Sequence record: LT907986.1
Length of the DNA: 58,998 nucleotides
Origin: Escherichia phage vB_Eco_SLUR25
Direction: 5' to 3' (one strand)
Shown: in pieces, positions 1-58,998 of the stretch
Position numbering within the stretch: position 1 is the first letter of the stretch
How the letters are laid out: the number at the start of each line of letters is the position of its first letter
Program-made: the position numbers and the translations under genes
Notes under the pieces: model-generated
What the model was told of the DNA's origin: nothing
Database searches by the model: none
What the model saw: the letters and a program-made list of their open reading frames with translations, nothing else

Positions 1-481
1 ACTCCATGCACATATGCTTAGCGTCAATATAAACACATACAGCTTTCGGGTTTAAATGCTCCTGAATAGCGTCTGCAATCTGGTTAGTAAGACGTTCCTG
101 AACTTGCAGTCGACGGCTAAAAGCATCCACAACGCGAGACAGCTTACTGAGCCCAACGATCTTCCCATTTGGGACATACCCCACGACAGCATGGCCGATA
201 ATAGGAGCCATGTGATGCTCACAATGACTGTATACAGGAATATCACGGACAATGACCATTTCATTGGTGTTTTCCGCCCCATCCTCAAACGTCTTAAACA
301 GACCAGCAATATCTACATCATAACCGCTAAACCACGTTGCATAAGCTTTCGCTACACGCTCCGGAGTTTCCTCCAGCCCTGGGCGCAGAACCGCGCTAAC
401 TTCAATTTGGGATAGTAAAGTACGCACAGCGTTAGCAATACGGAATTGAACACCTTCACTATTAATACTATATTTAGACAT
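1..481 (-). CDS. folE: GTP cyclohydrolase I (FolE), N-terminal part; gene continues across the window junction into 58744..58998
   Basis: Reverse translation from ATG at 481..479 gives MSKYSINSEGVQFRIANAVRTLL...VYSHCEHHMAPIIGHAVVGYVP...; the CEHH core and length fit FolE; frame continues into the end-of-window copy. Confidence 0.75.
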   Translation of the reverse strand, partial: MSKYSINSEGVQFRIANAVRTLLSQIEVSAVLRPGLEETPERVAKAYATWFSGYDVDIAGLFKTFEDGAENTNEMVIVRDIPVYSHCEHHMAPIIGHAVVGYVPNGKIVGLSKLSRVVDAFSRRLQVQERLTNQIADAIQEHLNPKAVCVYIDAKHMCME

Positions 482-515
482 GGTTTGCAGTTTCCTTGTT
501 GTTAATGTGGTCATA

Positions 516-1037
516 TTACAGGCTATAGTTTACGTGACATTTCGAAGTTTCTTCGATGGTGCATTCTACAAGTTGAACACCATGTTCGTCAAGCAGCTGT
601 GGTCCAATTACTTCAACCATGTACGCAGCTAAGTTTTCAGCGGTCGGGTTGAATGGAAGTGACACCAGCGAACCTAAATAATCCATTTGATCCCGATGCG
701 ACATATTGTCCATAGTTGTCGTATCTACAAATTTATTTAAGCTCTCAATGAGCGGATCATGCTCCCAGTGCAGGAACTTATGGTCCCAGTTATCTTCCAG
801 CCACTGACACAGCGTAGTTTTAACCACACTAAAATCGATCACGCGTCCCACGTCGTCCAGCCCACCTTTTTCGCGAAGTGTGCCACAGCGAATAACTTTA
901 ACGTCCGTACGACCTTTCGGCGCAACCTTAAAGTGAAACTTATAGTTGTGACCATGAAGGTGGCGACACTTGCTTTCATGCCCTACAACACGATGTCCAG
1001 CGCAAATTTCATGTGAACGAATTACTGTATAACTCAT
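516..1037 (-). CDS. queD: 6-carboxy-5,6,7,8-tetrahydropterin synthase (QueD)
   Basis: 173 aa; CxxxHGH signature (CRHLHGHNY) of QueD/PTPS family; adjacent to folE/queC/queE. Confidence 0.85.
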   Translation of the reverse strand: MSYTVIRSHEICAGHRVVGHESKCRHLHGHNYKFHFKVAPKGRTDVKVIRCGTLREKGGLDDVGRVIDFSVVKTTLCQWLEDNWDHKFLHWEHDPLIESLNKFVDTTTMDNMSHRDQMDYLGSLVSLPFNPTAENLAAYMVEVIGPQLLDEHGVQLVECTIEETSKCHVNYSL

Positions 1038-1591
1038 TTTAATACCTCTTTAGACTGTTCAATTTCTAACGCACGCTGCGCCGACGCAATAATGTCTTTC
1101 AAATCTTCTACCAGATGTTTATGACCCCGTTCGCCAGGCTGCAACGCTTTTTTAATCAAATGCTGCAAAGCTGGGTTAGTTGTTTTCCAAGCTTCCAAGA
1201 CATCATACACGTCCACGATGCATTTTACAACATTGCCGTTTTCATCTTTACCATAAATAACTTTCTGATATTTATTCATGGGAATTTTAGATGGTTCATA
1301 TTTCGTAAAAATTGCGGTTTTATCAATTCTCCAGTCGGGCAAATTTGCTTCAATAGATTGTTTGACGTAATCATCCGCAACAATATATCTCCAGGCTATA
1401 ATATCTTGAACTTTATAAGGGCTATTCTCATCCATAGCCGAACGCCCTTCTATAGCCCAATCCCATCCATGTAATAGATTCTTAACGTGTGTGCCGTTGC
1501 GCAAACGAACTTCAAACTTCTCATTACGAAGAAAAATAGGCATTCCTTTACCGTCGTGTTGGTGCCAAATTTTATTCAAATTATCTTTCAT
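1034..1591 (-). CDS. hypothetical protein embedded in the 7-deazaguanine cluster
   Basis: ORF track 1034..1636; ATG at 1591 (MKDNLNKIW...) sits 2 nt after the stop of the upstream gene, so the shorter start is preferred; no recognisable motif. Confidence 0.5.
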   Translation of the reverse strand: MKDNLNKIWHQHDGKGMPIFLRNEKFEVRLRNGTHVKNLLHGWDWAIEGRSAMDENSPYKVQDIIAWRYIVADDYVKQSIEANLPDWRIDKTAIFTKYEPSKIPMNKYQKVIYGKDENGNVVKCIVDVYDVLEAWKTTNPALQHLIKKALQPGERGHKHLVEDLKDIIASAQRALEIEQSKEVLK

Positions 1592-1593
1592 TT

Positions 1594-2073
1594 TTACGCT
1601 CTTGCTGTACGTGAATGAACTTCGTAAACAACCCAAAGGATAGCGGATGCTGTGAACTTACTTAAGCTCATTGCTACCATTGATCCCGGATTAACAATAC
1701 CTATAATACTTAAGAACACAATGGAGTCAATCGGTACAGCTACCAAAGAGCTGATAAATACGCGTTGATGAAAAGGCTTCTTGGTGACCGTGTATACTAC
1801 ATAATCAGCAAACTCACTAAGCGCAAAAGACGCAACGGATGCAACTACAACCGCAGGATTACCGAACACCCAGCTAAGGATGCAACCAACGATCATTGCA
1901 GGGATAACGCCTTTGCCAGCGTTACGCTGTGCGTAATCACGCAGAACAAAGATAATGCCTACAAAGAAAGCCATCATTGGGACTACGCCAAGTGGCGTAT
2001 TAAGCATCGGAAGGTAGGAAAAGCCCAGGTTTACGAATGTAATTGCAGCCAGATAAGCAACGATAAATTTCAT
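1594..2073 (-). CDS. multi-pass membrane protein, putative queuosine-precursor transporter (YhhQ/DUF165-like, short form)
   Basis: 159 aa, 4-5 hydrophobic helices; segments FFVGIIFVLRDY and VAVPIDSIVFLSIIG resemble recalled E. coli YhhQ; lies between queD and queC. Confidence 0.4.
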   Translation of the reverse strand: MKFIVAYLAAITFVNLGFSYLPMLNTPLGVVPMMAFFVGIIFVLRDYAQRNAGKGVIPAMIVGCILSWVFGNPAVVVASVASFALSEFADYVVYTVTKKPFHQRVFISSLVAVPIDSIVFLSIIGIVNPGSMVAMSLSKFTASAILWVVYEVHSRTARA

Positions 2074-2193
2074 ACTTTTGTTCTCCAGTTTTAACAGCGC
2101 TGTTCGCTGGTTGTTGGGTTTAAAAGCTTTAGTAGTATAGTTGGGTTACCGCACCCTAAACAATGCGCTAGCGGTGCGGTTTTCGCGGTAAGA

Positions 2194-2901
2194 TCAAGCT
2201 TTGCTAATAAATTCGCTGTACCCTTTAGCACGAAGTTTACACGCCGGGCATTCCCCGCAACCATACCCCCAGTCATGCAGAGTGCGGCGGACGCCATTAT
2301 AGCACGTATGGGACTGCTCAATTACTGTGGTTAAGAAACCAACCTTATCCGCCAGCTCAAACGTTTCTGCTTTATTCAAACGCATAAGCGGAGTAACAAA
2401 ATGGATATCTGTTTCATATCCAACGTTTAACGTAGCTTCAAGCAGATCTACAAACTGCTGGCGGCAATCCGGATAACCGCTATAGTCTGTTTCACAAACG
2501 CCTGTAACCACATATCGGGCTCCGACCTTCTGCGCGTAGGCGTGCGCGGTAGTCAGGAAAAGGGCATTACGGTTTGGCACAAAGCTTGCCGGAAGGTTGT
2601 TGTGCTGTTCGTGATGTTCGTTAACATCACCTTCGTTCCCGATTAAAGCACTATTGCCAATCTGTTTCAATGCAGGTAATTCAAAGACAACAAACGGGAC
2701 ATTGTGCTCTTTACAAATTTGATTAGCACAAGCCAGCTCAATGTTATGACGTTGACCGTATGCAAAACCAATAGCGTAGACTTTGTCATAGTTATTAAGT
2801 GCAAGACCTAGACAAGTCACGCTGTCCTGGCCGCCAGACAGGACGACAACGGCGGAGTTATGATTTTTTACAGGGAATACCAGTTTATCTAATTTATTCA
2901 T
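2194..2901 (-). CDS. queC: 7-cyano-7-deazaguanine synthase (QueC), standalone (no amidotransferase fusion)
   Basis: 235 aa; PP-loop SGGQDS near N-terminus; C-terminal Cys cluster C..CGxCxxC. Confidence 0.9.
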   Translation of the reverse strand: MNKLDKLVFPVKNHNSAVVVLSGGQDSVTCLGLALNNYDKVYAIGFAYGQRHNIELACANQICKEHNVPFVVFELPALKQIGNSALIGNEGDVNEHHEQHNNLPASFVPNRNALFLTTAHAYAQKVGARYVVTGVCETDYSGYPDCRQQFVDLLEATLNVGYETDIHFVTPLMRLNKAETFELADKVGFLTTVIEQSHTCYNGVRRTLHDWGYGCGECPACKLRAKGYSEFISKA

Positions 2902-2902
2902 T

Positions 2903-3091
2903 TTAGAAACCTTTAAGGCTAATATTAAGGTTAATGACTACTTGTTCAACTACAGCTTCAGAGGTTACCTGACGCTGGTGTATCTCAAGCTCCGAATGTA
3001 TTTTCTTGGATGCAGCACGACAAATAGCGTCATTCAACTCGTCTTGTAAACGTTGAATTTTCTGCATAAGGATTACAGTTTCTTCATTCAT
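2903..3091 (-). CDS. small hypothetical protein (tandem paralog 1)
   Basis: 62 aa ORF; sequence pattern similar to adjacent 3084..3296 product. Confidence 0.4.
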   Translation of the reverse strand: MNEETVILMQKIQRLQDELNDAICRAASKKIHSELEIHQRQVTSEAVVEQVVINLNISLKGF

Positions 3092-3296
3092 TTACTTCAC
3101 CTTTAATATCACAAGGGTTAATTGTTACGTTAGACATTACAATTGGATGATTGCGCGCTCCAATTGTGCTAACGTGATTAATATCTAATTCTACATGCAC
3201 GCCCTGCATAGTAGCGTGAGCAATTGCAGAATTAAGTTTTTCTACCAGCTCAGTGATCATTTCCTGATGCTGTTTCGCTTCTTCCAAAGTGATCAT
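3084..3296 (-). CDS. small hypothetical protein (tandem paralog 2); start may be the internal Met at 3260
   Basis: 70 aa ORF; ELVEKLNSAIAHATMQGVHVELDINHVS resembles DELNDAICRAASKKIHSELEIHQRQVTS of neighbour. Confidence 0.4.
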   Translation of the reverse strand: MITLEEAKQHQEMITELVEKLNSAIAHATMQGVHVELDINHVSTIGARNHPIVMSNVTINPCDIKGEVNE

Positions 3297-3552
3297 TTCT
3301 TTTCACCTTCACTAATGTTTGTTTATAATCCATACCTTCAAGGTCAACTTCTGCCATTTCACAAAAGTTATCATCTTCCCAGTATGATATCCATTTAGTT
3401 TCACTGTCCATCAACGTTGGCTCATACTCGAATCCGTAAACTGTACCGTCCTGATCCGTAGCCAGCCACCGTACCCATTCAGGGACATCAAGCTTATTAC
3501 CAAAGTATTCAACTTCTTTAGTATGCACAACCTGACTTAACACACGCATCAT
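3250..3552 (-). CDS. hypothetical protein embedded in the 7-deazaguanine cluster
   Basis: 100 aa ORF between queC and queE, acidic, no recognised motif. Confidence 0.45.
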   Translation of the reverse strand: MMRVLSQVVHTKEVEYFGNKLDVPEWVRWLATDQDGTVYGFEYEPTLMDSETKWISYWEDDNFCEMAEVDLEGMDYKQTLVKVKRNDHFGRSETASGNDH

Positions 3553-4256
3553 TCAACCCCGATATATTTGTGAACCTGAAGCTGCAACGTGTACCCGTGT
3601 TTCATACAGCTTTGGACAACGGCTTGGATGTTACTGTGGTTAAGGTCTTCATCCTGCTCGTCCATTGGCTGTAAATATATCTTACCCTTGAAACCCTTCG
3701 GAGGTCTAGCGATAAATGGCGTAGCTTGATGATCTAATGCCTGAAGCGGCAAACCATCTTCCACGTTTACACAGCACGCTTTAAGTACATATTTAAATGC
3801 GTTTGCGCGGTACAGCACAGTAGGATGAATTTTTGAAGTCTTGGGACTACATACAATTACAGGTAACTGGGAAAAGTTCTTAGGTAAAGGCATAGACCCA
3901 TTAGTTTCAATTTGCACCAAATAGCCGCGCGATAACAGTTGTTCAATAAACGGGTTAATTTGCTGACGGAACGGTTCACCCCCAGTGATAACCACAAGTG
4001 AGGTGCTATTGCCTGATTCCAGCTTACGGCTTTCGATTAAACGCATAATATCGACAATATGATAAAGACTACGACCAACAGTATAATCCGTATCACAGCC
4101 AGGACATTGCAGGTTGCACCCAGCAAGACGCACAAATACAGCAGGTTGGCCGCAGAATGGACCTTCACCCTGAATGGTAGAGAATACCGAATGCACGTCT
4201 AAATACATATCGTTTTCTTTAGAACGGGACTCGGGAGCTTGTTGATTAATATTCAT
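3549..4256 (-). CDS. queE: 7-carboxy-7-deazaguanine synthase (QueE), radical SAM
   Basis: 235 aa; radical-SAM Cys triad CNLQCPGC (CxxxCxxC) near N-terminus; overlaps upstream gene by 4 nt. Confidence 0.85.
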   Translation of the reverse strand: MNINQQAPESRSKENDMYLDVHSVFSTIQGEGPFCGQPAVFVRLAGCNLQCPGCDTDYTVGRSLYHIVDIMRLIESRKLESGNSTSLVVITGGEPFRQQINPFIEQLLSRGYLVQIETNGSMPLPKNFSQLPVIVCSPKTSKIHPTVLYRANAFKYVLKACCVNVEDGLPLQALDHQATPFIARPPKGFKGKIYLQPMDEQDEDLNHSNIQAVVQSCMKHGYTLQLQVHKYIGVE

Positions 4257-4278
4257 CTTAAATCCTCTAGTGAAAAAG

Positions 4279-4300
4279 AAAGCGCCTCATTGGGCGCTTT
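4279..4300 (-). terminator. rho-independent terminator-like hairpin after gene 4326..5129
   Basis: Stem AAAGCGCC/GGCGCTTT with 6-nt loop; minus-strand reading is followed by a T5 tract. Confidence 0.5.
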
Positions 4301-4325
4301 CATTATAACGTGATATGTTTTGATA

Positions 4326-5129
4326 TTACAAGCCGTTCAGGGCTTCCGGTACTGGCATAGGTACGCGACCAGTTACACCATTAAACTTCTTCCAACGTGC
4401 ATACTGAGTTTTAACAGTATCTTCGTTCAGACCGTGGCGACCAGCCAGATTCAGAACATAAGAGATCGGAGCAGGCTGACCCAGCGTAGCGCTAATCTGA
4501 TCCATCAGAGCCCAGGCACGACCGCAGGAAGTTTCAGGTTGTGGACGACGAACACCATTCTGTTCAGGCATACGGTTCGCTTCTTTCGCTTTTTCACGTT
4601 CAGCTTTTTCGCGGGCTTTTTCAGCAGCCTTTTCAGCCTGTTTAGCAGCGCGGATCTTGTCTTTGAAGCCTTTGATAGACGAATCCAGTTCGTCAACCAT
4701 GCTCTGCGCAGCAGTCACTGCACCGGACAGATCTTCACCTTTGGATTTTTTAACAACTGCTTTCAGATCTTTCAGAGCATTCTTTAAATGCTTCAGCTGT
4801 TCAGAACCCTTAGATTCTGCTTCCGTAATCTGTTCAACAGTGCTTTCATCGGTAATACCGGATAAAGCAAACTTCACGGTTTCAACTGCCTGGGAAAGAG
4901 CGGTAAATTTATTTTCAGCTTCAGTACGAATTTCAGCTTGTTTCTTTTCGGCGGCAGCTTTTTTCTCTGCTTCTTTTTTCTCTTTTGCTACGCGTGCAGC
5001 TTCAGCGGCAGCGGCTTTTTTAGCTTCTGCGTCGTTAGCAGTAGCTTCTTTCTTTGCAGGCTTAGCAGATTTTGCAGCGGCAGCAGCGGCTGCGGCAGCA
5101 GCGGCTTTCTTATCTTCAATATTACTCAT
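4326..5129 (-). CDS. Ala/Lys/Glu-rich low-complexity protein with a conserved C-terminal domain (paralogous to C-terminus of 20655..21269 product)
   Basis: ATG at 5129 with RBS GGAGTG 6 nt upstream (5138 is GTG); poly-Ala run encoded by GCN repeats near 5075..5110; C-terminus NGVRRP...W...LG.P...TV..QYARWKKFNG. Confidence 0.55.
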   Translation of the reverse strand: MSNIEDKKAAAAAAAAAAAKSAKPAKKEATANDAEAKKAAAAEAARVAKEKKEAEKKAAAEKKQAEIRTEAENKFTALSQAVETVKFALSGITDESTVEQITEAESKGSEQLKHLKNALKDLKAVVKKSKGEDLSGAVTAAQSMVDELDSSIKGFKDKIRAAKQAEKAAEKAREKAEREKAKEANRMPEQNGVRRPQPETSCGRAWALMDQISATLGQPAPISYVLNLAGRHGLNEDTVKTQYARWKKFNGVTGRVPMPVPEALNGL

Positions 5130-5256
5130 TTTCTTCACTCCGAATTATTATGGGTTCGTTTGTTACCAACGGGGTTAAATGTACCAAAGGATTTTGTGAC
5201 ACGCAACCCCTTACATAAACATTTTTAAAAATATTTTTGATCAGGGTTAGAACTTA

Positions 5257-5751
5257 TTAGCTCTTCGCACCTCTGCCCGGTGTCCATGCTGCTTGCAATG
5301 CGGGTCGCTCACAAATGACCCTGGCACCGGAAATAATACTACCCTCCCGTTCAGCATCGTATTTGACACGGGCAGGTTTCCAAAGTCCTTCATCCATTGA
5401 CGGAACGTATTGCCCAATTTGAGGTGAGCAAAAGCCTTGGATATCGTATTCCACACAGAATTCGGCTTGTGCGCTGATTTGGGCGTGATCCAGGATTGTT
5501 TCTGGAAGTTGCGTAAAGTAATCAAACAAAATGCGCTCAACAATTTCCCGTTCATAAGGTGCAGCTCCTAAGTTTTCTGTCAGGTTAATATAAAGCATTT
5601 GAAGATCAACATCTTCAAGATCTTTTAAATCGTTTACTGGTGTTACCAGTGTTGACTCTGGACAACAAATAATTCCAAGTTGGTGTAGTGTCAGCCAATT
5701 GGGATGCTTTGCCAAGAGTTCAAATTTATCTGTATCAATCAGGACGTACAT
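5257..5751 (-). CDS. hypothetical protein
   Basis: 164 aa ORF; ATG at 5751 preceded by AGGGGAT RBS. Confidence 0.5.
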   Translation of the reverse strand: MYVLIDTDKFELLAKHPNWLTLHQLGIICCPESTLVTPVNDLKDLEDVDLQMLYINLTENLGAAPYEREIVERILFDYFTQLPETILDHAQISAQAEFCVEYDIQGFCSPQIGQYVPSMDEGLWKPARVKYDAEREGSIISGARVICERPALQAAWTPGRGAKS

Positions 5752-5772
5752 TGCGATCCCCTATAAATAAGT

Positions 5773-5795
5773 AATGCCCCAATAGTAGGGGCATT
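5773..5795 (-). terminator. terminator-like hairpin between helicase and downstream gene
   Basis: Stem AATGCCCC/GGGGCATT, 7-nt loop, followed on minus strand by a T-rich stretch. Confidence 0.4.
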
Positions 5796-5810
5796 AGATG
5801 TTGAAGTCAA

Positions 5811-7787
5811 TTAGAAAGGAACGTAATCCGGATCATCTACTTGTACAGGGTTAACCACATTGTTCACCGTTATACCTTGCGTATTCTGCGAAACAATATC
5901 GTCCCAGCTTACATCATCGTTATAGCTCGGACCTTCTGTCGTTCCATCCTGACCGTATACTTTAACCTGAATAGCTTCGTCGTCCTGTGGAGCTTCAAAC
6001 TTACCGAAACAAGTACCGTCATAATCATAGTTCAATATCTCAGGCCATTTCTTATTGGTATGAACTTTGATGTATTTTGGTGTTTTAAGCATTGCAGCAA
6101 CATCAAGAGCTTCTTCAATAGTTTGTGGTAAAGGTAAATGTGTCCTTTTCTTCCACCATGCGACAGCTTTACGACCTGCCCAGTCGCCATGAAGCAGAGC
6201 TACCCATTCGCTGAATATTTTACTACCGCAATAATAAGTCACCTTCATTGTTGGAGGTTTAGAGCTGTCATTGCGTTTAGTATGCTTTGCATAAGTCACA
6301 TGCGTAACTTTAAAGTCTTCAACTACTGGAATATCCTGCTTGATCAGGGCTTCCGTACTTGCTGCTTTCTTGAGTTTGGTCTGGAACTTAAACTCATGAC
6401 CGCAAAAGCCTTCTTTAACGTAATCCGTCCCGCGTAGCCTAAATCCTTTCAGATATAATTGTTGAACTTGTTCCTGTGTGACGCTGTCCATTGGGATTGG
6501 TGCGAAGCCACCGCAATAGCGAGCAGATGCATGATTATACGACCCACATACATCGCATTCTTTAACCGGAGCAGTACCAGCACCTTTTTCGCCAGGGCGC
6601 TTGGGTTTAACAGGGTCGTTAATAGGGCCCAAACGGCGCGTATTACCGCTGAAATCCAGTACAAGGCAGTTCTGCTTGGGGCTTGCCGCAATAGCTTGTA
6701 AGCGCCCCTCCTGCGTGGAAAGATCAAAGCCCTCCGCGTACACCGGACGCGTACCGCGACCCAGCATCTGGACCCATAGCACCGCCGACGCAGTGGGGCG
6801 GAGCATGATAATTAAGTCCAGCATTGGATGATCAAAACCTGTGGTTAAGACGTTATTGTTAGTTAATGCTCGAAATTCACCGCGCTTAAACTTCTCAATA
6901 ATCTCGTCACGTTCTTTTGCATCAAGCTTAGAGTGAATACATCCACAGCTAATACCCATATCGTTCAGCATATCACACGCGTCTTTAGCGTGTTCAATAC
7001 CAGAACAAAATATAAGCCAGCTTTGACGGTCTTCACCACATTCAATTGCTTCCTCAAGTGCGCGGAGTGTTGCGTCATCGCGGTTTACCGCACTTTGCAG
7101 CTCACTCTGGATAAACTCACCGCCGCGTTTACCTACCCCGTTGAGGTCCAGCTCCATCTTAGTACGCTTTGGCACAACCGGAAGAAGATAACCTTGCTCC
7201 AGGAACCAGTTGAAGGCTTCCGGAGTAGTTGCATCAAACGTTACCTTATCAAATAACGCATCATCGTCTTCGTTTTCCTTAACAATTGAACCATACCCCA
7301 GTCGATAAGGTGTAGCAGTAAGACCGATGATTTTTAAGTAAGGGTTAACTTCACGCAACGCTGCAAAGAATTTCTTATACATTGTTGCATCACGCGGACT
7401 AATAAGATGCGCTTCGTCCACAAAAATAAGATCAACTTTGCCGAACTTTTTCGGATGCTTAGCAACGGACGCAATCCCTGCAAAGGTAATAAGATTGTAG
7501 ACTTCTTTACGCTTCAAACCCGCGCTGTAAATACCTGCTGGCGCTTCGGGCCAGACTTTCATTAATTTATCATAGTTTTGTGCAATTAACTCTTTGACGT
7601 GAGTTAACATCATTACGCGCTGGTTTGGATACCATTTGTAAAGCAGATCGAGGAACCCCGCGATAACGAGCGATTTTCCTGTCCCTGTTGGTAACAGGAT
7701 CAAAGGGTTCCCCGCGTTACCCTTTTCAGCATCAAAATAGCGGAATACGCTATAAACTGCTTCCTGTTGATAATCGCGGAGCCTCAT
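5811..7787 (-). CDS. superfamily 2 DNA helicase (DEAH-box)
   Basis: Walker A PTGTGKS, motif II VDEAH, later motifs TATP and QMLGRGTR; ATG at 7787 (track start 7793 is TTG). Confidence 0.8.
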   Translation of the reverse strand: MRLRDYQQEAVYSVFRYFDAEKGNAGNPLILLPTGTGKSLVIAGFLDLLYKWYPNQRVMMLTHVKELIAQNYDKLMKVWPEAPAGIYSAGLKRKEVYNLITFAGIASVAKHPKKFGKVDLIFVDEAHLISPRDATMYKKFFAALREVNPYLKIIGLTATPYRLGYGSIVKENEDDDALFDKVTFDATTPEAFNWFLEQGYLLPVVPKRTKMELDLNGVGKRGGEFIQSELQSAVNRDDATLRALEEAIECGEDRQSWLIFCSGIEHAKDACDMLNDMGISCGCIHSKLDAKERDEIIEKFKRGEFRALTNNNVLTTGFDHPMLDLIIMLRPTASAVLWVQMLGRGTRPVYAEGFDLSTQEGRLQAIAASPKQNCLVLDFSGNTRRLGPINDPVKPKRPGEKGAGTAPVKECDVCGSYNHASARYCGGFAPIPMDSVTQEQVQQLYLKGFRLRGTDYVKEGFCGHEFKFQTKLKKAASTEALIKQDIPVVEDFKVTHVTYAKHTKRNDSSKPPTMKVTYYCGSKIFSEWVALLHGDWAGRKAVAWWKKRTHLPLPQTIEEALDVAAMLKTPKYIKVHTNKKWPEILNYDYDGTCFGKFEAPQDDEAIQVKVYGQDGTTEGPSYNDDVSWDDIVSQNTQGITVNNVVNPVQVDDPDYVPF

Positions 7788-7789
7788 AA

Positions 7790-8698
7790 TCAATCTTTCC
7801 CGTAATAATTAGCTACTTGATAGTTTTGACAACCAACTTTCTGCCCTTGCGTATCCACTGCGGCGGAATGGAAATTGCAATACCATGTTCCATCTTCTTT
7901 TGGTTCAAGGAATTGGCATGTGCGGCAGTTTACTTCCGGCATAGTTTTACGCCAGCATAGTGAGGAGTGATCGCACCATTTACATTCGAAGAAAGTGGAA
8001 TCTTTAAATGCGCGGTCCGGAATATCTGTAGCAATAGCAATCTGCACACCACGATCAATATACATGTCCGCGGTAACAGGATCAAACGGAATAATTTCTG
8101 CGTAAACTTCATCGTCATTCTTGTTTACAGCAAGATATAACGCTGCGCCAAGACCTAGTTTTCGCATGTACACGTTCATCTGTACATAGTGCTCAGGTTT
8201 GGCTTCTTTAACACCTTTAGCTTTCAGCTTTTTAAAAGACTTATCGTTATGCGTCTTCATTTCGGTGAGCACAGGCATCCCAGGCTGCACGTCCGGACAA
8301 CCTATAACCACACCATCGCAGGAACCGCCAAAGTGTCCGCCAGCTTCGCTGATACGGAACTGGTGTCCATTTTCGTCCTGCTGATAGACCTGCATACCTG
8401 CCGCAAGAAGCATAGCAATGAAACGCGCTTCTTCCAGATGTCCGCGGTTAAACAGTCGAAGCTGGCGTCCGTCAAACTCTTTGCGTGTAGCCCAGCGATA
8501 TCCATAGAAAAGCTTGCGTGCGCATTGCTGCCCAATAAGGGAAGCGCCTAAGTGACTGCGGTTACCGCTTTCAGGGCGATAAGCGTCTTCAATTGTGGGA
8601 ATGACTACGCCAAGATACTTACGGTAAGTCCCACCCTGATCTTTTTGCACACCGTCATTGATCGCTTGAAGTGTTTTTTCTGCAATATAAATAGCCAT
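7790..8698 (-). CDS. PD-(D/E)xK exonuclease, Cas4-like with Fe-S cysteine cluster
   Basis: 302 aa; D...EMK nuclease-like motif; N-terminal Cys plus C-terminal CxxCx5C (CKWCDHSSLC), the Cas4/RecB-family pattern. Confidence 0.6.
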   Translation of the reverse strand: MAIYIAEKTLQAINDGVQKDQGGTYRKYLGVVIPTIEDAYRPESGNRSHLGASLIGQQCARKLFYGYRWATRKEFDGRQLRLFNRGHLEEARFIAMLLAAGMQVYQQDENGHQFRISEAGGHFGGSCDGVVIGCPDVQPGMPVLTEMKTHNDKSFKKLKAKGVKEAKPEHYVQMNVYMRKLGLGAALYLAVNKNDDEVYAEIIPFDPVTADMYIDRGVQIAIATDIPDRAFKDSTFFECKWCDHSSLCWRKTMPEVNCRTCQFLEPKEDGTWYCNFHSAAVDTQGQKVGCQNYQVANYYGKD

Positions 8699-8763
8699 TG
8701 GAATACCTTAGAAAAATAAGCCGTCTTTCGACGGCTTATGGACACTACAGAGGGAGGGTTATC

Positions 8764-9645
8764 TTACTGCTGCCACGGCGGGACTGCTGCTTGTGCTGGA
8801 TGCGGTTCAGCTTGCTGCTGCGGCTGAGCTTGCTGCTGAGGCGCTGCTGCCTGACCCGGCTGTGCTACCTGCTGCGCCCACGGCTGCTGGGCTGCTTCCG
8901 GTGCTACTGGCTGTTGTACCGGAGCTTGCTGCACTGGCTGCTGTGGTGCTGCGTTTTGAGCAGGATTATCCCACGGCTGCGGTGCGGCATTCTGCCACGG
9001 TTGTGCTGCTGCGCCCTGCTGTGGTGCTGGTTGCTGCACAGGCTGCTGAACTGGTTGCTGTTGCTGCACCGGAGCTTGCTGCTGAGGCGCTTGCTGTTGC
9101 TGTGCAAACGGGTTAGCTGCTGGTTGCTGAGGTGCTGCGCCCGGGAAAGCTGGCTGCTGTGCTGGCGCACCTGCACCGAACGGGTTAGCTACTGCCGCTT
9201 GAGCACCCATTGCTGGAGCACCTGCTTCTTTTTCTGCATACTTAACCGGATCGTTGATGTTAGCATAACCGTTAGGCTCGTTGCTGTCTTCATAACCTTC
9301 CTGAGAACGAACTTTCAGACGCAGGTTCAGCGGAATGTTATGCAGTTGAGCAGGAGTATCCCAGCGAATTACGCCAACCGCATGGGAAAGCGCGCCCAGT
9401 TGTTCGTATGCGATACGCACAGTATCTTCGTTGTCGTTGATAACATTGTAACGAGCAAAGATTTTACGACCTTTAGCAAAACCATCAATGATGCTAAACG
9501 TTACCTGGATCGCCATACCGCCATTTTTGGTCGGTTTAAATTCAGATGCTTCAATTACTGCTTTATACCAACCTTTCGGCAATGCGCCGTAAGAAGGTGC
9601 TTGATAGCTGCTCGCGTCAAAGTGGAAATTAGTTGGCATAGTCAT
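8764..9645 (-). CDS. DUF669-like (SSB-like) recombination-associated protein with long Gln/Pro/Ala-rich C-terminal tail
   Basis: Globular N-terminal ~130 aa followed by ~160 aa of QQP/QPW low complexity; immediately downstream of Sak4-like ATPase with TAATG overlap. Confidence 0.5.
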   Translation of the reverse strand: MTMPTNFHFDASSYQAPSYGALPKGWYKAVIEASEFKPTKNGGMAIQVTFSIIDGFAKGRKIFARYNVINDNEDTVRIAYEQLGALSHAVGVIRWDTPAQLHNIPLNLRLKVRSQEGYEDSNEPNGYANINDPVKYAEKEAGAPAMGAQAAVANPFGAGAPAQQPAFPGAAPQQPAANPFAQQQQAPQQQAPVQQQQPVQQPVQQPAPQQGAAAQPWQNAAPQPWDNPAQNAAPQQPVQQAPVQQPVAPEAAQQPWAQQVAQPGQAAAPQQQAQPQQQAEPHPAQAAVPPWQQ

Positions 9646-10373
9646 TAGTTAATACCTTTCATTTTGTTGATAACAGAACCTAAGTGTGGGACTTCAACCG
9701 CATCTAAACGTCCCGAACGATCCTTAGCGATTGTATTAAAGTCCGGTTGAGTTTGCAAGTAACGATACGAGTTACCTTGCTGATCCTTATTTACATTCAG
9801 ACGAAATACTTCGTCGAAGAAGTAAGGGAGCATTTGCCCCAATTTGGATCCAGGCATAGATGGAGCATACGCGGTAACACCGGAGACTTCATCTTTGTCT
9901 TTGCCCATTTTAGCAGACATATAAACATGTTTGCCAGGAATATCGCGAAATTTACGGATCAGATCTTGCATCTTTTCAAGCAAAGTACCATAAGCTTGAC
10001 GAGGATCTTTCGTTCCCTTTTTCGCGTTGTTTAAACATTGTTCAGCAATTTCGCTCAAGCTGTCAAGCGCAATAGAATCGAAATACTGCTGGTTAGCTGG
10101 AGTTACGCACCACTGATAAGCCGCTTCAACGTCTTCCAGACATTTCACTTCAATTACCGGAATATCGTAAACGATGGGCAAACCCATGTTACCATAAACA
10201 CGGTTAAGGTTTTCCGCTGCAATAGACAACAGACCGGATTCTGCGCTGATTAAAATTGGTTTAGGTAGTGTGGCTACAAGGCTGGTTTTACCCATACCTG
10301 CTTCACCGTAAACCAGAATTTTAACACCTGTGTCCTGCACAACTTGTGAAGACATTTTAATTTCAATGGCCAT
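9645..10373 (-). CDS. Sak4-like RecA-fold ATPase (phage recombination protein)
   Basis: 242 aa; Walker A GEAGMGKTS near N-terminus; size and context typical of phage Sak4/AAA_24. Confidence 0.6.
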   Translation of the reverse strand: MAIEIKMSSQVVQDTGVKILVYGEAGMGKTSLVATLPKPILISAESGLLSIAAENLNRVYGNMGLPIVYDIPVIEVKCLEDVEAAYQWCVTPANQQYFDSIALDSLSEIAEQCLNNAKKGTKDPRQAYGTLLEKMQDLIRKFRDIPGKHVYMSAKMGKDKDEVSGVTAYAPSMPGSKLGQMLPYFFDEVFRLNVNKDQQGNSYRYLQTQPDFNTIAKDRSGRLDAVEVPHLGSVINKMKGIN

Positions 10374-10438
10374 TTAACGCCTCTCTTTTAAGTTCGCGCT
10401 CATTGTAACGTAATATACTTTGAACCCTCAATTACTTT

Positions 10439-11365
10439 TTAATCTAAAGCCTGATCACTTTCATCGCGGAAATGCATAAAGTTTGCAAAACGCGGTTTAT
10501 CTTTCACGCCATGAGGGAAGTGTTTATATGAAATAGTCCGACCTTTAATTTTGTCAGGGTTATTCCAATAATAAATCTTATCCTCTTGCGTTAGTTTACC
10601 AGGACTAACGTTGATTGTATTACCCGTCTTAACGTCTTTACAAACCAACGTCCCGATCATACCGTTAGGAACTTTATTTTCCTGATGCGAAGATCGTGTA
10701 GTCCTGCCCAGCTCGTTAACAGTAGCTTCATTAAGGTTAGTTTCACCCTCAATAATATCAAGGACAATAGCATCTTCCTGAATAAAGCGTTTAATACGAA
10801 GATATCCACCTTCACGAACTGTGCCGCGCCCATGTTTATAAGGCTTGTCAGGATCGCGGATAATAATACCTTCATAACCCATATCAAGCCAGATGTTTTC
10901 CCAGTAGAGCAACTCTTCTAAAGACTTAACCACATACATTGGCACAACTTGCAGGTCGAGCAATTCACCTTTCGCGTGCTGTGTGGTTATAAAATCTTTC
11001 ATCATGTTGTAGCGGGCTTCATAGCCCAGCTCTGCAACACTCTCAGCGCACAGATCAAAGATGTGCCATTTCAGGAACGGTTCACCTTCAATTGTGTTTA
11101 CCGCACTGGTTGTTTTACGACACAGGTCTGGATCTGTTTCCACCCCTGCCGCAAGCTCACCGTCATAGCCCATGTATTGAGAACCGCTGAAAATTGCGCT
11201 GGTATGGCGGTTTTTAAACAGCTTTAAGCTTCGCCCTACTATCTGCCCGTCCGGATTTAAACCGCGTACACCGTCGATTTTAGGCAGTATACAGCACGGA
11301 AACTTAATCTTTTCTTCAACCGCGTCAGTCGCTAAATGTGGTTTAAATGCCATTGTTAACCTCAT
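10439..11365 (-). CDS. ATP-dependent DNA ligase
   Basis: Adenylation motif KIDGVRG (KxDG); length ~300 aa typical of small phage ligases; ATGA overlap with upstream gene. Confidence 0.8.
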   Translation of the reverse strand: MRLTMAFKPHLATDAVEEKIKFPCCILPKIDGVRGLNPDGQIVGRSLKLFKNRHTSAIFSGSQYMGYDGELAAGVETDPDLCRKTTSAVNTIEGEPFLKWHIFDLCAESVAELGYEARYNMMKDFITTQHAKGELLDLQVVPMYVVKSLEELLYWENIWLDMGYEGIIIRDPDKPYKHGRGTVREGGYLRIKRFIQEDAIVLDIIEGETNLNEATVNELGRTTRSSHQENKVPNGMIGTLVCKDVKTGNTINVSPGKLTQEDKIYYWNNPDKIKGRTISYKHFPHGVKDKPRFANFMHFRDESDQALD

Positions 11366-11985
11366 TCATAATAATCATGTTGATGAGAACTGCCACGTAT
11401 ACCGCAACGTTCTAAAAGTATTGCAGCTTTTTGAGCTTTCTCTTTCATACGGGTATTACGGCGTAAATGTCCGCTACCCTTTTTAGGTCTATTTTCCTTT
11501 TTCTTTGCTTCGGAAATAAGCTCTTTGCATTCCTGCAAACGGATCTTGCTTCTTTCCAATCGCATAGCAGAACGCGCACGTTCATCGCAAAATCTTTGGG
11601 CTTTACTACGCTGGTCCTGATTAGCTGTATGACCTTTAACGTGGCGAAACTCAATAGTAAGATTATATTTACGAAGTTGATCGTTCAACCATTTGAAAGC
11701 TACACCTTCCTGTTCACTTTTCCAGCTTGCCTCTTTATACACTTTAATAGCGGTTGAACAATCTGTTTGCACAATTAAATGATCGCCTGGATGGATTAAT
11801 TTAGCCTTCATTCCCTCCCAAATAACATTACAGATTGCCATTGTTTCAGCTGCATTATTATCAGGAGCGCCACGTAACGGTCCACCGTTAGCGTTATTTC
11901 CACGGTTGCACACTACCCATCCACCGTATCCCGCAGCTTTTGTATTTGGACAAAAACTTGCATCAGATATAATTGTTACTCTCAT
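11362..11985 (-). CDS. RNase H-like nuclease
   Basis: 207 aa; ISDAS, TDCSTAI and VKGHT segments resemble RNase HI catalytic motifs; basic C-terminal extension. Confidence 0.55.
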   Translation of the reverse strand: MRVTIISDASFCPNTKAAGYGGWVVCNRGNNANGGPLRGAPDNNAAETMAICNVIWEGMKAKLIHPGDHLIVQTDCSTAIKVYKEASWKSEQEGVAFKWLNDQLRKYNLTIEFRHVKGHTANQDQRSKAQRFCDERARSAMRLERSKIRLQECKELISEAKKKENRPKKGSGHLRRNTRMKEKAQKAAILLERCGIRGSSHQHDYYE

Positions 11986-12026
11986 TGTTTATCCTTAATA
12001 AAAAGGGGTCTGTTGACCCCTTATAG

Positions 12027-12257
12027 TTATGCAGGAATGGATTCTTGCGGTGCTTCCGGAATAACAATCTCAATCTCTTCCTCATTCTGGAAGGTTAGTC
12101 GAAACCCGTCTCCTGGACGCCCGAAAGCAAAGGTAAGGGCTATCGTATTATCCTGCTCGTAATGACAGATACTTTCTACTTTCATTTCGTTACCGTAAAA
12201 GTCACGGTAAATCATTCCAGGTAGCGCATCGGTCGCTTTGATCTTTCTTACAGCCAT
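12027..12257 (-). CDS. hypothetical protein
   Basis: 76 aa ORF in operon context. Confidence 0.4.
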   Translation of the reverse strand: MAVRKIKATDALPGMIYRDFYGNEMKVESICHYEQDNTIALTFAFGRPGDGFRLTFQNEEEIEIVIPEAPQESIPA

Positions 12258-12268
12258 TATTCCCCCGT

Positions 12269-13060
12269 TTACAGTTTGTCTTTGAACTCTTCGATATATT
12301 GCTCGATCGGATACTGCTTACGCTTGAAACGATCAAACAAGATTTTAGCAGATTCTACGTCTTCGTCGCTCTCTTTACTTGCGCCCGGTGCCATAAAATC
12401 ACGCCATGTAAAACCGTTCAGATTATGCATCTTAGCGATGTGCTTGTTGTAACGGCTTTCCCAGTCCACACGCGGACCTTCCATCTTGCGTAAACCGCGC
12501 CCAAGCACCTGTACATACAAATCTTTCTGACGTTGTACAGCTTCACCATTATAAGGTCCGGTTTTAAACTCAACAACACTACCGTTAAGATCTGCACCAT
12601 CCGCAAAGTTGTGTAGCATAGTTTCAATAACGTCATTCAATGTTGGAACCGTCACTTTGCCCTGGGCAATGCCTGCCAAATAACCGACGTTTTCTTCACC
12701 GTACAACTCGATCAGTTCTTTCTTGGTTGCTTCTGCTTCTTTGTTTGCGGACAAAGCCAACATCTGTTGTTCGAACATGTGTTCCTGTTCCAGGAAGTGA
12801 GCATAGCGCTCTTCGTCTACTTTGCACACAATCCATTTATATTCAACATCCTTGCTGAAGTCCGGATACTGATCTACTTCTACTACTTCCGTAGTAAAGA
12901 ACTTGCCGTTATATTGAATAACAACTGTATCGCCCGGCTGCAATTCGTCACTTTCCAGAGCACGGTAGGTATAAAGACGGCCACCCGCTTCAAACTTAAC
13001 TTTGACAGTTACAACGCCTTTTAACAGAGCATGATAAGCTTTCTGAAATTCTTTACGCAT
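12269..13060 (-). CDS. hypothetical protein
   Basis: 263 aa ORF, no recognised motif. Confidence 0.5.
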   Translation of the reverse strand: MRKEFQKAYHALLKGVVTVKVKFEAGGRLYTYRALESDELQPGDTVVIQYNGKFFTTEVVEVDQYPDFSKDVEYKWIVCKVDEERYAHFLEQEHMFEQQMLALSANKEAEATKKELIELYGEENVGYLAGIAQGKVTVPTLNDVIETMLHNFADGADLNGSVVEFKTGPYNGEAVQRQKDLYVQVLGRGLRKMEGPRVDWESRYNKHIAKMHNLNGFTWRDFMAPGASKESDEDVESAKILFDRFKRKQYPIEQYIEEFKDKL

Positions 13061-13102
13061 TTTTAGTTTCCTCTTGGGCGGATTGACTGCCCGTTAATGT
13101 GG

Positions 13103-13513
13103 TTAGGCTTTATTCGGCACAATTTCCAGAGACGCGGAACCAACTTTCGATTCAACGCACTGGTTAAAGACTGCGGCTTGCTCCGCTGTAAGTTTACGCC
13201 AAGCCGCAACTTTCAACACAGGTTTATTTTCCACAAGCTGATCAACGTTAACACCAACTTTAATCAGATCGCCCAGGATTCCGTTAAGGCTTGGAAGATC
13301 AATCTTGCGATCAATCTTGTGAGTCATTTTCATAACCCCGCCAGTAATTTCAACTTTATTAGTCCCTTCAGATGGAGCAGGGAAATAGGACTTAATAATC
13401 TTTTCGCGTAGTGCTCGCTCGCGAGCTTGAAGCTTTTGTAATTCTGCTTTGGTTTTATACCACTCAATTACATCTGCTTCTGTTGCTTGTACTGCTTTAT
13501 CTGCGTCGAACAT
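13103..13513 (-). CDS. hypothetical protein
   Basis: ATG at 13513 (MFDADKAVQ...) preceded by AGAGGAT RBS; ORF-track start at 13573 lacks an RBS. Confidence 0.45.
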   Translation of the reverse strand: MFDADKAVQATEADVIEWYKTKAELQKLQARERALREKIIKSYFPAPSEGTNKVEITGGVMKMTHKIDRKIDLPSLNGILGDLIKVGVNVDQLVENKPVLKVAAWRKLTAEQAAVFNQCVESKVGSASLEIVPNKA

Positions 13514-13754
13514 TTTTCTATCCTCTGTTGTGTTTCGATGTATGTATAATAGCACATCCATGTGACAGGGCAAGACTCAATTCGTATCAATTAATCTTTT
13601 TAAACGGATTTGTAATCTAGCAACCTTCCTCCATTCAGCATCCTCCATTAATGGTGTAGACTTATAGGCTTCAGGTATCGGACAAGGTATATAGGGTTCC
13701 ATGTCAGATATTACTTGCTTTGATAACTTTTTCTTCCGTTTACCCATAAATAGC

Positions 13755-14510
13755 CTATTTCAAATAGCGGGAAGTCATAATTGGATGCAAAGACACTTCT
13801 TCCTCAGATGTAACCACATTGGGCTTCCCTGAGCAAGGCACTTCTAATTCAATTTCAGCTGCCCCACAGACACGGCATTGATGTAATGCAATTTCACCAT
13901 TTCTATCCTTGATGCACTCAGGGGCGTCCGGATCGCTATTAATATATAATTCATGACCGTTTATAAAAGGTCGCATATCCTGTTTACGATAAGCTACACC
14001 CGTTGACCCGAAACCATTAGCACCGCGCTCAGTAGTCTTGAGCTCGTCTACTTCTACCAGTTGCACGCAAGGCACCTTAATAAGCATAGCTTGCGCAATA
14101 CGATCACCATGACTAACGGTAAAACTACCATTATGATCAATAGTAAGCTTAACTTTAACTTCGCCAGTGTAGTCGCTATCGATGACACCTACGCAGTTAG
14201 CCAAACGAACGTCATTTTTGAATCCATGTCCACTCCGGGAATAGACCATAAGCGCATATCCTTTAGGGATATCAAATGCTAACCCTGTACGGAATACGTG
14301 CTCGTAAGAGAAAATGATTTGTTCACAACCGTCTTCACTTTTGAGATCCGCGTGCAGGTCAAAGCAAGCTGCCCCGGCAGTGGCAAACGCTGGTAGAATT
14401 GCCGTGTCAGTTAAACGTTTCACACCGACCGGAATTGTGCTTAATGATGCAGCAAGTTTTTCAACATCAATTGCAAAAGAATTTTTTGTGATATTTAATA
14501 CATCAGTCAT
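13755..14510 (-). CDS. dut: dUTP diphosphatase (dUTPase) with C-terminal Cys-containing extension
   Basis: Motifs YSRSGHG, GVIDSDYTGE, HGDRIAQ typical of trimeric dUTPases; extra ~90 aa C-terminal region with CxxC. Confidence 0.8.
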   Translation of the reverse strand: MTDVLNITKNSFAIDVEKLAASLSTIPVGVKRLTDTAILPAFATAGAACFDLHADLKSEDGCEQIIFSYEHVFRTGLAFDIPKGYALMVYSRSGHGFKNDVRLANCVGVIDSDYTGEVKVKLTIDHNGSFTVSHGDRIAQAMLIKVPCVQLVEVDELKTTERGANGFGSTGVAYRKQDMRPFINGHELYINSDPDAPECIKDRNGEIALHQCRVCGAAEIELEVPCSGKPNVVTSEEEVSLHPIMTSRYLK

Positions 14511-14519
14511 AATTTCACC

Positions 14520-14987
14520 TTATTGAATTGAACCGCGATCAATTAACCATTGTTTCGCGTGCGCTTTAAAGATAATGCGGTAGTCATCGAGACTAATTTC
14601 CGCGCGGATGGAATCTTTAACTTCATACCACTGCCATTCACCATTACTGAAGACAACCGGATTAAGCGGTAGAACGACCTTCCATCCTTTACGTTCTATT
14701 TTATACATCAGAACTGGATATCTGCCAAGCTCTTTAGCAGATTGGACAGTCTGCTTCCACCATGTGTTTACTTGTGGCGTAGCATGGTTTTTTACTTCAA
14801 CCGCATGGTGGCATGTATTGCTGATATCACAACCACCGACAGCACTTTGATTCTGGTTTCGCTGAGCAATAGGTTTTTCCGGTAACTGCATCCCCAGCTC
14901 TGCGTAGATTTCGGCATAAATTGCATTAAAGAAATCACATACTTCCCGCTCACCGCGTTGGCCTTTAGCGCGAATATTTACTGCCAT
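14520..14987 (-). CDS. PD-(D/E)xK nuclease, Holliday-junction-resolvase-like
   Basis: ATG at 14987 with GGAG RBS; GQRGEREV ... GGCD ... VEVK resembles E/D/ExK arrangement of Hjc-type resolvases. Confidence 0.45.
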   Translation of the reverse strand: MAVNIRAKGQRGEREVCDFFNAIYAEIYAELGMQLPEKPIAQRNQNQSAVGGCDISNTCHHAVEVKNHATPQVNTWWKQTVQSAKELGRYPVLMYKIERKGWKVVLPLNPVVFSNGEWQWYEVKDSIRAEISLDDYRIIFKAHAKQWLIDRGSIQ

Positions 14988-15060
14988 GTTTGTCTCCATA
15001 ACTTTAATGTAAAACACTTCATAAAGAATTTTATATTGAAGTTATGTTGATCGCAAGGAA

Positions 15061-15092
15061 CAAAAAAGCCCAGGCATAAGGATTCCTGGGCT
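15061..15092 (-). terminator. rho-independent terminator (minus strand)
   Basis: Stem AGCCCAGG/CCTGGGCT, 10-nt loop, followed on minus strand by TTTTTG. Confidence 0.55.
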
Positions 15093-15404
15093 CTCTTGAT
15101 TGTCGGATAGCTTACTTTGACTGCCGTCTTCGTCTACCCTGGCCTACTTGTACAGCCTCGCCAAAGGCTGGTGACGGTTTGGTACATCTGGCGCCGTCTC
15201 GTTAAACATCGTTTACATCGTTCAGTAAGTTGCGGGTTTACCCTGTCCGCTCCAGGAAGCCCAGCGAAAGTAGTTGCTGTAAGGAGGTACAGCTACCGCT
15301 TTCAAGGGCTTGAGTTAAGCATCGTTCACTAAGTTAATGTTGTTAAATTGTTAAACCTCGTTAACTGTGGTTATCTTAAAGGATGCAGTCTTGAATGGCA
15401 AGCT

Positions 15405-15722
15405 TCAATTTTGCGCGGTTCCCTTTGCCGCTTTTGGTGCTAAAGTACCATCATTTAACATCAACTCAAAACCTGTTACTTGATCGGTTGGAACAATAGG
15501 GTAATTCATAATAGCCATGTGAATACAATGTCCACCGTCACATTCATCGATGTATTCATTACCCCAATAGTATAAATGCCCATCTCTTCGAATATCCATT
15601 GCCGTTGGGAAATCTACAAGAATTCTTTTAATTTCTTTTCGTCCTTCTTTATGCAGATTAGTTTCAATACGGATAAGCTCCGCATAAATTGCTTCACAGA
15701 TAGTGTTTACAATTCCCATCAT
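15405..15722 (-). CDS. hypothetical protein
   Basis: 105 aa ORF. Confidence 0.45.
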   Translation of the reverse strand: MMGIVNTICEAIYAELIRIETNLHKEGRKEIKRILVDFPTAMDIRRDGHLYYWGNEYIDECDGGHCIHMAIMNYPIVPTDQVTGFELMLNDGTLAPKAAKGTAQN

Positions 15723-15916
15723 TTACCCCTTAAGTTTTGAATCATTCTATCACAGGCAGCTTTTACAGAAGAGTTTTGCCAGTCTTCCTCAATTTGTGAA
15801 GGTTCTTCAGGTGAATAAGCAGCACTAATTAGACACTGATTATAACCTTCAATATAAGCCTGCTTTGCTGTATCTATTATTGCTTGTAAAGCAATATTGA
15901 ATAATTGTTGAGACAT
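15719..15916 (-). CDS. small hypothetical protein
   Basis: ATG at 15916 (MSQQLFNIALQ...) with GAGGTG RBS; the longer track ORF to 16090 lacks start support. Confidence 0.4.
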   Translation of the reverse strand: MSQQLFNIALQAIIDTAKQAYIEGYNQCLISAAYSPEEPSQIEEDWQNSSVKAACDRMIQNLRGK

Positions 15917-16157
15917 CTTACACCTCACAGAATATACATAAACCAGAAATAACCAGCTACGAAAATAGCACCCGCAAATAATTTTAAAAGCTCGAACATT
16001 GTTCCCTCCGTCAACTTTATGCTGTAAGTATAGCAGGACTTGCGATGTATGCAACAACTTTAGACTTGAAATACATCTATGAAATAGCACGATTTGCCTT
16101 TACCTCTGATCCGTCTAGCTGTACTATTAACCCATAAACAGAGCGGAGGATTACAAA

Positions 16158-16382
16158 ATGGTCATGCTGAATAAAGTATATAGCACAATGGGCGCGGATT
16201 ATAAAGTTGTACGTCACCCGCGTACTGGTAAATTTGAAGCATATATCCGTCCAATTGGTGAAAGTTGGATGTATTACGGTACTTATGATGATGCTGAGCA
16301 AGCTTATAAAGAAGCGGAAAGTGCCGCGGAAGCATCCGAAATTATGGCAAGGTACGACGTCGATGATTACTACCTTAACTAA
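16158..16382 (+). CDS. AP2-domain DNA-binding protein, encoded on the opposite strand inside the leftward arm
   Basis: 74 aa; GKFEAYIRPIGESWMYYGTYDDAEQAYKEAESAA matches AP2-like pattern; GGAGGA RBS; followed by strong terminator. Confidence 0.55.
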   Translation: MVMLNKVYSTMGADYKVVRHPRTGKFEAYIRPIGESWMYYGTYDDAEQAYKEAESAAEASEIMARYDVDDYYLN

Positions 16383-16387
16383 CAATA

Positions 16388-16405
16388 AAGGGCCTTTCGG
16401 CCCTT
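16388..16405. terminator. bidirectional rho-independent terminator
   Basis: Stem AAGGGCC/GGCCCTT with TTTC loop, T-rich on both sides; lies between convergent genes 16158..16382(+) and 16409..18745(-). Confidence 0.55.
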
Positions 16406-16408
16406 TAT

Positions 16409-18745
16409 TTATTTACTTAAGTCCTTGAAAACGCTCTCAATTGACTCATCTATATACCATCCCAATCCCCTGAAATTACGCTTCAACGCATCTTCACGCG
16501 TAACTGGAACGAGCGCACCCATATCTACAAGTTGTTTGATAGTAAGGTCTGTTGCAGTACCTGCTCCCATCCTGTGATTCTTGAATGCAGCTAGACCGTA
16601 AGTCCTGCGTGTGATAGTTGCCTTTGGAATAATACCGTCAACGCGCAGCTCCTTACGATCACATGCAATCTTACCGCCAAGATAGTCTTTGCAGACCTGA
16701 CAGATAGCCTTCACACGTGTTTCGTCATCACCGCCAATAGTACCTTTTTCCCATGCGTTGATCATAATGTCCTGACCGTGCGTAACAAAATCTACCGCCC
16801 ATTGCATGTGGTTTGGTTGCACCACAGGATTGATCCAGTTTTCCCCCACCGCTAACAGAGAAGCAAGACGCAAAGCTTTAAGGTGTGCACGGTTCCACGG
16901 CTGACGGATTGCTTCGTCTTTGGTTGCGTTGATGTGTTCATCACATAACAGGTTAAACTCCCGTTCAATCCTTTCAGCTTCAGGGCTTAACTGGACTGTG
17001 ACAGTTTGAAACTTCGCCATTGTTACTAAGGTGTGGTTAACAAGATGGCACACCATGTCCTTTAACTGCTGGGGCATTATAATCTCAGGGTTTTCATTTG
17101 CAGGAACTCGATCTCCTTCATATTGCACAATGTGGAAACGGGACAAGAAACCGTCTTCCATCATTTCACGAGTTAATGCTTCAAAGAAAGTGTCCGGTGT
17201 TGTTTCTCCCAGCACGCTGAACGCTACCCCTTCCATCGTTTTGGTATTATTAGCCTTATCAGAATATCCAATACCGCCAACAACATCCATTGCGCCAGAT
17301 TTTTGATATACATCTGTGATAGTTTGCTTTAGAGTATAGTTTGCAGTACCAGGCTGAGCTGTTGCCATACCTTTGATGGTTTTGCCAAACTCTCCGTTAA
17401 TGTTCACAAACGAACTATGATCCGCAAAACTTTTACGCAATGCAGGACCGGACGCATAGTTAGTCATGTCTACAAATTCATGAACTTGCGGTAATTGCTC
17501 CCCTACTTGCTTGCAAATATAGCTGGGTCCGGCGTGAAGCATCTCTTTACCCACACCTGAGCGAGCGATAAGCACAAAGTAACCGTTCAGCCCTGTGTTG
17601 GTGATAGTATTCCATACCTTACCGCACACACCAGACAGAAATGCTAACGATGCGGTGATTGCAATTTCTTTCACCGGACGTTGCGATGCTTTGTAGATGT
17701 ACTTCGCAAGCTCCCCAGCAAGCCCCGGCGGCCACTCAATAGCGGTTGCATCAATAGACGTACTTTCTGCAACTACTATTTGACCGGAAGGACTAACTGT
17801 GGTTACAGGCATCTCGGTTACTTGCTGCATTGTGCTGTGTGCGGCTTGCATACGGGCAGCGTAATCCCGCGCCAGCGCAGCTACGTTTTCCTGGGCAATG
17901 CGCTCACGCTCCATGCGACCTCGACACATACGCAAGCAACGGTCAATATGAACATTGTTCTTATTAGCCTTCTCACGTTTGCCCAGTGCACTATAACGGA
18001 ACAGACGGCGACATTGCTCATTACTTTCCGTGTAGAATGCATACATAGAAATGAGGGCAAGGTCTGCTTCAGACTGGGAAGGGAAACCCATTTCAACCCA
18101 TTCACCATTAAATAACCGCGCATACTTATCGCCGTTGTCTGCTTCAAGTGCACGCTGATGAATAGTTGCATCATCTTCTACCGGATCTTTTTCTACCAGT
18201 TCAATTTCATATGTCTTGCGCTGAAGATCAATTTCATTCACAAGCATAGTAAGGTAATGATCACGTTCTGCAACTGGTTTGTTGTAGACAGGATTACCAG
18301 TGCAGATAATAAAACGCTCCTGACTATAAACCTCGACACCATCACGTCGACGACCTTTACCGATGTTACCTCTTAACCACAGGTGAACACCCAAGCCTGA
18401 GCGACTCACTTCGGTGTAAGTATCGAACGCAGTCATGATCTGTTCGAAGCGGCGCAACTGTTCCGGCGTCGTGTGCTTTTTGGGATCCGGTTCATTGGTT
18501 GCATTCTTCACATCCAGGTCGATGCAGGTGAACGGGTCTTGTGCGGTAAGCACAAAGCCAATATAAGGTTTATTGAAATGAGCGGCACAACCTTTGGCAG
18601 CTTCAAACGTCATAAGCATATCCGGATCGGTAACGTCCGCCGCCATCAAACGTCCAATATCGTTATCCCATACGAGCGGTTTTTTATCCGCATCGGCGAC
18701 CGCCCATTGTGGGAAAGCTTTAATTTCAGCGGGAAACAGTTCCAT
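16409..18745 (-). CDS. DNA primase/helicase (primase-polymerase-like N-terminus, D5/DUF3987-like helicase C-terminus)
   Basis: 778 aa from ATG 18745; Walker A-like GVGKE; overall size and architecture typical of phage primase-helicases; family assignment from memory. Confidence 0.6.
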   Translation of the reverse strand: MELFPAEIKAFPQWAVADADKKPLVWDNDIGRLMAADVTDPDMLMTFEAAKGCAAHFNKPYIGFVLTAQDPFTCIDLDVKNATNEPDPKKHTTPEQLRRFEQIMTAFDTYTEVSRSGLGVHLWLRGNIGKGRRRDGVEVYSQERFIICTGNPVYNKPVAERDHYLTMLVNEIDLQRKTYEIELVEKDPVEDDATIHQRALEADNGDKYARLFNGEWVEMGFPSQSEADLALISMYAFYTESNEQCRRLFRYSALGKREKANKNNVHIDRCLRMCRGRMERERIAQENVAALARDYAARMQAAHSTMQQVTEMPVTTVSPSGQIVVAESTSIDATAIEWPPGLAGELAKYIYKASQRPVKEIAITASLAFLSGVCGKVWNTITNTGLNGYFVLIARSGVGKEMLHAGPSYICKQVGEQLPQVHEFVDMTNYASGPALRKSFADHSSFVNINGEFGKTIKGMATAQPGTANYTLKQTITDVYQKSGAMDVVGGIGYSDKANNTKTMEGVAFSVLGETTPDTFFEALTREMMEDGFLSRFHIVQYEGDRVPANENPEIIMPQQLKDMVCHLVNHTLVTMAKFQTVTVQLSPEAERIEREFNLLCDEHINATKDEAIRQPWNRAHLKALRLASLLAVGENWINPVVQPNHMQWAVDFVTHGQDIMINAWEKGTIGGDDETRVKAICQVCKDYLGGKIACDRKELRVDGIIPKATITRRTYGLAAFKNHRMGAGTATDLTIKQLVDMGALVPVTREDALKRNFRGLGWYIDESIESVFKDLSK

Positions 18746-18747
18746 TA

Positions 18748-18972
18748 TCAGCCTCGCATCATTGCAGGACCGCAAGACCGTAATGCTTCAACAAATTGTT
18801 CTGCATTACTTTTTATAGCTTTGACAGCATTTTGTGCATCCAGGTAAGATTCAAACTTGCCCAAATAAAGGATCTTACCAGCCACCATGACGTGAGCGGT
18901 ACGAGCAACGTTTCCACCAATGTAGTACCCGTTACGTTTTAAAAGTGTTAACTGTTCGTCATTAAGAGCCAT
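18748..18972 (-). CDS. hypothetical protein (possible AP2-like fold)
   Basis: ATG at 18972 (MALNDEQLTLL...) with GGAGGA upstream. Confidence 0.4.
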   Translation of the reverse strand: MALNDEQLTLLKRNGYYIGGNVARTAHVMVAGKILYLGKFESYLDAQNAVKAIKSNAEQFVEALRSCGPAMMRG

Positions 18973-19264
18973 AGATCTGTTTCCTCCGCCATTCTTCGTA
19001 TGCTGAATTATTTGCGTCATATACTTCACAAGCGTCTTTCATGCTGTCATACAGTCCAAGGAAAGTTCGCCTTGTTTCTCCGCCTACATCTACCCATGTT
19101 AATCGGGCGAGCCATTTACCAGTTTTATAATCGAAAGTAACTCCCTCACGCCCGCTCACATTTTCCCGCGGAACTCGGGGCTTTCGGCGTCCGAGTCCAC
19201 GACCTTTGAAATTACTACCCGGAACAGTCCTGCACTTACGACCCACGACCAACCTCCGGCACAA
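18962..19264 (-). CDS. AP2-domain DNA-binding protein (start TTG 19264 or GTG 19246)
   Basis: GVTFDYKTGKWLARLTWVDVGGETRRTFLGLYDSMKDACEVYD matches AP2 pattern; only non-ATG starts available; overlaps 3' end of upstream HTH gene. Confidence 0.5.
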   Translation of the reverse strand: MCRRLVVGRKCRTVPGSNFKGRGLGRRKPRVPRENVSGREGVTFDYKTGKWLARLTWVDVGGETRRTFLGLYDSMKDACEVYDANNSAYEEWRRKQIYGS

Positions 19265-19451
19265 CCCGGCCAGCGTGCAACATTAAGACAGGTTCTGCAA
19301 CTGCACGAACATAGACATACACGTTAGCAATCTTAACTTCGCCCGGCAGCTTACCGCGAAGCGAACATAATTTGCGACGACTAAGACCGAAGCGGTTTTC
19401 AATTTCTGATGTGGTTATGTATTTAAGATCAAATTCTTTTTGACAGTCCAT
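19236..19451 (-). CDS. small helix-turn-helix DNA-binding protein, first gene of leftward arm
   Basis: 71 aa; ITTSEIENRFGLSRRKLCSL is HTH-like; GGAGG RBS 5 nt before ATG at 19451. Confidence 0.5.
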   Translation of the reverse strand: MDCQKEFDLKYITTSEIENRFGLSRRKLCSLRGKLPGEVKIANVYVYVRAVAEPVLMLHAGRVVPEVGRGS

Positions 19452-20279
19452 ACCTACCTCCTAACAGCACTATACACAATCCATAGTAGGTCAGCCACAA
19501 TTATTCCACCTGAAGTTATAATGTGAGCGGATTGTTAATATATAACCACATGTGATGGAAAGTTTTGGGTAGGAATAGTTGGTGCTCCACAGTTTGCACA
19601 ATGTGACGGAAAGTTTTGTGAGTTTTGCAAAGTTTTGCGAAGTTTTGTGGTGCCACTGTTGCTAAAAACTTTAATAAAAACAATAAGTTGGTGCAGTAAG
19701 TTTTTGCGTTTTGGGGTAAAACGCATTTTTTACCCTAATACCCTAATCCCGACTGTTAGTAAAAAACGTATATAAATCAATAGGATAGATACTAAATGAA
19801 TAGTGAATGGAATGGGTAGAAATCCAAATGATGGAAGTGGAATAAATTATTCCTACTTGATGGAATAATGGAATCGGTACTCTGGAGCGCAAAAACCTAA
19901 AACTTTCAGTCAACAGACTAAAAACGGATAGAAACTAAAAGTTAATAAGTAATAGCATAAATATATATAAAATAAGGATTTATTAGTAATGTATATAGTA
20001 CCTATTGGTATTATTTGAATGTTTTTGGGTCTGCAACAAAAAGTCGCAAAACTCACAAAAAGTGAAAGATAACAATTCGTGACAAGATTGTTAATGGAAT
20101 AGGGTGTATGGATATACAGTATTATTCCAGATTCCGGAATAATTGGAATAATGGAATAAATTATTGAACTATTGTGATCGGAATGTATATCAAGCTATAA
20201 TGCGCTTAATCGCGGGATATTGGAGGAGGACTTTATTGCGCGGTTAACCGGACCAGTAGGAGGGCTGGCCCGGAGTAGT
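19452..20279. promoter_or_regulatory. 830-bp non-coding control region: phased GTTTTG repeats, TGGAATA palindromes, AT-rich core, 15-bp long-range inverted repeat (origin/early promoter region candidate)
   Basis: GTTTTG at 19561, 19612, 19621, 19631, 19642 (about 10-bp phasing); palindromes GGAATAAATTATTCC (19838..19852) and ATTCCGGAAT (20130..20139); TTTTGTGAGTTTTGC (19613..19627) inverted at 20045..20059; AT-rich 19925..20000. Confidence 0.5.
19705..19730 (+). terminator. terminator-like hairpin plus T-tract on plus strand inside control region
   Basis: GCGTTTT-GGGGT-AAAACGC followed by ATTTTTT. Confidence 0.4.
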
Positions 20280-20480
20280 TTAGAGCTGTACAGGTATGAA
20301 GTGGGCTAATGTGTCGTCGGACATGATACCCGACAATTTTTCGCTTACCCATTCGGACCAAATGCTATCCGGTTCCTGGCGGTGTACAAACCAGATTTCG
20401 GATGTGCCTTCTTTGCGCATCGGCTGCACTTCTACAAGAAACTTGTCCTGCATGAGGCGGGTGAAGCATACGCTGGTCAT
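20280..20480 (-). CDS. hypothetical protein
   Basis: 66 aa ORF; weak RBS. Confidence 0.35.
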   Translation of the reverse strand: MTSVCFTRLMQDKFLVEVQPMRKEGTSEIWFVHRQEPDSIWSEWVSEKLSGIMSDDTLAHFIPVQL

Positions 20481-20654
20481 TGGAACTGGCTTTTCGTGTT
20501 TATTGTAATAAGGAGTCAGTAATTTATTTCCGAAGTTAGCAACTTCATAAACAGTTCCTTTGCGAAGACCTCTGATGTCTGTGTAAGAGCGATAAATGTT
20601 TTCATGTTTACTCCTAGGGCTCCCGCAGAAGCCGTTGGTTGATGTGGTTATAGA

Positions 20655-21269
20655 TTATGCGTCCAGTCCGTTGTACTTGCGCCAGGCGTAGAACTGAATG
20701 GCAACCGTTGTTCCGTTGTAAGAAGGCATTGCAGCTTTCATTTCTTTCAGCTCCGGCGTGCGGCCCAGTTCGGCTAAAAGTTTGTCGCCCATTGCCCACA
20801 CTTCGGCGGTTTTTCCTTTCAGAGGCTTGCGAGCGCCATTTTTGAAATCACAGCGAGCAGCTTTTGCATCCTGTTTTGGTGCGGCAGCTTTTGGCTCTTC
20901 AATTTTGATTTCAGAAACCTGCGTGGCAGCTTTTGCATGTTTCATATCTTTCTCTTCCTCCTGCTCCAGGGCTTCGAGGCAGCTTTTGACGATTTCCGGA
21001 TTTACCATCGGGCGCAGTACCGAGACGCTGGCAGCTGGCGCGGCGGTCGGTGCCGGGACTTTCTGCTCCGGTTGTTGCGCTTTTTTATGGTCGCGCAGCA
21101 CCTGAAGCACTTCCTTCTCGACGATGTAAAAACCGATTTCGTCCTGATGGATAAGCTGTTCGTGTGCATCGCGTGCAACCTGGCCCCAGCGGGTCTTAAG
21201 GGCGCGGCGTGCATTCGTTTTCATGGTGTAACGCATTTTGTCCTGTTCGCGGTGAGTTACTTTAGACAT
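20655..21269 (-). CDS. hypothetical protein with Ala/Lys/Glu-rich middle and C-terminal domain shared with 4326..5129 product
   Basis: ATG at 21269 (MSKVTHREQ...) with AGGAG RBS; C-terminus NGARKP...W...LGRTP...TV.IQFYAWRKYNG. Confidence 0.5.
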   Translation of the reverse strand: MSKVTHREQDKMRYTMKTNARRALKTRWGQVARDAHEQLIHQDEIGFYIVEKEVLQVLRDHKKAQQPEQKVPAPTAAPAASVSVLRPMVNPEIVKSCLEALEQEEEKDMKHAKAATQVSEIKIEEPKAAAPKQDAKAARCDFKNGARKPLKGKTAEVWAMGDKLLAELGRTPELKEMKAAMPSYNGTTVAIQFYAWRKYNGLDA

Positions 21270-21342
21270 GGTATAGCTCCTTTCGTTAAAGTTAGTTTGC
21301 TTATTATTGCCTACCGTGATAGTAGGCAAGGTATAAGAAAAC

Positions 21343-21591
21343 TTATTGCACGATTGCTACGAAATCGGCGGTTGCGATATCCATGCTTGCGAAAGCAACG
21401 ATGCCATAGTCGGTGTCGTTTTCGGCGTTAAACGCTTTGAGGAACTGCTGTACTGCTGCTTTATGGTTAAGCGTTACGTCGATAGCATAGTCCCAGCTAT
21501 AGACTTTGCGCTTGCCAAAACCTTTAACTGCAATGCGTGCGCTTTTAGTGTTGGTTGGTGCCAAAAATTTGGTGACGATAGAAGTAGCCAT
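21343..21591 (-). CDS. hypothetical protein
   Basis: 82 aa ORF preceded by repeated promoter-like hairpin element. Confidence 0.45.
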   Translation of the reverse strand: MATSIVTKFLAPTNTKSARIAVKGFGKRKVYSWDYAIDVTLNHKAAVQQFLKAFNAENDTDYGIVAFASMDIATADFVAIVQ

Positions 21592-21660
21592 GATGTATAT
21601 CCTCGTTTTGTTTAAGTTGACTTATTATTGCCCGGTCCGATCAACTGGGCAAGATATAAA

Positions 21661-21828
21661 TCAACTATTTTCGCTTACATAATCCAGTGCGGCTTCGAGG
21701 AAATAGAATTCTTCCTGCTTATATAAGCTGATGGCCCACTCCAGCTGAGCGCGGGTAAGGTGGTGATATTTGTTATCGATGCAATAGCTGCGACCGAAGT
21801 ACATGATAGTGAAGTATGAGCTGGACAT
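21661..21828 (-). CDS. small hypothetical protein (55 aa)
   Basis: Manual translation MSSSYFTIMYFGRSYCIDNKYHHLTRAQLEWAISLYKQEEFYFLEAALDYVSENS with GGAGG RBS 8 nt upstream; replaces ORF-track 21675..21893 in another frame. Confidence 0.35.
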   Translation of the reverse strand: MSSSYFTIMYFGRSYCIDNKYHHLTRAQLEWAISLYKQEEFYFLEAALDYVSENS

Positions 21829-22228
21829 AACGCGCCTCCAAGTATGGTTAAGAAGTAGTACCGTGTTGCTATGGGTACATAATAGCGATGCATTGTGATA
21901 TTGAATAGGCCAAAAGTGCTATTTTAGAATCGTTTTGCATCTAGTGAAAATTATGCTTGCCCTACATGTTTAGCACCAATGCCCTAACTAATATCACACG
22001 ATCCGGTCTACGCGCTTGCACACATACATCTAAGGAGCGCCGGACCAGTTCCCACGGACTGGGAGTAGTACACCGGATCTACCAGGGGGATCCGGTTCCG
22101 CGTATGTGCAGAATCTACCAGGTAGGATCGGTACTATGTGGGCGCCGGAAATACCAGGGGCGCTCAACCGTCTCCGGTCGTCCTGTAAGCTGGTCCAAAA
22201 TATTTTTATAAAAAGATGCAAAAAGGTG

Positions 22229-22257
22229 TAGACATATGATCAATCTAACCATACTAT
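22229..22257 (+). promoter_or_regulatory. candidate sigma70-type promoter for the rightward arm
   Basis: TAGACA - 17 nt - TACTAT located about 50 nt upstream of first plus-strand gene. Confidence 0.3.
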
Positions 22258-22306
22258 ATACACATACCGCAACGGTACTACAAATTAACTTAAAGGGGTC
22301 TACATC

Positions 22307-22510
22307 ATGTCTATTCGTAACGTTATCTGTGTAATGGTTGCAAACAATAATTTCGGTTTCGTAGAAGGTGCAGAGTATAAAATGGATCTTAACACTCGTT
22401 GCATTATTAAAGGTGAAGAGGAATGGCGCGCAGTAGTAGAAGACCGCGGCGATATCTACATTTATAGTTCAGACACAATGAAAACTATTGCGGTCTTCGA
22501 ATTTAAATAA
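22307..22510 (+). CDS. hypothetical protein
   Basis: 67 aa ORF, first gene of rightward arm. Confidence 0.45.
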   Translation: MSIRNVICVMVANNNFGFVEGAEYKMDLNTRCIIKGEEEWRAVVEDRGDIYIYSSDTMKTIAVFEFK

Positions 22511-22536
22511 GATAATTAATTTACAGGAGGTGTAAA

Positions 22537-22800
22537 ATGATTCGCATTCTGGAACGTTACAAAAACGAAGCTACTGGCGCTATTGCATTCAAACGTATGT
22601 TAGTAAAACAAATCGACGGTTTATTCCGTGTTGTTAAAGAGGTTGATTACGGCAACGGCGCAGGGGTAAGCGCCACTATTGTCCCGGGCATTAAAGCGTA
22701 TAAAACTTTAAAAGGTGCCGAGAAAGCCCTGGCAGCCTGGAAACCTGCTCGCTATCAAATGTCCCGTGTTGAAGGGCTTATGCAGGAAGGTAAGATCTGA
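22537..22800 (+). CDS. hypothetical protein
   Basis: 87 aa; strong RBS AGGAGGTG. Confidence 0.5.
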   Translation: MIRILERYKNEATGAIAFKRMLVKQIDGLFRVVKEVDYGNGAGVSATIVPGIKAYKTLKGAEKALAAWKPARYQMSRVEGLMQEGKI

Positions 22801-22868
22801 GTTTGTTTATACAATGGGCATTAATACAGTGCCCATTAATAAGCTAACTAATTATAACGAGGTGTATT

Positions 22869-23054
22869 ATGTCTACGGACACTGTGAAGTCTGTAAATAA
22901 TAGCAACAGAACATTTAGAGTTATGTACTATGGCGAATATATCGGAGACGTTACAGCTCCCAGCCGCATCGCTGCAGAAGGTTTCGTCCGCGCAGAGATG
23001 CAACTTGGAATCGCCGATTTTGCAGCCATTATTGAACTGGTAGAGGTGTACTAA
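22869..23054 (+). CDS. hypothetical protein
   Basis: 61 aa; RBS GAGGTG. Confidence 0.45.
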   Translation: MSTDTVKSVNNSNRTFRVMYYGEYIGDVTAPSRIAAEGFVRAEMQLGIADFAAIIELVEVY

Positions 23055-23055
23055 T

Positions 23056-23196
23056 ATGTCACGCAAATACACGCTTACACGCGCACAGCACGCGTTATTA
23101 ATTGCAGCAATGCGCGCAGAATATGTAGTTCATGGCTGGCACAGTGCCATGATGCGCGGTAAAAGCATATATGCGGGCATACGCTCGCAAGGATAA
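23056..23196 (+). CDS. small hypothetical protein (46 aa)
   Basis: Manual translation MSRKYTLTRAQHALLIAAMRAEYVVHGWHSAMMRGKSIYAGIRSQG; ATG 2 nt after upstream stop with GAGGTG RBS. Confidence 0.3.
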   Translation: MSRKYTLTRAQHALLIAAMRAEYVVHGWHSAMMRGKSIYAGIRSQG

Positions 23197-23762
23197 CGCA
23201 CACAGCAGCACCACAGCGAGCTAAAGCTCAAAGGTAATGGTAATGCATTACCAACACACAACGAGCACGCTGTACCCCACAAAGCGGCGCTAATTTCAAC
23301 ACTCACAGGCTGTACGTTAACTCGTACGGCCTGCTCTGCTATATGCACGCGATGTATATAGCCAGCTCACGATATACATTAATATAATAACGAATGAAAT
23401 AGATTCGTCTGGAAGAATAACAGATCTTGCAGTCACAGACCGGTCCAATGAGCCGACTCATAGACCCCACCTAGGATCATCAGGGTACTAATAATCACCC
23501 GAGGGCGCCTTATCCATCCTGATAGTAAGTCCTTGCCTAAATCTCACCTGTCGCATCCCTATCCACCTACATCCATGACCCCACCTACCTTCTTTTTGAA
23601 TATATTGCGCTCATCCTTTCTAAATATATGGATTTTGGTAGTAAATTCTGAGTCGTCAACGTATAATTCGTCTTGTAGCTGCTCCATAGCTACCATCTTT
23701 AAGCGGATGCAACCAATTTCTATCAATTCACACCTGTTTTTAGAGCATCAAGGAGGTATTAT

Positions 23763-24011
23763 GTGCGACTCCAGTGCAAGCGCTGCACCAGCACCTCCAG
23801 CAATGTGGTTACAGAGGTAAATGCAATGCGATTAGGCCCATATCGCGGGTATTATGGTCGGGCAGCATGGAATGACGCTACTCAACGTTTTGAAGGCTGG
23901 ATTATCTGTCCAGAACGTGTTAAATTTCATTCCGTAAAAGAGAAAAATATCGTTCTTAATTTTCAAAAATGTGTCACTAAATATGTAGAGGAGCAAGAAG
24001 AATGCGTGTAG
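23763..24011 (+). CDS. hypothetical Cys-containing protein (start GTG 23763 or ATG 23826)
   Basis: AAGGAGG RBS ends about 7 nt before 23763; CKRC and CPER motifs. Confidence 0.4.
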   Translation: MRLQCKRCTSTSSNVVTEVNAMRLGPYRGYYGRAAWNDATQRFEGWIICPERVKFHSVKEKNIVLNFQKCVTKYVEEQEECV

Positions 24012-24292
24012 AAGAGATTGTTGAAGGTAAAGAGTATCGTTTACTGACCGATATTGGTGGTGTCGGATATACTCCGGATGATGCAGCTTGTTTTAATGTC
24101 CTTCCGCAAGGTGCTATCGTGACAGTTAACAAGGTTGTTACCGATTTATACAGCGTTCATGACGGCAGATGGCCACATGCAGTTATTGTTACCTTCGGTA
24201 AAGATGGTTATGTGGACCTTGATGGCGGAGACGACACTTACGAAGTCGCTTATACAGGTCTGGTGAGTCCCAATTTCCTGGAAGAAGTATAA
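24002..24292 (+). CDS. hypothetical protein
   Basis: 96 aa; RBS GAGGAG. Confidence 0.5.
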   Translation: MRVEEIVEGKEYRLLTDIGGVGYTPDDAACFNVLPQGAIVTVNKVVTDLYSVHDGRWPHAVIVTFGKDGYVDLDGGDDTYEVAYTGLVSPNFLEEV

Positions 24293-24343
24293 TTATCAAT
24301 CTATAATGGGCTCTACGGAGCCCTTAATTATCTGGAGATTGTT

Positions 24344-24640
24344 ATGCTGTATTTAGGAATGGACGAAACTGGACACGCGATTCCTTCCGTTAGCAAGGAG
24401 ACGCAAGTATTTACCGACTATTACGGGTCTGCTGTCCCTGTTGAGCCCTGGGCTAACTTTATCGCTGTAGACGCAGACGGTAAAGTACATTGTTATGACG
24501 CCAAACCTTCTTGCTATGAATCTGGTAAGCAATGGATGCTTGGCGTATACGGTTTGCATGTTCGCTATTGCGGCGAAGTTGACATTGAAGGTGTGGACTG
24601 GCGCGATACGTTGAAGGAGATTAAAGATGTCCGCGGCTGA
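24344..24640 (+). CDS. hypothetical protein
   Basis: 98 aa; RBS GGAG. Confidence 0.5.
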   Translation: MLYLGMDETGHAIPSVSKETQVFTDYYGSAVPVEPWANFIAVDADGKVHCYDAKPSCYESGKQWMLGVYGLHVRYCGEVDIEGVDWRDTLKEIKDVRG

Positions 24641-24716
24641 AGTTACAACATTTATAATAGCTTTTGCTGTTGCTTTATTCCTTATAGCTAAGTTAGATTT
24701 AATGATGGGATAGTTT

Positions 24717-24941
24717 ATGCGCTTACTCATGGTGTTAGGCGTTATACTTGCCGCTTTCGTTGTATTTGCAATTGTAGACTCTAAAGAAATGGAGCGGCAA
24801 AACTGCCAACGTACTGGTAACAGCCGGGATGATATTATTTGGCAATATATTTACGATGCAAAAGGTAATGTTATGTCAATGTATCCTCAGGTTATTACTG
24901 AGTATGAATATAAATGCAATGACCGTAACAGGTGGAGATAA
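24717..24941 (+). CDS. small membrane protein
   Basis: 74 aa with N-terminal hydrophobic helix LLMVLGVILAAFVVFAIV. Confidence 0.45.
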   Translation: MRLLMVLGVILAAFVVFAIVDSKEMERQNCQRTGNSRDDIIWQYIYDAKGNVMSMYPQVITEYEYKCNDRNRWR

Positions 24942-24943
24942 TA

Positions 24944-25483
24944 ATGAGCTGTCAAAAATGTAACGGAACGGGAATGGTTGATAGTGGTGGAGTTCAACCG
25001 TGGGGTGATCCTATTCTGGTGGAGTGCGATTGTTTATATCGTGAGCGCGATGCTTGGGAGCTGGATCAAGCTGGAGGTTATTACTCCCGCCATGTTATGG
25101 CAATGACATCCGAAGGTTTGCACAGCAAAGGTGATATTGCTGCGGAGCTAGGCTATCGTGACATGCGCATTGACCAGCTAGAAGCTGAATGGCGTGCTCA
25201 GGAAGAACGTGCAGAAAATGCTGAGACGGATCTTGTCGACATGCGTGCTGCTGAGCACGCTCTATCCGATTCTTATATTCGTTTGCGTCAAATTGTTGGT
25301 GCAATGAATCCGCCTGGTGTGAGCAGCGAAGAGGTGTGGGCGCATACCGAGAAGAAGGCTCAAGAGTTGCGTGATCGCTGCGAAGCTCTGGAAGCTGTAG
25401 CAAAGGACTTCCTGCGTCGTAATAAATATGGTCCTTTGTTCTATCGTGATCTGTATAACCGTTTTAAGGAGATTGTAAAATGA
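24944..25483 (+). CDS. hypothetical protein with N-terminal Cys4 zinc-ribbon-like motif
   Basis: ATG 24944 with GGTGGAG RBS; CQKCNGTG ... ECDC. Confidence 0.5.
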   Translation: MSCQKCNGTGMVDSGGVQPWGDPILVECDCLYRERDAWELDQAGGYYSRHVMAMTSEGLHSKGDIAAELGYRDMRIDQLEAEWRAQEERAENAETDLVDMRAAEHALSDSYIRLRQIVGAMNPPGVSSEEVWAHTEKKAQELRDRCEALEAVAKDFLRRNKYGPLFYRDLYNRFKEIVK

Positions 25484-25749
25484 TTACTGCTCAAGAAGCT
25501 CGTGAATTAAGCGATAAGCTGGATATTAGCGAAGATATTGAATTTATCAGTGACAGCATTCGCGTAGCTGCTACAAAGGGATACAATAAAGTATCACTGG
25601 TAACCAAATACGGCGCTGTTGGCAATCCTGACACTCAAGACCCGACCACTATGAAGATTGCTAAATGGTTAGCTGATTCTGGTTTTACGGTGTTATATTA
25701 TCCTTCAATGGACCAACGTGATAACGAGCGTACTGAGGTGGCATGGTGA
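25480..25749 (+). CDS. hypothetical protein
   Basis: 89 aa ORF overlapping upstream stop. Confidence 0.5.
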   Translation: MITAQEARELSDKLDISEDIEFISDSIRVAATKGYNKVSLVTKYGAVGNPDTQDPTTMKIAKWLADSGFTVLYYPSMDQRDNERTEVAW

Positions 25750-25816
25750 TTGAAGAAAATATCAAATATTGGAAAGGCTTTATTGACGAAATGTTGAAAC
25801 CGTTGGAGAAGAAATA

Positions 25817-26209
25817 ATGCTATTAGTCGTCACCGGAGGTCGAAATTTTAAGCATGTGGAGTATATTTATGCTCAATTGGATAAGCTGCATATGCAAAGA
25901 AGGATAACCACACTTCGCCACGGTGACGCTGACGGTGTTGACCGCATTTGCGCACAGTGGGCAGAGCGCAACGGTATTAAGACAGAAGCGTTCCCTGCCC
26001 CGTGGGACAATCTTTCCTTACCAAATACCAAGATACGGTATAACGCCAAAGGTGCTTATAACGCACAAGCAGGCGCTTATCGCAATCAATTAATGCTGGA
26101 TACCGATCCTAAACCGGATCACGCTATTGTGTTTCCTGGCGGAGCTGGTACTATGGATATGTACAGACGGATTAAAGCATCCGGTATTCCTTACACATTA
26201 GCGGAGTAA
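25817..26209 (+). CDS. SLOG/DUF2493-like (Rossmann-like ligand-binding) protein
   Basis: LLVVTGGRNF ... HGDADGVDRICAQWAERNG ... FPGGAGTMDM resembles recalled DUF2493/YspA pattern. Confidence 0.4.
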   Translation: MLLVVTGGRNFKHVEYIYAQLDKLHMQRRITTLRHGDADGVDRICAQWAERNGIKTEAFPAPWDNLSLPNTKIRYNAKGAYNAQAGAYRNQLMLDTDPKPDHAIVFPGGAGTMDMYRRIKASGIPYTLAE

Positions 26210-26212
26210 ATA

Positions 26213-26683
26213 ATGGCTGACGTTAAAACTATTGTTGATGCAATGGACGAATCCAAAGACTGCCAACTGAAGAAGTCATTTGAAGTAAAACAGGTTACAG
26301 AGACTCAGTTGGTTTGTAATTTTGCGCGTTATTGTGGACTGGGGCGCGGGAAAGACTGGAACGGGCTTATTGTTATGCCCACATCACAGATTCTCGTTTA
26401 CGTCCGCAACGTTGTAGAAGATGTTCTGCGTCTTCAGGTTGAAATTGGTGACGTAGAAATTAACATGACCGCGAGTTCTACCATTGTGGTTAAATGGCAG
26501 TCGGGCGAGACACTGCGTTTGGAAGCGTGTCATTGTGCTAAGAGCTTGCACCACCTGCGCGGCTGTCATTACCAGTTCGTTGGGTTTGTACATCCGCAAG
26601 GGTTAAGCGAGCGTACGGCGCTGGTAGCGCGTTTGCTGCTGCGTCCTTATAATAACGAGCCGGAAGTTATATACGAGGCATAA
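26213..26683 (+). CDS. hypothetical protein
   Basis: 156 aa ORF. Confidence 0.5.
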   Translation: MADVKTIVDAMDESKDCQLKKSFEVKQVTETQLVCNFARYCGLGRGKDWNGLIVMPTSQILVYVRNVVEDVLRLQVEIGDVEINMTASSTIVVKWQSGETLRLEACHCAKSLHHLRGCHYQFVGFVHPQGLSERTALVARLLLRPYNNEPEVIYEA

Positions 26684-26684
26684 A

Positions 26685-27110
26685 ATGTCAGTAAATTTTG
26701 TCAAACAGCCAACTTTAAATACATGCGTTTCTGCGTGTTTGGCAATGATCCTTAATAAACCTGTTGAGAAGGTTATTGAGGAATTTCATAGTCGTTATTA
26801 TAACAACTGGGAAATCACTATCAGCGAATATTTGACTAAAAACGGCGTCCAGCATCATTGTTCAGAAGGTGGTGGACGTGAAACTTTGCATATGGGAGGT
26901 TTGTTCCTGTGCACGGTGCCAAGTCTTAATATTCCTGGCGCATTGCACCAGATTGTGATTGATATGACGGATCACAAGTTTATTGTGCATGATCCAATTA
27001 AAGGATGGGAAGGTAAAAAGTTCTATGTTGGTCCGGATCAAGATCCTGAAGAGCCTGGAGCTTTTATCATTCATACTTGGGTCAAAGACGTTGAAATCCT
27101 GCCTTATTAA
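26685..27110 (+). CDS. papain-like cysteine peptidase (C39-like)
   Basis: N-terminal Q-x5-C in KQPTLNTCVSACLAMIL and downstream His/Asp (FIVHDP), as in C39 peptidases. Confidence 0.45.
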   Translation: MSVNFVKQPTLNTCVSACLAMILNKPVEKVIEEFHSRYYNNWEITISEYLTKNGVQHHCSEGGGRETLHMGGLFLCTVPSLNIPGALHQIVIDMTDHKFIVHDPIKGWEGKKFYVGPDQDPEEPGAFIIHTWVKDVEILPY

Positions 27111-27172
27111 TTTTCTTGCTATCACATAACCCTTCATTGTATTGTGTACCCATCGAATAAGAGGGGTACACA

Positions 27173-27358
27173 ATGACCAAACTATACGCCGGATTGTTTT
27201 TATTTGCGACGTTAATGTTCGCTGGGCTTTATACCTATACAGTAGTCGAACAACCTTCCACGGTTATCCGAATCTTTGCAAGTATAGGGCTTTGCATCTG
27301 TCTTATTCTATTTGTTTTATGCATTGTTATTATCCAAGACCAAAGGAAAATTAAATGA
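27173..27358 (+). CDS. small two-helix membrane protein
   Basis: 61 aa, two hydrophobic segments. Confidence 0.45.
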   Translation: MTKLYAGLFLFATLMFAGLYTYTVVEQPSTVIRIFASIGLCICLILFVLCIVIIQDQRKIK

Positions 27359-27819
27359 CCACAATTGCGTTTGATGGAAAAGTATTAGCCGCGGACCGTG
27401 GAGTTATGCGCGGGGAAGCCGTGACTGCTTATAAGAAAGTTCATAGCGTGAATGGACATCGTGGACGGTTTTTACTGGGCTTGTGCGGCCTTACAGCATT
27501 TACCGATCAGGTGTTGCGTTATTTTAATAGCGCGGAACCTGTTAAGTTCCCTGATATTAAACTTTACAGCAAAGATGATGATTACGGGCAAACTTGCGGT
27601 CTTGCTGTCACTCCGGAAGGTACTTGCCATTTTATTTATAATGATGGTACTTTGAGCGAGCCCATGCTGGATGGATGGGGGTCTGAGGGTAGCGGTTGTG
27701 TGTTTGCTGCTGGCGCGTTAGCTGCTGGTGCAAGTGCGAGCGAAGCTATTGAGTTGGCAATTAAACACACCACATGCGCATTCCTGGGAGTTGATACAAT
27801 ATCATTTGAGGGTTTTTAA
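27355..27819 (+). CDS. Ntn-hydrolase of the HslV/proteasome beta-subunit type
   Basis: N-terminus MTTIAFDGKVLAADRG (Thr after initiator Met), internal KKV, C-terminal GSEGSG...AAGA...EAIELA resembling recalled HslV. Confidence 0.45.
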   Translation: MTTIAFDGKVLAADRGVMRGEAVTAYKKVHSVNGHRGRFLLGLCGLTAFTDQVLRYFNSAEPVKFPDIKLYSKDDDYGQTCGLAVTPEGTCHFIYNDGTLSEPMLDGWGSEGSGCVFAAGALAAGASASEAIELAIKHTTCAFLGVDTISFEGF

Positions 27820-28080
27820 ATGACTACATTCAGTCACCTGATCCCACCTGCTTATCATAGTAAGGTAGTTGACCACGGGACGCATGTTGTAATTGGTGGC
27901 GAAATCTTTATCACAGATAACGAGGAAATCGCCATTGCAATTATTGACAGCACTCAGCATGACTTTATGGTTATCCTGCAACACGAACCAGATAACTTCA
28001 CTTTTTACTCCAGCTACGGGGTCGATAAAGGTGGAAAAAGCCTTGTTAGCTGGTACATTAGCGAGTGGTTTGACGGGTAA
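27820..28080 (+). CDS. hypothetical protein
   Basis: 86 aa ORF. Confidence 0.45.
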   Translation: MTTFSHLIPPAYHSKVVDHGTHVVIGGEIFITDNEEIAIAIIDSTQHDFMVILQHEPDNFTFYSSYGVDKGGKSLVSWYISEWFDG

Positions 28081-28161
28081 TCTCCTTAGATCAATTCTCC
28101 TTGCGCCGTATCAAGTTTCTCTGTTACCCTTGAGTGGTTCATGTCAAGCGGAGGAACTCGA

Positions 28162-28600
28162 TATGGCACTTCAACCTCGTGGTATTCGTAATAACAATCC
28201 AGGCAATATTCGCTGGGGTGATAATTGGCAGGGCTTAGTTCCTGCTGATAAGCGAACCGATAAATCTTTTGCTCAATTCACGCAACCGATTTACGGCATT
28301 CGTGCGCTAGCGAAAATCCTGACAAACTACACCAAACGTGAAGGCTTACCCAATGTGGGTAAGAAAAACATCGACACTGTACGTGAAATTATCGCTCGCT
28401 GGGCACCGCCTAACGAAAACGATACGGAAGCGTATATTCGCTCTGTTGCCAAAGCAATTGGTGTTCAACCTAACGATCCAATTAATGTCTTCGACAAGGC
28501 AATTATGTCAGGATTGGTGAAAGCAATCATTCGTCATGAAAATGGCATGATGCCCTATACCGACGACGTAATTAACCGCGCTATTGCAATGGTACTTTAA
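28162..28600 (+). CDS. putative endolysin (peptidoglycan hydrolase, class not determined)
   Basis: ATG 28162 with GGAGGA RBS; 146 aa; immediately upstream of holin and spanins; motif RNNNPGNIR. Confidence 0.45.
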
Positions 28601-28603
28601 CTG

Positions 28604-28626
28604 ACGGGGCGTTAGCCCCTTTTATT
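28604..28626 (+). terminator. terminator-like hairpin between endolysin and holin
   Basis: GGGGC-GTTA-GCCCC followed by TTTTATTT. Confidence 0.4.
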
Positions 28627-28636
28627 TGGAGGGAAC

Positions 28637-28981
28637 ATGTTCAATTCACCCAACGAACATTGGGCAGTTCTAGCGGGGTTTGCGTTTATCTCCCTCATTG
28701 GGGGAGCTCTCGGTTATGTCATGCGTACAATAGACGCTGGTAAGAAAGTACGGGCAAGCATTGCGTTTCTTGAAGGCTTATCCGCCGCTTTCTTTGGCGT
28801 TATAATGTATGCGATCTACAGGGAGTTTAACATCAGCCTTTGGTTCGCTTTTGGCCTTGCTGGCCTATTTGCTTGGGCAGGTTCACGTGCTACGCTAAAA
28901 GCCCTAACGTCGCTTATAGCTTCACGGACAGGGATCAAACTCGATTCAGGGGACTGCAAACATGAAAACAATTCTAAATAA
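28637..28981 (+). CDS. holin (multi-TM membrane protein)
   Basis: 114 aa, three hydrophobic helices, charged C-terminus; position in lysis cassette. Confidence 0.45.
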   Translation: MFNSPNEHWAVLAGFAFISLIGGALGYVMRTIDAGKKVRASIAFLEGLSAAFFGVIMYAIYREFNISLWFAFGLAGLFAWAGSRATLKALTSLIASRTGIKLDSGDCKHENNSK

Positions 28982-29438
28982 CTTCTTCAGTTTTATAAAA
29001 ACTAAACCGCGTCTGTTTATCGAGTATTTGATGATCGGTGCGGTTGTGTTTTTATGCGGGGTGGCTGCATACTTGTGGTCACAGAACGAGCTCAGCAAAA
29101 CTAATTTAAATCATGCTGAGCAAAGACTAACCGTTGTAGAACGGGACAATGCAAAGCTGGGCGAAGCTGTTGTATTTCTTGCATCCCAACGGGAGAAGGA
29201 TACTGAATCCTATCGAAAATTGGCTTCAGCAATTGAAAGTGAGCAACATAACCACAGGTTGCTTCAGGACAAATTAAAAGCACTGGAGAAAAGCAATGCC
29301 GACGTCAAAGCTTATCTTAATGAGCGTGTTCCTGATGATTTGCGCAGGCTGCTCGACGGAGATACAACCTCCACCACCGCCGCAGATAGTGAAGATAAAA
29401 CTTCCGGCCCATCTGTTGGTAGAATGTCGGGAAGTTGA
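28962..29438 (+). CDS. i-spanin (Rz-like inner-membrane spanin)
   Basis: N-terminal TM helix followed by coiled-coil-like periplasmic region; o-spanin embedded out of frame. Confidence 0.5.
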   Translation: MKTILNNFFSFIKTKPRLFIEYLMIGAVVFLCGVAAYLWSQNELSKTNLNHAEQRLTVVERDNAKLGEAVVFLASQREKDTESYRKLASAIESEQHNHRLLQDKLKALEKSNADVKAYLNERVPDDLRRLLDGDTTSTTAADSEDKTSGPSVGRMSGS

Positions 29439-29601
29439 TAAATATCCTTTGGTTTATACAAGGGACATTATCCAACGTTTGCAGGATACAGAAACAGCTC
29501 TGACTGAATGTAAACTGAGGGTTAAGGAAATCATACGCTATGAAGCTGAAAATGTTTCGCTTGATTTTGTAGGATCAAGCAATTATATTCAGCCTAAATA
29601 G
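29296..29601 (+). CDS. o-spanin (Rz1-like outer-membrane lipoprotein), embedded in i-spanin gene
   Basis: Signal peptide with lipobox ICAGC followed by Pro-rich segment PPPPPQ; out-of-frame overlap with 28962..29438. Confidence 0.55.
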   Translation: MPTSKLILMSVFLMICAGCSTEIQPPPPPQIVKIKLPAHLLVECREVDKYPLVYTRDIIQRLQDTETALTECKLRVKEIIRYEAENVSLDFVGSSNYIQPK

Positions 29602-29621
29602 CAATAAGAAAGGGGGCTTCC

Positions 29622-30179
29622 ATGAACGGGGCAAGTCAAGAGCAATATGATCGTGACTGGACGAATTACATCCAGTATGCAAATAGCTTGTCCGCTGAAG
29701 AGATGGCAATACGTGACAAAGTTGTTGCTGAGTACATGTTCGACTACAATTGGACTAACGCTTGCATGAGATGCGGGTTCAATGCTATGTTTGCACAGGA
29801 GCTTGGCCAACGCTTTGCCACGGACTGTTATGTTCGATGGAAGCTCAAGGAGATTGAAAGATCCCGTGTTCAACGTACTTCTGAGCAAGCTAACATTGAA
29901 GCAGACCTTGAGCGTCAGCATATCATTGAAGCATTAAAACGTGAAGCTCATTATACAGGACCGGGATCTTCTCAAGCTGCTAGAGTCGCCGCATTGGGCA
30001 AGCTTGCACAAATTTATGATTTGGATGCTCCCAAGAAGGCTAAGATTGATGTTACTAACAGAGGCGGCGTAATGATAGTCCCTGCTGTAGCAAATATTGA
30101 CGAATGGGAAAAAACTGCATCCGAGTCTCAACAACGACTAGTTAAAGAGACTGAAGATGGAGCTAAACCGACAACCTGA
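29622..30179 (+). CDS. terminase small subunit
   Basis: 185 aa ORF immediately upstream of and overlapping large terminase; RBS AGGGGG. Confidence 0.5.
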   Translation: MNGASQEQYDRDWTNYIQYANSLSAEEMAIRDKVVAEYMFDYNWTNACMRCGFNAMFAQELGQRFATDCYVRWKLKEIERSRVQRTSEQANIEADLERQHIIEALKREAHYTGPGSSQAARVAALGKLAQIYDLDAPKKAKIDVTNRGGVMIVPAVANIDEWEKTASESQQRLVKETEDGAKPTT

Positions 30180-31716
30180 TAACATGCCGCGAGTCGTCTG
30201 GAAACCACATCCAGGTTCACAGACACTCGCTCTATCCTGCCCCGCTGATATTATCCTATACCACGGAACTCGCGGTCCTGGAAAAACGGACTGCCAGCTT
30301 ATGCGTTTCCGTAAGAATGTTGGTGTAGGGTACGGTAAATTTTGGAAGGGTATTATATTCGACCGTGAATATAAAAACCTTGATGACCTTGTAACTAAAT
30401 CCCAGCGTTGGTTTCCTGAATTTAAAGACGGGGCTAAATTCCTTAGCTCTAAGTCTGATTATAAATGGGTTTGGCCTACAGGTGAAGAGCTACTGTTCCG
30501 CGTTGCTTGTAAAGAAAAGGATTACTGGTCTTATCACGGTCACGAATACCCATTTATCGGATGGAACGAATTAACAAAATATCCGGACGGGCGTTTGTTT
30601 GAAGCTATGATGTCCTGTAACCGTTCATCTTTCTTACCAGAAGATAACCCAATTATTAATCCAGATGGTACGGTCACATATTTACCGGATATCCCTCTTG
30701 AAGTGTTTGCTACCAGTAACCCGTTTGGTGCGGGGCATAACTGGGTTAAGAAACGCTTCATTGACGCTGCACCGATGGGTAAAATACTCAGGAAGACTAC
30801 GCGAGTGTTTAACCCGAGGACGCAGAAAGACGAAGATGTGGTTACGACGCAATGCCATATCTTTGGTTCGTACCGTGAAAACAAAAACCTAAGTCCAAAA
30901 TATATTGCAGAACTTATGTCTATCACAGACCCGAACAAGCGTGCTGCATGGTTGGGCGGGAGCTGGGATATTACATCCGGTGGTATGTTCGATGATCTGT
31001 GGCGTAGCACTGTTCACAAAGTACGACCATTCCCGATTCCAGCGAGTTGGAAGATTACACGTTCTTTCGACTGGGGTTCTTCAAAACCGTTCTCTGTCGG
31101 TTGGTGGGCTATTAGTGATGGTTCGGATGTTGTGCGTGAAGATGGCACTACATTCTCCACGGTCCGCGGTGACCTGTTTAGGATTAACGAATGGTATGGG
31201 ACCAACGGTAAAACAAACGAAGGTCTACATTTGCTGGACTCAGAAATTGCAAGCGGTATACTGGAGCGGGAATTGGCCTGGGGTATACACGATCGTGTAG
31301 TTCCTGGTCCTGCGGATAACTCCATTTGGGATCTGGAGAACAATAACTCCACCGCTGCAACAATGGCGAAGAAAATTCGTCTTAACGGGAAGTTATACGA
31401 CGGTATACATTGGAAGCGCAGTGATAAGTCTGCTGGGTCACGTAAACGGGGCTGGCAGAAAATGCGTGAGTTCCTTAAAGCTGCACTGCGGGAAGATGCG
31501 AACGGTAAACCTTTGCCCGGTCCGCGCGAGAATCCAGCAATGTACATTTTTGATAACTGCAACTATTTCTTTGAGCTGGTTCCAAGTCTACCTCGCGATG
31601 AAGTAGATCAGGACGACGTTGATACGGAATGTGAAGACCATATGGGTGATGAAGTTCGTTATATGGTTCTGGATCAAGCTGTTTATACAGGTGTTGGCAA
31701 AACTATCGGTATTTAA
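30157..31716 (+). CDS. terminase large subunit
   Basis: Walker A GTRGPGKT near N-terminus; ~520 aa; acidic C-terminal nuclease-like region; start could alternatively be 30184. Confidence 0.85.
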   Translation: MELNRQPDNMPRVVWKPHPGSQTLALSCPADIILYHGTRGPGKTDCQLMRFRKNVGVGYGKFWKGIIFDREYKNLDDLVTKSQRWFPEFKDGAKFLSSKSDYKWVWPTGEELLFRVACKEKDYWSYHGHEYPFIGWNELTKYPDGRLFEAMMSCNRSSFLPEDNPIINPDGTVTYLPDIPLEVFATSNPFGAGHNWVKKRFIDAAPMGKILRKTTRVFNPRTQKDEDVVTTQCHIFGSYRENKNLSPKYIAELMSITDPNKRAAWLGGSWDITSGGMFDDLWRSTVHKVRPFPIPASWKITRSFDWGSSKPFSVGWWAISDGSDVVREDGTTFSTVRGDLFRINEWYGTNGKTNEGLHLLDSEIASGILERELAWGIHDRVVPGPADNSIWDLENNNSTAATMAKKIRLNGKLYDGIHWKRSDKSAGSRKRGWQKMREFLKAALREDANGKPLPGPRENPAMYIFDNCNYFFELVPSLPRDEVDQDDVDTECEDHMGDEVRYMVLDQAVYTGVGKTIGI

Positions 31717-31727
31717 CTGGAGGGTAT

Positions 31728-33224
31728 ATGGGTATTGATGCAACTCACCCGCTATATGACAAGTGGAAGGACGCATGGGTTAAGTGCAACGACTGCTATG
31801 AGGGTGAAGATAAAATTAAAGAAGAAGGTGTTAAATATCTACCACCTTTAGCTTCCATGATTATTGATGGGATGAATAATCCTAATGATTTGGGCTTTCA
31901 ACGTTGGCTCGCTTATCGTCTGCGTGCTAACTTCCCTGACGATTATTCAAGTGCGGTTACAAACAATTTAGGTCTGCTACACCAGAAGCCTCCTACAATC
32001 CAGCTCCCACCTGAAATGGAATACATGCGGGAGCTGTGTACTGCGGACGGTGAAGACATTATTGCTCTGCTACGTCGCATCAATGAAATGCAGTTAAAAA
32101 ATGGACGTTTGGGCCTGCTGCTGGACTTGCCGAAAGGTGAGGATGTAAATAACAGACCTTATATTAGCGTTTATGATGCTTTATCCATTATCAACTGGGA
32201 TGATGGTAAAGATGAATTGGGCAATATCAACTTGAACATGGTTGTTCTGGATGAAAGCGGTCCTGTGCGTGTCAATCAGTTTGACTGGAAAGAAGAGAAG
32301 CGTTATCGCGTTCTACAATTAGGTCCAATGGACACAGATGAAGTAGCAGGTGGAGCGGTCTACTCCCAACATCTGTTTATTAACAATACCAATTATGATG
32401 AAGGGCAAATGATTGCTCCTTATTATAAAGGTAATACGCTGGATGAAATTCCTTTCCAGTTTGTCAATACAACAGATATTACCCCAGCACCGGAAGCGCC
32501 GCCATTGTTGGGTCTTGCTAACATTTGTCTAAGCATGTACCGAAGTGACGCGGATTACCGCCAATGCTTGCATATGCAGGGTCAGGATACTTTAGTTGTT
32601 GTTGGTGGTTCCATGGAAAATGGAGATAAAGCCCCTCAGCGTATTGGTCCTGGTGCAGTCATTAACGTTTCTCAGGGAGGTGACGCTAAATATGTAGGTG
32701 TTAGCGGTGACGGTTTGTCCGAGCAACGTCTCGCACTGGCAGCGGATAAGCAGGAAGCCCAAATTAAAGCCGGGCAAATGGTAAACAATACCAAGAGTAC
32801 GCAGGAATCGGGTGAAGCCATGAAAACGCGTATTGCTGCGCGTACAGCTAGTCTGATTCGAATTGCGTATACTGGTGCGGCTGGTTTGGAAAACTTGCTG
32901 AAGGTTTGCGCTAAGTGGATGGGTGCTGATCCCGAGAAAGTTGTGGTTAAGCCTAATCTTGAATTTACCAAGAGCATGTTTAACGGTCAGGACTTTGTTC
33001 AAATTATTACTGCACGCAACCTTAAGGCTCCGATTAGCTTGCAGTCTATTCATGGCTGGCTTGTTGATCAGGGCTTGACCACACTAAGCTTTGAAGAAGA
33101 AATGGCAATTCTTGAAGAAGAGCTTAAGAAGTGGCCTCTGCCTGATGATGCTAAAGCTGATTTAAACGCAGAGCAGCAAGTAAGCAAAGATCCTAAGGAA
33201 GACAACGCTTCCGATAAAGAATAG
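31728..33224 (+). CDS. portal protein
   Basis: 498 aa ORF directly after terminase large subunit; acidic C-terminus. Confidence 0.6.
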   Translation: MGIDATHPLYDKWKDAWVKCNDCYEGEDKIKEEGVKYLPPLASMIIDGMNNPNDLGFQRWLAYRLRANFPDDYSSAVTNNLGLLHQKPPTIQLPPEMEYMRELCTADGEDIIALLRRINEMQLKNGRLGLLLDLPKGEDVNNRPYISVYDALSIINWDDGKDELGNINLNMVVLDESGPVRVNQFDWKEEKRYRVLQLGPMDTDEVAGGAVYSQHLFINNTNYDEGQMIAPYYKGNTLDEIPFQFVNTTDITPAPEAPPLLGLANICLSMYRSDADYRQCLHMQGQDTLVVVGGSMENGDKAPQRIGPGAVINVSQGGDAKYVGVSGDGLSEQRLALAADKQEAQIKAGQMVNNTKSTQESGEAMKTRIAARTASLIRIAYTGAAGLENLLKVCAKWMGADPEKVVVKPNLEFTKSMFNGQDFVQIITARNLKAPISLQSIHGWLVDQGLTTLSFEEEMAILEEELKKWPLPDDAKADLNAEQQVSKDPKEDNASDKE

Positions 33225-33319
33225 TTGCAACTTCCAAGTTGATTGGTTTATATTAACGAACACGGGGCTGGGACGGCTCAGCTCCAAAAACGTCACACGG
33301 GTGACAACGGAGATAAGAA

Positions 33320-34192
33320 ATGAAAAAGAGTTCTGTAGCTATTAGTGTTGGTATGGCTTTAATTAATCCACGCGCTCGCGGTGAAGGTGATGTGGAACTG
33401 GAATACGAATATGCATCTGCGGAAGAGATCCCGGCAGAGTTTGCAACTCTTTACGCAGAGCAGGGCGGTAAATACGTTCTTGCAAAAGTTAAAGGTGTAG
33501 CCCCTGCTGATAGCGTTCGTCGTCTGGAAAGTGCGTTAGCTAAAGAACGTAACGACCATCGTCAGGTGAAGCAACAGATTAGCGCACTTGGGCGTCCGGT
33601 TGAAGAAGTCCTTGCGGACCTTGATCGTATTCCTCAACTGGAAGCTGCCGCTAACGGTAAAGGTACTCCGGAAGACATCGAAAAGATGGTTAAAGCCCGT
33701 CTTGCTCCGCTCGAGCGTCAATTGCAAACTGTAGCAGCTGAACGCGATTCCGTTAAGCAGGAAATTGAAGGCTACCGCACTCGCGAAACTAAAGCGAAAA
33801 TTAAAGACGCAGTTATTGCCGCTGCATCCGGTGCTAAGCTGCGTCCGTCTGCTATCGAAGATGCGGTGACTTATGCACAGTTGCAAATGACCGTCGACGA
33901 GAACGGCAATGTGGTTACGAAAGATGGGGCGGGTGTAACTCCATACCTAACCCCGGCGGATTGGCTTAACGAGATCCTCCCGAAACGTCCTCACTGGGTT
34001 GAAGGATCTGCTGGTGGTGGTGCATCTGGTCCGGGCGCTGGCGGACATCACGGCGAAGACCCTTACAGTCACGACGGTTGGAACATCTCTAAACAGATGA
34101 ATCTCTGGAAAACTAATCAATCTTTAGCTAAACGCTTAGCTGAAAAGAATGGCGTAGACCCGCTGAAGCCTGTACGTCCTGCTAAGAAATAA
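33320..34192 (+). CDS. putative scaffolding protein
   Basis: 290 aa, alpha-helical/coiled-coil-like charged protein between portal and major capsid genes. Confidence 0.45.
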   Translation: MKKSSVAISVGMALINPRARGEGDVELEYEYASAEEIPAEFATLYAEQGGKYVLAKVKGVAPADSVRRLESALAKERNDHRQVKQQISALGRPVEEVLADLDRIPQLEAAANGKGTPEDIEKMVKARLAPLERQLQTVAAERDSVKQEIEGYRTRETKAKIKDAVIAAASGAKLRPSAIEDAVTYAQLQMTVDENGNVVTKDGAGVTPYLTPADWLNEILPKRPHWVEGSAGGGASGPGAGGHHGEDPYSHDGWNISKQMNLWKTNQSLAKRLAEKNGVDPLKPVRPAKK

Positions 34193-34314
34193 GTTGACAT
34201 CCCGACGTCCCTGATGTTAAGTTTCAACACATCAGGGACACGGGTTCCTAAACAGCCTTCCACGGGGAAAGGCTACCAACAGTAAACAAATCAATCCTTT
34301 TCCTGGAGACAAGT

Positions 34315-35376
34315 ATGTCTAAATCTAAAATTATTCTACCATTTGGTCGTGGTGAAACTGACCTGACTCGTTTGAAGGATGTCATTGTCCCTGAGATCTT
34401 CACTGGTTATGTGCAGACGCAGACTGCTGAACTTTCTGCTCTGATTCAATCCGGTGCGGTTGTAATGGACGAGCGTTTATCTGCTAACCTTGCTGGTGCA
34501 GGTCTGACTTTTAACGAGCCGTTCTATAACGACCTGAAAGATGAAGACGAAGATATCGCGGTTGATAAAGGCAATCCGTCCAAACCGTCAAACATCACTA
34601 CCGGATCTGAAGTTCAGGTTCGTATGAGCCGTTCGAAATCCTGGGGTTCTGCGGATCTGGTATCAGCTTTGATTGGTAACGACCCAATGACCGCTATCGG
34701 TAACCGCGTGTCTGCGTGGTGGGTTCGCCGTCTGCAAGCTGCATACATCGCAACCTGGAAAGGCGTATTTGCTAATGCGAAGAAATCCCATAACGATGAT
34801 CTGACGTTCGATATTTCCGGTTCTTCATTTGTAAACAACCAGACCAACTTTACCGCGTCTAACTTCATCAACGCAACTGCAACGATGGGTGATGCTGCTC
34901 GTGGTCTGACCATGATTATGGTGCACTCTACCGTTCGTAACCGTATGCGTCAGCTGAACCTGATCGACTTCATTCCGGATGCTCGCGGTGAAACTCAGTT
35001 TGAGTATTATCAGGGCCTGCGTATTATCGAAGACGACTCCATGCCACACGATCCGTCTACTGGTGTGTTTGAAAGCTGGCTGTTCGGCCCGGGCGCGACT
35101 GCAATGGGTGCTGGATCACCGAAAGTTCCGACCGCTGTGGTGCGTGACGAAGCCGCTAACCAAGGCGCTGGTGAAGAAGTTCTTCACAACCGTGTTGAAT
35201 GGATTCTGCATCCGGTTGGCCATGCTTGGGCTGCTGCTCAAACTGCTAAAGGTGGTCCGTCTAACGCTGCTACCACTAACAACCTGGCCCATGAAGATTC
35301 CTGGCGTCGTGCGTTCCCTGAGCGCAAGCAGCTTAAAGTTGCACGCCTGATTACTCGTGAGTATCAGGGTTCCTAA
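34315..35376 (+). CDS. major capsid protein
   Basis: 353 aa ORF in capsid position, followed by strong terminator as expected for a highly expressed gene. Confidence 0.65.
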   Translation: MSKSKIILPFGRGETDLTRLKDVIVPEIFTGYVQTQTAELSALIQSGAVVMDERLSANLAGAGLTFNEPFYNDLKDEDEDIAVDKGNPSKPSNITTGSEVQVRMSRSKSWGSADLVSALIGNDPMTAIGNRVSAWWVRRLQAAYIATWKGVFANAKKSHNDDLTFDISGSSFVNNQTNFTASNFINATATMGDAARGLTMIMVHSTVRNRMRQLNLIDFIPDARGETQFEYYQGLRIIEDDSMPHDPSTGVFESWLFGPGATAMGAGSPKVPTAVVRDEAANQGAGEEVLHNRVEWILHPVGHAWAAAQTAKGGPSNAATTNNLAHEDSWRRAFPERKQLKVARLITREYQGS

Positions 35377-35406
35377 GGCTTCACTCAACGCCGCGCTGTA
35401 GTATTT

Positions 35407-35433
35407 TGGGGACATCTTATGTCCCCTCTTTTT
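35407..35433 (+). terminator. rho-independent terminator after major capsid gene
   Basis: GGGGACA-TCTTA-TGTCCCC followed by TCTTTTTT. Confidence 0.6.
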
Positions 35434-35446
35434 TAGGAGAACAACC

Positions 35447-35770
35447 ATGCGTTATCAACGTTATGAGCGACATGACTTGATGGAAAAATCGTTGCAGGTG
35501 GAGCCAATTTCGATTACTCTCGATCCTGCTACGATTGACACCACAACTTCAGAAGTAAAAACGGTTACTGTTAAAATAAACTTTGTCCCAGGCGGAACTA
35601 CAAACAAAGCGTATAGCGCGTCAGTTGACGGTTCCTCTGCTACAATTAAAGACAACGGGGACGGTACAATTACTGTGACCACAACCGCAAGCAGTGGTAC
35701 TTCAAACTTGACAGTAACGTCCAAGGCAAAGGATAGTGTTACTGGTACATGTGTTATTAATGTGACCTAA
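35447..35770 (+). CDS. Ig-like (Big_2-type) domain protein, possible capsid decoration
   Basis: Thr/Ser-rich beta-strand pattern VKTVTVKINFVPGG ... TITVTTTASSG typical of bacterial Ig-like domains; AGGAG RBS. Confidence 0.4.
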   Translation: MRYQRYERHDLMEKSLQVEPISITLDPATIDTTTSEVKTVTVKINFVPGGTTNKAYSASVDGSSATIKDNGDGTITVTTTASSGTSNLTVTSKAKDSVTGTCVINVT

Positions 35771-35786
35771 AAATAAGGATTAAACA

Positions 35787-36440
35787 ATGAAGACATTAAT
35801 TGAAGCATTGTTAGAACTTGATCCGGATAACCCGAATCATTGGACTAGCGACGGTCTACCTAAAGTTGACGCTCTGCGTTTCGCTACCGCTAACCCATCT
35901 TTAACTCGCGACGATATTACAACTGCTGCTCCGCTGTTTACCCGCGATAACCGCGTGCTGGAAGAGCCCGAGCCAGTGGAACCTGTTAAATCTGCGGACC
36001 CAGTTTTACATGAAGCAGTTAAACAGGAGAAAGCTCATGAAGAACAAAAGAAAGTCGCGGTTGCAACGATGCAAATCGAAGTTAAGATTAGCGAAGCACT
36101 GCGTGCTCTTCTGGAGCCGGAAAAAATCGGTGACACTTCCAGCCTAAGCGATGAAGAGCTGAAAGCGAAGCGTGAAAAGCTTAGCAATGTGGTTAAAGAG
36201 ATTGCCCACACTAAGCACGCGCTGGAGCTTGCTATTGCCGACGTTCAAGCGGATCTGGATAAGATTATCGTTGAGCAGGAAAGTCGTCGTCCTAAGTCCG
36301 GGCTTACTGCAACTCAGATGTATCTTGAAGCGCAGAAAAAACGTAAACCTGAAGACATGCTTTCTGACCATCTCTTCCAGAACCCTATTGACGATCCGGT
36401 CGCCCGTATGGTTGCGCGTAATATGATGCGTCGAGGTTAA
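35787..36440 (+). CDS. hypothetical structural-module protein
   Basis: 217 aa ORF. Confidence 0.45.
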   Translation: MKTLIEALLELDPDNPNHWTSDGLPKVDALRFATANPSLTRDDITTAAPLFTRDNRVLEEPEPVEPVKSADPVLHEAVKQEKAHEEQKKVAVATMQIEVKISEALRALLEPEKIGDTSSLSDEELKAKREKLSNVVKEIAHTKHALELAIADVQADLDKIIVEQESRRPKSGLTATQMYLEAQKKRKPEDMLSDHLFQNPIDDPVARMVARNMMRRG

Positions 36441-36493
36441 CCATGGAAATGAGCCATAGACAATATGTGTTGTGGCTCCTCCGACGTAATAGA

Positions 36494-36518
36494 AAACGGC
36501 GTCAAGAAGACGCCGTTT
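36494..36518 (+). terminator. terminator/attenuator-like hairpin
   Basis: 10-bp stem AAACGGCGTC/GACGCCGTTT with AAGAA loop, followed by TCTGTT. Confidence 0.35.
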
Positions 36519-36578
36519 CTGTTCCTGAAGAAGAGCTCCCGCCGCTTATCCCTACAACCATCGCAATGAGGAAGAAAG

Positions 36579-37085
36579 ATGGAGATTCCACTGATAGTTG
36601 AAGATGGTACTGGTGTACCGGACGCCAACAGTTATGTCACCATTGAACAAGTCCGCATGTATGCAGCAATGCGAGGTATTGTACTTCCAAGTGAAGATGA
36701 AGATCTAAAGACAAAGATCTTTGACGCTATGGATTTTGTGGAAGGGTACAGCCAACGCTTTAAAGGTTATAAAATTAACCCACAGCAACCGCTAAATTGG
36801 CCACGCTACGGGGTGTTTGTGGACGGGTTCGAGCTACCCCAAAGCCCCTTACCAAAGGCGCTTATAAACGCTGTTTGCCAGCTTACAGCGGACTCAGCTA
36901 CTGGCGGTCCTCTTAATGGGAAAACTACTGCATATGCAGTCAAAAGAACTAAAGTAGAAGGTCTTGAGATTGAATACGCAACTGGTAGCACAGCACAGTC
37001 AGGTCCAGCAAAAACATATGATAAAGCTATGACGTTTTTATCACCTTTGCTGGGTTATCAAATGGGTAATAGATTGATACGGTGA
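36579..37085 (+). CDS. putative head-tail connector/adaptor protein
   Basis: 168 aa; position between capsid and tail genes. Confidence 0.4.
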   Translation: MEIPLIVEDGTGVPDANSYVTIEQVRMYAAMRGIVLPSEDEDLKTKIFDAMDFVEGYSQRFKGYKINPQQPLNWPRYGVFVDGFELPQSPLPKALINAVCQLTADSATGGPLNGKTTAYAVKRTKVEGLEIEYATGSTAQSGPAKTYDKAMTFLSPLLGYQMGNRLIR

Positions 37086-37088
37086 TTT

Positions 37089-37469
37089 ATGAGCTTTCCT
37101 TACGAGCAGCTAGTTGAAGCTGCAAAGCAAATGATCAACGATGCTGGTGTTAACTGTACCCTTGTTGTTATGGAGCAAGGGGAAGGTCAAGATGAATGGG
37201 ACGATCCGAGCGTTGAAAAACGATACCCATTCATTGGAGCTTTCCTTTCACCGAAGGAAAAGATGATTGGCGGCAGTCTTGTTTCTGCTGGTGAACTGAA
37301 AGTGTTGACTTACCCAATGACACCTCCATTGACTCGCGATAAAGCAATGACTGCACGCATTGAGCGTGTGTCACCGGATGGGGAACTGGAAGTGTGGACA
37401 ATAAATGAGTTTGTTGATACACGACCAGCTAACGTTTCTGTTCTTTACACTTTTAAGGTGACGCGATAA
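37089..37469 (+). CDS. putative head completion / neck protein
   Basis: 126 aa ORF in neck module. Confidence 0.4.
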   Translation: MSFPYEQLVEAAKQMINDAGVNCTLVVMEQGEGQDEWDDPSVEKRYPFIGAFLSPKEKMIGGSLVSAGELKVLTYPMTPPLTRDKAMTARIERVSPDGELEVWTINEFVDTRPANVSVLYTFKVTR

Positions 37470-37876
37470 TGGGATTCGGGGCGGATATTCGACGTGCAAG
37501 TCAGAAGGTACTTGTTCAGACAAGCGAGCAGGCCAAAAAAGTCGTTGTCAAGTTCACAGAGAACGTGATACAGGATACTCCTGTTAAGACCGGACGCACA
37601 AAAGGTGGTTGGCGGTCATCCATTGGTGCGCCGTATGCAACGGAAACTATCCGCCTCGATCCTACTGGAGAGATGGCTAAAGCTGAAGCCCGAGTTGTTG
37701 CACGCCAACTACCTAATGATAAAGACTGGACTTTCTATTTTAGCAACCTGACACCATATGCTGGCAAACTGGAGTTCTTAGGTTGGTCACAGCAAGCCCC
37801 GAACGGTATGGTTCGTATTAACGTAGCGAAGCTTCCAATGTTGATACGTCAAGCTATAGCAGAAGGAAAACTATAA
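37469..37876 (+). CDS. putative tail completion protein (HK97 gp10-like)
   Basis: 135 aa; ATAATG overlap with upstream gene; size and position. Confidence 0.4.
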   Translation: MGFGADIRRASQKVLVQTSEQAKKVVVKFTENVIQDTPVKTGRTKGGWRSSIGAPYATETIRLDPTGEMAKAEARVVARQLPNDKDWTFYFSNLTPYAGKLEFLGWSQQAPNGMVRINVAKLPMLIRQAIAEGKL

Positions 37877-38325
37877 TGCTTGGATACGATTTCATTAATG
37901 ATGCATTTAATAAGATGCTACGCGAAGCAGTTGGACCGGATATTGGTATAGCGTGGAAGAATAAGAAGTTCACACCTAAAGCCAACCAGATGTGGTTAAA
38001 GGCAATCAATGCTCCCGCTTCCACTTACGCTGCAACGCTAGGTGATAACGGTCTGAATGAAATTCCAGGCTTCTACCAAATTACAGTATATAGCCCTTTA
38101 AACACTGGAACGTCTAAGCAGAATCAAATCTTGGATTCTATTCGGAAAAAGTTTAAACTGGGCTTGCGTATCCCGTGCCCGGATGACCACACGTTACGGA
38201 TTGTCAGTTTAGACTTTTCGCAAGGTGGACAAACTTCGCTGAACGATTTTACCAAAGGCGGGGTTGAAGATAACTGGGACGTTAACTTTATCACAATCTA
38301 TTGGTCGGCTCGTGAGCCGAGGTAA
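37876..38325 (+). CDS. putative tail terminator protein
   Basis: 149 aa immediately upstream of major tail protein. Confidence 0.4.
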   Translation: MLGYDFINDAFNKMLREAVGPDIGIAWKNKKFTPKANQMWLKAINAPASTYAATLGDNGLNEIPGFYQITVYSPLNTGTSKQNQILDSIRKKFKLGLRIPCPDDHTLRIVSLDFSQGGQTSLNDFTKGGVEDNWDVNFITIYWSAREPR

Positions 38326-38339
38326 GAGAGGATCTAAAT

Positions 38340-39263
38340 ATGGCTACAGGTTCACGTTATTCGTGTTACTACGTCAAAGAAGATGTAAGCAACACTACGC
38401 CAGCGAGTGCGAAGTTTACTCCGTTCCGTGTGACCAGCTCCGGTCTGGACATTAATATTGCAACGCTGGAATCTGAAGAACTGCGCGATGACGCTGAAAC
38501 TGCGGACTTCCGCCTCGGTGCTCGCAGTGTTGAAGGTACAGTAACGGGCGAAATGTCCTTCGGCACCTTCGATGATCTTATTGCTGCTGCACTTCGTGGG
38601 GAGTGGCAAGACAATGTCCTTAAAGGTGGTATCGTTCGTCAGTCGTTTACTTTCGTAGACTATAACGCAGATCTACCGTCAGGTAAATATACAATTTATC
38701 GCGGTTGCGAAGTTAATAGCATGACTTTTTCATTGTCTGCGGAAAACATGACCACAGTGGAATTCGGTATTGTTGGGCGCTCGATGGAAATTGCGGAATC
38801 GCTTCCATCTGGTGCAACTATCAAAGCCCGTACAACTACGTCACCGATGGATGGTTTCTCCGGTCGCTTGCTGGAAAACGACGAAGAAATCAGCGTTATT
38901 ACGGAAATCGGTCTTACCGTTGAAAACGATATTGCGCCACGCTTTGTTGTTGGTTCTAAGTTCTCCATTGAACCGTCCGCTGGTCGTCGTGCGGTAACTG
39001 GTACAGCTAACGTGTACTTCCTGGATAACAAGCTGCGTATGAAGTATCTGGATGAAGTGGAAACTTCAATCAAGTTTGATCTGATTGACCCAAGCAATCC
39101 GGAACAAAAATACACTGTGGAAATTCCTCGCGTGAAATTCACTGAAGCTCCGCGTCCTATTGACGGTGAAGGGGATATCATGCTTAATATGGGCTACCGC
39201 GGATTGCTGGACCCAGCAACCGCAAGTTCCATCAAAATTACCCGCGTTGTAGCGGGAGCCTAA
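38340..39263 (+). CDS. major tail (tube) protein
   Basis: 307 aa ORF directly upstream of tail chaperone and tape measure genes. Confidence 0.55.
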   Translation: MATGSRYSCYYVKEDVSNTTPASAKFTPFRVTSSGLDINIATLESEELRDDAETADFRLGARSVEGTVTGEMSFGTFDDLIAAALRGEWQDNVLKGGIVRQSFTFVDYNADLPSGKYTIYRGCEVNSMTFSLSAENMTTVEFGIVGRSMEIAESLPSGATIKARTTTSPMDGFSGRLLENDEEISVITEIGLTVENDIAPRFVVGSKFSIEPSAGRRAVTGTANVYFLDNKLRMKYLDEVETSIKFDLIDPSNPEQKYTVEIPRVKFTEAPRPIDGEGDIMLNMGYRGLLDPATASSIKITRVVAGA

Positions 39264-39272
39264 GGATAAGAA

Positions 39273-39680
39273 ATGACCGACACCAAAAAAGCCAAAGTTG
39301 TAGTAGCTAAAAGCTTCCGTGATTTTAAAACTGTGAGCCGGGCTAACGACCCGGCAAACACTAAGCCAATGAGTGTGGTTATTCCTGGTGTAGGCGACAC
39401 TGGCGAAAAACTCTACATTCGTAGCCGCTACTGCACAGAGTACCGTGATGCTGAACTGAAAGCACAGCGTCAACTGTTGGCTCTTATGCAGGGTAAAGAC
39501 GGTGAAGTAACGGATGCTATGAAGGAAGATATCCTTACCCGTTCACTGTGTAACCTTGTAGCAGGTTGGACTTTTGACGAGCCACCGACTGTTGACAACG
39601 TGTTTGAGTTCTTAACGGAGAACCCAACTGTCCGAGAAGATCTTAACGTATTTGCCGCTAAAGATAGTAATTTTTTCTAA
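39273..39680 (+). CDS. tail assembly chaperone (gpG-like)
   Basis: 135 aa; ends in slippery heptamer T_TTT_TTC at 39671..39677; position between major tail and tape measure genes. Confidence 0.55.
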   Translation: MTDTKKAKVVVAKSFRDFKTVSRANDPANTKPMSVVIPGVGDTGEKLYIRSRYCTEYRDAELKAQRQLLALMQGKDGEVTDAMKEDILTRSLCNLVAGWTFDEPPTVDNVFEFLTENPTVREDLNVFAAKDSNFF

Positions 39681-40078
39681 AAGCGCGCAGACAGTTAATT
39701 GATAAGAAGATCCTCCAATGGGAACTAAATAGTAAAGTCCCCGGCGGGGGATCTTCTTTATTATCGCAACTGCAAAAGGTTGAGGAACAGTCTGGTAAGA
39801 CGCCACCTAAGCTTAAAGAATATCGGGAAAAGGAAATACCGATTTGCTTCGAATATCTATCTACTCTATTTGATGATATTTACACTGGAGGGGATTTTAG
39901 TTATACAGAATTGCACAGCTATCGAGTGACAATGGGCTTACATCTTCAACCGTACGAATGCGAAATACTGCGGCAGCTATGGCTTGAAAAGCGCGTGTCA
40001 GAAGCTGAACAAAATGCTAAACTCATGGAAAGTCAAATGCAAAATCAAAATAAAGGTAGAAGAAAAAGGAGAAGATAA
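39273..40078 (+). CDS. tail assembly chaperone frameshift product (gpGT-like) made by -1 programmed frameshift at 39671..39677
   Basis: -1 frame is open for 135 codons from the slippery site to TAA 40076..40078 with no start codon near its beginning; stop overlaps tape measure ATG (TAATG). Confidence 0.5.
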
Positions 40079-43000
40079 TGGCCGAAACCGCTTCGCTAGT
40101 AATCAGAGTTGACGCGAGAGGGATTAGTACCGCGGACTCTATGTTGCGGAACTTAGCGCGTACAGGTGACACAGCGGAGCGGTCTGCTCAACGTGTCACA
40201 TCAAGCTATAAAACATTGTCTAACACATCTAACGAACTTGCAACTGTCACAAGTCGTTTAGATGCTGCAATTGTAGGAATGATCAGCGTTGACACCATTA
40301 ACCGTGTTATTTCGCTATCGGACTCCTGGACTATCCTCACCAACAAACTTGAACTGGCTCGTACGGGTAATGAAACCGTTGCGGATGCACAGCAACGCGT
40401 GTTTGATATTGCCCAGCGGTCACGTACAAGCTTGGAAGCAACTGCAACTCTATATTCCCGTCTCCAGCGTGCAATGAAGAATACTGGTATGACGGGTATG
40501 GAGCTTGGACGTATCACTGAAACAATTAACAAAGCGATGATTGTTTCCGGTGCAACGTCACATGAAGCAAGCGCTGCCCTTATTCAGTTTTCGCAAGCGA
40601 TGGCATCCGGTGTTCTGCGAGGGGATGAATTCCGCTCTGTTGCAGAACAAGCACCCCGCTTAACTCAAATCATGTCCGATGCGTTAGGTGTTACCATTGG
40701 ACAATTGCGTGAAATGGCTTACAGCGGCAAGTTGAGCGCCGATGTGGTTATCAAATCGTTGTCTGGTGCTGCGGATACAATTGATAAAGAATTTAGCCGC
40801 ACTATGCCAACGTTTAACCAGCAATGGACGGTTGCAACAAACAACTTGACTAAGTTCATGGGCGAATCCCAAAAGACTCAAGGTGCGGTTGCTGCATTGG
40901 GACAGACGTTTGTTGCATTATCCGAAAACTTAGGAACGGTTGTAACGGTTGGTTCAGCTTTAGCCACAGTGATTACCGCCCGTATCATTACGGCAATGCT
41001 TGCTAAGACTAAAGCGTCTATAGCTGCTGCAAAAGCATCGCAGATGGAAGCTGCACAAACGGCGGCAACTACTGCGTTGATGCAAAGCTCTATTGGCGTT
41101 ACCGCGCAGAAAGCGGCGGCGGATCGTGCTGCTTCTCTTGCAGCGTTACAGGTTGCTCGCGGGTCATTAGCGGTTGCTAAAGGTACGGCAGCGGAAGCAG
41201 GCGCACGTCTTGCGCTTATTAACGCTACCCGTGCGCATTCTGCGGCAATTATGGCGGACGTACAAGCGCGGCAAGCGCTCAATGCTGCGCTTAATGCAAC
41301 TGTACCAGTCGCAAGCCGAGCAGCTACAGCAATGAGCGTGCTGCGCGGTGCTATGGGGTTAATTGGCGGTCCTGTTGGTGTAGCAATGCTGGCAGCGGGT
41401 GCAATTTACTCCTATAAAGCGTCGTTGGAAGCTGGTCGTGCGGAAAACAATCAGTTTGCGGATAGTGTTGATTCTGTACGCGAGAAACTGATGCAGATGA
41501 CAGAAGCTCAGTTGGCAGCTAACGCGGTCAAAGCTAGAGCAATCCTTCCGGAACTTGAAGAGCAAATGAAGCGAGATCAAACTGCTCTTAAATCTGCTAC
41601 AGAAACACAGAAGTTCTATGAAGCACAATTAAAACGCCGTGCCGCGTCCGGTCGTGATACAGCTAGTGCCGAGAAGAACTTACAAATTGCAACGGATAAC
41701 GTCAAGCTTGCTGCCGAGCGTGCTGAAGAAGCTCAACGTCGTTACAACAATGTCTTAGAAATGACAAGCCCTGCTATCGAGAAAATAATTCCGTTAGCTC
41801 GTCAGCTTGCTGCTGATATGAAGGCTGTTCTTAGCATCAAATCCGGTCCACTTATTGACGAGAAAGTCCTTGACCGTTTTAAAGGTCAGCTAGGTGATGT
41901 TAACCGTGAGATTGATGTTAACACGGTTAAGGGTGCTGGCAATGCTCGCCAAGCTGCAATCCTTAGTGGACTGTATCAGACGCTGGGCAAGGATGCGGAT
42001 ACATACGGAAGTCTTATTCGCAAAGTAGCTATGGGCCAGGACGTTAGCTCAGAGGCAACAAGCGAATCCGCTAAAGAGCTTGTTAAATATGCTCAAGATT
42101 TAGCGCAAGCTCTTGGCAAAAACTACGATCTTGAAGAAGCAGAGAGAAACCGGACTAAAGCTACAAAAGACGGTATTAAAGCAGAACAACAGAACGCCAA
42201 AGTTATTGACGATTTACGCAACAAGCTTAACGAAGTAACCACAGGGGTTAAGGAAAACGCCAAAGCGAAAGCTCAAGCTGTGGCTTTAAACAAGCTCAAT
42301 ACGTCTGCAACTGCCGCGGAAAAAGCAGAAGTTGTTAGTCTTGCTGCTGCAATTTACGATGCAGAAGAAGCTCAAAAGAAACTGGACGAGCGTAAGAAGA
42401 ATCGTAAGTTTGCTCAGGGTCTGTTAGATGAAGGTATGACAGACTATGAAAAAATCGCGTACGAGCAAAATACAAAGATTGCAGAGCTTAATGCAAAACA
42501 GCGAGCCGATGATTTAGCTTACTATCAGCTTTACGAAGATGCTAAAACCCAAGTGCTGAAAAAAGCAAGCATGGAAAGGGAAAACCTGGATAAAGTTCTT
42601 ATGAACCGAATGATATCTTTTTCTCAGGAATCCTTAGGCATTATAATGGATGGCCTGTCACAGGCTGTAAGCCAGCAGAACTTCTTTTATAAAGCTATGT
42701 TTGCAGCACAGAAAGCAATGCAAATCCCATCAATCCTTGCTAACACGGAAACGGCAGCATCTGCGGCGCTTGCATGGGGTACACAGCAAGGAGGTGCTAC
42801 GATGGGTGCAACAATGGCAGCTATAGTGAAAACTATGGGTTATGCGTCCGCTGCCACTGTGGGTGGCTTAGCGATTGCTGGTATGGCTCACGACGGTATT
42901 GATAACGTTCCGCGTGAAGGTACATGGTTGCTGGATAAGGGTGAACGTGTACTTAATGCTCCGTCTAATGACAAGTTAAATCGCTTCCTGGATAGCCAAG

Positions 43001-43194
43001 CTTCACAACAAGGTGGCGTGAATATGTCCGGTGGTGTTAGCATTGTTCAGTATATCACGGTGCAAGGAAATGGCGATGCAGCACTCACACAAGCCATGCA
43101 AAAAGCGGCCCGTGATGGCGCTGAGCAGGGATATAATAAAGTTCTTAATGACTTTGCATCCCGAGGAACAATTCGTAGAACTGCAATGGGGTAA
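40078..43194 (+). CDS. tail tape measure protein
   Basis: 1038 aa, Ala-rich alpha-helical, follows chaperone frameshift pair. Confidence 0.8.
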   Translation: MAETASLVIRVDARGISTADSMLRNLARTGDTAERSAQRVTSSYKTLSNTSNELATVTSRLDAAIVGMISVDTINRVISLSDSWTILTNKLELARTGNETVADAQQRVFDIAQRSRTSLEATATLYSRLQRAMKNTGMTGMELGRITETINKAMIVSGATSHEASAALIQFSQAMASGVLRGDEFRSVAEQAPRLTQIMSDALGVTIGQLREMAYSGKLSADVVIKSLSGAADTIDKEFSRTMPTFNQQWTVATNNLTKFMGESQKTQGAVAALGQTFVALSENLGTVVTVGSALATVITARIITAMLAKTKASIAAAKASQMEAAQTAATTALMQSSIGVTAQKAAADRAASLAALQVARGSLAVAKGTAAEAGARLALINATRAHSAAIMADVQARQALNAALNATVPVASRAATAMSVLRGAMGLIGGPVGVAMLAAGAIYSYKASLEAGRAENNQFADSVDSVREKLMQMTEAQLAANAVKARAILPELEEQMKRDQTALKSATETQKFYEAQLKRRAASGRDTASAEKNLQIATDNVKLAAERAEEAQRRYNNVLEMTSPAIEKIIPLARQLAADMKAVLSIKSGPLIDEKVLDRFKGQLGDVNREIDVNTVKGAGNARQAAILSGLYQTLGKDADTYGSLIRKVAMGQDVSSEATSESAKELVKYAQDLAQALGKNYDLEEAERNRTKATKDGIKAEQQNAKVIDDLRNKLNEVTTGVKENAKAKAQAVALNKLNTSATAAEKAEVVSLAAAIYDAEEAQKKLDERKKNRKFAQGLLDEGMTDYEKIAYEQNTKIAELNAKQRADDLAYYQLYEDAKTQVLKKASMERENLDKVLMNRMISFSQESLGIIMDGLSQAVSQQNFFYKAMFAAQKAMQIPSILANTETAASAALAWGTQQGGATMGATMAAIVKTMGYASAATVGGLAIAGMAHDGIDNVPREGTWLLDKGERVLNAPSNDKLNRFLDSQASQQGGVNMSGGVSIVQYITVQGNGDAALTQAMQKAARDGAEQGYNKVLNDFASRGTIRRTAMG

Positions 43195-43197
43195 TAT

Positions 43198-43782
43198 ATG
43201 CTCACTTGGCCCGAAGAAATTAGACCGTCTGAGATGGAATGGTATCTAGTTTCAAACTCTGTAGAATTTACAAGCCCCTTCAATGGGGCTTCCCAAACTG
43301 TGTCCTATCCTGGATCACGATGGGAAGCAACGTTGACATTTAGTAATTTAAATGACTGGCAATCCAGAAAGCTCGAATCGACATTAGCTAAGCTTGATGG
43401 TAAAGCTGGTCGAATTATGCTTCAAGATTTTGGTCGTTGGGGACGCGCACCGATTGGATCACCTGTGGTTAACGGTGCAAACAATACAGGGACAACTTTA
43501 TCAACTAAAGGTTGGACACCTAATAGAAAGGTTTTATGGGAAGGGGATTACATCGCAGTAAACGATGAATTAAAATTAATAACCGAGGATGCTTGGAGCG
43601 ATTCTTCTGGCAACGTGATATTAAATATCGCCCCGATGCTAAGGACTATTCCACCGAATGGGGCTAAAATCGAGACTCAAAAGCCACAAGGGGCTTTCCG
43701 GTTAGCGGAAAATACTAACGGGGTTAAGCGTCAGCCAGCTTTTAATAATTCATTCACTCTAAAATTCTCGGAGGCGTTCTAA
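43198..43782 (+). CDS. minor tail protein (distal tail)
   Basis: 194 aa directly after tape measure. Confidence 0.5.
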   Translation: MLTWPEEIRPSEMEWYLVSNSVEFTSPFNGASQTVSYPGSRWEATLTFSNLNDWQSRKLESTLAKLDGKAGRIMLQDFGRWGRAPIGSPVVNGANNTGTTLSTKGWTPNRKVLWEGDYIAVNDELKLITEDAWSDSSGNVILNIAPMLRTIPPNGAKIETQKPQGAFRLAENTNGVKRQPAFNNSFTLKFSEAF

Positions 43783-44366
43783 TGCTATTCAGTCCTTTCA
43801 GCGATACGCTTCTCAACGCAATGGAGCAGTCGAACGTTAGTCTGGTACTTGCTGCGGAAATTGACTTTCCTTCTGGTGTAACGCGTGTGCATACTGGGAC
43901 AGGGGTTGTTGTTATTAATGGTCAAACTTTCCTTGGCGTTGGTACTCTTGGGGACGTTGGGTCAGTGACTGAGGAAAACAGCACTAGCTCCAGCACAATG
44001 TCCATGGCGCTTAGCGGTCTGGACATGAGTCTTGTTGGGGAGACATTAAACGAAGAAGTTATCGGGCGTAATGTTGTTTGCTATATTGCAGTAATGAACG
44101 AGCAAGGAAATGTCATTGCTGCTAATGTTTTATTTGAAGGTTTTATTACCGACACGGCATTACAAGCTGGTCAACAGAATGCATTGAGTTATGTTATTTC
44201 CAACGTTTTTGAGCGTTGGTCACAAGGTTTACCGGATCGCTATACAGATGAAAGTCAACAGCGTTTATATCCGGGCGACCGTTTCTTTAGATACATTGCA
44301 CAAATGGCTGAACGTTCAATCTTTTGGGGGAGTAAGAAAGATGCGCCAGGGTTCTCCTATGAGTAA
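43782..44366 (+). CDS. minor tail protein
   Basis: 194 aa; TAATG overlap. Confidence 0.45.
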   Translation: MLFSPFSDTLLNAMEQSNVSLVLAAEIDFPSGVTRVHTGTGVVVINGQTFLGVGTLGDVGSVTEENSTSSSTMSMALSGLDMSLVGETLNEEVIGRNVVCYIAVMNEQGNVIAANVLFEGFITDTALQAGQQNALSYVISNVFERWSQGLPDRYTDESQQRLYPGDRFFRYIAQMAERSIFWGSKKDAPGFSYE

Positions 44367-44775
44367 GTTACCGGGCTGGCAGACACGTTTATTAACCACA
44401 GTAAAGGAGTTGTCATCGACTCCTTTTTCTTGGGGTGAAAATGATTGCTGCACCTTCGCGGCTAAATGTGTTGATGCGCAATACGGCACAAATATCTACG
44501 AACAAGTCGCTGGAAAATATAGCACAGAGCTTGGAAGTAAAAAGTTCACTATTGAAAGAGTTGGAACCGCTTACCTTCCATTGTTATTGGATACCTACCT
44601 CAGCGAACGAGTTGACAAGAACTATGCGCAAAGAGGCGATGTGGTTACATTTGAGGGAGCATTGGGCTTAACTGCTGGCATATTATGGACTGGATATGTA
44701 TGGGCTATGGGCCCGAACGGTGTGGAAACATTCCCGCTTAATAAGATCAAAATTACGGATATTTGGAGGGTCTAA
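44341..44775 (+). CDS. tail assembly protein (gpK-like; possible NlpC/P60-type Cys motif)
   Basis: ATG 44341 with GGGGGAG RBS; WGENDCCTFAAKC resembles catalytic Cys region of NlpC/P60; ORF-track start 44191 lacks support. Confidence 0.4.
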   Translation: MRQGSPMSKLPGWQTRLLTTVKELSSTPFSWGENDCCTFAAKCVDAQYGTNIYEQVAGKYSTELGSKKFTIERVGTAYLPLLLDTYLSERVDKNYAQRGDVVTFEGALGLTAGILWTGYVWAMGPNGVETFPLNKIKITDIWRV

Positions 44776-54312: not shown

Positions 54313-54376
54313 TTTGTATCTCCTCTTGTTGTATGCATATATTAAAACAGACCCGCGAAGGGTCTGCAAGTAGAAT

Positions 54377-56362
54377 TTAGGCGTATCCCATGTCTTCGAG
54401 ATACTTCTCTGCTTTAGCTATATAAGCATCATAATCTATGTCGTCCGGTATTTTATCCGGTAGCGTCATGATCGGGACACCTCCCGCGCTACCAGCTACA
54501 CGGTTGCCCGAGTTAGCATAGATTATTTCAGGTGTTTCTTCATTAGTGCTTAAATACCAGCGTACAACCTTACCCAAAAATTCGCCATTCCATACCGCGC
54601 CGCCTTTTACCGCACGTAGGATAATGAATTTTCTAATATCGTTGCAATTGCGTATAGTACGAGAAACAGGCGTACCGTGGGCCAAACATTCACATACAGC
54701 TTCCATAATGATCTCACCAGTACAGTTCTTTTGAAGACCTGTCTTTGCGAACCACCCTTTACGTTTAATTTCAACATTTCCTTCCTCGTCAGGTTCTTTT
54801 ACTGCAACATAGTTATTGACGTTAGCGCTGTACAGCTTGTCATAGTAGTTGGACTCCATTTCAAAGCCTGTCACGGATTCCCACCACTTGATCATATTAT
54901 CAACGAAGTCCTGCATGTGGTCTGGATACTTAACCACAATGCCGTCCGTGTTCGCTGAAATTACTTTAACACCATTCAACTCAAATGCTTCAATAAGCAT
55001 CAACAGTGAAAGCTGCCCTGTTAATGTAACTTGTATCAATAATTGCGGCGCGTAAAGGACAGACCACATAGACCCCAGCTTACCAAACGATCCGTTAATA
55101 ACGATCTTCAGCGTGTTGGCTGTGTTCTTGTCTCCGCTGTGCTTAGCTGCAATACGGCGGTCTACAATACTTTTATAAACACGAAGGAACGCTGGTCCCA
55201 ACTGTTCTGGATATAAGCCCTGATTAAGAATGATTGAAGGATAATAAGACGTTACGTCAATGTCCCGCTTTTTGATACCAGGCTCTTTACCGTGGCCAGC
55301 ACACTCTTCGGAGCTATGCAAACCACCAATACCCATACGGTAGACACCGTCCGCAATCTTGATCTCAAGACCTGTTAATGCAGGAGGTAAGCTGACACCA
55401 CCGTTATCGCTAACAATAAAGCGACAGTCCCGAACAATATCCAAAACACTATTCATCAAAGGAGTTTGAAAACGAATAAAGTCTGGTATGTTGTATGCAT
55501 ACTTTGTTCCAGGATAAACTTGCGGACGCTGTGGGCGCACGCCCGTCAACGCTTGGATTTCGTGCTTAATTACGTCTTCTGCAATCTGTGCATCTGAGCG
55601 TGAACGCAGGTCCACACCGTATTCTTGCGACATAATTTCACGCAAGTGAATAGGCTCTTGTAATGCAATAAAACATTCTTCCGTCTGTACAAGGTCGTTA
55701 ATACAGTACCAGCGCACAATAAGCATCTGGTCTTGCGTCAACATTGTATTAGGCTTGAACGGTAAATCCTGCATACGACGAGTATGTACACGTCCGCCGT
55801 ATTGTTTCAAACCGCCGGACCCAGGCAGCACTTCCATGATATCGATGTGGTTAACGTTCTGCATACGCTTGAGACGGTAACTCTTCAATACATCCGAAGG
55901 ACGCCAGTCTTCAACGATTATTTTATCAGTTGCGTCTTTAAGCTGAGCATTAGAGCAGCCGTTAAGCGCAAGCGTAGCAATGGGCATATCGTACCCGTTA
56001 CCGTTAAAGCTTACGATAAGGAAGTTTGTCATTACCCAGTTAAGTAGCAAGCAATTCAAACTACAACCGTGATACATTTCGAAGTAGACAACTTTCTTAG
56101 TCCTTACTCCGCGGAATGCGATCAAGAAGTAGTTTGGATAACATTCAATATCATATACAAGCGGTTCGCGGTTAATCCATGCTTGAATAAGTTCATCCTG
56201 CGTATACAGGTTGTATTGGAAGTTCCGCGCTTCCTCAAGGTTAGGCAAATAATCCTGGCGCTCCCAAGTGCGCTCCGGCGGTAAACGTTTAACCTTTTCT
56301 TTCTTTGCTTTTGGCTCAGGCGGTAAGTCCTGCCAAAAGAAACCAATAGCATCTGTCCGCAT
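54377..56362 (-). CDS. family B DNA polymerase with 3'-5' exonuclease domain
   Basis: Exo motifs VYDIECYP and FNGNGYDMP; pol motifs DVTSYYPSI, KIVINGSFGK, ANTDG; ATG 56362 in TAATG overlap. Confidence 0.75.
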   Translation of the reverse strand: MRTDAIGFFWQDLPPEPKAKKEKVKRLPPERTWERQDYLPNLEEARNFQYNLYTQDELIQAWINREPLVYDIECYPNYFLIAFRGVRTKKVVYFEMYHGCSLNCLLLNWVMTNFLIVSFNGNGYDMPIATLALNGCSNAQLKDATDKIIVEDWRPSDVLKSYRLKRMQNVNHIDIMEVLPGSGGLKQYGGRVHTRRMQDLPFKPNTMLTQDQMLIVRWYCINDLVQTEECFIALQEPIHLREIMSQEYGVDLRSRSDAQIAEDVIKHEIQALTGVRPQRPQVYPGTKYAYNIPDFIRFQTPLMNSVLDIVRDCRFIVSDNGGVSLPPALTGLEIKIADGVYRMGIGGLHSSEECAGHGKEPGIKKRDIDVTSYYPSIILNQGLYPEQLGPAFLRVYKSIVDRRIAAKHSGDKNTANTLKIVINGSFGKLGSMWSVLYAPQLLIQVTLTGQLSLLMLIEAFELNGVKVISANTDGIVVKYPDHMQDFVDNMIKWWESVTGFEMESNYYDKLYSANVNNYVAVKEPDEEGNVEIKRKGWFAKTGLQKNCTGEIIMEAVCECLAHGTPVSRTIRNCNDIRKFIILRAVKGGAVWNGEFLGKVVRWYLSTNEETPEIIYANSGNRVAGSAGGVPIMTLPDKIPDDIDYDAYIAKAEKYLEDMGYA

Positions 56363-57315
56363 TAGACACGTTCTCCAATTAACACACCGCGAAGATTTTC
56401 CCCAAAGAATGCGCAAGGTTGCGGATATAAACTAAAGTCCGCAGTCTTAACCACATTTTCGAGTAATAACAGGATGTCGATATTGTAAACTCCTGTTATT
56501 GATCTGTCCTGCAATACGAAGCTTGCACCTTCTGCATCATCGTAATGAGTACGTGCTAGACCGTTTTCAATATATACGCGAGGACGATCTTCCGCAAAAG
56601 GTTTGATTTTATGCAAGCCCTCAAAAAGACCTGGATCAACAGGATGTGCATTGCATTGAACATTTAAAATACGACGTATATCAGGCCACTCCGCATCAAT
56701 AAGCTGTGTTCGCAACCAGCGACCTTCCGGATAATGAAACGTCACATTGTTCTTGCTAACCTGAATATGTGTCGGGTTAGCTTTAATGCGCAGTATTTCT
56801 TTAATAGCAACAGACGGTATTATGCAGTCAATAGGGAATTGATTACCAAACCAATATTCCGCAATGGTGACGTTATTTGTAGCAAACAGGCTACCGTTAT
56901 TAATCAGAATACCACAGGCCCACGGGCGGGACGCATCCGAGCCTACAAACGGAGCAACAGACTTCACACCGTGTACGAAGCGAGCACCGTCTATTTCGTA
57001 TAAATCGCCTTCAGGGAATACGTGAGGCGTTTCCTTGTCAATGCAGCGTATAGCAACACGAAACGGTCCGGACTTGATATTAAGTTTACCGTTAGCCATC
57101 ATTGTTAACTGTACGGTTTCGTCACAGTTTGAAATAGCTTTAATCATAGGACCAGCTTCGGGCTTGCAATCAATATCCAGCTCAATAGGGCTACCCAGTG
57201 CAATAACACCGTTAAAGCCCTGTACCTGTCCATCACGGATAAGAAAACTGGTAAGCCCTTCTACCAGTTCCTTTTTAGCGACGGAGCCTTGAACAAATTT
57301 AAGAGCGTCTAACAT
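56362..57315 (-). CDS. DNA polymerase sliding clamp (DnaN/beta-clamp-like)
   Basis: 317 aa; QLIDAEWPDIRRILN resembles recalled DnaN motif KLVDGRFPDYRRVLP; immediately upstream of polymerase gene. Confidence 0.5.
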   Translation of the reverse strand: MLDALKFVQGSVAKKELVEGLTSFLIRDGQVQGFNGVIALGSPIELDIDCKPEAGPMIKAISNCDETVQLTMMANGKLNIKSGPFRVAIRCIDKETPHVFPEGDLYEIDGARFVHGVKSVAPFVGSDASRPWACGILINNGSLFATNNVTIAEYWFGNQFPIDCIIPSVAIKEILRIKANPTHIQVSKNNVTFHYPEGRWLRTQLIDAEWPDIRRILNVQCNAHPVDPGLFEGLHKIKPFAEDRPRVYIENGLARTHYDDAEGASFVLQDRSITGVYNIDILLLLENVVKTADFSLYPQPCAFFGENLRGVLIGERV

Positions 57316-57542
57316 TAGCGATCCTCGATTGCTCTAATTGTGGTTAAATCTAATTCACAGGTTGGAGGGTATCCATAAAGTCCCATTTGTTTTCCTTGTG
57401 CATTAAACCATGTACCTGACGGATCCTGCCACTGCTTAGGTGTCTTGTGGAGAAATACTACTCTGTTTTCACCGTAATAATTAATTCTTACGCCCGTGTG
57501 AGTATATTTACGTTTACCTTTTGGTCTTCTTAAGTTAGCCAT
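57315..57542 (-). CDS. hypothetical protein
   Basis: 75 aa from ATG 57542 (57545 is TTG); overlaps dpdA stop. Confidence 0.4.
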   Translation of the reverse strand: MANLRRPKGKRKYTHTGVRINYYGENRVVFLHKTPKQWQDPSGTWFNAQGKQMGLYGYPPTCELDLTTIRAIEDR

Positions 57543-58462
57543 CAAAACAACTCCATTACACGATCACGGAATGTGCCGTCATGGGTAGCGTTAATGTTTG
57601 CAGCAATTACACCATACGCCCATAAGTTGAAGGCAGCACGTGATTCATAGATTGTTGATAAACGTTCGTAAGTGAAACCGTTTTGCTCAAGGTATTTAAG
57701 GACAGCGTCTTGTTCAATCTCAGTTAATGTTGAAACATGCTTACCAAAATGATGGCGGTCCGGTGACTTATCTGATACGCGCATTGGTCCCCACGGAGGG
57801 GTAACCACACTTCCAAACGCTGCTGCTTGAATCCAGGAGGATGAGTCGCAGCTATACCACGGATAACGTTCCATGATGGTTGTTGACGTAATACCAAACG
57901 CATGAAGTTTAATCTTAGCACGTCCGCTACCGTCGCAAATATATTTGTCCCACATGCGGTCAAGCCAAGTCTTAAGCGTGTCCGTTGAACGTCCCACCAT
58001 ACCCCCAATGGTGATATATTCGTAGTTCTTCATGTAGTATTCAAGATAGCGGAAGTCCTCCCCAAAGTGAAAGCAAGGTAACGGTTTAGCACCGCGTGCT
58101 TCCATTTCAAGCTGGTTACGGTAGGTTTGCAACGGATCACCGATACCATCAAGCACCGATGCCATTACCGCACCATCTTCTACCCGCAAAATATCTTTAT
58201 TGCGCTTGATGTATTCGCAGTATTCAACAATATCAATGTGAGCACCTAACGAGTGCGCGGAGAATGCACCGGAGTCGAGAAACACTTTAGCTCCATCCGC
58301 ACGCATCTGATCAACATACTTTTGACGTCCAACGTAGTGGTATGATTCCAAAATATGGGGCAGATTGCGCGTGATATTTTTCTCATGCTCCGACAGCTTT
58401 TCATAACGCTGCTGTCCAGGCATATATCCGTTCGTGTAAACTGCTGCCATAAAAACGTTCAT
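57542..58462 (-). CDS. dpdA: DpdA-like DNA 7-deazaguanine transglycosylase (TGT-fold)
   Basis: 306 aa; LDSGAF matches TGT catalytic Asp region (DSGGFQ-like); ITIGGMVG matches TGT GG(L/M)(S/V)G motif; clustered with folE/queD/queC/queE. Confidence 0.75.
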   Translation of the reverse strand: MNVFMAAVYTNGYMPGQQRYEKLSEHEKNITRNLPHILESYHYVGRQKYVDQMRADGAKVFLDSGAFSAHSLGAHIDIVEYCEYIKRNKDILRVEDGAVMASVLDGIGDPLQTYRNQLEMEARGAKPLPCFHFGEDFRYLEYYMKNYEYITIGGMVGRSTDTLKTWLDRMWDKYICDGSGRAKIKLHAFGITSTTIMERYPWYSCDSSSWIQAAAFGSVVTPPWGPMRVSDKSPDRHHFGKHVSTLTEIEQDAVLKYLEQNGFTYERLSTIYESRAAFNLWAYGVIAANINATHDGTFRDRVMELF

Positions 58463-58465
58463 TTC

Positions 58466-58672
58466 TTACTCCACGTTGTTTAAAGCGACTACTTCAATGA
58501 GATAATTTTCTCTCTTAAAGCATTGCTCGCTTAAGATCTGTTCAACTCTAACATGCAGATCCGCATGAATTTGTTTTGCGTTACTGCTTTCAGCAATACC
58601 GTCCATACATAACAGAACTCTGAAAGTACCTTTTTCTACAGCTCGAACGTTGAAAAAGTATTGTCTTACCAT
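58466..58672 (-). CDS. small hypothetical protein between folE and dpdA
   Basis: ATG 58672 with GGAGGA RBS 3 nt upstream; 68 aa. Confidence 0.4.
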   Translation of the reverse strand: MVRQYFFNVRAVEKGTFRVLLCMDGIAESSNAKQIHADLHVRVEQILSEQCFKRENYLIEVVALNNVE

Positions 58673-58708
58673 ATTTCCTCCAATGACTAAAAAGCCCATA
58701 CCAGTATT

Positions 58709-58735
58709 ATGACCGATATGGGCTTGATCTGTAAA
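58709..58735 (-). terminator. terminator-like hairpin after folE
   Basis: Stem AGCCCATA/TATGGGCT with long loop, followed on minus strand by TTTTAG. Confidence 0.35.
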
Positions 58736-58743
58736 GCTATCTA

Positions 58744-58998
58744 TTATTTACAAGCTTCAAGGAACTCCCGGCGCCATTCTTTACCAATATTGCTACCATG
58801 CTCCAGTTCTGTAGCGCCCCGGAACGCTTTGGTAATAGTAGAGCTGCCGCATACCTGTTTAACACCGCGCGACTCCATGCACATATGCTTAGCGTCAATA
58901 TAAACACATACAGCTTTCGGGTTTAAATGCTCCTGAATAGCGTCTGCAATCTGGTTAGTAAGACGTTCCTGAACTTGCAGTCGACGGCTAAAAGCATC
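58744..58998 (-). CDS. folE: GTP cyclohydrolase I (FolE), C-terminal part (stop at 58744..58746); 58872..58998 duplicates 1..127
   Basis: Reading frame from 1..481 continues through the junction: ...[46 protein letters not shown]. Confidence 0.7.
58872..58998. repeat. 127-bp exact direct repeat of window positions 1..127 (terminal overlap of a circular assembly)
   Basis: Last 127 nt are identical to first 127 nt; repeat lies inside the folE coding sequence. Confidence 0.9.

What the first reader, a model, noticed from the sequence alone, without database searches (positions are those of the whole stretch)
25817..26209. SLOG/DUF2493-like small-ligand-binding protein among middle genes
The pattern LLVVTGGRNF...HGDADGVDRICAQWAERNG...FPGGAGTMDM resembles Rossmann-like SLOG/LOG-type domains that bind nucleotide-derived ligands. 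In a phage this could sequester a host signalling nucleotide or act in nucleotide metabolism linked to DNA modification.
Basis: inference. Interest (0 to 1): 0.4.

Follow-up and report, generated by a model that had tools for sequence, protein, structure and literature searches.

The report
Phage DUF2493 (YAcAr) SLOG-domain protein
This small phage gene is a clear, ordinary member of a very large, already catalogued family of nucleotide-pocket proteins (DUF2493/YAcAr, SLOG superfamily) whose biochemical job nobody has yet measured; it is probably a helper in phage DNA replication or counter-defence, not part of the phage's DNA-modification pathway.

Summary
Window 25817..26209 (+) is a 130-aa ORF with a good ribosome-binding site and exactly the quoted motifs. 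It matches Pfam PF10686 (YAcAr, formerly DUF2493; SLOG superfamily) at 65.6 bits against a cut-off of 28.2.

The window is the genome of Escherichia phage vB_Eco_SLUR63 (Seuratvirus, Queuovirinae). The gene is conserved in about 32 Seuratvirus records under strong purifying selection (dN/dS 0.02-0.16). A confident AlphaFold model (pLDDT 96.5) is a Rossmann-like SLOG fold, closest to LOG, DprA, ShosA and Moco-carrier structures. No family member has a solved structure.

Pocket residues are 97-99% conserved across 434 sequences: G7-G8-R9, G36, G40-x-D42, R89-N90 and PGGxGT. The LOG catalytic Glu position is Met.

The family is very large (23,752 clusters at 50% identity). It is fused or adjacent to NADAR, DUF4326, helicases, primase zinc ribbon, DciA, sliding clamp and DNA methylases, but no single partner dominates.

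The DNA-modification link is disfavoured, because sister phage 9g (DpdA+) lacks the gene. An anti-DarT1 role is disfavoured, because Bas25 carries a 97%-identical copy yet is DarTG1-sensitive. The function remains untested. My best guess (about 0.4) is binding or cleavage of ADP-ribose-type ligands. This is a known family of modest interest.

The parts
25817..26209 (+). CDS, 130 aa, stand-alone YAcAr (DUF2493) SLOG domain; gp134 of Escherichia phage vB_Eco_SLUR63
   Evidence: ORF list and sequence; PF10686 at 65.6 bits vs cut-off 28.2; 100% match to LR025196.1 gp134; AF2 pLDDT 96.5; dN/dS 0.02-0.16
25805..25808 (+). Ribosome-binding site GGAG, 8 nt before the ATG
   Evidence: Read directly from the sequence; the equivalent position is annotated as an RBS for CPT_Seurat80 in phage Seurat
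25835..25843 (+). Codons for G7-G8-R9: glycine-rich loop after strand 1 (nucleotide/phosphate-contact loop of Rossmann-like folds)
   Evidence: G7 0.99, G8 0.97, R9 0.98 conserved in 434 unique family sequences; strand 1 = residues 2-6 in the model
25922..25942 (+). Codons for G36-D-A38-D-G40-V-D42: loop after strand 2 and start of helix 2. Contains the YpsA-clade 'GxD/E' signature (G40-x-D42) and resembles the DprA 'SGxAxGID' motif
   Evidence: G36 0.99, A38 0.93, G40 0.99, D42 0.98; GxD/E motif described for the YpsA clade in PMC6459960; motif-level alignment to E. coli Smf, not statistically significant
26012..26056 (+). Codons for residues 66-80: a 15-residue beta-hairpin insert between strand 3 and helix 3, present in about half of the family
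   Evidence: Gap in the 113-115-aa members; strands 73-76 and 79-82 in the model, pLDDT 91-93; present in 220 of 434 sequences, with P69, R/K74 and G79 conserved
26081..26086 (+). Codons for R89-N90 in the helix after strand 3: the active-site position that distinguishes the TIR/DrHyd/SLOG clade. By motif spacing it is the counterpart of the Arg in the PpnN 'KR' motif (typical LOG 'RK' recalled from memory)
   Evidence: R89 0.99, N90 0.98; helix 85-95; clade description in PMC9503650; PpnN sequence read (equivalence is inference from spacing, not from a significant alignment)
26135..26161 (+). Codons for P107-G-G-A-G-T-M-D114-M115: LOG-type PGGxGT motif after strand 4, with Asp at +8 and Met where LOG has its Glu
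   Evidence: hhalign to E. coli PpnN aligns HAIVFPGGAGTMDMY with GIIIFPGGVGTAEEL; G108 0.98, G111 0.99, T112 0.98, D114 0.88, M115 0.94; 58 of 111 members weakly hit PF03641

Best explanation
The gene encodes a stand-alone YAcAr-family (DUF2493) SLOG domain. Shown here: family membership, a confident Rossmann-like fold, strong purifying selection, and a nearly invariant set of residues (G7-G8-R9; G36, G40-x-D42; R89-N90; P107-G-G-x-G-T112-x-D114). All of these sit at the C-terminal ends of the strands, which is the classical nucleotide pocket. Inferred: the pocket holds a ribose-phosphate-containing ligand. By analogy with LOG-type N-glycosidases, and because the domain is repeatedly fused or adjacent to NADAR (an enzyme that removes ADP-ribose from DNA bases) and DUF4326, the protein most likely recognises, and probably cleaves, an ADP-ribose-type N-glycosidic conjugate. 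That conjugate could be soluble or attached to nucleic acid. The protein would act as an accessory of phage DNA replication and establishment against host attack. It is not required for the phage's 7-deazaguanine DNA modification.
For: Membership: PF10686 at 65.6 bits vs 28.2. All 111 aligned relatives hit it.

Fold: pLDDT 96.5, order b1-a1-b2-a2-b3-(hairpin)-a3-b4-a4-b5. The nearest PDB folds are LOG 1wek/5wq3, ShosA 8zva (TMq 0.71), DprA 3uqz/4ljk and Moco carrier 2iz7. There are 62 viral models at E<=1e-3, many named YspA/DUF2493.

Pocket conservation: 0.97-0.99 for G7, G8, R9, G36, G40, D42, R89, N90, G108, G111 and T112 in 434 sequences.

LOG-like motif: the PGGxGT alignment to PpnN, and 58 of 111 members weakly match PF03641.

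ADP-ribose link: YAcAr+NADAR (P0251); NADAR-DarT1 + 3x YAcAr + DUF4326 (P0203); DUF4326+YAcAr (P0040). NADAR is directly adjacent in 3 of 3 independent locus groups where it occurs. Iyer et al. 2022 report the same fusions plus Macro, and predict cleavage or sensing of ADPr derivatives (PMC9503650). NADAR is now shown to reverse guanine ADP-ribosylation (PMC11543638).

Replication link: CHC2 primase zinc ribbon + YAcAr (P0127). The gene overlaps a DEAD/ResIII helicase start in a replication module. It lies between the clamp and the DNA polymerase in phage Iggy. It follows DciA in a Streptomyces plasmid, and DciA fusions are reported. ICP1 HelB is an SF1B helicase with a C-terminal DUF2493.

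Selection: dN/dS 0.02-0.16.
Against: No biochemical datum exists for any YAcAr protein in the library searched.

This genome shows no NADAR, Macro, Nudix, ART or DUF4326 partner among the 25 Pfam families listed of 38 found, nor in a PHROG-annotated relative. The local neighbours are all of unknown function.

Fusions and adjacency to NADAR/DUF4326 involve only a few per cent of members. No neighbour family exceeds 10 of 109 independent locus groups.

The canonical LOG Glu of PGGxGTxxE is Met in 94% of members, so LOG-type catalysis cannot simply be assumed.

Seuratvirus Bas25 (VogelGryff) carries a 97%-identical orthologue yet is reported as inhibited by DarTG1 (PMC11257639). The protein therefore does not effectively reverse DarT1 guanine ADP-ribosylation.
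Confidence: 0.4

Rival explanations
1. DprA/ShosA-like single-stranded-DNA-binding accessory. The SLOG pocket holds a nucleotide of ssDNA, and the protein works non-catalytically at the phage replisome or in recombination, for example by loading or protecting ssDNA.
For: The best TM-scores in the PDB are ShosA 8zva (0.71) and DprA 3uqz/4ljk/5mll (0.67). ShosA binds ssDNA (PMC11961720). Fusions or adjacency to primase zinc ribbon, DciA, SF1B and DEAD helicases, sliding clamp and DNA polymerase. pI 9.3. The hairpin insert has a conserved R/K74. G36xAxGxD resembles the DprA SGxAxGID motif. Several mycobacteriophage orthologues are annotated 'DprA-like'.
Against: No significant sequence relation to DprA: hhalign probability 0.4%, and only 7 of 111 members give weak PF02481 hits. 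The protein lacks the SAM and C-terminal domains of DprA/ShosA (130 aa, single domain). The near-invariant residues include acidic and amide side chains (D42, N90, D114) typical of a small-ligand or catalytic pocket, not a DNA-backbone surface. The NADAR/DUF4326 fusions are not explained.
Confidence: 0.2
2. One reading: a non-catalytic sponge or sensor that sequesters a host immune signalling nucleotide (cADPR isomers, cyclic oligonucleotides), like Tad1/Tad2/Acb2.
For: SLOG domains of the YpsA-like clade include sensors of cADPR-type signals (PMC9503650). The protein is small, stand-alone, abundant in phages (556 of 50,697 records) and has a conserved pocket. On conjugative plasmids it lies in a region rich in anti-restriction-type genes.
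Against: No top-50 PDB fold match is a known sponge or the Thoeris ThsA SLOG, and there is no PADLOC hit. The family is equally common in cellular genomes and also occurs in plasmids (137 records) and in giant viruses of amoebae. Fusion to enzymes and replication proteins and conservation of Arg/Asn/Asp at the clade's active-site position fit an enzyme or DNA-linked role better.
Confidence: 0.13
3. A nucleotide-pool enzyme, that is a LOG/PpnN-like nucleoside-monophosphate N-glycosidase. This would include the reader's suggestion that it serves the 7-deazaguanine DNA-modification pathway of this phage.
For: PGGxGT motif and an Arg at LOG-like spacing. 58 of 111 members weakly hit the LOG family. 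dCMP deaminase recurs nearby in 6 locus groups. In phage Iggy the gene lies one to two genes from DpdA. One annotation pipeline calls it 'phosphoribosyl transferase'.
Against: The LOG catalytic Glu position is Met. No member reaches the LOG gathering score. Phage 9g makes modified DNA with DpdA but has no YAcAr gene. The biggest YAcAr-carrying phage groups (Klebsiella 108, Salmonella 88, Rhodobacter 24, Dickeya 19 records) are absent or nearly absent from the DpdA list. In this genome the gene is about 26 kb from the deazaguanine cluster and on the other strand. From established knowledge of the pathway, preQ0 is made as a free base, so no nucleosidase step is needed.
Confidence: 0.1
4. A GTP-binding protein, as the PHROG-derived annotation 'GTP-binding domain' in RefSeq records says.
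For: PHROG 289 carries this label and matches at E=4e-23. Several records repeat it.
Against: Read directly from the sequence, there is no Walker A/P-loop (GxxxxGK[ST]) and no NKxD motif. The fold and profile assign it to SLOG, not to P-loop GTPases. The label is not backed by any experiment found in the library.
Confidence: 0.02

Closest known systems
Pfam PF10686 YAcAr ('YspA, cpYpsA-related SLOG family', formerly DUF2493), YpsA-like clade of the SLOG superfamily
   Same: Full member. It scores above the gathering threshold and has the same length class and the same invariant G-G-R, GxD, R-N and PGGxGT residues. Like most viral members it is a stand-alone protein.
   Different: Nothing essential. 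It belongs to the half of the family that carries a 15-residue beta-hairpin insert. The Pfam model covers only residues 3-64, so the conserved C-terminal half lies outside it.
LOG / PpnN nucleotide 5'-monophosphate N-glycosidases (PF03641)
   Same: Same superfamily fold (1wek, 5wq3, 1weh among the top PDB matches). It shares the PGGxGT phosphate/ribose motif and an Arg in the preceding helix.
   Different: The Glu of PGGxGTxxE is Met and an Asp sits one position earlier. It is much smaller, does not reach the family threshold, and no nucleosidase activity is known.
DprA/Smf and the Shosta antitoxin ShosA (ssDNA-binding SLOG proteins)
   Same: Highest TM-scores among solved structures (0.67-0.71). 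A G-x-A-x-G-x-D motif after strand 2. Association with DNA replication and recombination genes.
   Different: No significant sequence similarity. It lacks the SAM and C-terminal domains. DNA binding is not tested.
B. subtilis YpsA and the SLOG sensor domain of Thoeris ThsA
   Same: Same clade according to Iyer et al. 2022. It shares the GxD/E substrate-binding signature. A link to NAD+/ADP-ribose has been predicted.
   Different: Neither appears among the top 50 fold matches. YpsA affects cell division and ThsA is a host defence effector, whereas this is a phage stand-alone domain.
NADAR (DarT1-associated antitoxin; phage AdfN)
   Same: Recurrent fusion and neighbour partner of YAcAr. NADAR cleaves a base-to-ADP-ribose N-glycosidic bond, the chemistry proposed here.
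   Different: Unrelated fold. This genome shows no NADAR among the Pfam families listed. A Seuratvirus with this gene is still DarTG1-sensitive.
Phage nucleotide sponges (Tad1, Tad2, Acb2)
   Different: No fold or sequence relation was detected here. The YAcAr distribution (cells, plasmids, giant viruses, enzyme fusions) is unlike that of known sponges.

Membership tests
Pfam PF10686 YAcAr / DUF2493 (SLOG superfamily) | Score above Pfam's curated gathering threshold | tested here: met
   65.6 bits vs 28.2, E=3.5e-18, model positions 3-64 of 66
Pfam PF10686 YAcAr / DUF2493 (SLOG superfamily) | Rossmann-like three-layer alpha/beta fold with five parallel strands, related to Smf/DprA and LOG | tested here: met
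   AF2 model pLDDT 96.5, b-a-b-a-b-(hairpin)-a-b-a-b. The top PDB fold matches are LOG, ShosA, DprA and Moco carrier. This is a predicted, not an experimental, structure.
Pfam PF10686 YAcAr / DUF2493 (SLOG superfamily) | Glycine-rich substrate loop after strand 1 | tested here: met
   G7-G8-R9, 0.97-0.99 conserved in 434 sequences
Pfam PF10686 YAcAr / DUF2493 (SLOG superfamily) | YpsA-clade GxD/E substrate-binding signature | tested here: met
   G40-V41-D42; G40 0.99, D42 0.98; signature as described in PMC6459960
Pfam PF10686 YAcAr / DUF2493 (SLOG superfamily) | [quoted passage not shown] | tested here: met
   R89 0.99, N90 0.98 in helix 85-95; clade feature as described in PMC9503650
Pfam PF10686 YAcAr / DUF2493 (SLOG superfamily) | Binds or processes a nucleotide-derived ligand | not testable with these tools
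   No ligand docking or assay is available, and no experimental report was found
LOG / PpnN N-glycosidases (PF03641) | Complete PGGxGTxxE motif with the terminal Glu | tested here: not met
   PGGAGTMDM: Met115 occupies the Glu position (94% Met in the family) and Asp114 sits one earlier
LOG / PpnN N-glycosidases (PF03641) | Profile score above family threshold | tested here: not met
   No PF03641 hit for the window protein at E<=1; only sub-threshold hits in 58 of 111 relatives, best E=0.0014
DprA/Smf (PF02481) | Profile or profile-profile similarity to DprA | tested here: not met
   hhalign vs E. coli Smf: probability 0.4%; 7 of 111 weak hits
DprA/Smf (PF02481) | ssDNA binding | not testable with these tools
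   Only indirect hints: pI 9.3, fold similarity, replication-gene context
P-loop GTP-binding proteins (PHROG 289 label 'GTP-binding domain') | Walker A GxxxxGK[ST] and NKxD guanine-specificity motifs | tested here: not met
   Neither motif is present in the 130-aa sequence read; the fold is SLOG
7-deazaguanine DNA-modification system (DpdA, FolE, QueD, QueE, QueC) | Co-inheritance with DpdA across modifying phages | tested here: not met
   9g (DpdA+) has no YAcAr, best E=0.9. YAcAr is in 556 phage records and DpdA in 236, with largely different genus profiles. The gene is adjacent to the cluster only in Iggy-like phages.
Anti-DarT1 DNA de-ADP-ribosylases (NADAR/AdfN-like function) | Protects the phage from DarTG1 | tested here: not met
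   Bas25/VogelGryff encodes a 97%-identical orthologue but is reported as inhibited by DarTG1 (PMC11257639). This is a literature phenotype, not a gene knock-out.
Known anti-phage defence proteins (PADLOC-DB) | Match to any defence-system model | tested here: not met
   No family at E<=1

The most novel reading that the evidence does not exclude
YAcAr proteins are a new class of phage and mobile-element counter-defence N-glycosidases. They would work at the replication fork to strip ADP-ribose-type adducts from DNA bases other than the DarT1 guanine adduct, or to destroy ADP-ribose-derived immune signals, complementing NADAR and Macro enzymes. The Seuratvirus copy, in genetically tractable E. 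coli phages of the BASEL collection, would be the first handle on a family of more than 20,000 protein clusters.
Probability: 0.22. Interest if true: 0.7.

Novelty: already known. Interest (0 to 1): 0.28.

Why it matters
Taken alone, the finding is a correct family assignment that public databases already contain: a member of the same 90% cluster is named 'Protein of unknown function (DUF2493)'. What gives it some value is that the family is very large, with 23,752 clusters at 50% identity and about 1.1% of sequenced phage genomes. It spans phages, plasmids, bacteria and giant viruses, and has been predicted for a decade to act on NAD+/ADP-ribose derivatives. Yet it has no solved structure and no measured activity in the literature searched. 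Seuratviruses infect E. coli K-12 and are in the BASEL collection (Bas22, Bas23 and Bas25 carry 97-100% identical copies), so this orthologue is a convenient entry point for the first biochemical and genetic test. The work here also corrects misleading annotations ('GTP-binding domain', 'phosphoribosyl transferase', 'DprA-like', 'moco carrier') and narrows the hypotheses: the gene is not needed for deazaguanine modification and is not an effective anti-DarT1 factor.

Tried and rejected
- Sequence search of the PDB with the single protein found nothing. With the 111-sequence profile it gave only weak, probably spurious hits: BtuF at 0.004, Moco carrier 3imk at 0.046, DarA at 0.29.
- NCBIfam gave only a meaningless TrmH hit at E=0.13. 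PADLOC gave nothing.
- Pfam on ten neighbouring genes gave nothing. PHROGs gave only 'unknown function', apart from an HslV-like peptidase, so local guilt-by-association inside this phage is empty.
- The promoter/terminator scan of 21-30 kb gave 22 and 9 sites against 18.8 and 8.5 expected, so no timing class can be assigned.
- My first neighbour analysis lost the YAcAr ORF in 62 of 160 loci, because the greedy ORF picker preferred longer spurious ORFs. I redid it with HMM-seeded ORFs. The result was that no neighbour family exceeds 10 of 109 independent groups.
- The idea that YAcAr tracks 7-deazaguanine phages was rejected. It had been prompted by Iggy, the Queuovirinae, Campylobacter F336 and the haloviruses.
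- The idea that it reverses DarT1 guanine ADP-ribosylation was weakened by the Bas25 phenotype.
- The family-defining paper (Burroughs et al. 2015, NAR) is not held in the library. Its content is cited only through later papers by the same group.
- The KpAvs2 paper mentioning Bas25 was read and is irrelevant to this gene.
- hhalign against single E. coli PpnN and Smf sequences aligned only short motifs. I did not build family profiles for LOG or DprA.
Full report
**1. What is there**

The window is the complete, rotated genome of Escherichia phage vB_Eco_SLUR63 (LR025196.1, 58,998 bp). It is a Seuratvirus of the subfamily Queuovirinae. At 25817..26209 on the + strand there is a 130-codon ORF (ATG to TAA). 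A GGAG ribosome-binding site lies at 25805-25808, and the same position is annotated as an RBS in phage Seurat. The gene is gp134 of the deposited record. The window has exactly one copy.

**2. Is it real and more than chance**

- Pfam PF10686 matches at E=3.5e-18, 65.6 bits against a gathering score of 28.2. This family is YAcAr, 'YspA, cpYpsA-related SLOG family', the renamed DUF2493.
- PHROG 289 matches at 4e-23.
- The gene is present at 95% amino-acid identity or more in 32 phage records. NG86 dN/dS against six orthologues is 0.02-0.16, which indicates strong purifying selection.
- A 67%-identical metagenomic relative keeps the same position, upstream of the lysis and terminase genes.

**3. 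Structure**

With a 111-sequence alignment (A2), AlphaFold2 gives pLDDT 96.5 and pTM 0.88. The order of elements is b1(2-6)-a1-b2(32-35)-a2-b3(55-58)-hairpin(73-76/79-82)-a3(85-95)-b4(102-105)-a4-b5(126-128).

Foldseek against the PDB returns no match at E<=1e-3. The best hits are all SLOG-superfamily members:
- LOG TT1465 1wek (1.8e-3), type-II LOG 5wq3 and TT1887 1weh
- ShosA 8zva (TMq 0.71)
- DprA 3uqz, 4ljk, 5mll and 3maj (TMq about 0.67)
- Moco carrier 2iz7

No YAcAr-family structure therefore appears to have been solved. Sequence searches of the PDB agree. Against predicted viral structures there are 62 matches at E<=1e-3 (top TMq 0.94). Many are labelled YspA/DUF2493, from phages, an archaeal virus, and Pandoravirus and Marseillevirus.

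**4. Conserved residues**

I aligned 434 unique family sequences to the profile. These comprised database representatives plus 160 fetched loci. The residues conserved at 0.97 or more are G7, G8, R9, G36, G40, D42, W48, W63, G86, R89, N90, M93, G108, G111 and T112. D114 is 0.88 and M115 is 0.94.

Mapped on the model, they all lie in the loops at the C-terminal ends of the strands and the first turns of the following helices. That is the standard Rossmann-like ligand crevice (inference).
- G40-x-D42 is the 'GxD/E' substrate-binding signature of the YpsA clade (PMC6459960).
- R89-N90 sit in the helix after strand 3. This is the position that distinguishes the TIR/DrHyd/SLOG clade's active site (PMC9503650).
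- P107-G-G-A-G-T112 is the LOG-type motif. hhalign aligns HAIVFPGGAGTMDMY with GIIIFPGGVGTAEEL of E. coli PpnN.
- 58 of 111 family members give sub-threshold hits to the LOG family PF03641.

The Glu that ends the LOG motif PGGxGTxxE is Met here and in 94% of the family, with Asp one residue earlier. The protein is therefore LOG-like but not a LOG.

The Pfam model covers only residues 3-64. The equally conserved C-terminal half lies outside it.

About half of the family (220 of 434), including this protein, has a 15-residue beta-hairpin insert at residues 66-80. Within it P69, R/K74 and G79 are conserved.

**5. Size and spread of the family**

- An exhaustive profile search finds 23,752 clusters (50% identity) at E<=1e-3 and 9,071 at E<=1e-10.
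- tblastn finds it in 556 of 50,697 phage records, across Klebsiella, Vibrio, Salmonella, Escherichia, Mycobacterium, Rhodobacter, Dickeya and other phages.
- It is in 137 plasmids, 79 of them conjugative.
- It is in many bacterial genomes, largely Alphaproteobacteria and Planctomycetota.
- Public names for orthologues conflict: 'gp134', 'hypothetical', 'GTP-binding domain', 'phosphoribosyl transferase', 'DprA-like', 'moco carrier protein', 'DNA binding protein', 'DUF2493'.
- The GTP-binding label is not supported. There is no P-loop or NKxD motif in the sequence.

**6. Context**

Inside this phage the neighbours are uninformative. Ten flanking genes have no Pfam hit, and PHROGs gives only unknown families, except an HslV-like peptidase. 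The promoter/terminator scan equals chance. The proteome scan listed no NADAR, Macro, Nudix, ART or DUF4326 among the 25 Pfam families shown out of 38 found. A PHROG-annotated sister genome agrees.

Across the family, two themes recur.

(a) ADP-ribose enzymes:
- YAcAr+NADAR (P0251); NADAR-DarT1 + three YAcAr + DUF4326 (P0203, 1,099 aa); DUF4326+YAcAr (P0040).
- Two more DUF4326 fusions among 31 longer members.
- A stand-alone NADAR directly adjacent in all 3 independent locus groups where it occurs.

(b) DNA replication and modification:
- Primase CHC2 zinc ribbon + YAcAr (P0127).
- The gene overlaps the start of a DEAD/ResIII helicase in a replication module, followed by methylases.
- MTase-helicase, toprim, then a 313-aa DUF2493 protein on an Agrobacterium conjugative plasmid.
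- DciA-DUF2493-ParB on a Streptomyces plasmid, and DciA-YAcAr fusions.
- C5-methylase-YAcAr-HNH-ParB in Sashavirus Sergei.
- Clamp-YAcAr-x-DNA polymerase in phage Iggy.
- SF1B helicase HelB of ICP1 with a C-terminal DUF2493.

In my clustering of 160 loci (109 independent groups) no partner dominates: N6/N4 DNA methylase 10 groups, integrase 8, DEAD/ResIII helicase 7, dCMP deaminase 6, sliding clamp 4, NADAR 3, DUF6884 3.

**7. Literature**

Iyer, Burroughs and Aravind (2021, 2022) surveyed viral SLOG domains. They found them mostly YpsA-like and stand-alone, and more frequent in larger phage genomes. They found fusions to Macro, NADAR and DUF4326, and sporadically to HTH, HNH, exonuclease, SF1 helicase and guanylate kinase. 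They predicted that the domains sense or cleave ADP-ribose derivatives, and noted that they 'remain experimentally uncharacterized'. My searches found no later experimental work on a YAcAr protein. NADAR is now known to reverse guanine ADP-ribosylation by DarT1, and phages use orphan NADARs against DarTG1.

**8. Tests of specific hypotheses**

DNA modification. This genome carries DpdA, FolE, QueD, QueE and QueC on the other strand, about 26 kb away. The DpdA-positive sister-genus phage 9g has no YAcAr at all, with a best six-frame HMM E-value of 0.9. The largest YAcAr-carrying groups are absent or nearly absent from the 236 DpdA-positive records. A required role in 7-deazaguanine modification is therefore disfavoured. 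Only Iggy-like phages place the gene next to DpdA, and there it sits between the clamp and the polymerase.

Anti-DarT1. BASEL phage Bas25 is VogelGryff, a Seuratvirus. Its gene bas25_0078 is 97% identical to the window protein. Bas25 is nevertheless reported as inhibited by DarTG1. The protein therefore does not give effective protection against guanine ADP-ribosylation. This is a whole-phage phenotype, not a knock-out.

DprA-like. The fold is similar, and ShosA binds ssDNA. However, sequence similarity is absent and the accessory domains are missing.

**9. Most likely mechanism**

Shown:
- membership of YAcAr/SLOG
- the fold (predicted)
- constraint on the gene
- a near-invariant pocket
- family-level links to NADAR/DUF4326 and to replication proteins

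Inferred:
- The pocket binds a ribose-phosphate-bearing ligand. By analogy with LOG chemistry and the partner enzymes, the protein recognises and probably cleaves an ADP-ribose-type N-glycosidic conjugate, soluble or on nucleic acid. It would act as an accessory to phage DNA replication and establishment under host attack (confidence about 0.4).
- Rivals: DprA-like ssDNA binder (0.2), non-catalytic sponge or sensor (0.13), nucleotide-pool enzyme or DNA-modification helper (0.1), GTP-binding protein (0.02).

**10. Novelty and verdict**

The family, its viral distribution and its predicted role are already published. A member of this protein's own 90% cluster is already named DUF2493 in public databases. 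It has residual interest because no activity or structure exists for the family, and because this orthologue sits in easily manipulated E. coli phages.

Noticed in passing
window 24932-25483 (+): The 183-aa ORF two genes upstream begins MEIIMSCQKCNGTGMVDSGG...VECDC. That is a CxxCxGxG-type cysteine motif like the DnaJ zinc-finger repeat, followed by a long helical, acidic region. There is no Pfam hit; it matches PHROG 34533 (unknown).
   Followed up: no
window 27355-27819 (+): A 154-aa protein matches PHROG 1040 'peptidase HslV family' (E=5e-32) but no Pfam family at E<=0.01. A phage-encoded HslV-like (Ntn-hydrolase) protein is conserved in Seuratvirus, and a shorter gene with the same label is annotated in 9g.
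   Followed up: partly
window 26685-27110 (+): The 141-aa protein (PHROG 4049, unknown) has an N-terminal '...QPTLNTCVSACLAM...' and a later 'GALHQIVIDMTDH' that read like a Cys/His papain- or C39-like peptidase arrangement. There is no Pfam hit, so this is only an impression.
   Followed up: no
window 24308-24323 and 28606-28619 (+): Two GC-rich hairpins followed by T-rich runs bracket the block 24344-28600. This suggests the YAcAr gene may be co-transcribed with the endolysin; the second hairpin corresponds to an annotated terminator in phage Seurat. Overall, the scan found no more terminator-like sites than in shuffled sequence.
   Followed up: partly
window 25817-26209; Pfam PF10686: The Pfam YAcAr model is only 66 positions long and covers residues 3-64. 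The C-terminal half of the real domain (R89-N90 and PGGxGT-x-D, 0.88-0.99 conserved) is not modelled. This may be why the LOG-like character of the family is not obvious from annotations.
   Followed up: yes
L178 (Pseudomonas phage Iggy MN029011.1) 4989-5354: In Iggy the YAcAr homologue lies in one operon with QueE-QueC-QueD-FolE-DpdA-x-sliding clamp-YAcAr-x-DNA polymerase. It therefore sits inside the replisome genes and next to the deazaguanine cluster, unlike in Seuratvirus.
   Followed up: partly
L176/L177 (Enterobacteria phage 9g NC_024146.1): The Nonagvirus type phage 9g lacks any YAcAr homologue although it shares the genome layout, so the gene is genus-level rather than subfamily-level in Queuovirinae. 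Metagenomic relatives with 67-70% identity and the same synteny exist (P0004-P0007, L011).
   Followed up: yes
Literature: PMC11257639 vs PMC8594841: The DarTG1 counter-defence preprint describes Bas25 (Queuovirinae) as having 'no known DNA modifications'. The BASEL paper states that Seuratvirus phages carry dPreQ0 in their DNA.
   Followed up: no
L007 (Agrobacterium plasmid pAtCFBP6623a) 6410-7351: On conjugative Rhizobiaceae plasmids the domain is the C-terminal third of a 313-aa protein. It sits after a 1,472-aa methyltransferase/DEAD-helicase and a toprim protein, and before ParDE and TraG. This looks like a leading-region or anti-restriction-type neighbourhood. The N-terminal 200 aa were not analysed.
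   Followed up: no
L036 2966-3388 and related loci: A DUF6884 protein (PF21818, E=2e-46) recurs within 2 kb of YAcAr in 3 independent locus groups. Its function is unknown.
   Followed up: no

Follow-up and report, generated by a model that had tools for sequence, protein, structure and literature searches.

Among solved proteins, HslV (ClpQ) of HslUV is the best profile and structure match of the proteasome-like phage protein analyzed here, with which it shares the fold and the Ntn threonine catalytic set; its pocket for the C-terminal tail of HslU is formed by F54, F57, K80 and Q114 (PMC6429459). BPH (betaproteobacterial proteasome homologue) and Anbu are stand-alone bacterial proteasome-like rings without a dedicated adjacent ATPase, but they are larger cellular proteins that keep helix H2, whereas the PPH family is a compact phage-borne branch, whose members of about 140 aa occur in Caudovirales and prophages and lack both H2 and a propeptide (Fuchs et al. 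2021, PMC8665760). Peptidase family C39 comprises the bacteriocin-processing domains of PCAT/AMS transporters (PCAT1, LahT, ComA), and by the gatekeeper rule for Gly-Gly the catalytic His is followed at once by a conserved aromatic residue (PMC7391069). Prohead proteases have a fixed position between the portal and major head genes and an HK97-gp4/assemblin or ClpP fold.

Here we compare these systems with a locus of a coliphage (Seuratvirus, Queuovirinae) in which a C39-like gene (C39L) and a PPH-type gene flank the gene of a 61-aa membrane protein; the window below means the whole analyzed stretch of 58,998 nucleotides. The reading that we favor, at a probability of roughly 55%, is that the locus consists of two separate peptidase-type accessory genes of predicted catalytic competence, with non-structural fitness or counter-defence functions, and that these genes form no two-component machine.

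Results

Gene map and selection

The three ORFs of the original prediction were present in the ORF listing as given (26685-27110, 27173-27358 and 27355-27819, all on the + strand), and the annotation of phage CAjan has the same three genes (gp84, gp85 and gp86). They lie in an accessory block followed by lysis and packaging genes:

25817..26209, +: YspA/YpsA-like SLOG domain protein, 130 aa (Pfam PF10686, 3.5e-18; PHROG 289)
26213..26683, +: 156-aa protein, function unassigned, Seuratvirus-restricted (sole match PHROG 25149)
26685..27110, +: C39L, stand-alone C39-like (clan CA, papain fold) cysteine peptidase-type protein, 141 aa
27111..27172, +: conserved 62-nt intergenic element (candidate promoter and hairpin)
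27173..27358, +: 61-aa protein, two predicted transmembrane segments, Seuratvirus-restricted (PHROG 22841 at 7.7e-44)
27355..27819, +: PPH-type proteasome/HslV homologue (Ntn threonine peptidase), 154 aa, starting MTTIAF
27820..28080, +: 86-aa protein, function unassigned, Seuratvirus-restricted (sole match PHROG 23528)
28163..29601, +: lysis cassette, directly 3' of the accessory block (PHROG 873, 785; Pfam PF16083; CAjan annotation), made up of the next five lines
28163-28600, +: endolysin
28606-28619: terminator-like hairpin after the endolysin gene (terminator scan)
28637-28981, +: holin
28962-29438, +: Rz-like protein
29296-29601, +: lipoprotein Rz1-like ORF
29622..35376, +: packaging/head module with terS, terL, portal, scaffolding protein and major head protein (PHROGs 5334, 2, 145, 206, 247)

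The locus had been placed in a middle-gene region, far from the capsid module. Both placements were wrong: it adjoins the lysis and packaging genes, with the endolysin gene 344 nt, terS 1.8 kb and the major head gene about 6.5 kb downstream. All genes of the accessory block are under purifying selection, with dN/dS values of 0.04-0.05 for the SLOG gene, 0.07-0.08 for the gene of the 156-aa protein (which had no match in Pfam, NCBIfam or PADLOC), 0.15-0.3 for the 61-aa gene and 0.06 for the gene of the 86-aa protein; comparison of the PPH gene with those of SD04 and KS_W4 revealed 10 synonymous and 0 nonsynonymous differences.

A compact proteasome homologue of the PPH family

The AF2 model of the 154-aa protein (pLDDT 95.6) confirmed the proposed HslV/proteasome-like fold, with HslV and proteasome beta5 as the best Foldseek matches (E 2e-6, probability 1.00) and BPH (5ovu) also among the structural matches. 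The family profile matched HslV chains at E 2.5e-9, and the protein matched PHROG 1040, 'peptidase HslV family', at 5e-32. It stayed under the cut-off of Pfam PF00227 (Proteasome; 15.4 bits vs 22.4), and the NCBIfam search gave no HslV match; single-sequence PDB searches of the locus proteins returned nothing useful, and the BFVD search matched uncharacterised phage proteins only.

The key residues are T2, D14, K28, G42/G45 and the GSG loop G112-S113-G114. The N-terminal Thr, singled out in the original prediction, is indeed retained as T2, the predicted nucleophile after Met removal, and is conserved in homologues. T2, D14 and K28 were invariant in 22 homologues and in 77 viral homologues; because the viral set had been seeded with the pattern MT[TC]IA[WF]D, its Thr count is circular in part; G45, G112 and G114 were likewise invariant, and position 42 was Gly or Ala. 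A check of catalytic conservation found T2/D14/K28/G112-S-G114 of PPH kept in homologues, as were Q8/C14/H88/D103 of C39L. In the model, one helix (47-58) is followed by a loop (59-79) and helix H2 is absent; aligned to the family profile, HslV has H2 as a 13-residue insertion.

By the described features of the family, the 154-aa protein is a PPH member. It has in common with the family a length of about 140-155 aa, the proteasome-beta/HslV core and the equivalents of Thr1, Asp17, Lys33 and the Gly47-region loop, as well as the lack of a propeptide and of H2 and the occurrence in tailed phages and prophages of Proteobacteria; no conflict with the described PPH features was found. The arrangement had not been recognised as a described phage module, but its HslV-like part fits a published family (PMC8665760), and RefSeq and PHROGs already label it 'peptidase HslV family'.

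A stand-alone C39-like protein

The proposed C39-like cysteine peptidase fold was also borne out: the protein is papain-like and closest to C39 domains, with Gln, Cys, His and Asp present as putative catalytic residues (Q8, C14, H88 and D103). Against Pfam PF03412 it scored 14.3 bits, under the cut-off of 22 and over residues 3-25 only, and 7 of 70 relatives matched the Pfam C39 model at E<=0.01. Since C39L sequence profiles found no C39 chain in the PDB, the assignment needed structure comparison. Small stand-alone C39-like peptidases of phages form a family of about 800 sequence clusters.

Unlike the transporter domains, C39L is stand-alone and cytoplasmic, and no ABC (PCAT/AMS) exporter was found near it in the window or at related loci. 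The His-aromatic motif seen in C39 enzymes and DUBs that cleave at Gly-Gly is missing as well: the position after the catalytic His is Q89, and an aromatic residue occurs there in 3/70 representatives and in one of 57 viral ORFs. Because this gatekeeper is missing, the target of C39L is probably neither a double-glycine leader nor a ubiquitin-like tail. The 86-aa neighbour carries VVIGG followed by E at residues 22-27, which is off the leader consensus when judged by eye, and a double-glycine substrate in this protein was considered unconvincing.

The intergenic element and the 61-aa membrane protein

The 62-nt element between the C39L and 61-aa genes contains a candidate promoter (TTGCTA-18-TATTGT, 27116-27145) and a 14-nt inverted repeat with 93% complementary arms (27141-27154 and 27161-27174), and the hairpin is predicted to pair the Shine-Dalgarno sequence and start codon of the 61-aa gene. 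The minimum free energy of its RNA is -20.4 kcal/mol (z -2.3). Salmonella phage STP-SP5 has the element at about 98% identity, vs 71.5% for the surrounding 281 nt. From these features, the element may serve as promoter and hairpin. It has no second copy in the genome and no Rfam match, and as a single copy it was ruled out as a repeated promoter motif.

The small membrane protein claimed for the 61-aa ORF held up, with two hydrophobic segments and the PHROG 22841 match. The 61-aa and PPH genes share an ATGA stop/start overlap. There is no 61-aa gene between the C39L and PPH genes of JenK1, the metagenomic contig L131 and PSTCR7, and in phage SeppeHuegi a homing endonuclease is inserted at the 3' junction of the 61-aa gene.

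Distribution of the two families and the question of a coupled module

C39L lay beside 2 of 80 IMG/VR PPH loci, both from Seuratvirus, and the other 78 were without it. Many unrelated phages have one family without the other: PPH is the one present in Nankokuvirus, Vibrio, Klebsiella and other phages, and C39L in Ackermannviridae, VP2-like vibriophages, 91-94 kb Pseudomonas phages and lambdoid nin regions. Adjacency of the two is confined to Queuovirinae and Craquatrovirus, just upstream of lysis/terminase genes, where a YpsA-like SLOG gene usually accompanies them.

A tentative alternative, to which we give limited weight, is a single pathway shared by C39L and PPH and possibly also by the SLOG protein. 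C39L might, for example, make a first specific cut, after which the ring protease would degrade the fragments, or the SLOG protein might sense a nucleotide signal and control the proteases. Consistent with such coupling, C39L and PPH are found within about 1 kb of each other in Seuratvirus, Nonagvirus (JenK1 gp78 and gp80), L131 and the Craquatrovirus Providencia phage PSTCR7, and this adjacency persists at 25-40% protein identity, in three gene orders and often with overlapping stop/start codons. SLOG is contiguous with both in L131 and PSTCR7 (orthologues 40% and 33% identical, respectively), and PPH and C39L are 3-5.6 kb apart in five lambdoid Pseudomonas-type contigs. However, the adjacent cases are all related 57-63 kb siphophages with terS, holin and Rz homologues in common, and one ancestral acquisition could explain them all; for this reason co-occurrence was rejected as proof of a system. 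Most lineages have just one of the two families, there is no PPH propeptide to be processed, and the homing endonuclease of SeppeHuegi parts the upstream genes from PPH. The two genes also differ in recombination history within Seuratvirus, C39L alleles showing a dS of 0.8-1.15 vs 0.10 for PPH. The paired proteolytic system of the original prediction is thus weak: most lineages carry one family alone, and adjacency is seen only in the related Queuovirinae/Craquatrovirus group.

Counter-defence

Host-takeover or anti-defence roles of PPH and C39L are possible under the favored reading of two separate accessory genes. A further alternative, which we consider doubtful, is that SLOG, C39L and PPH make up a counter-defence cassette, a virus-encoded degradation system that would need no ATPase and would act in the late phase of infection to remove host immune proteins or the nucleotide signals of these proteins. 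The SLOG gene of the accessory block would be of a nucleotide-binding or -processing type, and a counter-defence role is predicted for viral YpsA-like SLOG proteins (PMC9503650). Neither PPH nor C39L matched in PADLOC, which models defence, not anti-defence, proteins; the phage proteases that activate CBASS in a 2026 preprint are prohead proteases and not of the PPH or C39L families; and the searchable literature contained no experiment or published function for either family.

Regarding timing, C39L and the endolysin gene are not separated by a terminator-like site, and the PPH homologue gp143 of Pseudomonas phage PAK_P3 was classed as late (log2FC 3.8, padj 1e-8). Judged by this late-transcribed homologue, an early takeover role of PPH is improbable.

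HslU dependence

As the original prediction stated, a cognate HslU is absent: there is no ATPase among the neighbouring ORFs. Enterobacterial hosts encode HslU, and PPH, as a homologue of HslV in a phage that encodes no ATPase partner, might dock onto it; the resulting ATP-dependent hybrid would then redirect host proteolysis. This hijack, and with it the suggestion of HslU as a host partner, is unlikely because the docking pocket is not conserved in PPH. In an alignment with HslV of H. influenzae, PPH has D51 at the position of F54 and L54 at that of F57, and the H2 segment with K80, part of the HslU-facing surface, is deleted. PPH is moreover about 20 residues shorter than HslV and only about 17-20% identical to it.

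Morphogenesis and lysis

The claim that neither protein is a prohead protease is supported, in that neither gene looks like a canonical one. PPH and C39L differ from such enzymes in fold and lie upstream of the lysis cassette, and the prohead-protease reading was rejected on these two grounds and because PPH sits at varying sites in other phages. A broader morphogenetic or virion-associated role of PPH or C39L, by cleavage of head or scaffold proteins or as a packaged and injected protein, is improbable as well. It draws on the head module, in which scaffold and major head genes are present but no prohead protease is recognisable and no protease domain was found by Pfam, on the late class of the PAK_P3 homologue, and on other phages in which PPH adjoins terS or terL, the head-tail adaptor Ad1 or neck proteins. 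These sites vary (after terL, before terS, adaptor-neck), as is typical of moron-like insertions; the PAK_P3 gene belongs to a non-structural operon that also encodes a helicase and a DprA-like protein; and the major head protein of the window phage matches its family profile end to end, without a delta domain.

Improbable, too, is a lysis-associated role, with C39L as a cell-wall or isopeptide hydrolase or with the proteases and the 61-aa membrane protein tuning lysis timing: endolysin, holin and spanin genes lie directly downstream in all Queuovirinae and Craquatrovirus members examined, the terminator scan found no terminator-like site from C39L to the endolysin gene, and the PAK_P3 operon also holds an endolysin gene, but lambdoid C39L lies in the nin region beside NinB, outside the lysis cassette, C39L has no wall-binding domain, its sequence match to PeiR is not significant (E about 1), and the lysis cassette of the phage is already complete.

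Discussion

We return to the reading of two separate accessory genes. The block, which in Queuovirinae and Craquatrovirus is co-directional and lies upstream of the lysis cassette and terminase genes, would probably be transcribed in the middle-to-late phase, and PPH and C39L would then act on host, and possibly phage, proteins in the infected cell. Since PPH has no propeptide, cleavage of Met1 by host methionine aminopeptidase would leave the Thr exposed as Ntn nucleophile. By analogy with HslV and BPH, PPH is probably a ring-shaped, self-compartmentalised peptidase. Because it lacks helix H2 and the HslU-tail pocket, it most likely needs no host HslU ATPase and takes as substrates peptides, or proteins that are unfolded or loosely folded. 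C39L would be a minimal cytoplasmic Cys/His/Asp enzyme with a Gln oxyanion residue.

The comparison narrows the hypotheses for this locus: PPH is probably HslU-independent and probably no early takeover factor, and C39L is probably not Gly-Gly-specific. Should the counter-defence cassette be real, a viral proteasome homologue would have its first assigned function. Virus-encoded proteasome homologues were catalogued in 2021 and are now placed beside C39L in engineerable E. coli K-12 phages; phage GottfriedDienst, whose record names E. coli K-12 as host, has PPH and C39L sequences identical to those of the window. Because both proteins occur in such easily engineered phages, the viral mini-proteasome is testable by simple mutants, and catalytic-site mutants could show what it is for.

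Gene organization and selection at the peptidase locus

Listing of the open reading frames confirmed the three co-directional genes predicted at 26685-27819:

26685-27110, plus strand: C39L, a stand-alone C39-like cysteine peptidase-type protein of 141 aa
27173-27358, plus strand: TM61, a 61-aa protein with two hydrophobic, predicted transmembrane segments
27355-27819, plus strand: PPH, a 154-aa HslV-like protein (MTTIAF...) of the phage proteasome homologue family

The TM61 and PPH frames overlap in ATGA, and the three genes correspond to gp84, gp85 and gp86 of phage CAjan, the last annotated as 'peptidase HslV family'. The region 25800-28700 was 100% identical to Escherichia phage vB_Eco_SLUR63 (LR025196.1, 58,998 bp) and 92-99% identical to ~30 Seuratvirus phages (Queuovirinae), CAjan and Seurat among them; several of these relatives, e.g. 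GottfriedDienst, were isolated on E. coli K-12. Comparison with divergent Seuratvirus members revealed purifying selection on every gene of the block (a SLOG-domain gene, C39L, PPH and their neighbours): the PPH gene showed 10 synonymous and 0 nonsynonymous differences, and dN/dS was ~0.1 for C39L and 0.15-0.3 for TM61.

The 62-nt spacer before TM61 (27111-27174) is ~98% identical in Salmonella phage STP-SP5, compared with ~71% for the flanking coding DNA. It contains a hairpin with 14-nt arms (-20 kcal/mol) that pairs the TM61 Shine-Dalgarno sequence and start codon, preceded by a promoter-like TTGCTA-18-TATTGT. The spacer is likely a cis-regulatory element for the TM61 and PPH genes, and possibly for the lysis genes too. 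At the TM61/PPH junction (window ~27359), SeppeHuegi (MZ501104.1) carries an inserted putative homing endonuclease; the two genes can therefore do without translational coupling.

The HslV-like protein is a phage proteasome homologue

As a single sequence, PPH scored 15.4 bits against Pfam Proteasome, under threshold, and matched PHROG 1040 (5e-32). A profile of 22 homologues retrieved HslV chains from the PDB (E 2.5e-9), followed by archaeal/eukaryotic beta subunits and BPH; the AlphaFold model was confident (pLDDT 95.6) and its first Foldseek matches were HslV and beta5, upholding the HslV/proteasome-like fold of the original prediction. The N-terminal Thr that it had pointed out is also kept: T2, D14, K28, G45, G112 and G114 showed little or no variation across the 22 homologues and across 77 distinct viral ones; because the N-terminal motif served as the seed for the viral sequences, their Thr count is partly circular. 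G42 is equivalent to the oxyanion Gly47, and relatives have Gly or Ala there.

Fuchs et al. (2021) described the family as proteins of ~140 residues in Caudovirales and prophages, with no helix H2 and no propeptide (PMC8665760). The protein here matches all of these features; its model has one helix (47-58) and then a loop at the place expected for H2, and, compared with the PPH profile, HslV sequences carry 13 extra residues that make up the H2 segment. Judged by these features, the gene is a further member of this named family, labelled already in public annotation.

C39L has a C39-like fold outside C39 proper

The Pfam C39 model covered only residues 3-25 of C39L, under threshold, and the protein matched PHROG 4049 (unknown function) at 9e-58. 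An exhaustive profile search (E<=1e-3) yielded 824 related cluster representatives, mostly of 135-160 aa; Q8, C14, H88, D103 and P104 were invariant in 70 of them, as were the catalytic four (Q8, C14, H88, D103) in 57 viral ORFs. This conserved Gln/Cys/His/Asp set, together with a good model (pLDDT 90), bears out the proposed C39-like fold. Hermanns et al. (2020) reported a conserved His-[FYW] motif as the mark of post-Gly-Gly cutters, C39 included (PMC7391069); the residue following the catalytic His is Gln in C39L, and is aromatic in just 3/70 representatives and 1/57 viral ORFs. C39L thus shares the fold of peptidase C39 but lies outside C39 proper, since it scores too low on the curated model, has no transporter gene nearby and lacks the gatekeeper residue; its chemistry may be that of a peptidase, a deamidase or acyl transfer. 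C39L represents a large phage family without annotation; one homologue, in the CSP1C record, is labelled 'cysteine protease' already. The ~61-kb phages PQ561393.1 (Ec1-ASingh) and PP848851.1 (vB_Kpn2-P2) each have two C39L copies, located far apart in the genome.

C39L and PPH are adjacent in one related phage group

Adjacent C39L and PPH genes were found in four groups, with 25-40% protein identity across versions: Seuratvirus; Nonagvirus (JenK1 gp78 and gp80, spaced by an unrelated gp79); a 61-kb contig, L131 (C39L, SLOG, PPH); and Craquatrovirus PSTCR7 (contiguous SLOG, C39L, PPH with overlapping stop/start codons). These phages are kin (terS 38%, holin 40% identical), and thus one acquisition by a common ancestor may account for the adjacency.

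Among 80 IMG/VR PPH loci (+/-6 kb), C39L was present only in the Seuratvirus ones, and PPH lay within 6 kb in 9/65 C39L loci: three Seuratvirus, the 61-kb contig and five lambdoid Pseudomonas-type contigs, in which C39L sits in the nin region with PPH 3-5.6 kb downstream. In lambdoid Pseudomonas-type phages (high-GC contigs L085-L146), the nin-region C39L lies 3' of replication genes (DnaC-like loader) and directly 5' of a NinB-like gene. PPH occurs without C39L in Nankokuvirus (KPP10, PAK_P3) and in Vibrio, Klebsiella, Brevundimonas and Caulobacter phages, and C39L without PPH in Ackermannviridae, VP2-like vibriophages and 91-94 kb Pseudomonas phages. Within Seuratvirus, dS was 0.8-1.15 for C39L versus 0.10 for PPH; relative to Aeromonas phage SD04 (L150) and Escherichia phage KS_W4 (L151), C39L was 83% identical in amino acids and PPH 100%. 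Judged from these sequences, the dS gap indicates separate recombination histories, with mosaic exchange of the C39L gene.

On whether the two genes form a system, these data pull both ways. A coupled module of the two peptidases, the paired proteolytic system first proposed, is doubtful: each family stands alone elsewhere, adjacency is confined to one related phage group, and dS differs. We conclude that C39L and PPH instead belong to a conserved accessory-gene block of one lineage and are not an obligate pair. No description of the conserved SLOG, C39L, PPH block upstream of lysis genes appears to exist in the literature that could be searched; the block is, however, lineage-restricted.

HslU dependence and genomic setting

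In HslV, residues F54, F57, K80 (on H2) and Q114 contribute to the pocket that takes up the C-terminal tail of HslU (PMC6429459). Aligned to H. influenzae HslV, PPH has D51 and L54 in place of F54 and F57 and a deletion at K80, and no ATPase gene was found among the neighbouring genes; a hybrid with host HslU thus seems unlikely. Hijacking of HslU, with the phage protein docking on the host ATPase, is accordingly a very improbable function, given the loss of H2 and the pocket residues.

The block is encoded on the rightward strand, 3' of small unknown genes and directly before endolysin, holin and Rz/Rz1, which are followed in order by terS, terL, portal, scaffold and major head protein; its description as far from the capsid module was inaccurate. 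The head module (29622-36440: terS, terL, portal with DUF4055, scaffold, major head protein) contained no prohead protease recognisable by PHROGs or Pfam, a gap that a morphogenetic or packaged protease might fill. The fold, the variable position of PPH and its PAK_P3 context make this role similarly improbable. PPH in other phages is most often flanked directly by terS/terL, head-tail adaptor Ad1 and neck proteins, and in some by NinB, HNH endonucleases and methyltransferases; the placement is variable and moron-like, inside late operons. In PAK_P3, the PPH homologue gp143 shares a non-structural operon with genes for a helicase, a DprA-like protein of the SLOG superfamily and an endolysin, and is late in published RNA-seq (log2FC 3.8, 13 min vs 3.5 min, padj 1e-8).

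A terminator scan found no terminator-like site between C39L and the endolysin gene and one 3' of endolysin (28606-28619); a lysis-linked function is nevertheless the least probable reading. Part of the Rz-like gene (28962-29438) is shared, in another frame, with a lipoprotein-type ORF (29296-29601; MPTSKLILMSVFLMICAGCS...) that extends beyond the end of the Rz-like gene, an overlapped spanin arrangement; the equivalent CAjan annotation is a short hypothetical ORF only.

The SLOG neighbour and the proposed role

The ORF at 25817-26209 encodes a YspA/YpsA-like SLOG protein (PF10686, 3.5e-18), and genes of this SLOG type accompany C39L and PPH in three groups of related phages (window 25817-26209; L131 6462-6830; L148 2897-3412). 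The PSTCR7 SLOG has a Cys-rich N-terminal extension, and contig L036 has a SLOG gene (1742-2122) near PPH without C39L. Iyer et al. (2022) predicted a role of viral YpsA-like SLOG proteins in countering immune signals derived from ADP-ribose (PMC9503650), and the neighbour thus hints, indirectly, at a possible counter-defence role for the block. PADLOC, which models defence and not anti-defence proteins, gave zero matches to the block.

The folds, catalytic sets, purifying selection, distribution and loss of H2, HslU-pocket residues and Gly-Gly gatekeeper are direct observations. In the mechanism that we propose, Met1 removal would expose Thr1 of PPH, which would assemble into a ring and act on peptides or unfolded proteins independently of HslU; C39L would make a specific, non-Gly-Gly cut as a cysteine enzyme; and the block would be expressed middle-to-late, in a host-directed accessory or counter-defence role. 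We give this overall picture of accessory peptidases a probability of about 0.55. The value of the locus lies in tractability: viral proteasome homologues are still without an assigned function, and this PPH is carried by phages that infect E. coli K-12.

What the first reader, a model, noticed from the sequence alone, without database searches (positions are those of the whole stretch)
39671..40078. Programmed -1 ribosomal frameshift in the tail assembly chaperone (G/GT-like)
The chaperone gene ends ...AAT TTT TTC TAA; the heptamer T_TTT_TTC (39671..39677) is a canonical slippery site. The -1 frame is open from it for 135 codons, has no start codon near its beginning, and ends with TAA overlapping the tape-measure ATG. 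This matches the conserved G/GT arrangement of long-tailed phages and would be missed by standard ORF calling.
Basis: partly seen in the sequence, partly recalled or inferred. Interest (0 to 1): 0.55.

Follow-up and report, generated by a model that had tools for sequence, protein, structure and literature searches.

The report
Tail chaperone G/GT −1 frameshift site
This is the ordinary, widely conserved programmed −1 ribosomal frameshift that lets a long-tailed phage make a short and a long tail-assembly chaperone from one gene; it is really present here, but is already annotated in sister phages.

Summary
The window is a rotated copy of Escherichia phage vB_Eco_SLUR63 (Seuratvirus). The 135-aa gene 39273-39680 lies between the tail tube gene and the tape measure gene and ends AAT TTT TTC TAA. 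T_TTT_TTC (39671-39677) is in the X_XXY_YYZ register. The −1 frame is open to TAA 40076-40078, which overlaps the tape-measure ATG. It has no start codon for 80 codons.

Comparative evidence is strong. In all 95 related loci fetched, including Pseudomonas and Xanthomonas phages, the T part is in the −1 frame. All 83 unique junctions carry an in-register slippery heptamer at the homology junction: mostly T_TTT_TTC, sometimes A_AAA_AAG, T_TTT_TTT or A_AAT_TTT. Substitutions among 14 Seuratvirus genomes fall on third codon positions of the −1 frame. One PHROG profile spans G and T collinearly.

The predicted product is a 268-aa GT fusion alongside the 135-aa G. GenBank records of Seurat, SA80RD and SA126VB already annotate this join, so it is known, though not experimentally tested.

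One extra: the 145 nt after the site are almost invariant and fold into a stable hairpin (39700-39763). Its role is unresolved (stimulator, attenuator or other).

The parts
38340..39263 (+). Major tail (tube) protein gene, the upstream neighbour that defines the G/GT position
   Evidence: 307-aa ORF. Pfam PF18906 Phage_tube_2 at 3.9e-41 and phrog_290. Annotated as tail subunit or tail tube in relatives.
39273..39680 (+). G: the short tail assembly (tape measure) chaperone made by standard decoding. 135 aa, 15.2 kDa, stop TAA 39678-80.
   Evidence: ORF and translation. phrog_569 at 9e-26 (profile positions 11-126) and phrog_313 'Tail assembly chaperone' at 3.7e-11. Annotated 'tape measure chaperone' in Seurat, SA80RD and the BASEL phages.
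39671..39677 (+). Slippery heptamer T_TTT_TTC in the X_XXY_YYZ register of G; the proposed -1 shift site
   Evidence: Read directly from the sequence. Identical in 14 of 14 Seuratvirus genomes. An in-register heptamer is present at the homologous junction in 83 of 83 unique relatives. The codon holding X1 varies (9 codons, 9 amino acids) but ends in T in 68 of 68 cases. U_UU.U_UU.C is among the efficient -1 motifs measured in E. coli (PMC4066793). Seurat's annotated slippage point, 10236, maps to window 39674.
39677..40078 (+). T extension: the -1 frame segment of 133 codons plus TAA, read after the shift. G 39273-39677 joined to 39677-40078 gives GT (268 aa, 30.9 kDa, pI 8.7).
   Evidence: Open frame with no start codon before 39911. 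phrog_569 at 2e-46 (profile positions 130-256) and Pfam PF23812 Phage_TAC_18 at 7e-9, 36.1 bits against a cut-off of 27. Variable sites by -1-frame codon position are 2/4/19 overall and 2/0/11 upstream of the first start codon. The translated Seurat joined CDS is 268 aa with 5 differences.
39660..39804 (+). Nearly invariant nucleotide block that starts at the shift site: suppressed synonymous variation, suggesting a cis-acting RNA element
   Evidence: In the 14-genome gapless alignment of 4901 nt, the longest invariant run is 39660-39732. Only 39733 and 39766 vary within 39660-39804, where about 24 variable sites would be expected. Third positions vary at 2 of 42 here against 649 of 1566 elsewhere (Fisher 1.8e-7; P=0.002 against the rest of G+T).
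39700..39763 (+). Predicted stable RNA hairpin, 22 nt after the heptamer, possibly extended to 39692-39772 by CAGUU/AACUG. Candidate frameshift stimulator or other regulatory structure.
   Evidence: The hairpin alone is -28.2 kcal/mol, with base-pair probabilities near 1.0 in every folding context tried. The extension has p 0.6-0.85. The fold of 39678-39800 is -40.7 kcal/mol with z -4.9. Both variable sites of the block fall in unpaired positions. Hairpins occur on the homologous codons in yong3, JenK1, K9PH25C2 and Vid5 with different sequences.
39737..39752 (+). Local GC hairpin GTCCCCGGCGGGGGAT followed by CTTCTTTATT; a terminator-like pattern inside the larger hairpin
   Evidence: Found by the consensus scan, but 4 sites were found against 3.2 expected. 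The local pairing has probability near 0 in the ensemble, where the long hairpin wins.
40067..40071 (+). AGGAG Shine-Dalgarno for the tape measure gene, embedded in the last codons of T
   Evidence: Sequence AAAAAGGAGAAGATAATG read, 6 nt before ATG 40078. An RBS is annotated at the equivalent place in Seurat.
40078..43194 (+). Tape measure protein gene (1038 aa), the downstream neighbour. Its ATG overlaps the TAA of T (TAATG).
   Evidence: ORF. Pfam TMP_3 at 6.5e-60 and phrog_339 at 1.7e-180.

Best explanation
This is a programmed -1 ribosomal frameshift of the lambda G/GT type.

Most ribosomes translating the chaperone gene from ATG 39273 stop at TAA 39678-80 and release the 135-aa G protein. 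A minority shift while the two Phe-tRNAs sit on TTT (P site, 39672-74) and TTC (A site, 39675-77). Both slip back one base and re-pair with TTT/TTT (39671-76). The next codon read is then CTA (39677-79). Translation continues for 133 codons in the -1 frame to TAA 40076-78, giving a 268-aa GT fusion with the junction ...KDSNFF-LKARRQ...

By analogy with lambda gpG/gpGT, G and the G part of GT should coat the tape measure protein. The T part should recruit the tail tube protein. The frameshift rate then fixes the G:GT ratio, and neither protein ends up in the virion.

What is shown here: the anatomy, the homology, the conservation of site and register, and translation of the -1 frame under purifying selection. 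What is inferred: the shifting itself, its efficiency and the chaperone functions.

The stable hairpin at 39700-39763, inside an almost invariant 145-nt block, may modulate the shift. That is a secondary and much less certain part of the explanation.
For: 1. Anatomy. The heptamer is in register, a stop follows it directly, the -1 ORF has no start for 80 codons, and it ends in TAATG at the tape measure gene.
2. Position. The pair lies between the tail tube and tape measure genes.
3. Collinear family match. One PHROG profile (phrog_569, 256 positions) matches G at 11-126 and T at 130-256. Pfam Phage_TAC_18 hits T above its cut-off, and phrog_313 'Tail assembly chaperone' hits G.
4. Frame relation. 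In 95 of 95 related loci from GenBank phages and IMG/VR, T is in the -1 frame relative to G. The set spans about 22-99% amino-acid identity, locus GC 0.40-0.66, and hosts from E. coli to Pseudomonas and Xanthomonas. None is fused in frame or in the +1 frame.
5. Heptamer at the junction. All 83 unique junctions have an in-register X_XXY_YYZ heptamer exactly where G homology ends and T homology starts: 67 T_TTT_TTC, 9 A_AAA_AAG, 5 T_TTT_TTT, 2-3 A_AAT_TTT and 1 T_TTT_TTA. The G stop lies anywhere from 0 to 93 nt downstream. Turnover between different slippery heptamers points to selection for slipperiness rather than for the peptide.
6. X1 position. It is T in 68 of 68 T-type junctions, although it is the third base of 9 different codons (L, R, N, H, A, D, F, V, S). 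That base is needed only for tandem P+A-site re-pairing.
7. Continuous alignment. Fusion proteins built by shifting at the heptamer align across the junction in 13 diverse phages. Invariant or near-invariant residues G158, V170, K172, G175, P178, P190, Y195 and G206 are all encoded upstream of the first possible start codon.
8. Selection. Among 14 Seuratvirus genomes the T region varies at -1-frame codon positions 2/4/19, and 2/0/11 in 39677-39910. It has no stops, and the heptamer is identical in 14 of 14.
9. Motif efficiency. U_UU.U_UU.C is an experimentally efficient -1 motif in E. coli and is used by IS elements (PMC4066793).
10. Independent annotation. Other annotators reached the same join in Seurat, SA80RD and SA126VB. 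The Seurat join translates to the same 268-aa protein with 5 substitutions.
Against: - There is no experimental evidence (protein, reporter or mass spectrometry) for this phage or any relative in the literature I could search.
- The predicted main hairpin starts 22 nt after the heptamer, or 14 nt with its extension. That is further than the 5-9 nt typical of -1 stimulators. A helix starting 7 nt downstream appears only in one folding context.
- No Shine-Dalgarno-like stimulator is visible upstream.
- The protein product cannot be told apart from one made by transcriptional insertion of one U.
- There is no detectable sequence similarity to the lambda gpG/gpT Pfam families or to any solved structure, so the functional analogy rests on position and family labels.
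Confidence: 0.9

Rival explanations
1. Transcriptional slippage. RNA polymerase stutters on the T6 run (39671-39676) and inserts one extra U in a fraction of mRNAs. Normal translation of those mRNAs gives the identical N-F-F-L... GT protein.
For: The site is a homopolymer run, and T-run lengths in relatives are 6 (32 cases), 7 (34), 8 (1) and 9 (1). The product would be indistinguishable at the protein level. The Atkins et al. review notes that U/A runs can cause polymerase slippage (PMC5009743).
Against: - Runs of 6-7 are short for efficient bacterial RNAP slippage (established knowledge, not tested here).
- The run is always in the X_XXY_YYZ register of the G frame, 83 of 83, which transcription would not require.
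- Some lineages replace it with A_AAT_TTT, which is not a homopolymer run but is a valid tandem-slippage heptamer (L045, L092).
- Others use A_AAA_AAG, the classic ribosomal site.
Confidence: 0.05
2. Single-tRNA P-site slippage at a 'shifty stop'. The shift happens one codon later, when TTC (39675-77) is in the P site and the slowly decoded TAA (39678-80) is in the A site. Only one Phe-tRNA slips to TTT (39674-76). Site and product are the same; the kinetic step and the controlling factors differ (release-factor competition).
For: The G stop codon directly abuts the heptamer in Seuratvirus, Hafnia phage yong3, Nonagvirus and Klebsiella phage K9PH25C2, and lies 3 nt away in Vid5. This adjacency is therefore conserved across several genera.
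Against: In most of the family the stop is 9-93 nt downstream, yet the heptamer is kept. The X1 base (39671), which is irrelevant to single P-site slippage, is T in 68 of 68 junctions despite variable codons. That argues that the tandem mechanism is what is selected. The two mechanisms could operate together in this lineage.
Confidence: 0.15
3. No recoding: the downstream frame is an independent small gene started from an internal codon. Candidates are TTG 39911, GTG 39926 or ATG 39932, as several GenBank records annotate, giving a 48-70-aa 'tape measure chaperone'. The open stretch before it would then be fortuitous.
For: Gene callers and annotators have produced such ORFs in GottfriedDienst, CSP1C, Skure, Greed, KS_W4 and ECP2304.
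Against: - The 78 codons upstream of 39911 match the family profile (phrog_569 from position 130).
- They hold the family's most conserved residues, the G158-G206 region.
- They evolve with third-position bias in the -1 frame, 2/0/11.
- The ATG at 39932 is preceded by CACAGCTATCGAGTGACA, which I read as lacking a Shine-Dalgarno match.
- In distant relatives the called starts differ in position and codon, while the heptamer junction is constant.
Confidence: 0.03
4. Artefact or decay: a sequencing or assembly indel in a T-run, or a frameshift mutation that split one ancestral chaperone gene, with no programmed event.
For: Homopolymer runs are error-prone in sequencing. Only the genome sequence is available.
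Against: The same -1 arrangement occurs in 95 of 95 independent genomes and contigs, sequenced by many groups and platforms. None is in frame. The G-only C-terminal tails differ in length across the family, so the stop in the 0 frame is a maintained feature.
Confidence: 0.01

Closest known systems
Escherichia phage Seurat CPT_Seurat13/14 'tape measure chaperone' (KM236243.1; also SA80RD OL960575.1 and SA126VB OL960573.1)
   Same: These are the orthologous locus in the same genus, with about 95% nucleotide identity over 4.9 kb. The heptamer and flanks are identical. The joined CDS is annotated with 'ribosomal slippage (10236)', which maps to window 39674. Its product is 268 aa and differs from the window's GT at 5 residues. 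The genome announcement lists a tape measure chaperone (PMC4342423).
   Different: Nothing of substance. The window's own record (SLUR63, LR025196.1) simply lacks the annotation. The Seurat annotation is computational; I found no experimental test.
Bacteriophage lambda gpG/gpGT (Levin, Hendrix and Casjens 1993; Xu, Hendrix and Duda 2004, 2013, 2014; as summarised in PMC5009743)
   Same: Two overlapping ORFs lie between the major tail gene and the tape measure gene. A -1 shift at an X_XXY_YYZ heptamer near the end of G produces a short and a long product that share an N-terminus. The arrangement is conserved across long-tailed phages despite sequence divergence (for the published description; for this locus).
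   Different: - The heptamer is T_TTT_TTC, whereas lambda uses G_GGA_AAG (my knowledge of the lambda literature, not checked here).
- The 0-frame stop directly abuts the heptamer here.
- There are no detectable Pfam hits to the lambda G or T families; the hits are Phage_TAC_18 and weakly Phage_TAC_4.
- A strong downstream hairpin is predicted here. As far as I know lambda needs no such structure (not checked here).
- The efficiency and the roughly 30:1 ratio are unknown for this phage.
E. coli dnaX tau/gamma and IS3-family -1 frameshift signals
   Same: These are bacterial -1 tandem slippage on X_XXY_YYZ heptamers. U_UU.U_UU.C is one of the heptamers used by IS elements and is efficient in E. 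coli reporters (PMC4066793).
   Different: Those signals have defined stimulators: an upstream SD-like element and a hairpin or pseudoknot 5-9 nt downstream. Here no SD-like element is seen. The robust hairpin starts 14-22 nt downstream.
phrog_569 / Pfam PF23812 (Phage_TAC_18) family members in Nonagvirus, Vidquintavirus, Craquatrovirus, Abidjanvirus and others
   Same: These are homologous G and T parts with the same -1 relation and a heptamer at the same junction.
   Different: The G stop lies 0-93 nt after the heptamer. Some lineages switched to A_AAA_AAG, T_TTT_TTT, A_AAT_TTT or T_TTT_TTA. Downstream structure is strong in some members and absent in others. Most of these records do not annotate the join.

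Membership tests
G/GT-type tail assembly chaperone pair with programmed frameshift (lambda paradigm) | The pair lies between the major tail (tube) gene and the tape measure gene | tested here: met
   The tube gene is 38340-39263 (Phage_tube_2, 3.9e-41) and the tape measure gene is 40078-43194 (TMP_3, 6.5e-60). G and T fill the gap between them exactly.
G/GT-type tail assembly chaperone pair with programmed frameshift (lambda paradigm) | The second ORF overlaps the end of the first in another frame and lacks its own start codon and RBS near its beginning | tested here: met
   The -1 frame is open from 39671. The first ATG/GTG/TTG is at 39911, with no evident SD (my reading of the sequence).
G/GT-type tail assembly chaperone pair with programmed frameshift (lambda paradigm) | A slippery heptamer X_XXY_YYZ lies in the 0-frame register inside the overlap | tested here: met
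   T_TTT_TTC at 39671-39677. The motif is efficient in E. coli according to PMC4066793.
G/GT-type tail assembly chaperone pair with programmed frameshift (lambda paradigm) | The two-frame arrangement and the shift site are conserved in diverged relatives | tested here: met
   T is in the -1 frame in 95 of 95 loci. All 83 unique junctions carry an in-register heptamer. X1 is T in 68 of 68.
G/GT-type tail assembly chaperone pair with programmed frameshift (lambda paradigm) | The extension is a real coding sequence under purifying selection in the shifted frame | tested here: met
   Variable sites by -1-frame codon position are 2/4/19, and 2/0/11 before the first start codon. Only 5 of 133 amino-acid positions vary among 14 genomes.
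G/GT-type tail assembly chaperone pair with programmed frameshift (lambda paradigm) | Two proteins, G and GT, are actually made at a fixed low GT:G ratio | not testable with these tools
   This needs a western blot, mass spectrometry or a reporter assay. No such data for this phage group were found in the searchable literature.
G/GT-type tail assembly chaperone pair with programmed frameshift (lambda paradigm) | G binds the tape measure protein, T binds the tail tube protein, and both are absent from virions | not testable with these tools
   The Vid5 virion proteomics text names tail proteins but not gp16/gp17. A search of the supplement returned nothing usable.
Curated tail-assembly-chaperone sequence families | A significant match to a TAC profile | tested here: met
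   T part: Pfam PF23812 Phage_TAC_18 at 36.1 bits against a cut-off of 27. G part: phrog_313 'Tail assembly chaperone' at 3.7e-11. Both parts match phrog_569. Pfam Phage_TAC_4 on G is below threshold (14.3 bits against 21.1). NCBIfam gave no hit.
Lambda gpG / gpT sequence families specifically | Sequence homology to lambda G and T | tested here: not met
   A Pfam scan at E<=1 returned only Metallophos_3 (weak), Phage_TAC_4 (weak) and Phage_TAC_18. The PDB sequence search gave only noise. This does not affect the functional analogy, because the published description stresses low sequence similarity between phages.
-1 PRF signal with a defined stimulator (dnaX / IS3 type) | A stable hairpin or pseudoknot begins about 5-9 nt 3' of the heptamer | tested here: inconclusive
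   The robust hairpin 39700-39763 begins 22 nt downstream, and its extension (39692) 14 nt downstream. A helix at 7 nt (39685) appears only when folding is limited to 39678-39800. Family-wide, the 125 nt after the site are more structured than controls (P=0.002), but the effect is heterogeneous.
-1 PRF signal with a defined stimulator (dnaX / IS3 type) | An upstream Shine-Dalgarno-like element about 10-14 nt 5' of the heptamer | tested here: not met
   The upstream sequence GCCGCTAAAGATAGTAA has no GGAGG/AGGA-like match (read).
Intrinsic transcription terminator (considered for the hairpin) | A GC-rich stem-loop immediately followed by a U tract, above chance expectation | tested here: inconclusive
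   The pattern scan flags 39737-39752 plus CTTCTTTATT, but the region yields 4 hits against 3.2 expected. The U-rich tract is paired in the dominant long hairpin. The U tract is not conserved in the Nonagvirus or K9PH25C2 hairpins.

The most novel reading that the evidence does not exclude
The almost invariant 145-nt block (39660-39804) and its roughly 64-80-nt hairpin form a dedicated cis-acting RNA element of Seuratvirus-like phages. It acts at an unusual distance from the slip site, 14-22 nt. Two non-exclusive roles are possible.

- It may set the G:GT ratio, for example by pausing or queuing ribosomes.
- It may form only on the mostly ribosome-free mRNA downstream of the G stop. There it could attenuate transcription or stabilise the upstream tube-G message, so that tube and G are made in large excess over the tape measure protein.

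Functionally analogous hairpins, different in sequence and register, sit on the homologous codons in Nonagvirus, Vid5 and K9PH25C2.
Probability: 0.3. Interest if true: 0.35.

Novelty: already known. Interest (0 to 1): 0.15.

Why it matters
For this genome the practical value is annotation. SLUR63 and most of its relatives lack the GT fusion CDS. Many carry spurious small ORFs or mislabel G as 'tail length tape measure protein'. The join 39273..39677,39677..40078 should be added.

Biologically it is one more instance of a very well known recoding event.

The comparative dataset does give an unusually clean illustration of selection acting on a slippery heptamer rather than on the encoded peptide:
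- X1 is always T across nine different codons.
- Heptamers turn over among T_TTT_TTC, A_AAA_AAG and A_AAT_TTT at one junction.
- The T-run is kept even in loci with up to 66% GC.

The invariant hairpin block is a small but testable lead on how the G:GT ratio, or tube/G versus tape-measure stoichiometry, might be tuned in this phage group.

Tried and rejected
- **Rfam scan** of 39500-40100 at a permissive E-value. It returned only sub-threshold hairpin-like noise (miRNA models, RAGATH-25 at 20 bits against a cut-off of 49). No known frameshift element was found.
- **PDB sequence search** with a 10-sequence GT profile. It returned only noise (a designed repeat protein, DNMT3), so no solved relative is detectable by sequence.
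- **NCBIfam scan** of G and T. Nothing meaningful.
- **Column-by-column covariation** of the window's MFE structure across genera. It fails outside Seuratvirus and yong3 because the 3' arm of the hairpin sits in a different register in Nonagvirus, K9PH25C2 and Vid5; for example it is 5 nt closer in JenK1. I therefore do not claim a strictly homologous covarying structure, only hairpins on the homologous codons. Between the window and yong3 there is one compensatory A-U to U-A change and two one-sided compatible changes, too few to be decisive.
- **The outer helix 39685-96/39786-96**, which would give a canonical 7-nt spacer. It is not robust to the folding context, so I do not rely on it.
- **An empirical '-1 continuation length' control** over all long ORFs. 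It was uninformative because overlapping real genes dominate the top of the list.
- **Literature.** The Seurat announcement mentions only a 'tape measure chaperone'. The Seuratvirus comparative paper and the Vid5 paper do not mention the frameshift. The Vid5 supplement search found nothing. A search for CAjan proteomics was swamped by the plant Cajanus.
- **Not run.** I did not run the large protein homology searches or structure prediction. The family assignment was already clear from the profile libraries, and the verdict would not have changed.
Full report
**Identity of the window.** A tblastn search with the predicted fusion protein finds Escherichia phage vB_Eco_SLUR63 (LR025196.1) at 100% identity. 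That record is 58,998 bp, the same length as the window. A 2,424-nt stretch of the record is found exactly in the window, and the record's end corresponds to window 40496. The window is therefore a rotated copy of this genome. SLUR63 belongs to Seuratvirus (Queuovirinae). The 4.9 kb around the finding is 93-97.5% identical to CAjan, Seurat, the BASEL phages and others.

**Checking the observation.**
- ORF 39273..39680 (135 aa) ends AGT AAT TTT TTC TAA.
- TTTTTTC occupies 39671-39677 and reads T_TTT_TTC in the gene's frame.
- The -1 frame has a TAA at 39668-70 and is then open to TAA 40076-78. That stop overlaps ATG 40078-80 of a 1038-aa ORF.
- The first ATG/GTG/TTG in the -1 frame is at 39911, 80 codons in.
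- A stop-free run of 133 codons has P about 7e-5 at the local composition. In-register X_XXY_YYZ heptamers occupy about 0.27% of codon positions in long ORFs of the window.

**What the genes are.**
- The upstream ORF 38340-39263 is a tail tube protein (Pfam Phage_tube_2, 3.9e-41).
- The downstream ORF is a tape measure protein (TMP_3, 6.5e-60; phrog_339, 1.7e-180).
- The 135-aa protein matches phrog_569 (9e-26, profile positions 11-126 of 256) and phrog_313 'Tail assembly chaperone' (3.7e-11).
- The -1 ORF matches the same phrog_569 at positions 130-256 (2e-46). It also matches Pfam PF23812 Phage_TAC_18 above its gathering score.

The two reading frames are therefore collinear halves of a single protein family. 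That is what a G/GT fusion predicts.

**Prior annotation.** The Seurat record (KM236243.1) has a two-piece joined CDS, 'tape measure chaperone'. SA80RD and SA126VB carry the same join. Translating the Seurat join gives 268 aa, with 5 differences from the window's predicted GT. The Seurat announcement lists a tape measure chaperone (PMC4342423).

Other records do not have the join. The window's own record annotates only G, as 'hypothetical protein', and nothing over T. CAjan, RCIP0359 and phiG7 also annotate nothing over T. The BASEL phages, CSP1C, Greed, Skure, KS_W4 and ECP2304 call short internal ORFs there.

**Comparative test.** I collected 15 annotated relatives spanning Seuratvirus, Nonagvirus, Vidquintavirus, Craquatrovirus, Abidjanvirus and unclassified Klebsiella, Providencia and Xanthomonas phages. 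I added 80 IMG/VR loci found with a 10-sequence GT alignment.
- HMMs of the G and T halves place T in the -1 frame relative to G in 95 of 95 loci. None is in frame or +1.
- In all 83 unique junctions there is an in-register X_XXY_YYZ heptamer at the point where G homology ends and T homology begins: T_TTT_TTC in 67, A_AAA_AAG in 9, T_TTT_TTT in 5, A_AAT_TTT in 2-3 and T_TTT_TTA in 1.
- The 0-frame stop lies 0-93 nt downstream.
- The T-run persists in loci of 60-66% GC.
- The first T of the heptamer is the third base of nine different codons (L, R, N, H, A, D, F, V, S) and is T in 68 of 68 cases.
- Fusion proteins built by shifting at the heptamer align without a break across the junction.

This is nucleotide-level selection for a tandem-slippage site, with turnover between alternative slippery heptamers.

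**Evidence that the -1 frame is translated.** I aligned 14 Seuratvirus genomes over 4,901 nt without gaps.
- The T region varies at -1-frame codon positions 2/4/19. The other two phasings show no third-position excess.
- The 78 codons upstream of the first possible start codon vary 2/0/11.
- No stop interrupts the frame in any genome, and only 5 of 133 residues vary.
- The most conserved residues of the family (G158-G206 in fusion numbering) are encoded before 39911.

This excludes independent initiation as the source of the T domain.

**Mechanism.** The most likely mechanism is tandem -1 slippage of the two Phe-tRNAs from UUU-UUC to UUU-UUU, after which CUA (Leu) is read. The products are G (135 aa, 15.2 kDa, pI 5.2) and GT (268 aa, 30.9 kDa, pI 8.7). 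U_UU.U_UU.C is among the efficient -1 heptamers measured in E. coli and is used by IS elements (PMC4066793).

By analogy with lambda, as summarised in PMC5009743, G and GT should bind the tape measure protein. The T domain should recruit the tube protein, and the frameshift rate should fix their ratio. These functional steps are inferred, not shown. The tape measure gene has its own AGGAG (40067-71) inside the last T codons, so its translation does not depend on ribosomes coming through T.

**Rival mechanisms.**
- Transcriptional slippage would give the same protein. It is disfavoured by the short run (6 T), by strict conservation of the register, and by lineages that use A_AAT_TTT.
- A 'shifty stop' single-tRNA slip could contribute in this lineage, because the TAA abuts the heptamer in Seuratvirus, Nonagvirus and K9PH25C2. 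The universal X1 = T and the many relatives with distant stops argue that tandem slippage is the selected mechanism.
- Sequencing error or gene decay is excluded by 95 independent loci.

**An extra feature.** The longest invariant run in the whole 4.9-kb alignment is 39660-39732, which starts at the shift site.
- Only 39733 and 39766 vary between 39660 and 39804, where about 24 variable sites would be expected.
- Third codon positions vary at 2 of 42 here against 649 of 1566 elsewhere (Fisher 1.8e-7). Against the rest of G+T the P value is 0.002.
- The region folds strongly: 39678-39800 gives -40.7 kcal/mol with z about -4.9.
- The core hairpin 39700-39763 is -28.2 kcal/mol and has pairing probabilities near 1 in every context tried. 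A likely extension pairs 39692-96 with 39768-72.
- Both variable sites fall in unpaired positions.

Comparable hairpins sit on the homologous codons (the ILQWE and GGSSLL regions) in yong3, JenK1, K9PH25C2 and Vid5. Their sequences differ and the 3' arm is in a shifted register. In Nonagvirus the four variable sites inside its hairpin are in loops or convert G-C to G-U. Across 47 non-redundant relatives, the 125 nt after the heptamer are more structured than control windows (mean z -1.5 against -0.65; paired Wilcoxon P=0.002). Many members nevertheless show nothing.

The hairpin starts 14-22 nt after the heptamer rather than 5-9 nt. A 7-nt-spaced helix is not robust. A role as a classical stimulator is therefore uncertain. 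Alternative roles are transcription attenuation or mRNA stabilisation on the mostly untranslated stretch after the G stop, and these remain open. The terminator-like pattern at 39737-39752 is no more than the scan expects by chance. Rfam has no matching family.

**Comparison with known systems and verdict.** The locus meets every sequence-testable criterion of the G/GT tail-assembly-chaperone frameshift. It is orthologous to the annotated Seurat gp13/gp14 pair. It has no detectable sequence similarity to the lambda gpG/gpT families or to solved structures, which is usual for this functional class.

The finding is correct, well supported and ordinary: already known for the genus, and merely unannotated in this particular record. 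The invariant hairpin block is the only element that might repay an experiment.

Noticed in passing
window 39660-39804 (hairpin 39700-39763): This is the longest invariant stretch in a 4.9-kb alignment of 14 Seuratvirus genomes. It begins at the slip site and coincides with a very stable predicted hairpin. Only two sites vary, and both are unpaired. Eight consecutive codons (PGGGSSLL, CCCGGCGGGGGATCTTCTTTATTA) are nucleotide-identical even in Hafnia phage yong3, whose GT is only 58% identical at the protein level.
   Followed up: partly
window 40496/40497: The window is a rotated copy of LR025196.1. The GenBank record's linear ends fall inside the tape measure gene (record end = window 40496), so the record splits that gene.
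   Followed up: partly
window 39780-39929, 39911-40078 and 39932-40078: Relatives' GenBank records annotate short ORFs here. Examples are a 49-aa 0-frame ORF in KS_W4, and a 48-aa ATG or a 70-aa TTG '(putative) tape measure chaperone' in the BASEL phages, CSP1C and Skure. They are gene-caller by-products of the unannotated frameshift. The 0-frame ORF overlaps T out of frame.
   Followed up: yes
phrog_569 label; relatives NC_028776, PP627278-82, OY979394: PHROG 569, which is the G/GT chaperone family, is labelled 'tail length tape measure protein'. Records annotated from PHROGs therefore show the chaperone region as tape measure protein. This label error is propagating.
   Followed up: partly
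loci L029-L033, L041, L051, L072, L086 (A_AAA_AAG); L045, L092 (A_AAT_TTT); L015 (T_TTT_TTA followed by T_TTA_AAG): Within one protein family the slippery heptamer has been replaced several times by a different canonical heptamer at, or one codon from, the same junction. It is a neat natural experiment on slip-site turnover.
   Followed up: partly
window 4959, 4974, 8674 (+ strand); 30108, 36120, 36335, 42448, 42558 (- strand): These are the other TTTTTTC occurrences in the genome. Three in-register T_TTT_TTC heptamers were counted in long + strand stop-to-stop ORFs. I did not check whether any lies in a real gene with an open -1 frame.
   Followed up: no
window 40076-40080 and 40067-40071: The T stop and the tape measure start overlap as TAATG. 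The tape measure gene's AGGAG lies in the arginine/lysine-rich last codons of T (…KGRRKRRR).
   Followed up: partly
window 39241-39256 (- strand): A terminator-like hairpin, CCCGCTACAACGCGGG followed by a T-rich tail, lies on the minus strand at the end of the tube gene. It was flagged only by the consensus scan, at chance-level frequency.
   Followed up: no

Follow-up and report, generated by a model that had tools for sequence, protein, structure and literature searches.

The presence of a bacterial-type beta sliding clamp gene immediately upstream of a family B DNA polymerase gene has led us to wonder which proteins this phage clamp serves. The window, i.e., the whole stretch of 58,998 nucleotides that was analysed, is 100% identical and equal in length to LR025196.1, Escherichia phage vB_Eco_SLUR63 (Seuratvirus), and rotated relative to it. 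In that record the clamp is annotated as VAY27811 "DNA polymerase beta subunit" and the polymerase as VAY27810 "DNA polymerase". The features on which our argument draws are the following.

57542..58462, minus strand: dpdA, 7-deazaguanine (preQ0) DNA transglycosylase (phrog_887, E 8e-96)
57545..57559, minus strand: C-terminal pentapeptide V-M-E-L-F of DpdA, directly before the stop codon; resembles a beta-clamp-binding motif
57315..57542, minus strand: orf75, small protein between dpdA and the clamp gene (phrog_38388, function unknown); a CDS in LR025196.1
56362..57315, minus strand: clamp gene, 317 aa, short bacterial-type beta sliding clamp (VAY27811)
56662..56706, minus strand: QLIDAEWPDIRRILN motif, clamp residues 204-218, placed by phmmer and hhalign alignments
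54377..56362, minus strand: polymerase gene, 661 aa, divergent family B with a 3'-5' exonuclease domain (VAY27810)
56219..56362, minus strand: polymerase N-terminal module, residues 1-48, candidate clamp tether
54347..54367, minus strand: terminator-like hairpin and T-run, 10 nt past the polymerase stop codon; a pattern match from a consensus scan

The gene unit and its relatives

Both open reading frames lie on the minus strand where a preliminary description of this DNA had placed them, the 661 residues of the polymerase being counted from the ATG at 56362 while the mechanical list of reading frames begins at an upstream TTG. The translational coupling of the two genes that had been claimed is real: at the junction GTGTCTAATGCGG the TAA stop overlaps the ATG start by one base. 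These genes close a unit of four translationally coupled genes, dpdA, orf75, clamp and polB, whose successive junctions read TGATG, TAATG and TAATG, orf75 overlapping each of its neighbours by one base (TGATG, TAATG). dpdA is the first large gene of this unit, the hairpin at 54347..54367 is its probable end, and according to the annotation of LR025196.1 the preQ0 synthesis genes adjoin the clamp-polymerase pair.

The pair had been thought uncommon, a view that did not survive comparison with other phages, since members of the clamp family are present in 361 of 50,697 phage records and the family has its own PHROG, and the pair was already described in phage Vid5, a related phage whose 2018 paper gave the same names to the same two genes (PMC6266253). 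Phages 9g, CAjan, Seurat, Vid5, PaMx25 and RHEph05 (Queuovirinae and relatives) carry the same pair in the same order, 40-100% identical, under the names "DNA polymerase processivity factor" or "beta subunit" and "DNA polymerase B". The clamp-polymerase pair is thus already known from GenBank annotation, PHROG families and genome papers; as originally noted it is ordinary and adds nothing new. Our searches of open-access papers and bioRxiv found neither an experimental characterisation of the compact clamp family nor a biochemical study of the Queuovirinae clamp-polymerase homologues. With the family profile we recovered 2,879 representatives at 50% identity from a large protein library, a number that shows the profile to miss the bulk of cellular DnaNs. 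The features that we consider unreported, namely the N-terminal module of the polymerase and the tail of DpdA, are drawn from about 240 related loci.

Fold and family of the clamp and the polymerase

The clamp belongs to phrog_947, "DNA polymerase processivity factor" (E 5e-82). Its AF2 model (pLDDT 93, pTM 0.87) displays a secondary-structure pattern repeated three times, and the best 50 Foldseek matches in the PDB are all bacterial DnaN (E ~1e-20, TMq 0.76-0.83, ~360 aligned columns). Structure prediction thereby bears out the three-domain clamp fold that had been supposed, with DnaN matches at a TM of about 0.8, and shows the 317-aa protein to be a beta-type sliding clamp of compact build, with three domains. 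Pfam DNA_pol3_beta_2 reaches 22.3 bits on the central domain against a cut-off of 27, and the N-terminal DNA_pol3_beta and C-terminal DNA_pol3_beta_3 domains gave no match in the clamp; as the Pfam matches to clamp and polymerase are only sub-threshold, we assign both families from PHROGs and fold.

The segment QLIDAEWPDIRRILN, in which a likeness to DnaN had first been seen, is indeed placed by phmmer on E. coli beta KLVDGRFPDYRRVLP (E 0.01), clamp residues 155-224 aligning to E. coli beta residues 183-255, and when the clamp family profile is compared with E. coli DnaN by hhalign, the probability over domains 1-2 is 82%. Among 53 homologues W210 and P211 are invariant, L205 and L217 nearly so, and R309-G310..G314 at the C-terminus is likewise invariant. 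E. coli beta KLVDGRFPDYRRVLP contains P242, R246 and V247, which we take to line the peptide-binding pocket. The family-invariant A145-T146-N147-N148 and W210-P211 align with E. coli ATDGHRL and FPDYRRV, two segments that presumably line this hydrophobic pocket between domains II and III, and the presumed pocket-forming segment reads W-P-D-I-R-R-I in the phage clamp as against F-P-D-Y-R-R-V in E. coli DnaN.

We found no clamp loader, either in the annotation of the record or when 20 replication or unknown proteins were scanned against PHROG and Pfam, the sole ATPase in these scans being Sak4-like/AAA_24. The clamp is also some 50 aa shorter than DnaN, and both facts would suit an open, loader-independent DNA-binding processivity factor like herpesvirus UL42/UL44, a possibility that Kazlauskas and Venclovas raised for viral clamps lacking a loader (PMC3201878). 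However, the non-ring mode has been linked to an elevated pI (PMC3201878), while the pI here is 5.56 (family median 5.58) against 5.25 for E. coli beta, from which we judge a UL42-like mode very unlikely; in addition, all three domains align with ring-forming DnaN. Given a clamp that is acidic like ring clamps and no recognisable phage loader, we would tentatively suggest that the host DnaX complex probably loads it.

The polymerase belongs to phrog_1252 (E 3e-228) and is matched by phmmer to Sso PolB1 (1s5j, 1.9e-5) and to E. coli Pol II (0.009, over motifs B-C). With its AF2 model (pLDDT 91.4) the best 50 Foldseek matches in the PDB are all family B (probability 1.00, E 1e-15 to 1e-12); their TM is only about 0.45, which we attribute to differing domain orientation. 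A Pfam search for DNA_pol_B and DNA_pol_B_exo returned no DNA_pol_B match, its single hit being PF10108 with 14.5 bits where 24 are required. The B-family motifs reported from the first reading of the sequence are present, and each is invariant in an alignment of 53 sequences:

ExoI: D71/E73
ExoII: N120/D125
ExoIII: Y219/D223
Motif A: D369-x-x-S372-Y-Y374-P375
Motif B: K419-x3-N423-G-S-F-G427
Motif C: N471-T-D473-G, a variant of DTDS

Fold and motifs together show the 661-aa protein to be a divergent, proofreading family B replicative polymerase of the phage. The label "Pol II-like" holds in so far as there is a loose match to E. coli Pol II (E 0.009) and fails in that the C-terminal QLGLF-type tail is missing.

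The phage pair resembles DnaN with E. coli Pol II in that a three-domain clamp is partnered by a proofreading family B polymerase. Unlike DnaN, the phage clamp has 317 rather than 366 aa and falls below the Pfam thresholds for the three DnaN domains, and no cognate clamp loader is encoded in the phage; unlike E. coli Pol II, the phage polymerase lacks the C-terminal QLGLF, has a candidate N-terminal tether and carries NTDG as motif C. In T4/RB69, the clamp gp45 is a trimer of two-domain chains served by a dedicated loader, gp44/62, and the clamp-binding peptide of gp43 is C-terminal. The SLUR system would share with T4/RB69 a phage-encoded clamp and a family B replicase attached by a short terminal peptide (a candidate one here), whereas its clamp is of the three-domain beta type, a loader is absent and the candidate peptide is N-terminal.

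The N-terminal module of the polymerase

E. coli Pol II, T4/RB69 gp43 and archaeal PolB all dock on their clamps via a C-terminal tail. The search for a clamp-binding motif in the phage polymerase had a divided outcome: a C-terminal clamp-binding pentapeptide is absent, the protein ending ...KYLEDMGYA with nothing beyond the last conserved block, and the N-terminus supplies a candidate. This module of about 45 aa, of pattern RxDxxG[FLM]FW and core D-x-[ILVA]-G-[FLM]-F-W, consists of M-R-T-D-A-I-G-F-F-W-Q-D, a Lys/Pro-rich linker and then W..YLPN. Residues R2, D4, G7, F9, W10 and D12 are invariant in 53 homologues, and in the AF2 model residues 1-8 have a pLDDT below 50 and secondary structure is absent before residue 32. 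The candidate clamp-binding peptides of the polymerase (with F9/W10) and of DpdA (with L305/F306, see below) are MRTDAIGFFWQDLPP and THDGTFRDRVMELF, respectively. The G-F-F-W core resembles QLxLF only loosely.

The distribution of the module follows that of the clamp. We retrieved 80 IMG/VR PolB loci with catalytic-core patterns only and scored the presence of the motif by regular expression; clamp and motif occurred together at 43 loci, clamp without motif at 8, motif without clamp at none, and neither at 23, so that the module was seen only with a clamp gene upstream (43/51 vs 0/23). These co-occurrence counts are raw and include shared ancestry, the two large IMG/VR scans representing mostly one broad phage lineage. 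Clamp-less PolB relatives begin 5-30 aa before ExoI, and the genes upstream of them encode an exonuclease and a gp2.5-like SSB in place of a clamp; hmmsearch --max at E<=10 detected no hidden clamps at these loci. In VpKK5, PSASB_03 and Ssp-JY38 the same slot is occupied by polymerases that Pfam assigns to family A (E 1e-64 to 1e-71) and that share the module, R, D, G, F, W, D, PP and W being invariant across families A and B. Another 66 PolA loci have both clamp and motif, in a table that is biased, as the PolA scan included the N-terminal motif among its search patterns. PolBs accompanied by a divergent clamp often have a C-terminal ...xLF tail instead of the module.

It seems reasonable to argue from this distribution that the module is probably a clamp tether, the polymerase being held on the clamp through a flexible segment of about 45 aa at its N-terminus and not through a C-terminal tail. 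The module might otherwise bind another replisome partner that travels with it, such as the primase-helicase, the DUF669 SSB or the Sak4-like ATPase. Indeed, the replication module of clamp-less relatives is different elsewhere too (exonuclease and gp2.5-like SSB), and co-occurrence thus does not single out the clamp; moreover, G-F-F-W is no textbook beta-binding motif. We nevertheless consider such a partner improbable, because the clamp gene lies directly upstream of the polymerase, mostly overlapping its start, in 109 motif-bearing loci, because the module survives the swap from family B to family A beside the same clamp, and because PolBs with divergent clamps have a different aromatic peptide at one end in its place, N-terminal MFFDD or C-terminal ...xLF, as clamp-binding peptides should.

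A precedent for docking by an N-terminal peptide is Hda, a regulator with the clamp-binding motif QLSLPL at its extreme N-terminus (consensus QLxLxL). The phage polymerase would share with Hda an N-terminal beta-clamp-binding peptide, with the difference that the client is a polymerase and the motif D-x-h-G-[FLM]-F-W. If true, a tether able to pass from one polymerase family to another would represent a novel mode of attaching a replicase to the beta clamp, and could serve as a marker predicting clamp-dependent phage polymerases.

DpdA as a candidate second client of the clamp

The DpdA of CAjan is an orthologue at least 99% identical to that of the window (by tblastn, with 29 phage records in that identity band). 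In CAjan, a phage nearly identical to this one, dPreQ0 takes the place of about 32% of G and requires DpdA, a transglycosylase homologue (PMC6884629). The preliminary description had related the clamp-polymerase pair to the copying of 7-deazaguanine-containing templates, and the position of the pair in the dpdA operon, beside the preQ0 synthesis genes, would agree with an adaptation of this kind. However, relatives without dpdA have the clamp with the same polymerase in the same architecture, sister phages with dpdA and clamp have a family A polymerase in place of family B, 7-deazaguanine derivatives are stated not to inhibit polymerases (introduction of PMC6884629), and preQ0 is absent from CAjan DNA without DpdA (PMC6884629). 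Since relatives possess the pair without dpdA, it is not tied to 7-deazaguanine copying, and we find such an adaptation scarcely credible. The comparisons suggest that the clamp is indeed connected with deazaguanine, through DpdA and not through template copying.

The beta-clamp-binding consensus QL(S/D)LF is found at protein C-termini (PMC9690074), and the tails of the DpdA family have the consensus Q-x-[GSE]-L-F-COOH. In 32 DpdAs of down to 30% identity a variable linker leads to L305 and F306, each conserved to at least 90%, and [LFIM]F lies within the last six residues of 90 out of 96 DpdAs compared with 3.4% of background ORFs. DpdA ends in QRRLF in Dp-1, QGKLF in Flasso, EQRLF in RHEph05 and QPGLF in VpKK5, and other relatives end in QMGLF, QLGLF or QMELF. 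A clamp is present at all 96 dpdA loci and, in a scan centred on DpdA, in 72/72 loci with at least 2.5 kb of downstream sequence. The succession of dpdA and clamp gene, together with a QxxLF-type end, is kept in the distant phages RHEph05, ART, Ssp-JY38 and the Gram-positive Dp-1 and Flasso, while the DpdAs of Qyrzula, phiSM and Mufasa8, which have no neighbouring clamp, are devoid of the motif.

We therefore lean, by a small measure, towards DpdA being a second client of the clamp, which it would bind via its C-terminal Q-x-x-L-F-type pentapeptide (VMELF here). In the opposing interpretation the clamp serves the polymerase only, the ...ELF end belongs to the own fold of DpdA, an oligomer interface or a DNA contact, and dpdA sits beside the clamp merely because an early operon was inherited as a block. 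The linkage evidence is all comparative and partly confounded by ancestry, clamp, module and DpdA tail could be co-inherited as one replication module without contact, and the two large IMG/VR scans draw mostly on one broad phage lineage. Yet linkage and QxxLF end persist at about 30% DpdA identity; Dp-1 and Flasso keep the linkage though their clamp is not followed by this polymerase; ART has other genes between dpdA and clamp; the motif comes after a linker that varies in length and sequence, as is usual for short linear motifs; and it is missing from DpdAs of phages without a neighbouring clamp. On these grounds we regard the opposing interpretation as rather unlikely. Taken as a whole, the explanation that joins the clamp-PolB unit, N-terminal docking and DpdA as a client appears likely to us.

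It is tempting to hypothesize that, by binding the C-terminal pentapeptide of DpdA, the clamp would keep the enzyme that replaces G by preQ0 on freshly replicated duplex DNA, DpdA riding the phage clamp as DNMT1 does PCNA. DNMT1, which PMC9690074 names among the clients of PCNA, sets a precedent for the attachment of a DNA-modifying enzyme to a sliding clamp. Bacterial DpdA depends on DpdB, which forms a closed dimer around a tunnel of the size of dsDNA (PMC10164549), and the clamp could take the role that this DNA-encircling ParB-fold ATPase has for bacterial DpdA. Unlike the DpdA-DpdB system, the partner proposed here by analogy is a beta-type clamp contacted through a C-terminal pentapeptide, and no ATPase partner or ParB-fold protein was found in the phage; phmmer with two actinophage ParB-like proteins and the DGQQR pattern revealed no ParB/DpdB-like partner in the window. 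More speculatively, and at a shade under an even chance, the clamp would be a two-client tool-belt that holds the replicase by a portable N-terminal tether common to families A and B, and DpdA by its QxxLF tail.

If true, guanine-to-deazaguanine exchange would be coupled to the replication fork and the clamp would substitute for DpdB, and, given the linkage and tail found in Dp-1 and Flasso, the arrangement would hold generally for one large subfamily of DpdA. A clamp-binding tail would also explain how DpdA reaches a third of guanines per infection cycle without DpdB. We found no mention of a link between DpdA and a clamp in open-access papers and bioRxiv, and a 2016 paper on Dp-1 and its host holds no entries for Dp-1 orf7 or orf10.

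Some further observations concern DpdA itself. Neither the single sequence nor a 32-sequence profile gave a significant match in the PDB, and the end of the catalytic domain therefore cannot be fixed from a solved structure. phiCTP1 gp51 was rejected as a DpdA candidate: it is similar to a DNA methyltransferase (TSPPY) and not to DpdA. The DpdA of the window has V instead of Q at the first motif position. A tail of the QxxLF type would fit the host beta clamp too, and the DpdA-like protein of Epa33, which has no adjacent clamp, ends in QAELSL.

Identity and distribution of the clamp-polymerase pair

The clamp and polymerase open reading frames are both present as the preliminary description had them, and its identification of the two proteins was correct. 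Their translational coupling overlap lies in GTCTAATGCGG, where the clamp TAA stop and the polymerase ATG start have one base in common.

54377..56362 (-), 661-aa family B polymerase
54949..54966 (-), polymerase motif C, S469-A-N-T-D-G474 (about residues 466-474)
56362..57315 (-), 317-aa clamp
57315..57542 (-), orf75
57542..58462 (-), dpdA, encoding the preQ0-inserting DNA transglycosylase DpdA
58735..58706 (-), promoter-like site

The likeness to DnaN noticed in QLIDAEWPDIRRILN (clamp residues 204-218) is borne out by phmmer, which pairs it with KLVDGRFPDYRRVLP of E. coli beta (E 0.01), and by profile-sequence alignment, which sets it on the same segment (82% probability); the Pfam match of the clamp is limited to this stretch and sub-threshold, and PHROGs assigns the protein to phrog_947 (E 5e-82). 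Structure prediction from a 53-sequence alignment gave a clamp fold (AlphaFold2 pLDDT 93). When this model is compared with the PDB by Foldseek, every one of the 50 best matches is a bacterial DnaN clamp (~360 columns, TMq 0.76-0.83, 13-17% identity); as modelled, the protein has the three domains of a beta-type clamp and is ~50 residues shorter than DnaN. The polymerase falls in phrog_1252 (E 3e-228), the top PDB matches of its model (pLDDT 91.4) are all family B (archaeal PolB, E. coli Pol II, Pol alpha), and phmmer matches it to Sso PolB1 and Pol II across motifs B-C. Throughout the family Exo I-III and motifs A-C do not vary, and this includes a motif C that reads NTDG whereas DTDS is usual in family B.

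The pair is already known. The 4.5 kb around it match Escherichia phage vB_Eco_SLUR63 (LR025196.1, Seuratvirus, Queuovirinae) at 100% identity, the whole window being this 58,998-bp genome in rotated form; CAjan, Seurat-like and other phages share 94-97.5% identity with it. LR025196.1 names the genes "DNA polymerase beta subunit" and "DNA polymerase elongation subunit 1", and RefSeq relatives "DNA polymerase processivity factor" and "DNA polymerase"; polB served as a marker gene in the description of the SLUR phages (PMC5758909), and for the related phage Vid5, "DNA polymerase B" is reported with a beta subunit next in order, which HHpred matched to a DnaN structure at 100% probability (PMC6266253). 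By tblastn the clamp occurs in 361 of 50,697 phage records, its profile matches 2,879 proteins among 1.84 billion representatives (nearly all 310-335 aa among the 150 matches listed), and 104 viral structures in BFVD match it at E<=0.001, many of them named beta clamp. The pair is thus neither rare nor new, and it was wrong to call it uncommon. The suggested link to copying 7-deazaguanine-modified templates found no support; dpdA is missing from many clamp-bearing records (~43-kb Pseudomonas and Stenotrophomonas siphoviruses, Acinetobacter Loki, Salmonella BP63-like phages). The polymerase family is wider than the clamp, with 875 phage records that include 9NA-like and crAss-like phages.

A candidate clamp tether on the polymerase

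The search for a clamp-binding motif proposed earlier found no C-terminal tail on the polymerase, which carries a candidate module at its N-terminus. Its first 12 residues are almost invariant (R2, D4, G7, F9, W10, D12) and are followed by a Lys/Pro-rich linker and a W...YLPN element, the N-terminal stretch being disordered in the AlphaFold2 model. Among 80 IMG/VR PolB loci, retrieved by catalytic-core patterns only and scored by profile HMMs, an aromatic motif at the N-terminus is found in 43 of 51 with a clamp gene directly upstream and in 0 of 23 clamp-less ones (Fisher p ~1e-12, uncorrected for ancestry). Clamp-less PolBs start a few residues ahead of ExoI, lie downstream of an exonuclease and a gp2.5-like SSB, and in their loci a search relaxed to E<=10 still detects no clamp. 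PolBs adjoining a divergent clamp have other terminal aromatic peptides, either N-terminal (MFFDD) or C-terminal (...KLKLF, ...TGKLF, ...NPTLF, ...SASLF).

The strongest evidence comes from family A polymerases. The slot after the clamp holds family B in some phages, as in the window (54377..56362), and family A in others (comparison loci L083, L084, L085, L097-L177), a non-orthologous displacement. The post-clamp gene of VpKK5, PSASB_03 and Synechococcus phage Ssp-JY38 encodes a family A enzyme (Pfam DNA_pol_A, E 1e-64 to 1e-71) that starts M-S-R-F-D-A-I-G-M-F-W-E-D...PPIP..W and aligns with the window PolB N-terminus across ~45 residues. Clamp and motif occur together in 66 more PolA loci and the motif is absent from 2 clamp-less ones, in a scan biased by having the motif among its search patterns. 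Since the module is kept beside the clamp despite a swapped catalytic core, it is best read as a clamp tether, by which the polymerase would be held on the clamp.

Some clamp-less PolB relatives (L061, L050, L073) end in clamp-binding-like tails (KQMELFV, NPELFLAAAL, QGTLFNRG) and may use the host beta clamp.

DpdA and its linkage to the clamp

The genes dpdA, orf75, clamp and pol (54347..58462, -) are joined by one-base stop/start overlaps (TGATG, TAATG, TAATG), and a terminator-like hairpin begins 10 nt past the pol stop codon; the whole looks like a single translationally coupled unit. The window DpdA ends in ...RDRVMELF. In related loci 90 of 96 DpdAs have [LFIM]F among their six final residues, a feature seen in 3.4% of other ORFs, and 42 DpdAs have a strict Q-x-x-[LF]-F (QMGLF, QLGLF, QMELF, QPGLF, others); the alignment passes from a conserved core through a variable linker to a nearly invariant L-F. 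The published clamp-binding motif is QL(S/D)LF, found at protein C-termini (PMC9690074). A clamp is present in 96/96 related dpdA loci and, in a DpdA-centred scan, in 72/72 with sufficient downstream sequence. The linkage persists far beyond this phage lineage:

Rhizobium RHEph05: dpdA then clamp gene; DpdA end EQRLF
Achromobacter ART: clamp 3 kb downstream of dpdA; QMELLG
Synechococcus Ssp-JY38: dpdA then clamp gene; PVLF
Streptococcus Dp-1 (Gram-positive host): gp7 DpdA, gp10 DnaN; QRRLF
Bacillus Flasso (Gram-positive host): DnaN two genes downstream of dpdA; QGKLF

The tail motif is absent from DpdAs that lack an adjoining clamp (Qyrzula, phiSM, Mufasa8). The activity of bacterial DpdA depends on DpdB, a ParB-fold ATPase that forms a closed dimer around a dsDNA-sized tunnel (PMC10164549), an arrangement paralleled by the actinophage DpdAs of Qyrzula (L091:1-1919) and Mufasa8 (L093:2435-3965), which have ParB-like genes alongside. 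By analogy, this suggests that DpdA is always paired with some DNA-encircling partner. In the window no ParB-like protein was found (phmmer with two actinophage ParB-like proteins; DGQQR pattern). In CAjan DpdA is essential for dPreQ0, and ~32% of G is replaced by preQ0 (PMC6884629). From the tail, the clamp linkage, the need for DpdB and this missing ParB-like protein, we propose that the clamp recruits DpdA, which would thereby be brought to replicated DNA. We found no open-access paper stating such recruitment; like the polymerase tether, the DpdA tail as clamp binder is a new, testable hypothesis of purely comparative origin.

A distant DpdA-like protein of Pseudomonas phage Epa33 (L094:2363-3088), with no clamp adjacent, ends ...GQAELSL, similar to QLxLxL, the hexapeptide variant of the clamp-binding motif. 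In Clostridium phage phiCTP1 the place that dpdA occupies in Dp-1 and Flasso, two genes ahead of a Dp-1-type DnaN, is taken by a DNA-methyltransferase-like gene (L095:4520-5419; TSPPY motif); judged by its motif, its product is another DNA-modifying enzyme adjoining a phage clamp. The orf75 product (phrog_38388), encoded between dpdA and clamp in the window and annotated close relatives, has an internal K-Q-M-G-L-Y-G similar to the DpdA-type motif, which may be chance. In the preQ0 gene cluster, a 159-aa protein (1467..1946, -) scores just below threshold for Pfam Vut_1 (26.5 vs 27.2 bits), a family that includes the YhhQ preQ0/preQ1 transporter, and may be a phage precursor-uptake protein.

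Clamp loading and other phage clamps

No clamp loader gene was found in the record annotation or in PHROG and Pfam scans of 20 replication/unknown proteins. The clamp is acidic (pI 5.56; E. coli beta 5.25), which under the heuristic of Kazlauskas and Venclovas on viral clamps (PMC3201878) points to a ring requiring a loader, presumably that of the host.

RcTitan-like clamp ORFs (L074:20-1274, L078:4620-5847, L065:4632-5892) are ~100 aa longer and end ...DPDDEIPF, similar to the bacterial SSB C-terminal tip; an SSB-type tail on a clamp would be unusual.

Follow-up and report, generated by a model that had tools for sequence, protein, structure and literature searches.

A CAjan-type DpdA1 and its preQ0 gene cluster, cut inside folE, in a Seuratvirus genome

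Near one end of the phage DNA analysed here (58,998 nucleotides, the whole of which is referred to as the window), the minus strand encodes a protein of 306 residues that resembles the tRNA-guanine transglycosylases (TGTs). The locus raises the question of whether this protein acts on tRNA or is instead a DpdA that places a 7-deazaguanine in DNA, and whether the genes at the opposite end of the window belong to the same system. A preliminary description had proposed a DNA-inserting DpdA, encoded in one operon that wraps around the window ends. The window is identical at 100% of its nucleotides to LR025196.1, the genome of Escherichia phage vB_Eco_SLUR63 (Seuratvirus, Queuovirinae). Taken as a whole, the reading that we consider very probable is that a DpdA1 inserts preQ0 into the phage DNA as in phage CAjan, and that the window has cut its gene cluster inside folE.

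The window ends and the modification cluster

Positions 1..127 of the window recur exactly at 58872..58998, forming a direct repeat of 127 bp at the two window ends, and removal of one copy leaves a unit of 58,871 bp. The break falls inside folE. After circularisation, folE (202 aa) is continuous across the junction, from 481 down to 58744, and the circularised window agrees exactly over the junction with LR025196.1 (10931-24629), in which folE is contiguous at 18375..18983. Re-circularisation and re-annotation, as the preliminary description had advised, therefore restored an intact GTP cyclohydrolase I reading frame with an exact match in LR025196.1. Its warning that the linear window splits the cluster was likewise justified, as folE goes unreported in the ORF list of the linear window.

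The repeat might be taken to mean that the virion DNA is physically redundant at its ends, within folE, given that it is exact and that direct terminal repeats are common among phages. However, the GenBank record, equally long in total, shows a separate 127-bp terminal repeat that maps to window 40370..40496, where the tape-measure gene begins and 18.5 kb away from the repeat of the window. Virion ends midway along an essential pathway gene would also be out of the ordinary. With 250-bp reads, 127 is the largest default SPAdes k-mer. SPAdes 3.6 was the assembler used for the SLUR63 genome, on 250-bp reads (PMC5758909). The probability of physical redundancy is accordingly negligible: the overlap is a k-mer artefact of the assembler and not a feature of the genome, should the preliminary description have implied the latter.

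The cluster comprises the following features, given in the direction of transcription:

3549..4256, minus strand: queE, radical-SAM 7-carboxy-7-deazaguanine synthase, 235 aa
3250..3552, minus strand: orf100, phrog_1972, inserted with respect to CAjan and SA126VB
3084..3296, minus strand: orf70, phrog_26258, 96% amino acid identity to CAjan gp44
2903..3091, minus strand: orf62, phrog_24420, 87% amino acid identity to CAjan gp43
2194..2901, minus strand: queC, preQ0 synthase, 235 aa, without a Gat domain
1594..2073, minus strand: YhhQ-like membrane protein, putative preQ0 transporter, 159 aa
1034..1591, minus strand: orf185, conserved ORF in the cluster, phrog_23361, VOG2353
516..1037, minus strand: queD, 6-carboxy-tetrahydropterin synthase, 173 aa
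1..481, minus strand: folE, 5' part, ATG at 481; encodes GTP cyclohydrolase I, which opens preQ0 synthesis
58744..58998, minus strand: folE, 3' part, 255 nt of coding sequence, of which the last 127 nt duplicate 1..127
58872..58998, no strand: second copy of 1..127, assembly overlap; an exact repeat, the record having its repeats elsewhere
58466..58672, minus strand: orf68, 68 aa, between folE and dpdA; SD GGAGGAAAT, then ATG; a CDS in the record
57542..58462, minus strand: dpdA, 306 aa, ATG start; phage DpdA1-type DNA-guanine transglycosylase (preQ0 insertase)

Reading frames and profiles confirmed the gene content and single-strand order that had been described, from dpdA through a small ORF, folE, queD, an ORF, the YhhQ-like gene, queC and small ORFs to queE. 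All four of folE, queD, queE and queC lie within 5.6 kb on the same strand. The span had been put at 5.7 kb; measured between the start of queE and the stop of dpdA it is 5,586 bp, and 5,713 bp arises only when the 127-bp overlap is counted twice.

FolE, QueD and QueC pass curated thresholds: FolE matches PF01227 at 215 bits (cut-off 27), QueD matches PF01242 at 77.7 bits (cut-off 22.4) as well as PHROG 2389 (1e-54), and QueC matches PF06508 at 251.5 bits (cut-off 22) and TIGR00364 at 243.1 bits (cut-off 150.3). QueE matches PHROG 2076 ('QueE-like', 2.6e-68), its best NCBIfam QueE models reaching 95-96 bits against cut-offs of 200-240 and Radical_SAM 27.1 against 29.5. The YhhQ-like protein falls below the cut-off both for Vut_1 (26.5 against 27.2 bits) and for TIGR00697 (22.8 against 50.95). 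Among the remaining ORFs, orf185 has no match in Pfam, NCBIfam or PADLOC, the sub-threshold Pfam scores of orf185 and orf62 (DUF3740, 13.7 bits; CHASE6_C, 15.5 bits) being chance matches, and Pfam returned nothing at E<=10 for orf68, orf70, orf75 or orf100. A DUF3310-like C-terminus, at first suspected in orf185, was dropped for want of Pfam support.

Family assignment of the 306-residue protein

Both TGT-like motifs ascribed to the protein were located, LDSGAF at residues 62-67 and ITIGGMVG at residues 150-157. At 306 aa it is also, as had been stated, shorter than the TGTs, whose chains measure 354-390 aa in bacteria and eukaryotes and 576-577 aa in the archaeal enzyme (arcTGT), and shorter than bacterial DpdA (413 aa). 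The protein is identical at 306/306 residues to the DpdA of CAjan (gp35, YP_009196829.1), and 29 phage records carry a DpdA that is at least 99% identical. Nine active-site residues have been published for the phage enzyme: D63, S64, F67, D105, H132, G153, G154, F189 and D206 (PMC7544227). All nine occur in the DpdA of the window and are invariant among 27 close homologues. Over 60 homologues extending down to 29% identity, no substitution occurs at D206, H187 or S204, and conservation is at least 90% at D63 and D105.

Some DpdA homologues (P0125 and others) look intein-like, with junction residues as the sole basis for that reading; they gave no Pfam match.

Sequence profiles recover little of this relationship. 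A Pfam search of DpdA returned no family at E<=10, and hence not the TGT family (PF01702). The NCBIfam model of bacterial DpdA, NF041059, scored 16.9 bits against a cut-off of 200 (E 0.0022, residues 147-212 only), and the PADLOC DpdA model scored 15.6 bits. The sole profile match is to PHROG 887, a phage-derived family (8e-96). Against PDB sequences, neither phmmer of DpdA nor hmmsearch with a shallow profile returned anything at E<=10; a diverse profile placed bacterial DpdA (7UI4) first at E 0.081, which is suggestive but not significant alone.

The structure model, on the other hand, is clear. A first AlphaFold model, built on 27 sequences of 68-75% identity, reached a pLDDT of 59.3 and was discarded; Foldseek with this shallow-alignment model found only generic TIM barrels, none at E<=0.001. 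The AF2 model built on the 60 diverse homologues has a pLDDT of 95.8 and a pTM of 0.91, and forms a TGT barrel. The best 50 Foldseek matches of this model in the PDB are all TGTs, headed by arcTGT 1J2B (E 2.3e-7, probability 1.00), and the solved structure closest to the model is the DNA preQ0 insertase DpdA, 7UI4. Of the proposed comparison with TGT and DpdA, the structural half thus supports the assignment, with a TGT barrel nearest to 7UI4, and the half that relied on curated HMMs does not, there being no Pfam match. The curated HMMs miss the TGT relationship because of sequence divergence, and the structure test passes clearly.

Neither of the established profile classes accommodates the protein. 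For the bacterial DpdA class, the NF041059 cut-off is not reached and the structural Zn2+ site is not present; for the Pfam TGT class there is no model match, and both the arcTGT C-terminal tRNA-binding domains and the Zn subdomain are missing. The protein is instead a member of phage DpdA1, to which it conforms in homology, barrel fold, catalytic and pocket residues, and adjoining preQ0 genes.

Comparison with its relatives places the protein further. The TGTs (bacterial TGT, QTRT1/2, arcTGT 1IQ8/1J2B) have in common with it the (beta/alpha)8 barrel, the preQ0/guanine pocket and double-displacement chemistry, but differ in their tRNA substrate, Zn subdomain and, for arcTGT, C-terminal tRNA-binding domains, with only 9-15% identity to phage DpdA. 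Bacterial DpdA from Salmonella Montevideo (7UI4), at 17% identity and 413 aa against 306 aa, has DNA-binding insertions and a structural Zn site, whereas the phage protein is without CxCxxC; that site is conserved in bacterial DpdA and shared with TGTs (PMC10164549). The bacterial enzyme works with DpdB, an ATPase-domain protein, and modifies less than 0.1% of G (PMC10516641, PMC10164549), compared with about 30% for the CAjan protein. In contrast, no DpdB or dpdC-K product is found among the 89 annotated features of LR025196.1, and a PADLOC scan of the cluster ORFs returned only QueC and the weak DpdA match.

Substrate and end product in the light of CAjan

The DpdA system itself is already known, the exact protein having been knocked out, modelled and motif-mapped in CAjan. 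CAjan DNA contains 70,628 dPreQ0 per 10^6 nt, which corresponds to about 32% of its guanines, and upon dpdA knockout this falls to less than 6 per 10^6 nt and the DNA is fully cut by restriction enzymes (PMC6884629). Deletion of folE, queC or dpdA likewise abolishes the modification, deletion of yhhQ leaves it in place, and the target motifs are GA and GGC (PMC7544227). The knockout that the preliminary description had called for is therefore published for the identical protein, with loss of dPreQ0 as the outcome (PMC6884629, PMC7544227); the CRISPR spacer target of the CAjan dpdA knockout is unchanged in the window. To what was computed here, namely identity to the CAjan protein, predicted fold, active-site residues and gene content, these papers add, for the identical protein, the product chemistry, the dependence on dpdA, folE and queC, the motifs and the protection from restriction (PMC6884629, PMC7544227).

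These experiments bear directly on whether the protein could be a tRNA-guanine transglycosylase that works with the preQ0 genes to raise queuosine- or archaeosine-type tRNA modification during infection. The label 'queuosine tRNA-ribosyltransferase' is attached to it in LR025196.1 and many related records, and to PHROG 887 as well; its fold is the TGT fold, and the possibility was left open by the 2017 Seuratvirus paper (PMC5758909). Yet the identical CAjan protein is needed for dPreQ0 in DNA (PMC6884629), and the Pfam TGT model gives no match. Furthermore, the CxCxxC...H zinc motif is absent from the sequence, whose only cysteines (82, 130, 176 and 205) are none of them invariant across the family, and the arcTGT C-terminal tRNA-binding domains are missing (306 aa against 577 aa). 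For CAjan, a tRNA substrate is effectively refuted, and for the window we judge it highly improbable. The identity to CAjan DpdA and the proximity of the model to 7UI4 uphold the description of the protein as a DNA-inserting DpdA.

By analogy with CAjan, FolE, QueD, QueE and QueC would convert GTP to 7-cyano-7-deazaguanine (preQ0), and DpdA would then exchange guanine for preQ0 in double-stranded phage DNA that has already been replicated. The exchange would follow the double displacement of the TGTs and take place at GA and GGC. Asp206 would attack as the nucleophile, giving a covalent enzyme-DNA intermediate, and Asp63 would serve as general acid/base. The resulting dPreQ0 would block many type I and type II restriction enzymes. 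GA and GGC sites account for 28.2% of G in the window, or 63,223 per 10^6 nt, near the value measured in CAjan. SLUR63 DNA thus probably carries dPreQ0 of the CAjan type, which, with all GA and GGC sites occupied, would amount to about 28% of G.

The remainder of the cluster matches that of CAjan less uniformly. Gene order and strand are the same, DpdA is identical, and amino acid identity is 99% for QueE, 98% for QueC and 99% for the YhhQ-like protein (CAjan gp41). However, nucleotide identity drops to only 83% over the folE-queD segment, and amino acid identity is 91% for FolE (over residues 21-202), 79% for QueD and 54% for orf185 (CAjan gp40; 85% to SA126VB). CAjan lacks orf100, an extra ORF after queE in the window, with no nucleotide match in CAjan from 3298 to 3546, and CAjan gp39 has no counterpart in the window. 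The dPreQ0 chemistry cited was measured in CAjan.

The divergence of FolE, QueD and orf185 from CAjan, and the lack of CAjan counterparts for orf68 and orf100, could affect the level or the nature of the modification.

From these divergent genes and the extra ORFs, one could envisage a 7-deazaguanine unlike that of CAjan or processed beyond it (dADG or dCDG, for instance, or a product of tailoring by orf68, orf100 or orf185), or another fraction of modified sites. The low identity of orf185 and QueD, the lack of orf68 and orf100 in CAjan and the small ORFs without a recognisable family lend themselves to such a reading, and new derivatives and tailoring enzymes were still emerging in 2023 (PMC10516641). 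Conversely, the proteins 98-100% identical to CAjan include DpdA, QueC and QueE; no Gat, QueF, ArcS, DpdC or methyltransferase-like domain was detected in the cluster ORFs, no further modification gene is annotated in LR025196.1, and the small ORFs (62-100 aa) fall short of the length of known tailoring enzymes. In addition, dPreQ0 has been reported for the Seuratviruses collectively (PMC8594841). Another product, or another fraction of modified sites, is therefore very unlikely. The QueC profile spans residues 17-230 and therefore leaves no room for an extra domain; with QueC lacking Gat and neither QueF nor ArcS annotated among the 89 features of LR025196.1, dPreQ0 is the expected end product.

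This sets the window apart from phage 9g and other Nonagviruses, whose DpdA belongs to the same DpdA1 subfamily at about 69% amino acid identity (e.g. FritzHoffmann), and which have the preQ0 pathway and genomic neighbourhood of the window. There, a Gat-QueC leads to 2'-deoxyarchaeosine (dG+), in contrast to the plain 235-aa QueC of the window with preQ0 as end product (PMC5758909, PMC8594841). The DpdA of Pseudomonas phage Iggy (Queuovirinae), 72% identical in amino acids over its full length, also yields dPreQ0, reportedly at a strict GA motif (PMC10484667), whereas CAjan-type DpdA modifies GGC as well (PMC7544227).

Transcription units and the folE-dpdA slot

Within the cluster, dpdA and the small ORF are indeed 3 nt apart (58463-58465), but dpdA had been placed upstream of that ORF and folE, and on the coding strand it lies downstream: it is the last, promoter-distal gene of the minus-strand block from queE to dpdA. 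Several further features bear on how this block is transcribed:

4331..4302, minus strand: predicted promoter-like site, adjoining the hairpin at 4301..4278 upstream of queE
4301..4278, minus strand: predicted terminator-like hairpin, 9 bp, 6 GC, T5 tail, just upstream of queE
58692..58735, minus strand: folE-orf68 intergenic element, with hairpin, short U tract and sigma-70-like promoter
57315..57542, minus strand: orf75, phrog_38388, sharing 1 nt between its start and the dpdA stop (TGATG)
56362..57315, minus strand: DNA polymerase beta / sliding-clamp-like subunit, 100% amino acid identity to CAjan gp33
54377..56362, minus strand: polB, overlapping the clamp-like gene by 1 nt

The element between folE and orf68 contains a hairpin with a 14-bp stem (58725..58692), followed by a short U tract. 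Its fold (dG -23.8 kcal/mol, z -3.5) was equalled in stability by 0/200 shuffles. A promoter-like site, TTTACA-18-CATAAT (58735..58706; 10/12 in the promoter scan), overlaps the hairpin such that the -10 hexamer forms the loop. SLUR63, CAjan and SA126VB share the hairpin and the promoter-like sequence without a difference, though both flanks diverge, the SD downstream of the element differs by one substitution among the three, and OL960573 annotates a terminator and a promoter at this position. These features suggest that the element may function as a terminator and promoter. Equivalents of the sites upstream of queE are also annotated in OL960573. OL960573 annotates a further terminator in the 120 nt between queC and yhhQ, but the fold there was no better than shuffles (z -1.0), and for this reason the gap was not counted as a unit boundary.

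A single contiguous operon headed by dpdA, as initially described, is consequently not established: the hairpin and promoter-like element follows folE, and dpdA is chained to orf75, the clamp-like gene and polB through 1-nt overlaps. Consensus scans and the folded hairpin with its short U tract point rather to at least two transcription units, one probably running from queE to folE and the next comprising orf68, dpdA, orf75, the clamp-like gene and polB.

The small ORF at the head of the second predicted unit most likely encodes 68 aa, starting, as in the record, at the ATG that follows GGAGGAAAT, and not 77 aa. It occurs in 5/50,697 phage records and in 2 clusters in a search of 5.8 billion proteins; beyond near-identical copies, neither search revealed any relative, and there is no Pfam or PHROG match. 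CAjan has an unrelated ORF of the same length (gp36, 68 aa) in the folE-dpdA slot, with no similarity to orf68, and orf68 has no counterpart in CAjan. It is thus a lineage-restricted allele within a variable slot. Different Seuratviruses hold unrelated 68-aa ORFs here between almost perfectly conserved flanking regulatory sequences, and the neighbouring folE-queD-orf185 segment is 78-83% identical to CAjan with flanks at 97-98%. Because orf68 is predicted to be co-expressed with DpdA, an accessory factor might be imagined. That the position is an exchange slot whose occupant tunes the site or level of DpdA action or counters a defence, next to a recombinant folE-queD-orf185 module, is a speculative proposal that we regard as unlikely overall.

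For annotation, the locus is instructive in several respects. When a SPAdes assembly that looks circular is cut into a window, the gene at the junction, here folE, escapes a linear ORF scan. Pfam, NCBIfam and PADLOC miss phage DpdA1 entirely, and it is found only via PHROGs, via a structure model from a diverse alignment, or via direct identity. The DpdA assignment also corrects the label 'queuosine tRNA-ribosyltransferase' in LR025196.1. The biological gain is small, for the system to which the cluster belongs is the defining trait of the Queuovirinae.

The 306-residue transglycosylase

57542..58462, minus strand: dpdA, 306-aa ORF

The two TGT-like motifs attributed to the dpdA product in the preliminary description were both located, LDSGAF at residues 62-67 and ITIGGMVG at residues 150-157. 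The protein is identical to Escherichia phage CAjan gp35 at 306 of 306 residues, and copies at least 99% identical to it are encoded by 29 phage records. It belongs to the DpdA1 subfamily of phage enzymes, of the 9g/CAjan type (PMC10516641), and the finding is therefore already known; the label 'queuosine tRNA-ribosyltransferase' in LR025196.1, the record of Escherichia phage vB_Eco_SLUR63 (SLUR63), is outdated.

PHROG 887 is the only sequence model that matches the protein (8e-96). Pfam gave no match, even at E<=10, the NCBIfam bacterial DpdA model scored 16.9 bits (cut-off 200), PADLOC DpdA scored 15.6 bits, and a phmmer search of PDB sequences returned nothing. A structural zinc site is common to bacterial DpdA and TGTs (PMC10164549); with only four cysteines (82, 130, 176 and 205) and no CxCxxC...H motif, the 306-aa protein lacks this site. 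The window DpdA is outside the Pfam TGT family, and also outside the bacterial DpdA equivalog, since its score is far under the cut-off, the zinc site is missing and no DpdB was found. It has its fold and chemistry in common with bacterial DpdA and TGTs, and is 72% identical to DpdA from Pseudomonas phage Iggy, approximately 69% to that of Nonagvirus, and 32% to that of mycobacteriophage Rosebush.

The active-site residues of DpdA were assigned in a published homology model (PMC7544227). Both the nucleophile, Asp206, and the general acid/base, Asp63, are present in the 306-aa protein, as are all of the pocket residues (Ser64, Phe67, Asp105, His132, Gly153, Gly154 and Phe189), and none of these positions varies among 27 close homologues. 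An exhaustive HMMER search yielded 5,614 cluster representatives at E<=0.001. In a second, diverse alignment of 60 sequences, with identity down to 29%, the sole invariant columns are Asp206, His187 and Ser204, and the AlphaFold model built from it reached a pLDDT of 95.8 and a pTM of 0.91. The 306-aa transglycosylase has a TGT active site. A first model from the 27 close homologues was superseded, being of poor quality (pLDDT 59.3) and returning only TIM-barrel matches in a structure search, none of them significant.

Several DpdA1 homologues from the exhaustive search (P0125, P0129, P0144, P0148, P0193 and P0163) are 535-640 aa long and align in two pieces, with the break at residue 205 of the window protein; Pfam found no match in any of them. 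In P0125 and P0129, the insert begins with Cys, ends with Asn followed by Ser (RYPWH/CMTEEDH...VTGN/SVDSSSW), and carries LAGLIDADG-like blocks. It is an intein-like element, placed two residues ahead of the catalytic Asp206.

The window ends and the gene block

Bases 1-127 of the window recur exactly as its last 127. Dropping one copy and re-annotating, as had been proposed, leaves a unit of 58,871 bp and restores folE, which is missing from an ORF scan of the linear window. Its CDS does run through the junction, as a 202-aa minus-strand ORF from 481 to 58744 of the circularised sequence, and PF01227 identifies the product as GTP cyclohydrolase I (215 bits). In LR025196.1 (Seuratvirus, Queuovirinae; 58,998 bp), to which window 57300-58998 is 100% identical, folE is a single unbroken CDS (18375..18983), and the circularised window matches positions 10931-24629 of that record exactly, junction included.

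LR025196.1 has its own 127-bp terminal repeat elsewhere: positions 1-127 equal 58872-58998 and correspond to window 40370-40496, such that position 1 of the record is window 40370, the start of the tape-measure gene. For 250-bp reads, the largest default SPAdes k-mer is 127. SPAdes 3.6 was the assembler of this genome, and its input was reads of that length (PMC5758909). Together with the different location of the overlap in LR025196.1, this identifies the 127-bp overlap as the signature of a circular-looking assembly and not a physical terminal repeat; the window is another rotation of the same circle. The deposited 'complete genome' LR025196.1 still holds its assembly overlap, and is therefore 127 bp longer than the true unit. 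One useful lesson of the finding is that annotation of the linear sequence loses folE at the junction.

Further genes of the cluster
Cluster gene, minus strand: QueD (PF01242, 77.7 bits)
1034-1591, minus strand: orf185, 185-aa ORF (phrog_23361)
Cluster gene, minus strand: YhhQ-like membrane protein, 159 aa
Cluster gene, minus strand: QueC (PF06508, 251.5 bits; TIGR00364, 243 bits)
Cluster, minus strand: three small ORFs, orf62, orf70 and orf100 (62, 70 and 100 aa)
Cluster gene, minus strand: QueE-like radical-SAM protein (PHROG 2076, 2.6e-68)

Pfam, PHROG and NCBIfam matches bear out the neighbouring genes listed in the preliminary description. As all are on the minus strand, the order of transcription is queE, orf100, orf70, orf62, queC, yhhQ, orf185, queD, folE, orf68, dpdA. 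Consequently, dpdA is not 3 nt upstream of the small ORF, as had been stated, but 3 nt downstream, as the last gene of the block. The most likely start of this ORF, orf68, is 58672, giving 68 aa with GGAGGAAAT ahead of the ATG, in agreement with the record annotation. The block measures 5,586 bp between the start of queE and the stop of dpdA; the earlier figure of about 5.7 kb (5,713) comes from counting the overlap twice.

orf185 is a conserved member of 7-deazaguanine clusters. Approximately its last 60-100 residues are matched by five other PHROG families, whose lengths are unrelated, and it has no family match in Pfam, NCBIfam or PADLOC. Directly upstream of queE, a 267-aa protein (4326-5129, minus strand) contains a poly-Ala run and long low-complexity stretches rich in Ala, Lys and Glu. 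Its CAjan homologue is labelled 'FtrA domain-containing transcriptional activator', and the strongest terminator-like hairpin of the region comes after its gene.

DNA modification expected in SLUR63

CAjan is the genetic model for the dPreQ0 DNA-modification system. Its DNA contains 70,628 dPreQ0 per 10^6 nucleotides, which corresponds to about 32% of its G, and in a CRISPR-made dpdA deletion 7-deazaguanine is undetectable and the DNA is fully cut by every restriction enzyme tested (PMC6884629). The 30-nt spacer from this knockout is found unchanged at window 57955-57984. Given the 306/306 identity, the knockout and nucleoside mass spectrometry suggested as a check have therefore already been published for this exact protein. 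By nanopore mapping of CAjan, modified G occurs in GA and GGC contexts, and modification is lost in folE, queC and dpdA deletions and kept in a yhhQ deletion (PMC7544227). GA and GGC sites make up 28.2% of all G in SLUR63, or 63,223 per 10^6 nt, which is close to the dPreQ0 level measured in CAjan.

The window encodes the enzymes of the preQ0 pathway as well as the transglycosylase. By analogy with CAjan, SLUR63 would carry dPreQ0 in its DNA at GA and GGC, dependent on dpdA, folE and queC and protective against restriction. dPreQ0, rather than dG+ or dPreQ1, is the expected end product because QueC is a plain 235-aa protein (profile match at residues 17-230) and no Gat-QueC, QueF, ArcS or Dpd partner is among the 89 annotated products of LR025196.1, with which genus-level statements agree (PMC5758909; PMC8594841). 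The DpdA enzymes known so far are all believed to work post-replication (PMC10516641).

Mosaicism and predicted transcription units

Compared with CAjan (window 54377-5800, circular), nucleotide identity is 97.5% from polB to dpdA, 83% in folE-queD, 78% in part of orf185, 91% in yhhQ-queC-orf62-orf70 and 97.8% from queE leftwards, a pattern that makes the cluster mosaic. Neither orf68 (58465-58659) nor orf100 (3298-3546) has a CAjan counterpart in this comparison. orf100 is an insertion that neither CAjan nor the related phage SA126VB has; gp39 of CAjan lacks a counterpart in the window cluster. Only 5 of 50,697 phage records carry orf68, which occurs in just two clusters among 5.8 billion proteins; the SLUR63 allele has no family, and is unrelated to phrog_20065, a 68-aa ORF in the same slot of other Seuratviruses. 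In this folE-dpdA slot (window 58465-58672; 6660-6866 in both CAjan and SA126VB), the 68-aa ORFs of different Seuratviruses are unrelated to one another, and the dpdA start is identical in SLUR63, CAjan and SA126VB, like the hairpin and promoter-like sequence upstream. An effect of orf68 and orf100 on modification is considered unlikely. In phage slur01 (LN881725.1, 50514-52488), the dpdA-to-folE stretch is approximately 280 bp longer and a 'putative endonuclease' is annotated, which suggests that a homing endonuclease has been inserted into this intergenic region.

The genes had been described as one contiguous leftward operon. Their adjacency holds, but a single operon is not established, as a hairpin and a promoter-like site lie between folE and orf68. 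The 71-nt gap contains a hairpin (58725..58692) with a 14-bp stem (dG -23.8 kcal/mol, z -3.5; 0/200 shuffles equally stable), after which comes a short U tract. A consensus scan also finds a sigma-70-like promoter (TTTACA-18-CATAAT, 58735..58706, 10/12), the -10 hexamer of which is the 6-nt loop of the hairpin. SLUR63, CAjan and SA126VB share this element without any difference; the coding sequence on either side diverges, and the intergenic stretch differs solely in one SD base just ahead of the ORF start. The authors of record OL960573 annotated one terminator and one promoter at this site. A second such arrangement precedes queE:

4331..4278, minus strand: terminator-like hairpin and adjacent promoter-like site, just upstream of queE

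Downstream, dpdA, orf75 (a 75-aa ORF), a clamp-like polymerase subunit and polB form a chain of 1-nt stop/start overlaps. The most economical reading, a prediction from consensus scans, is that of two units, one from queE to folE and the other comprising orf68-dpdA-orf75-clamp-polB. If the two-unit reading is true, the DNA-modifying enzyme would share its message with the replisome.
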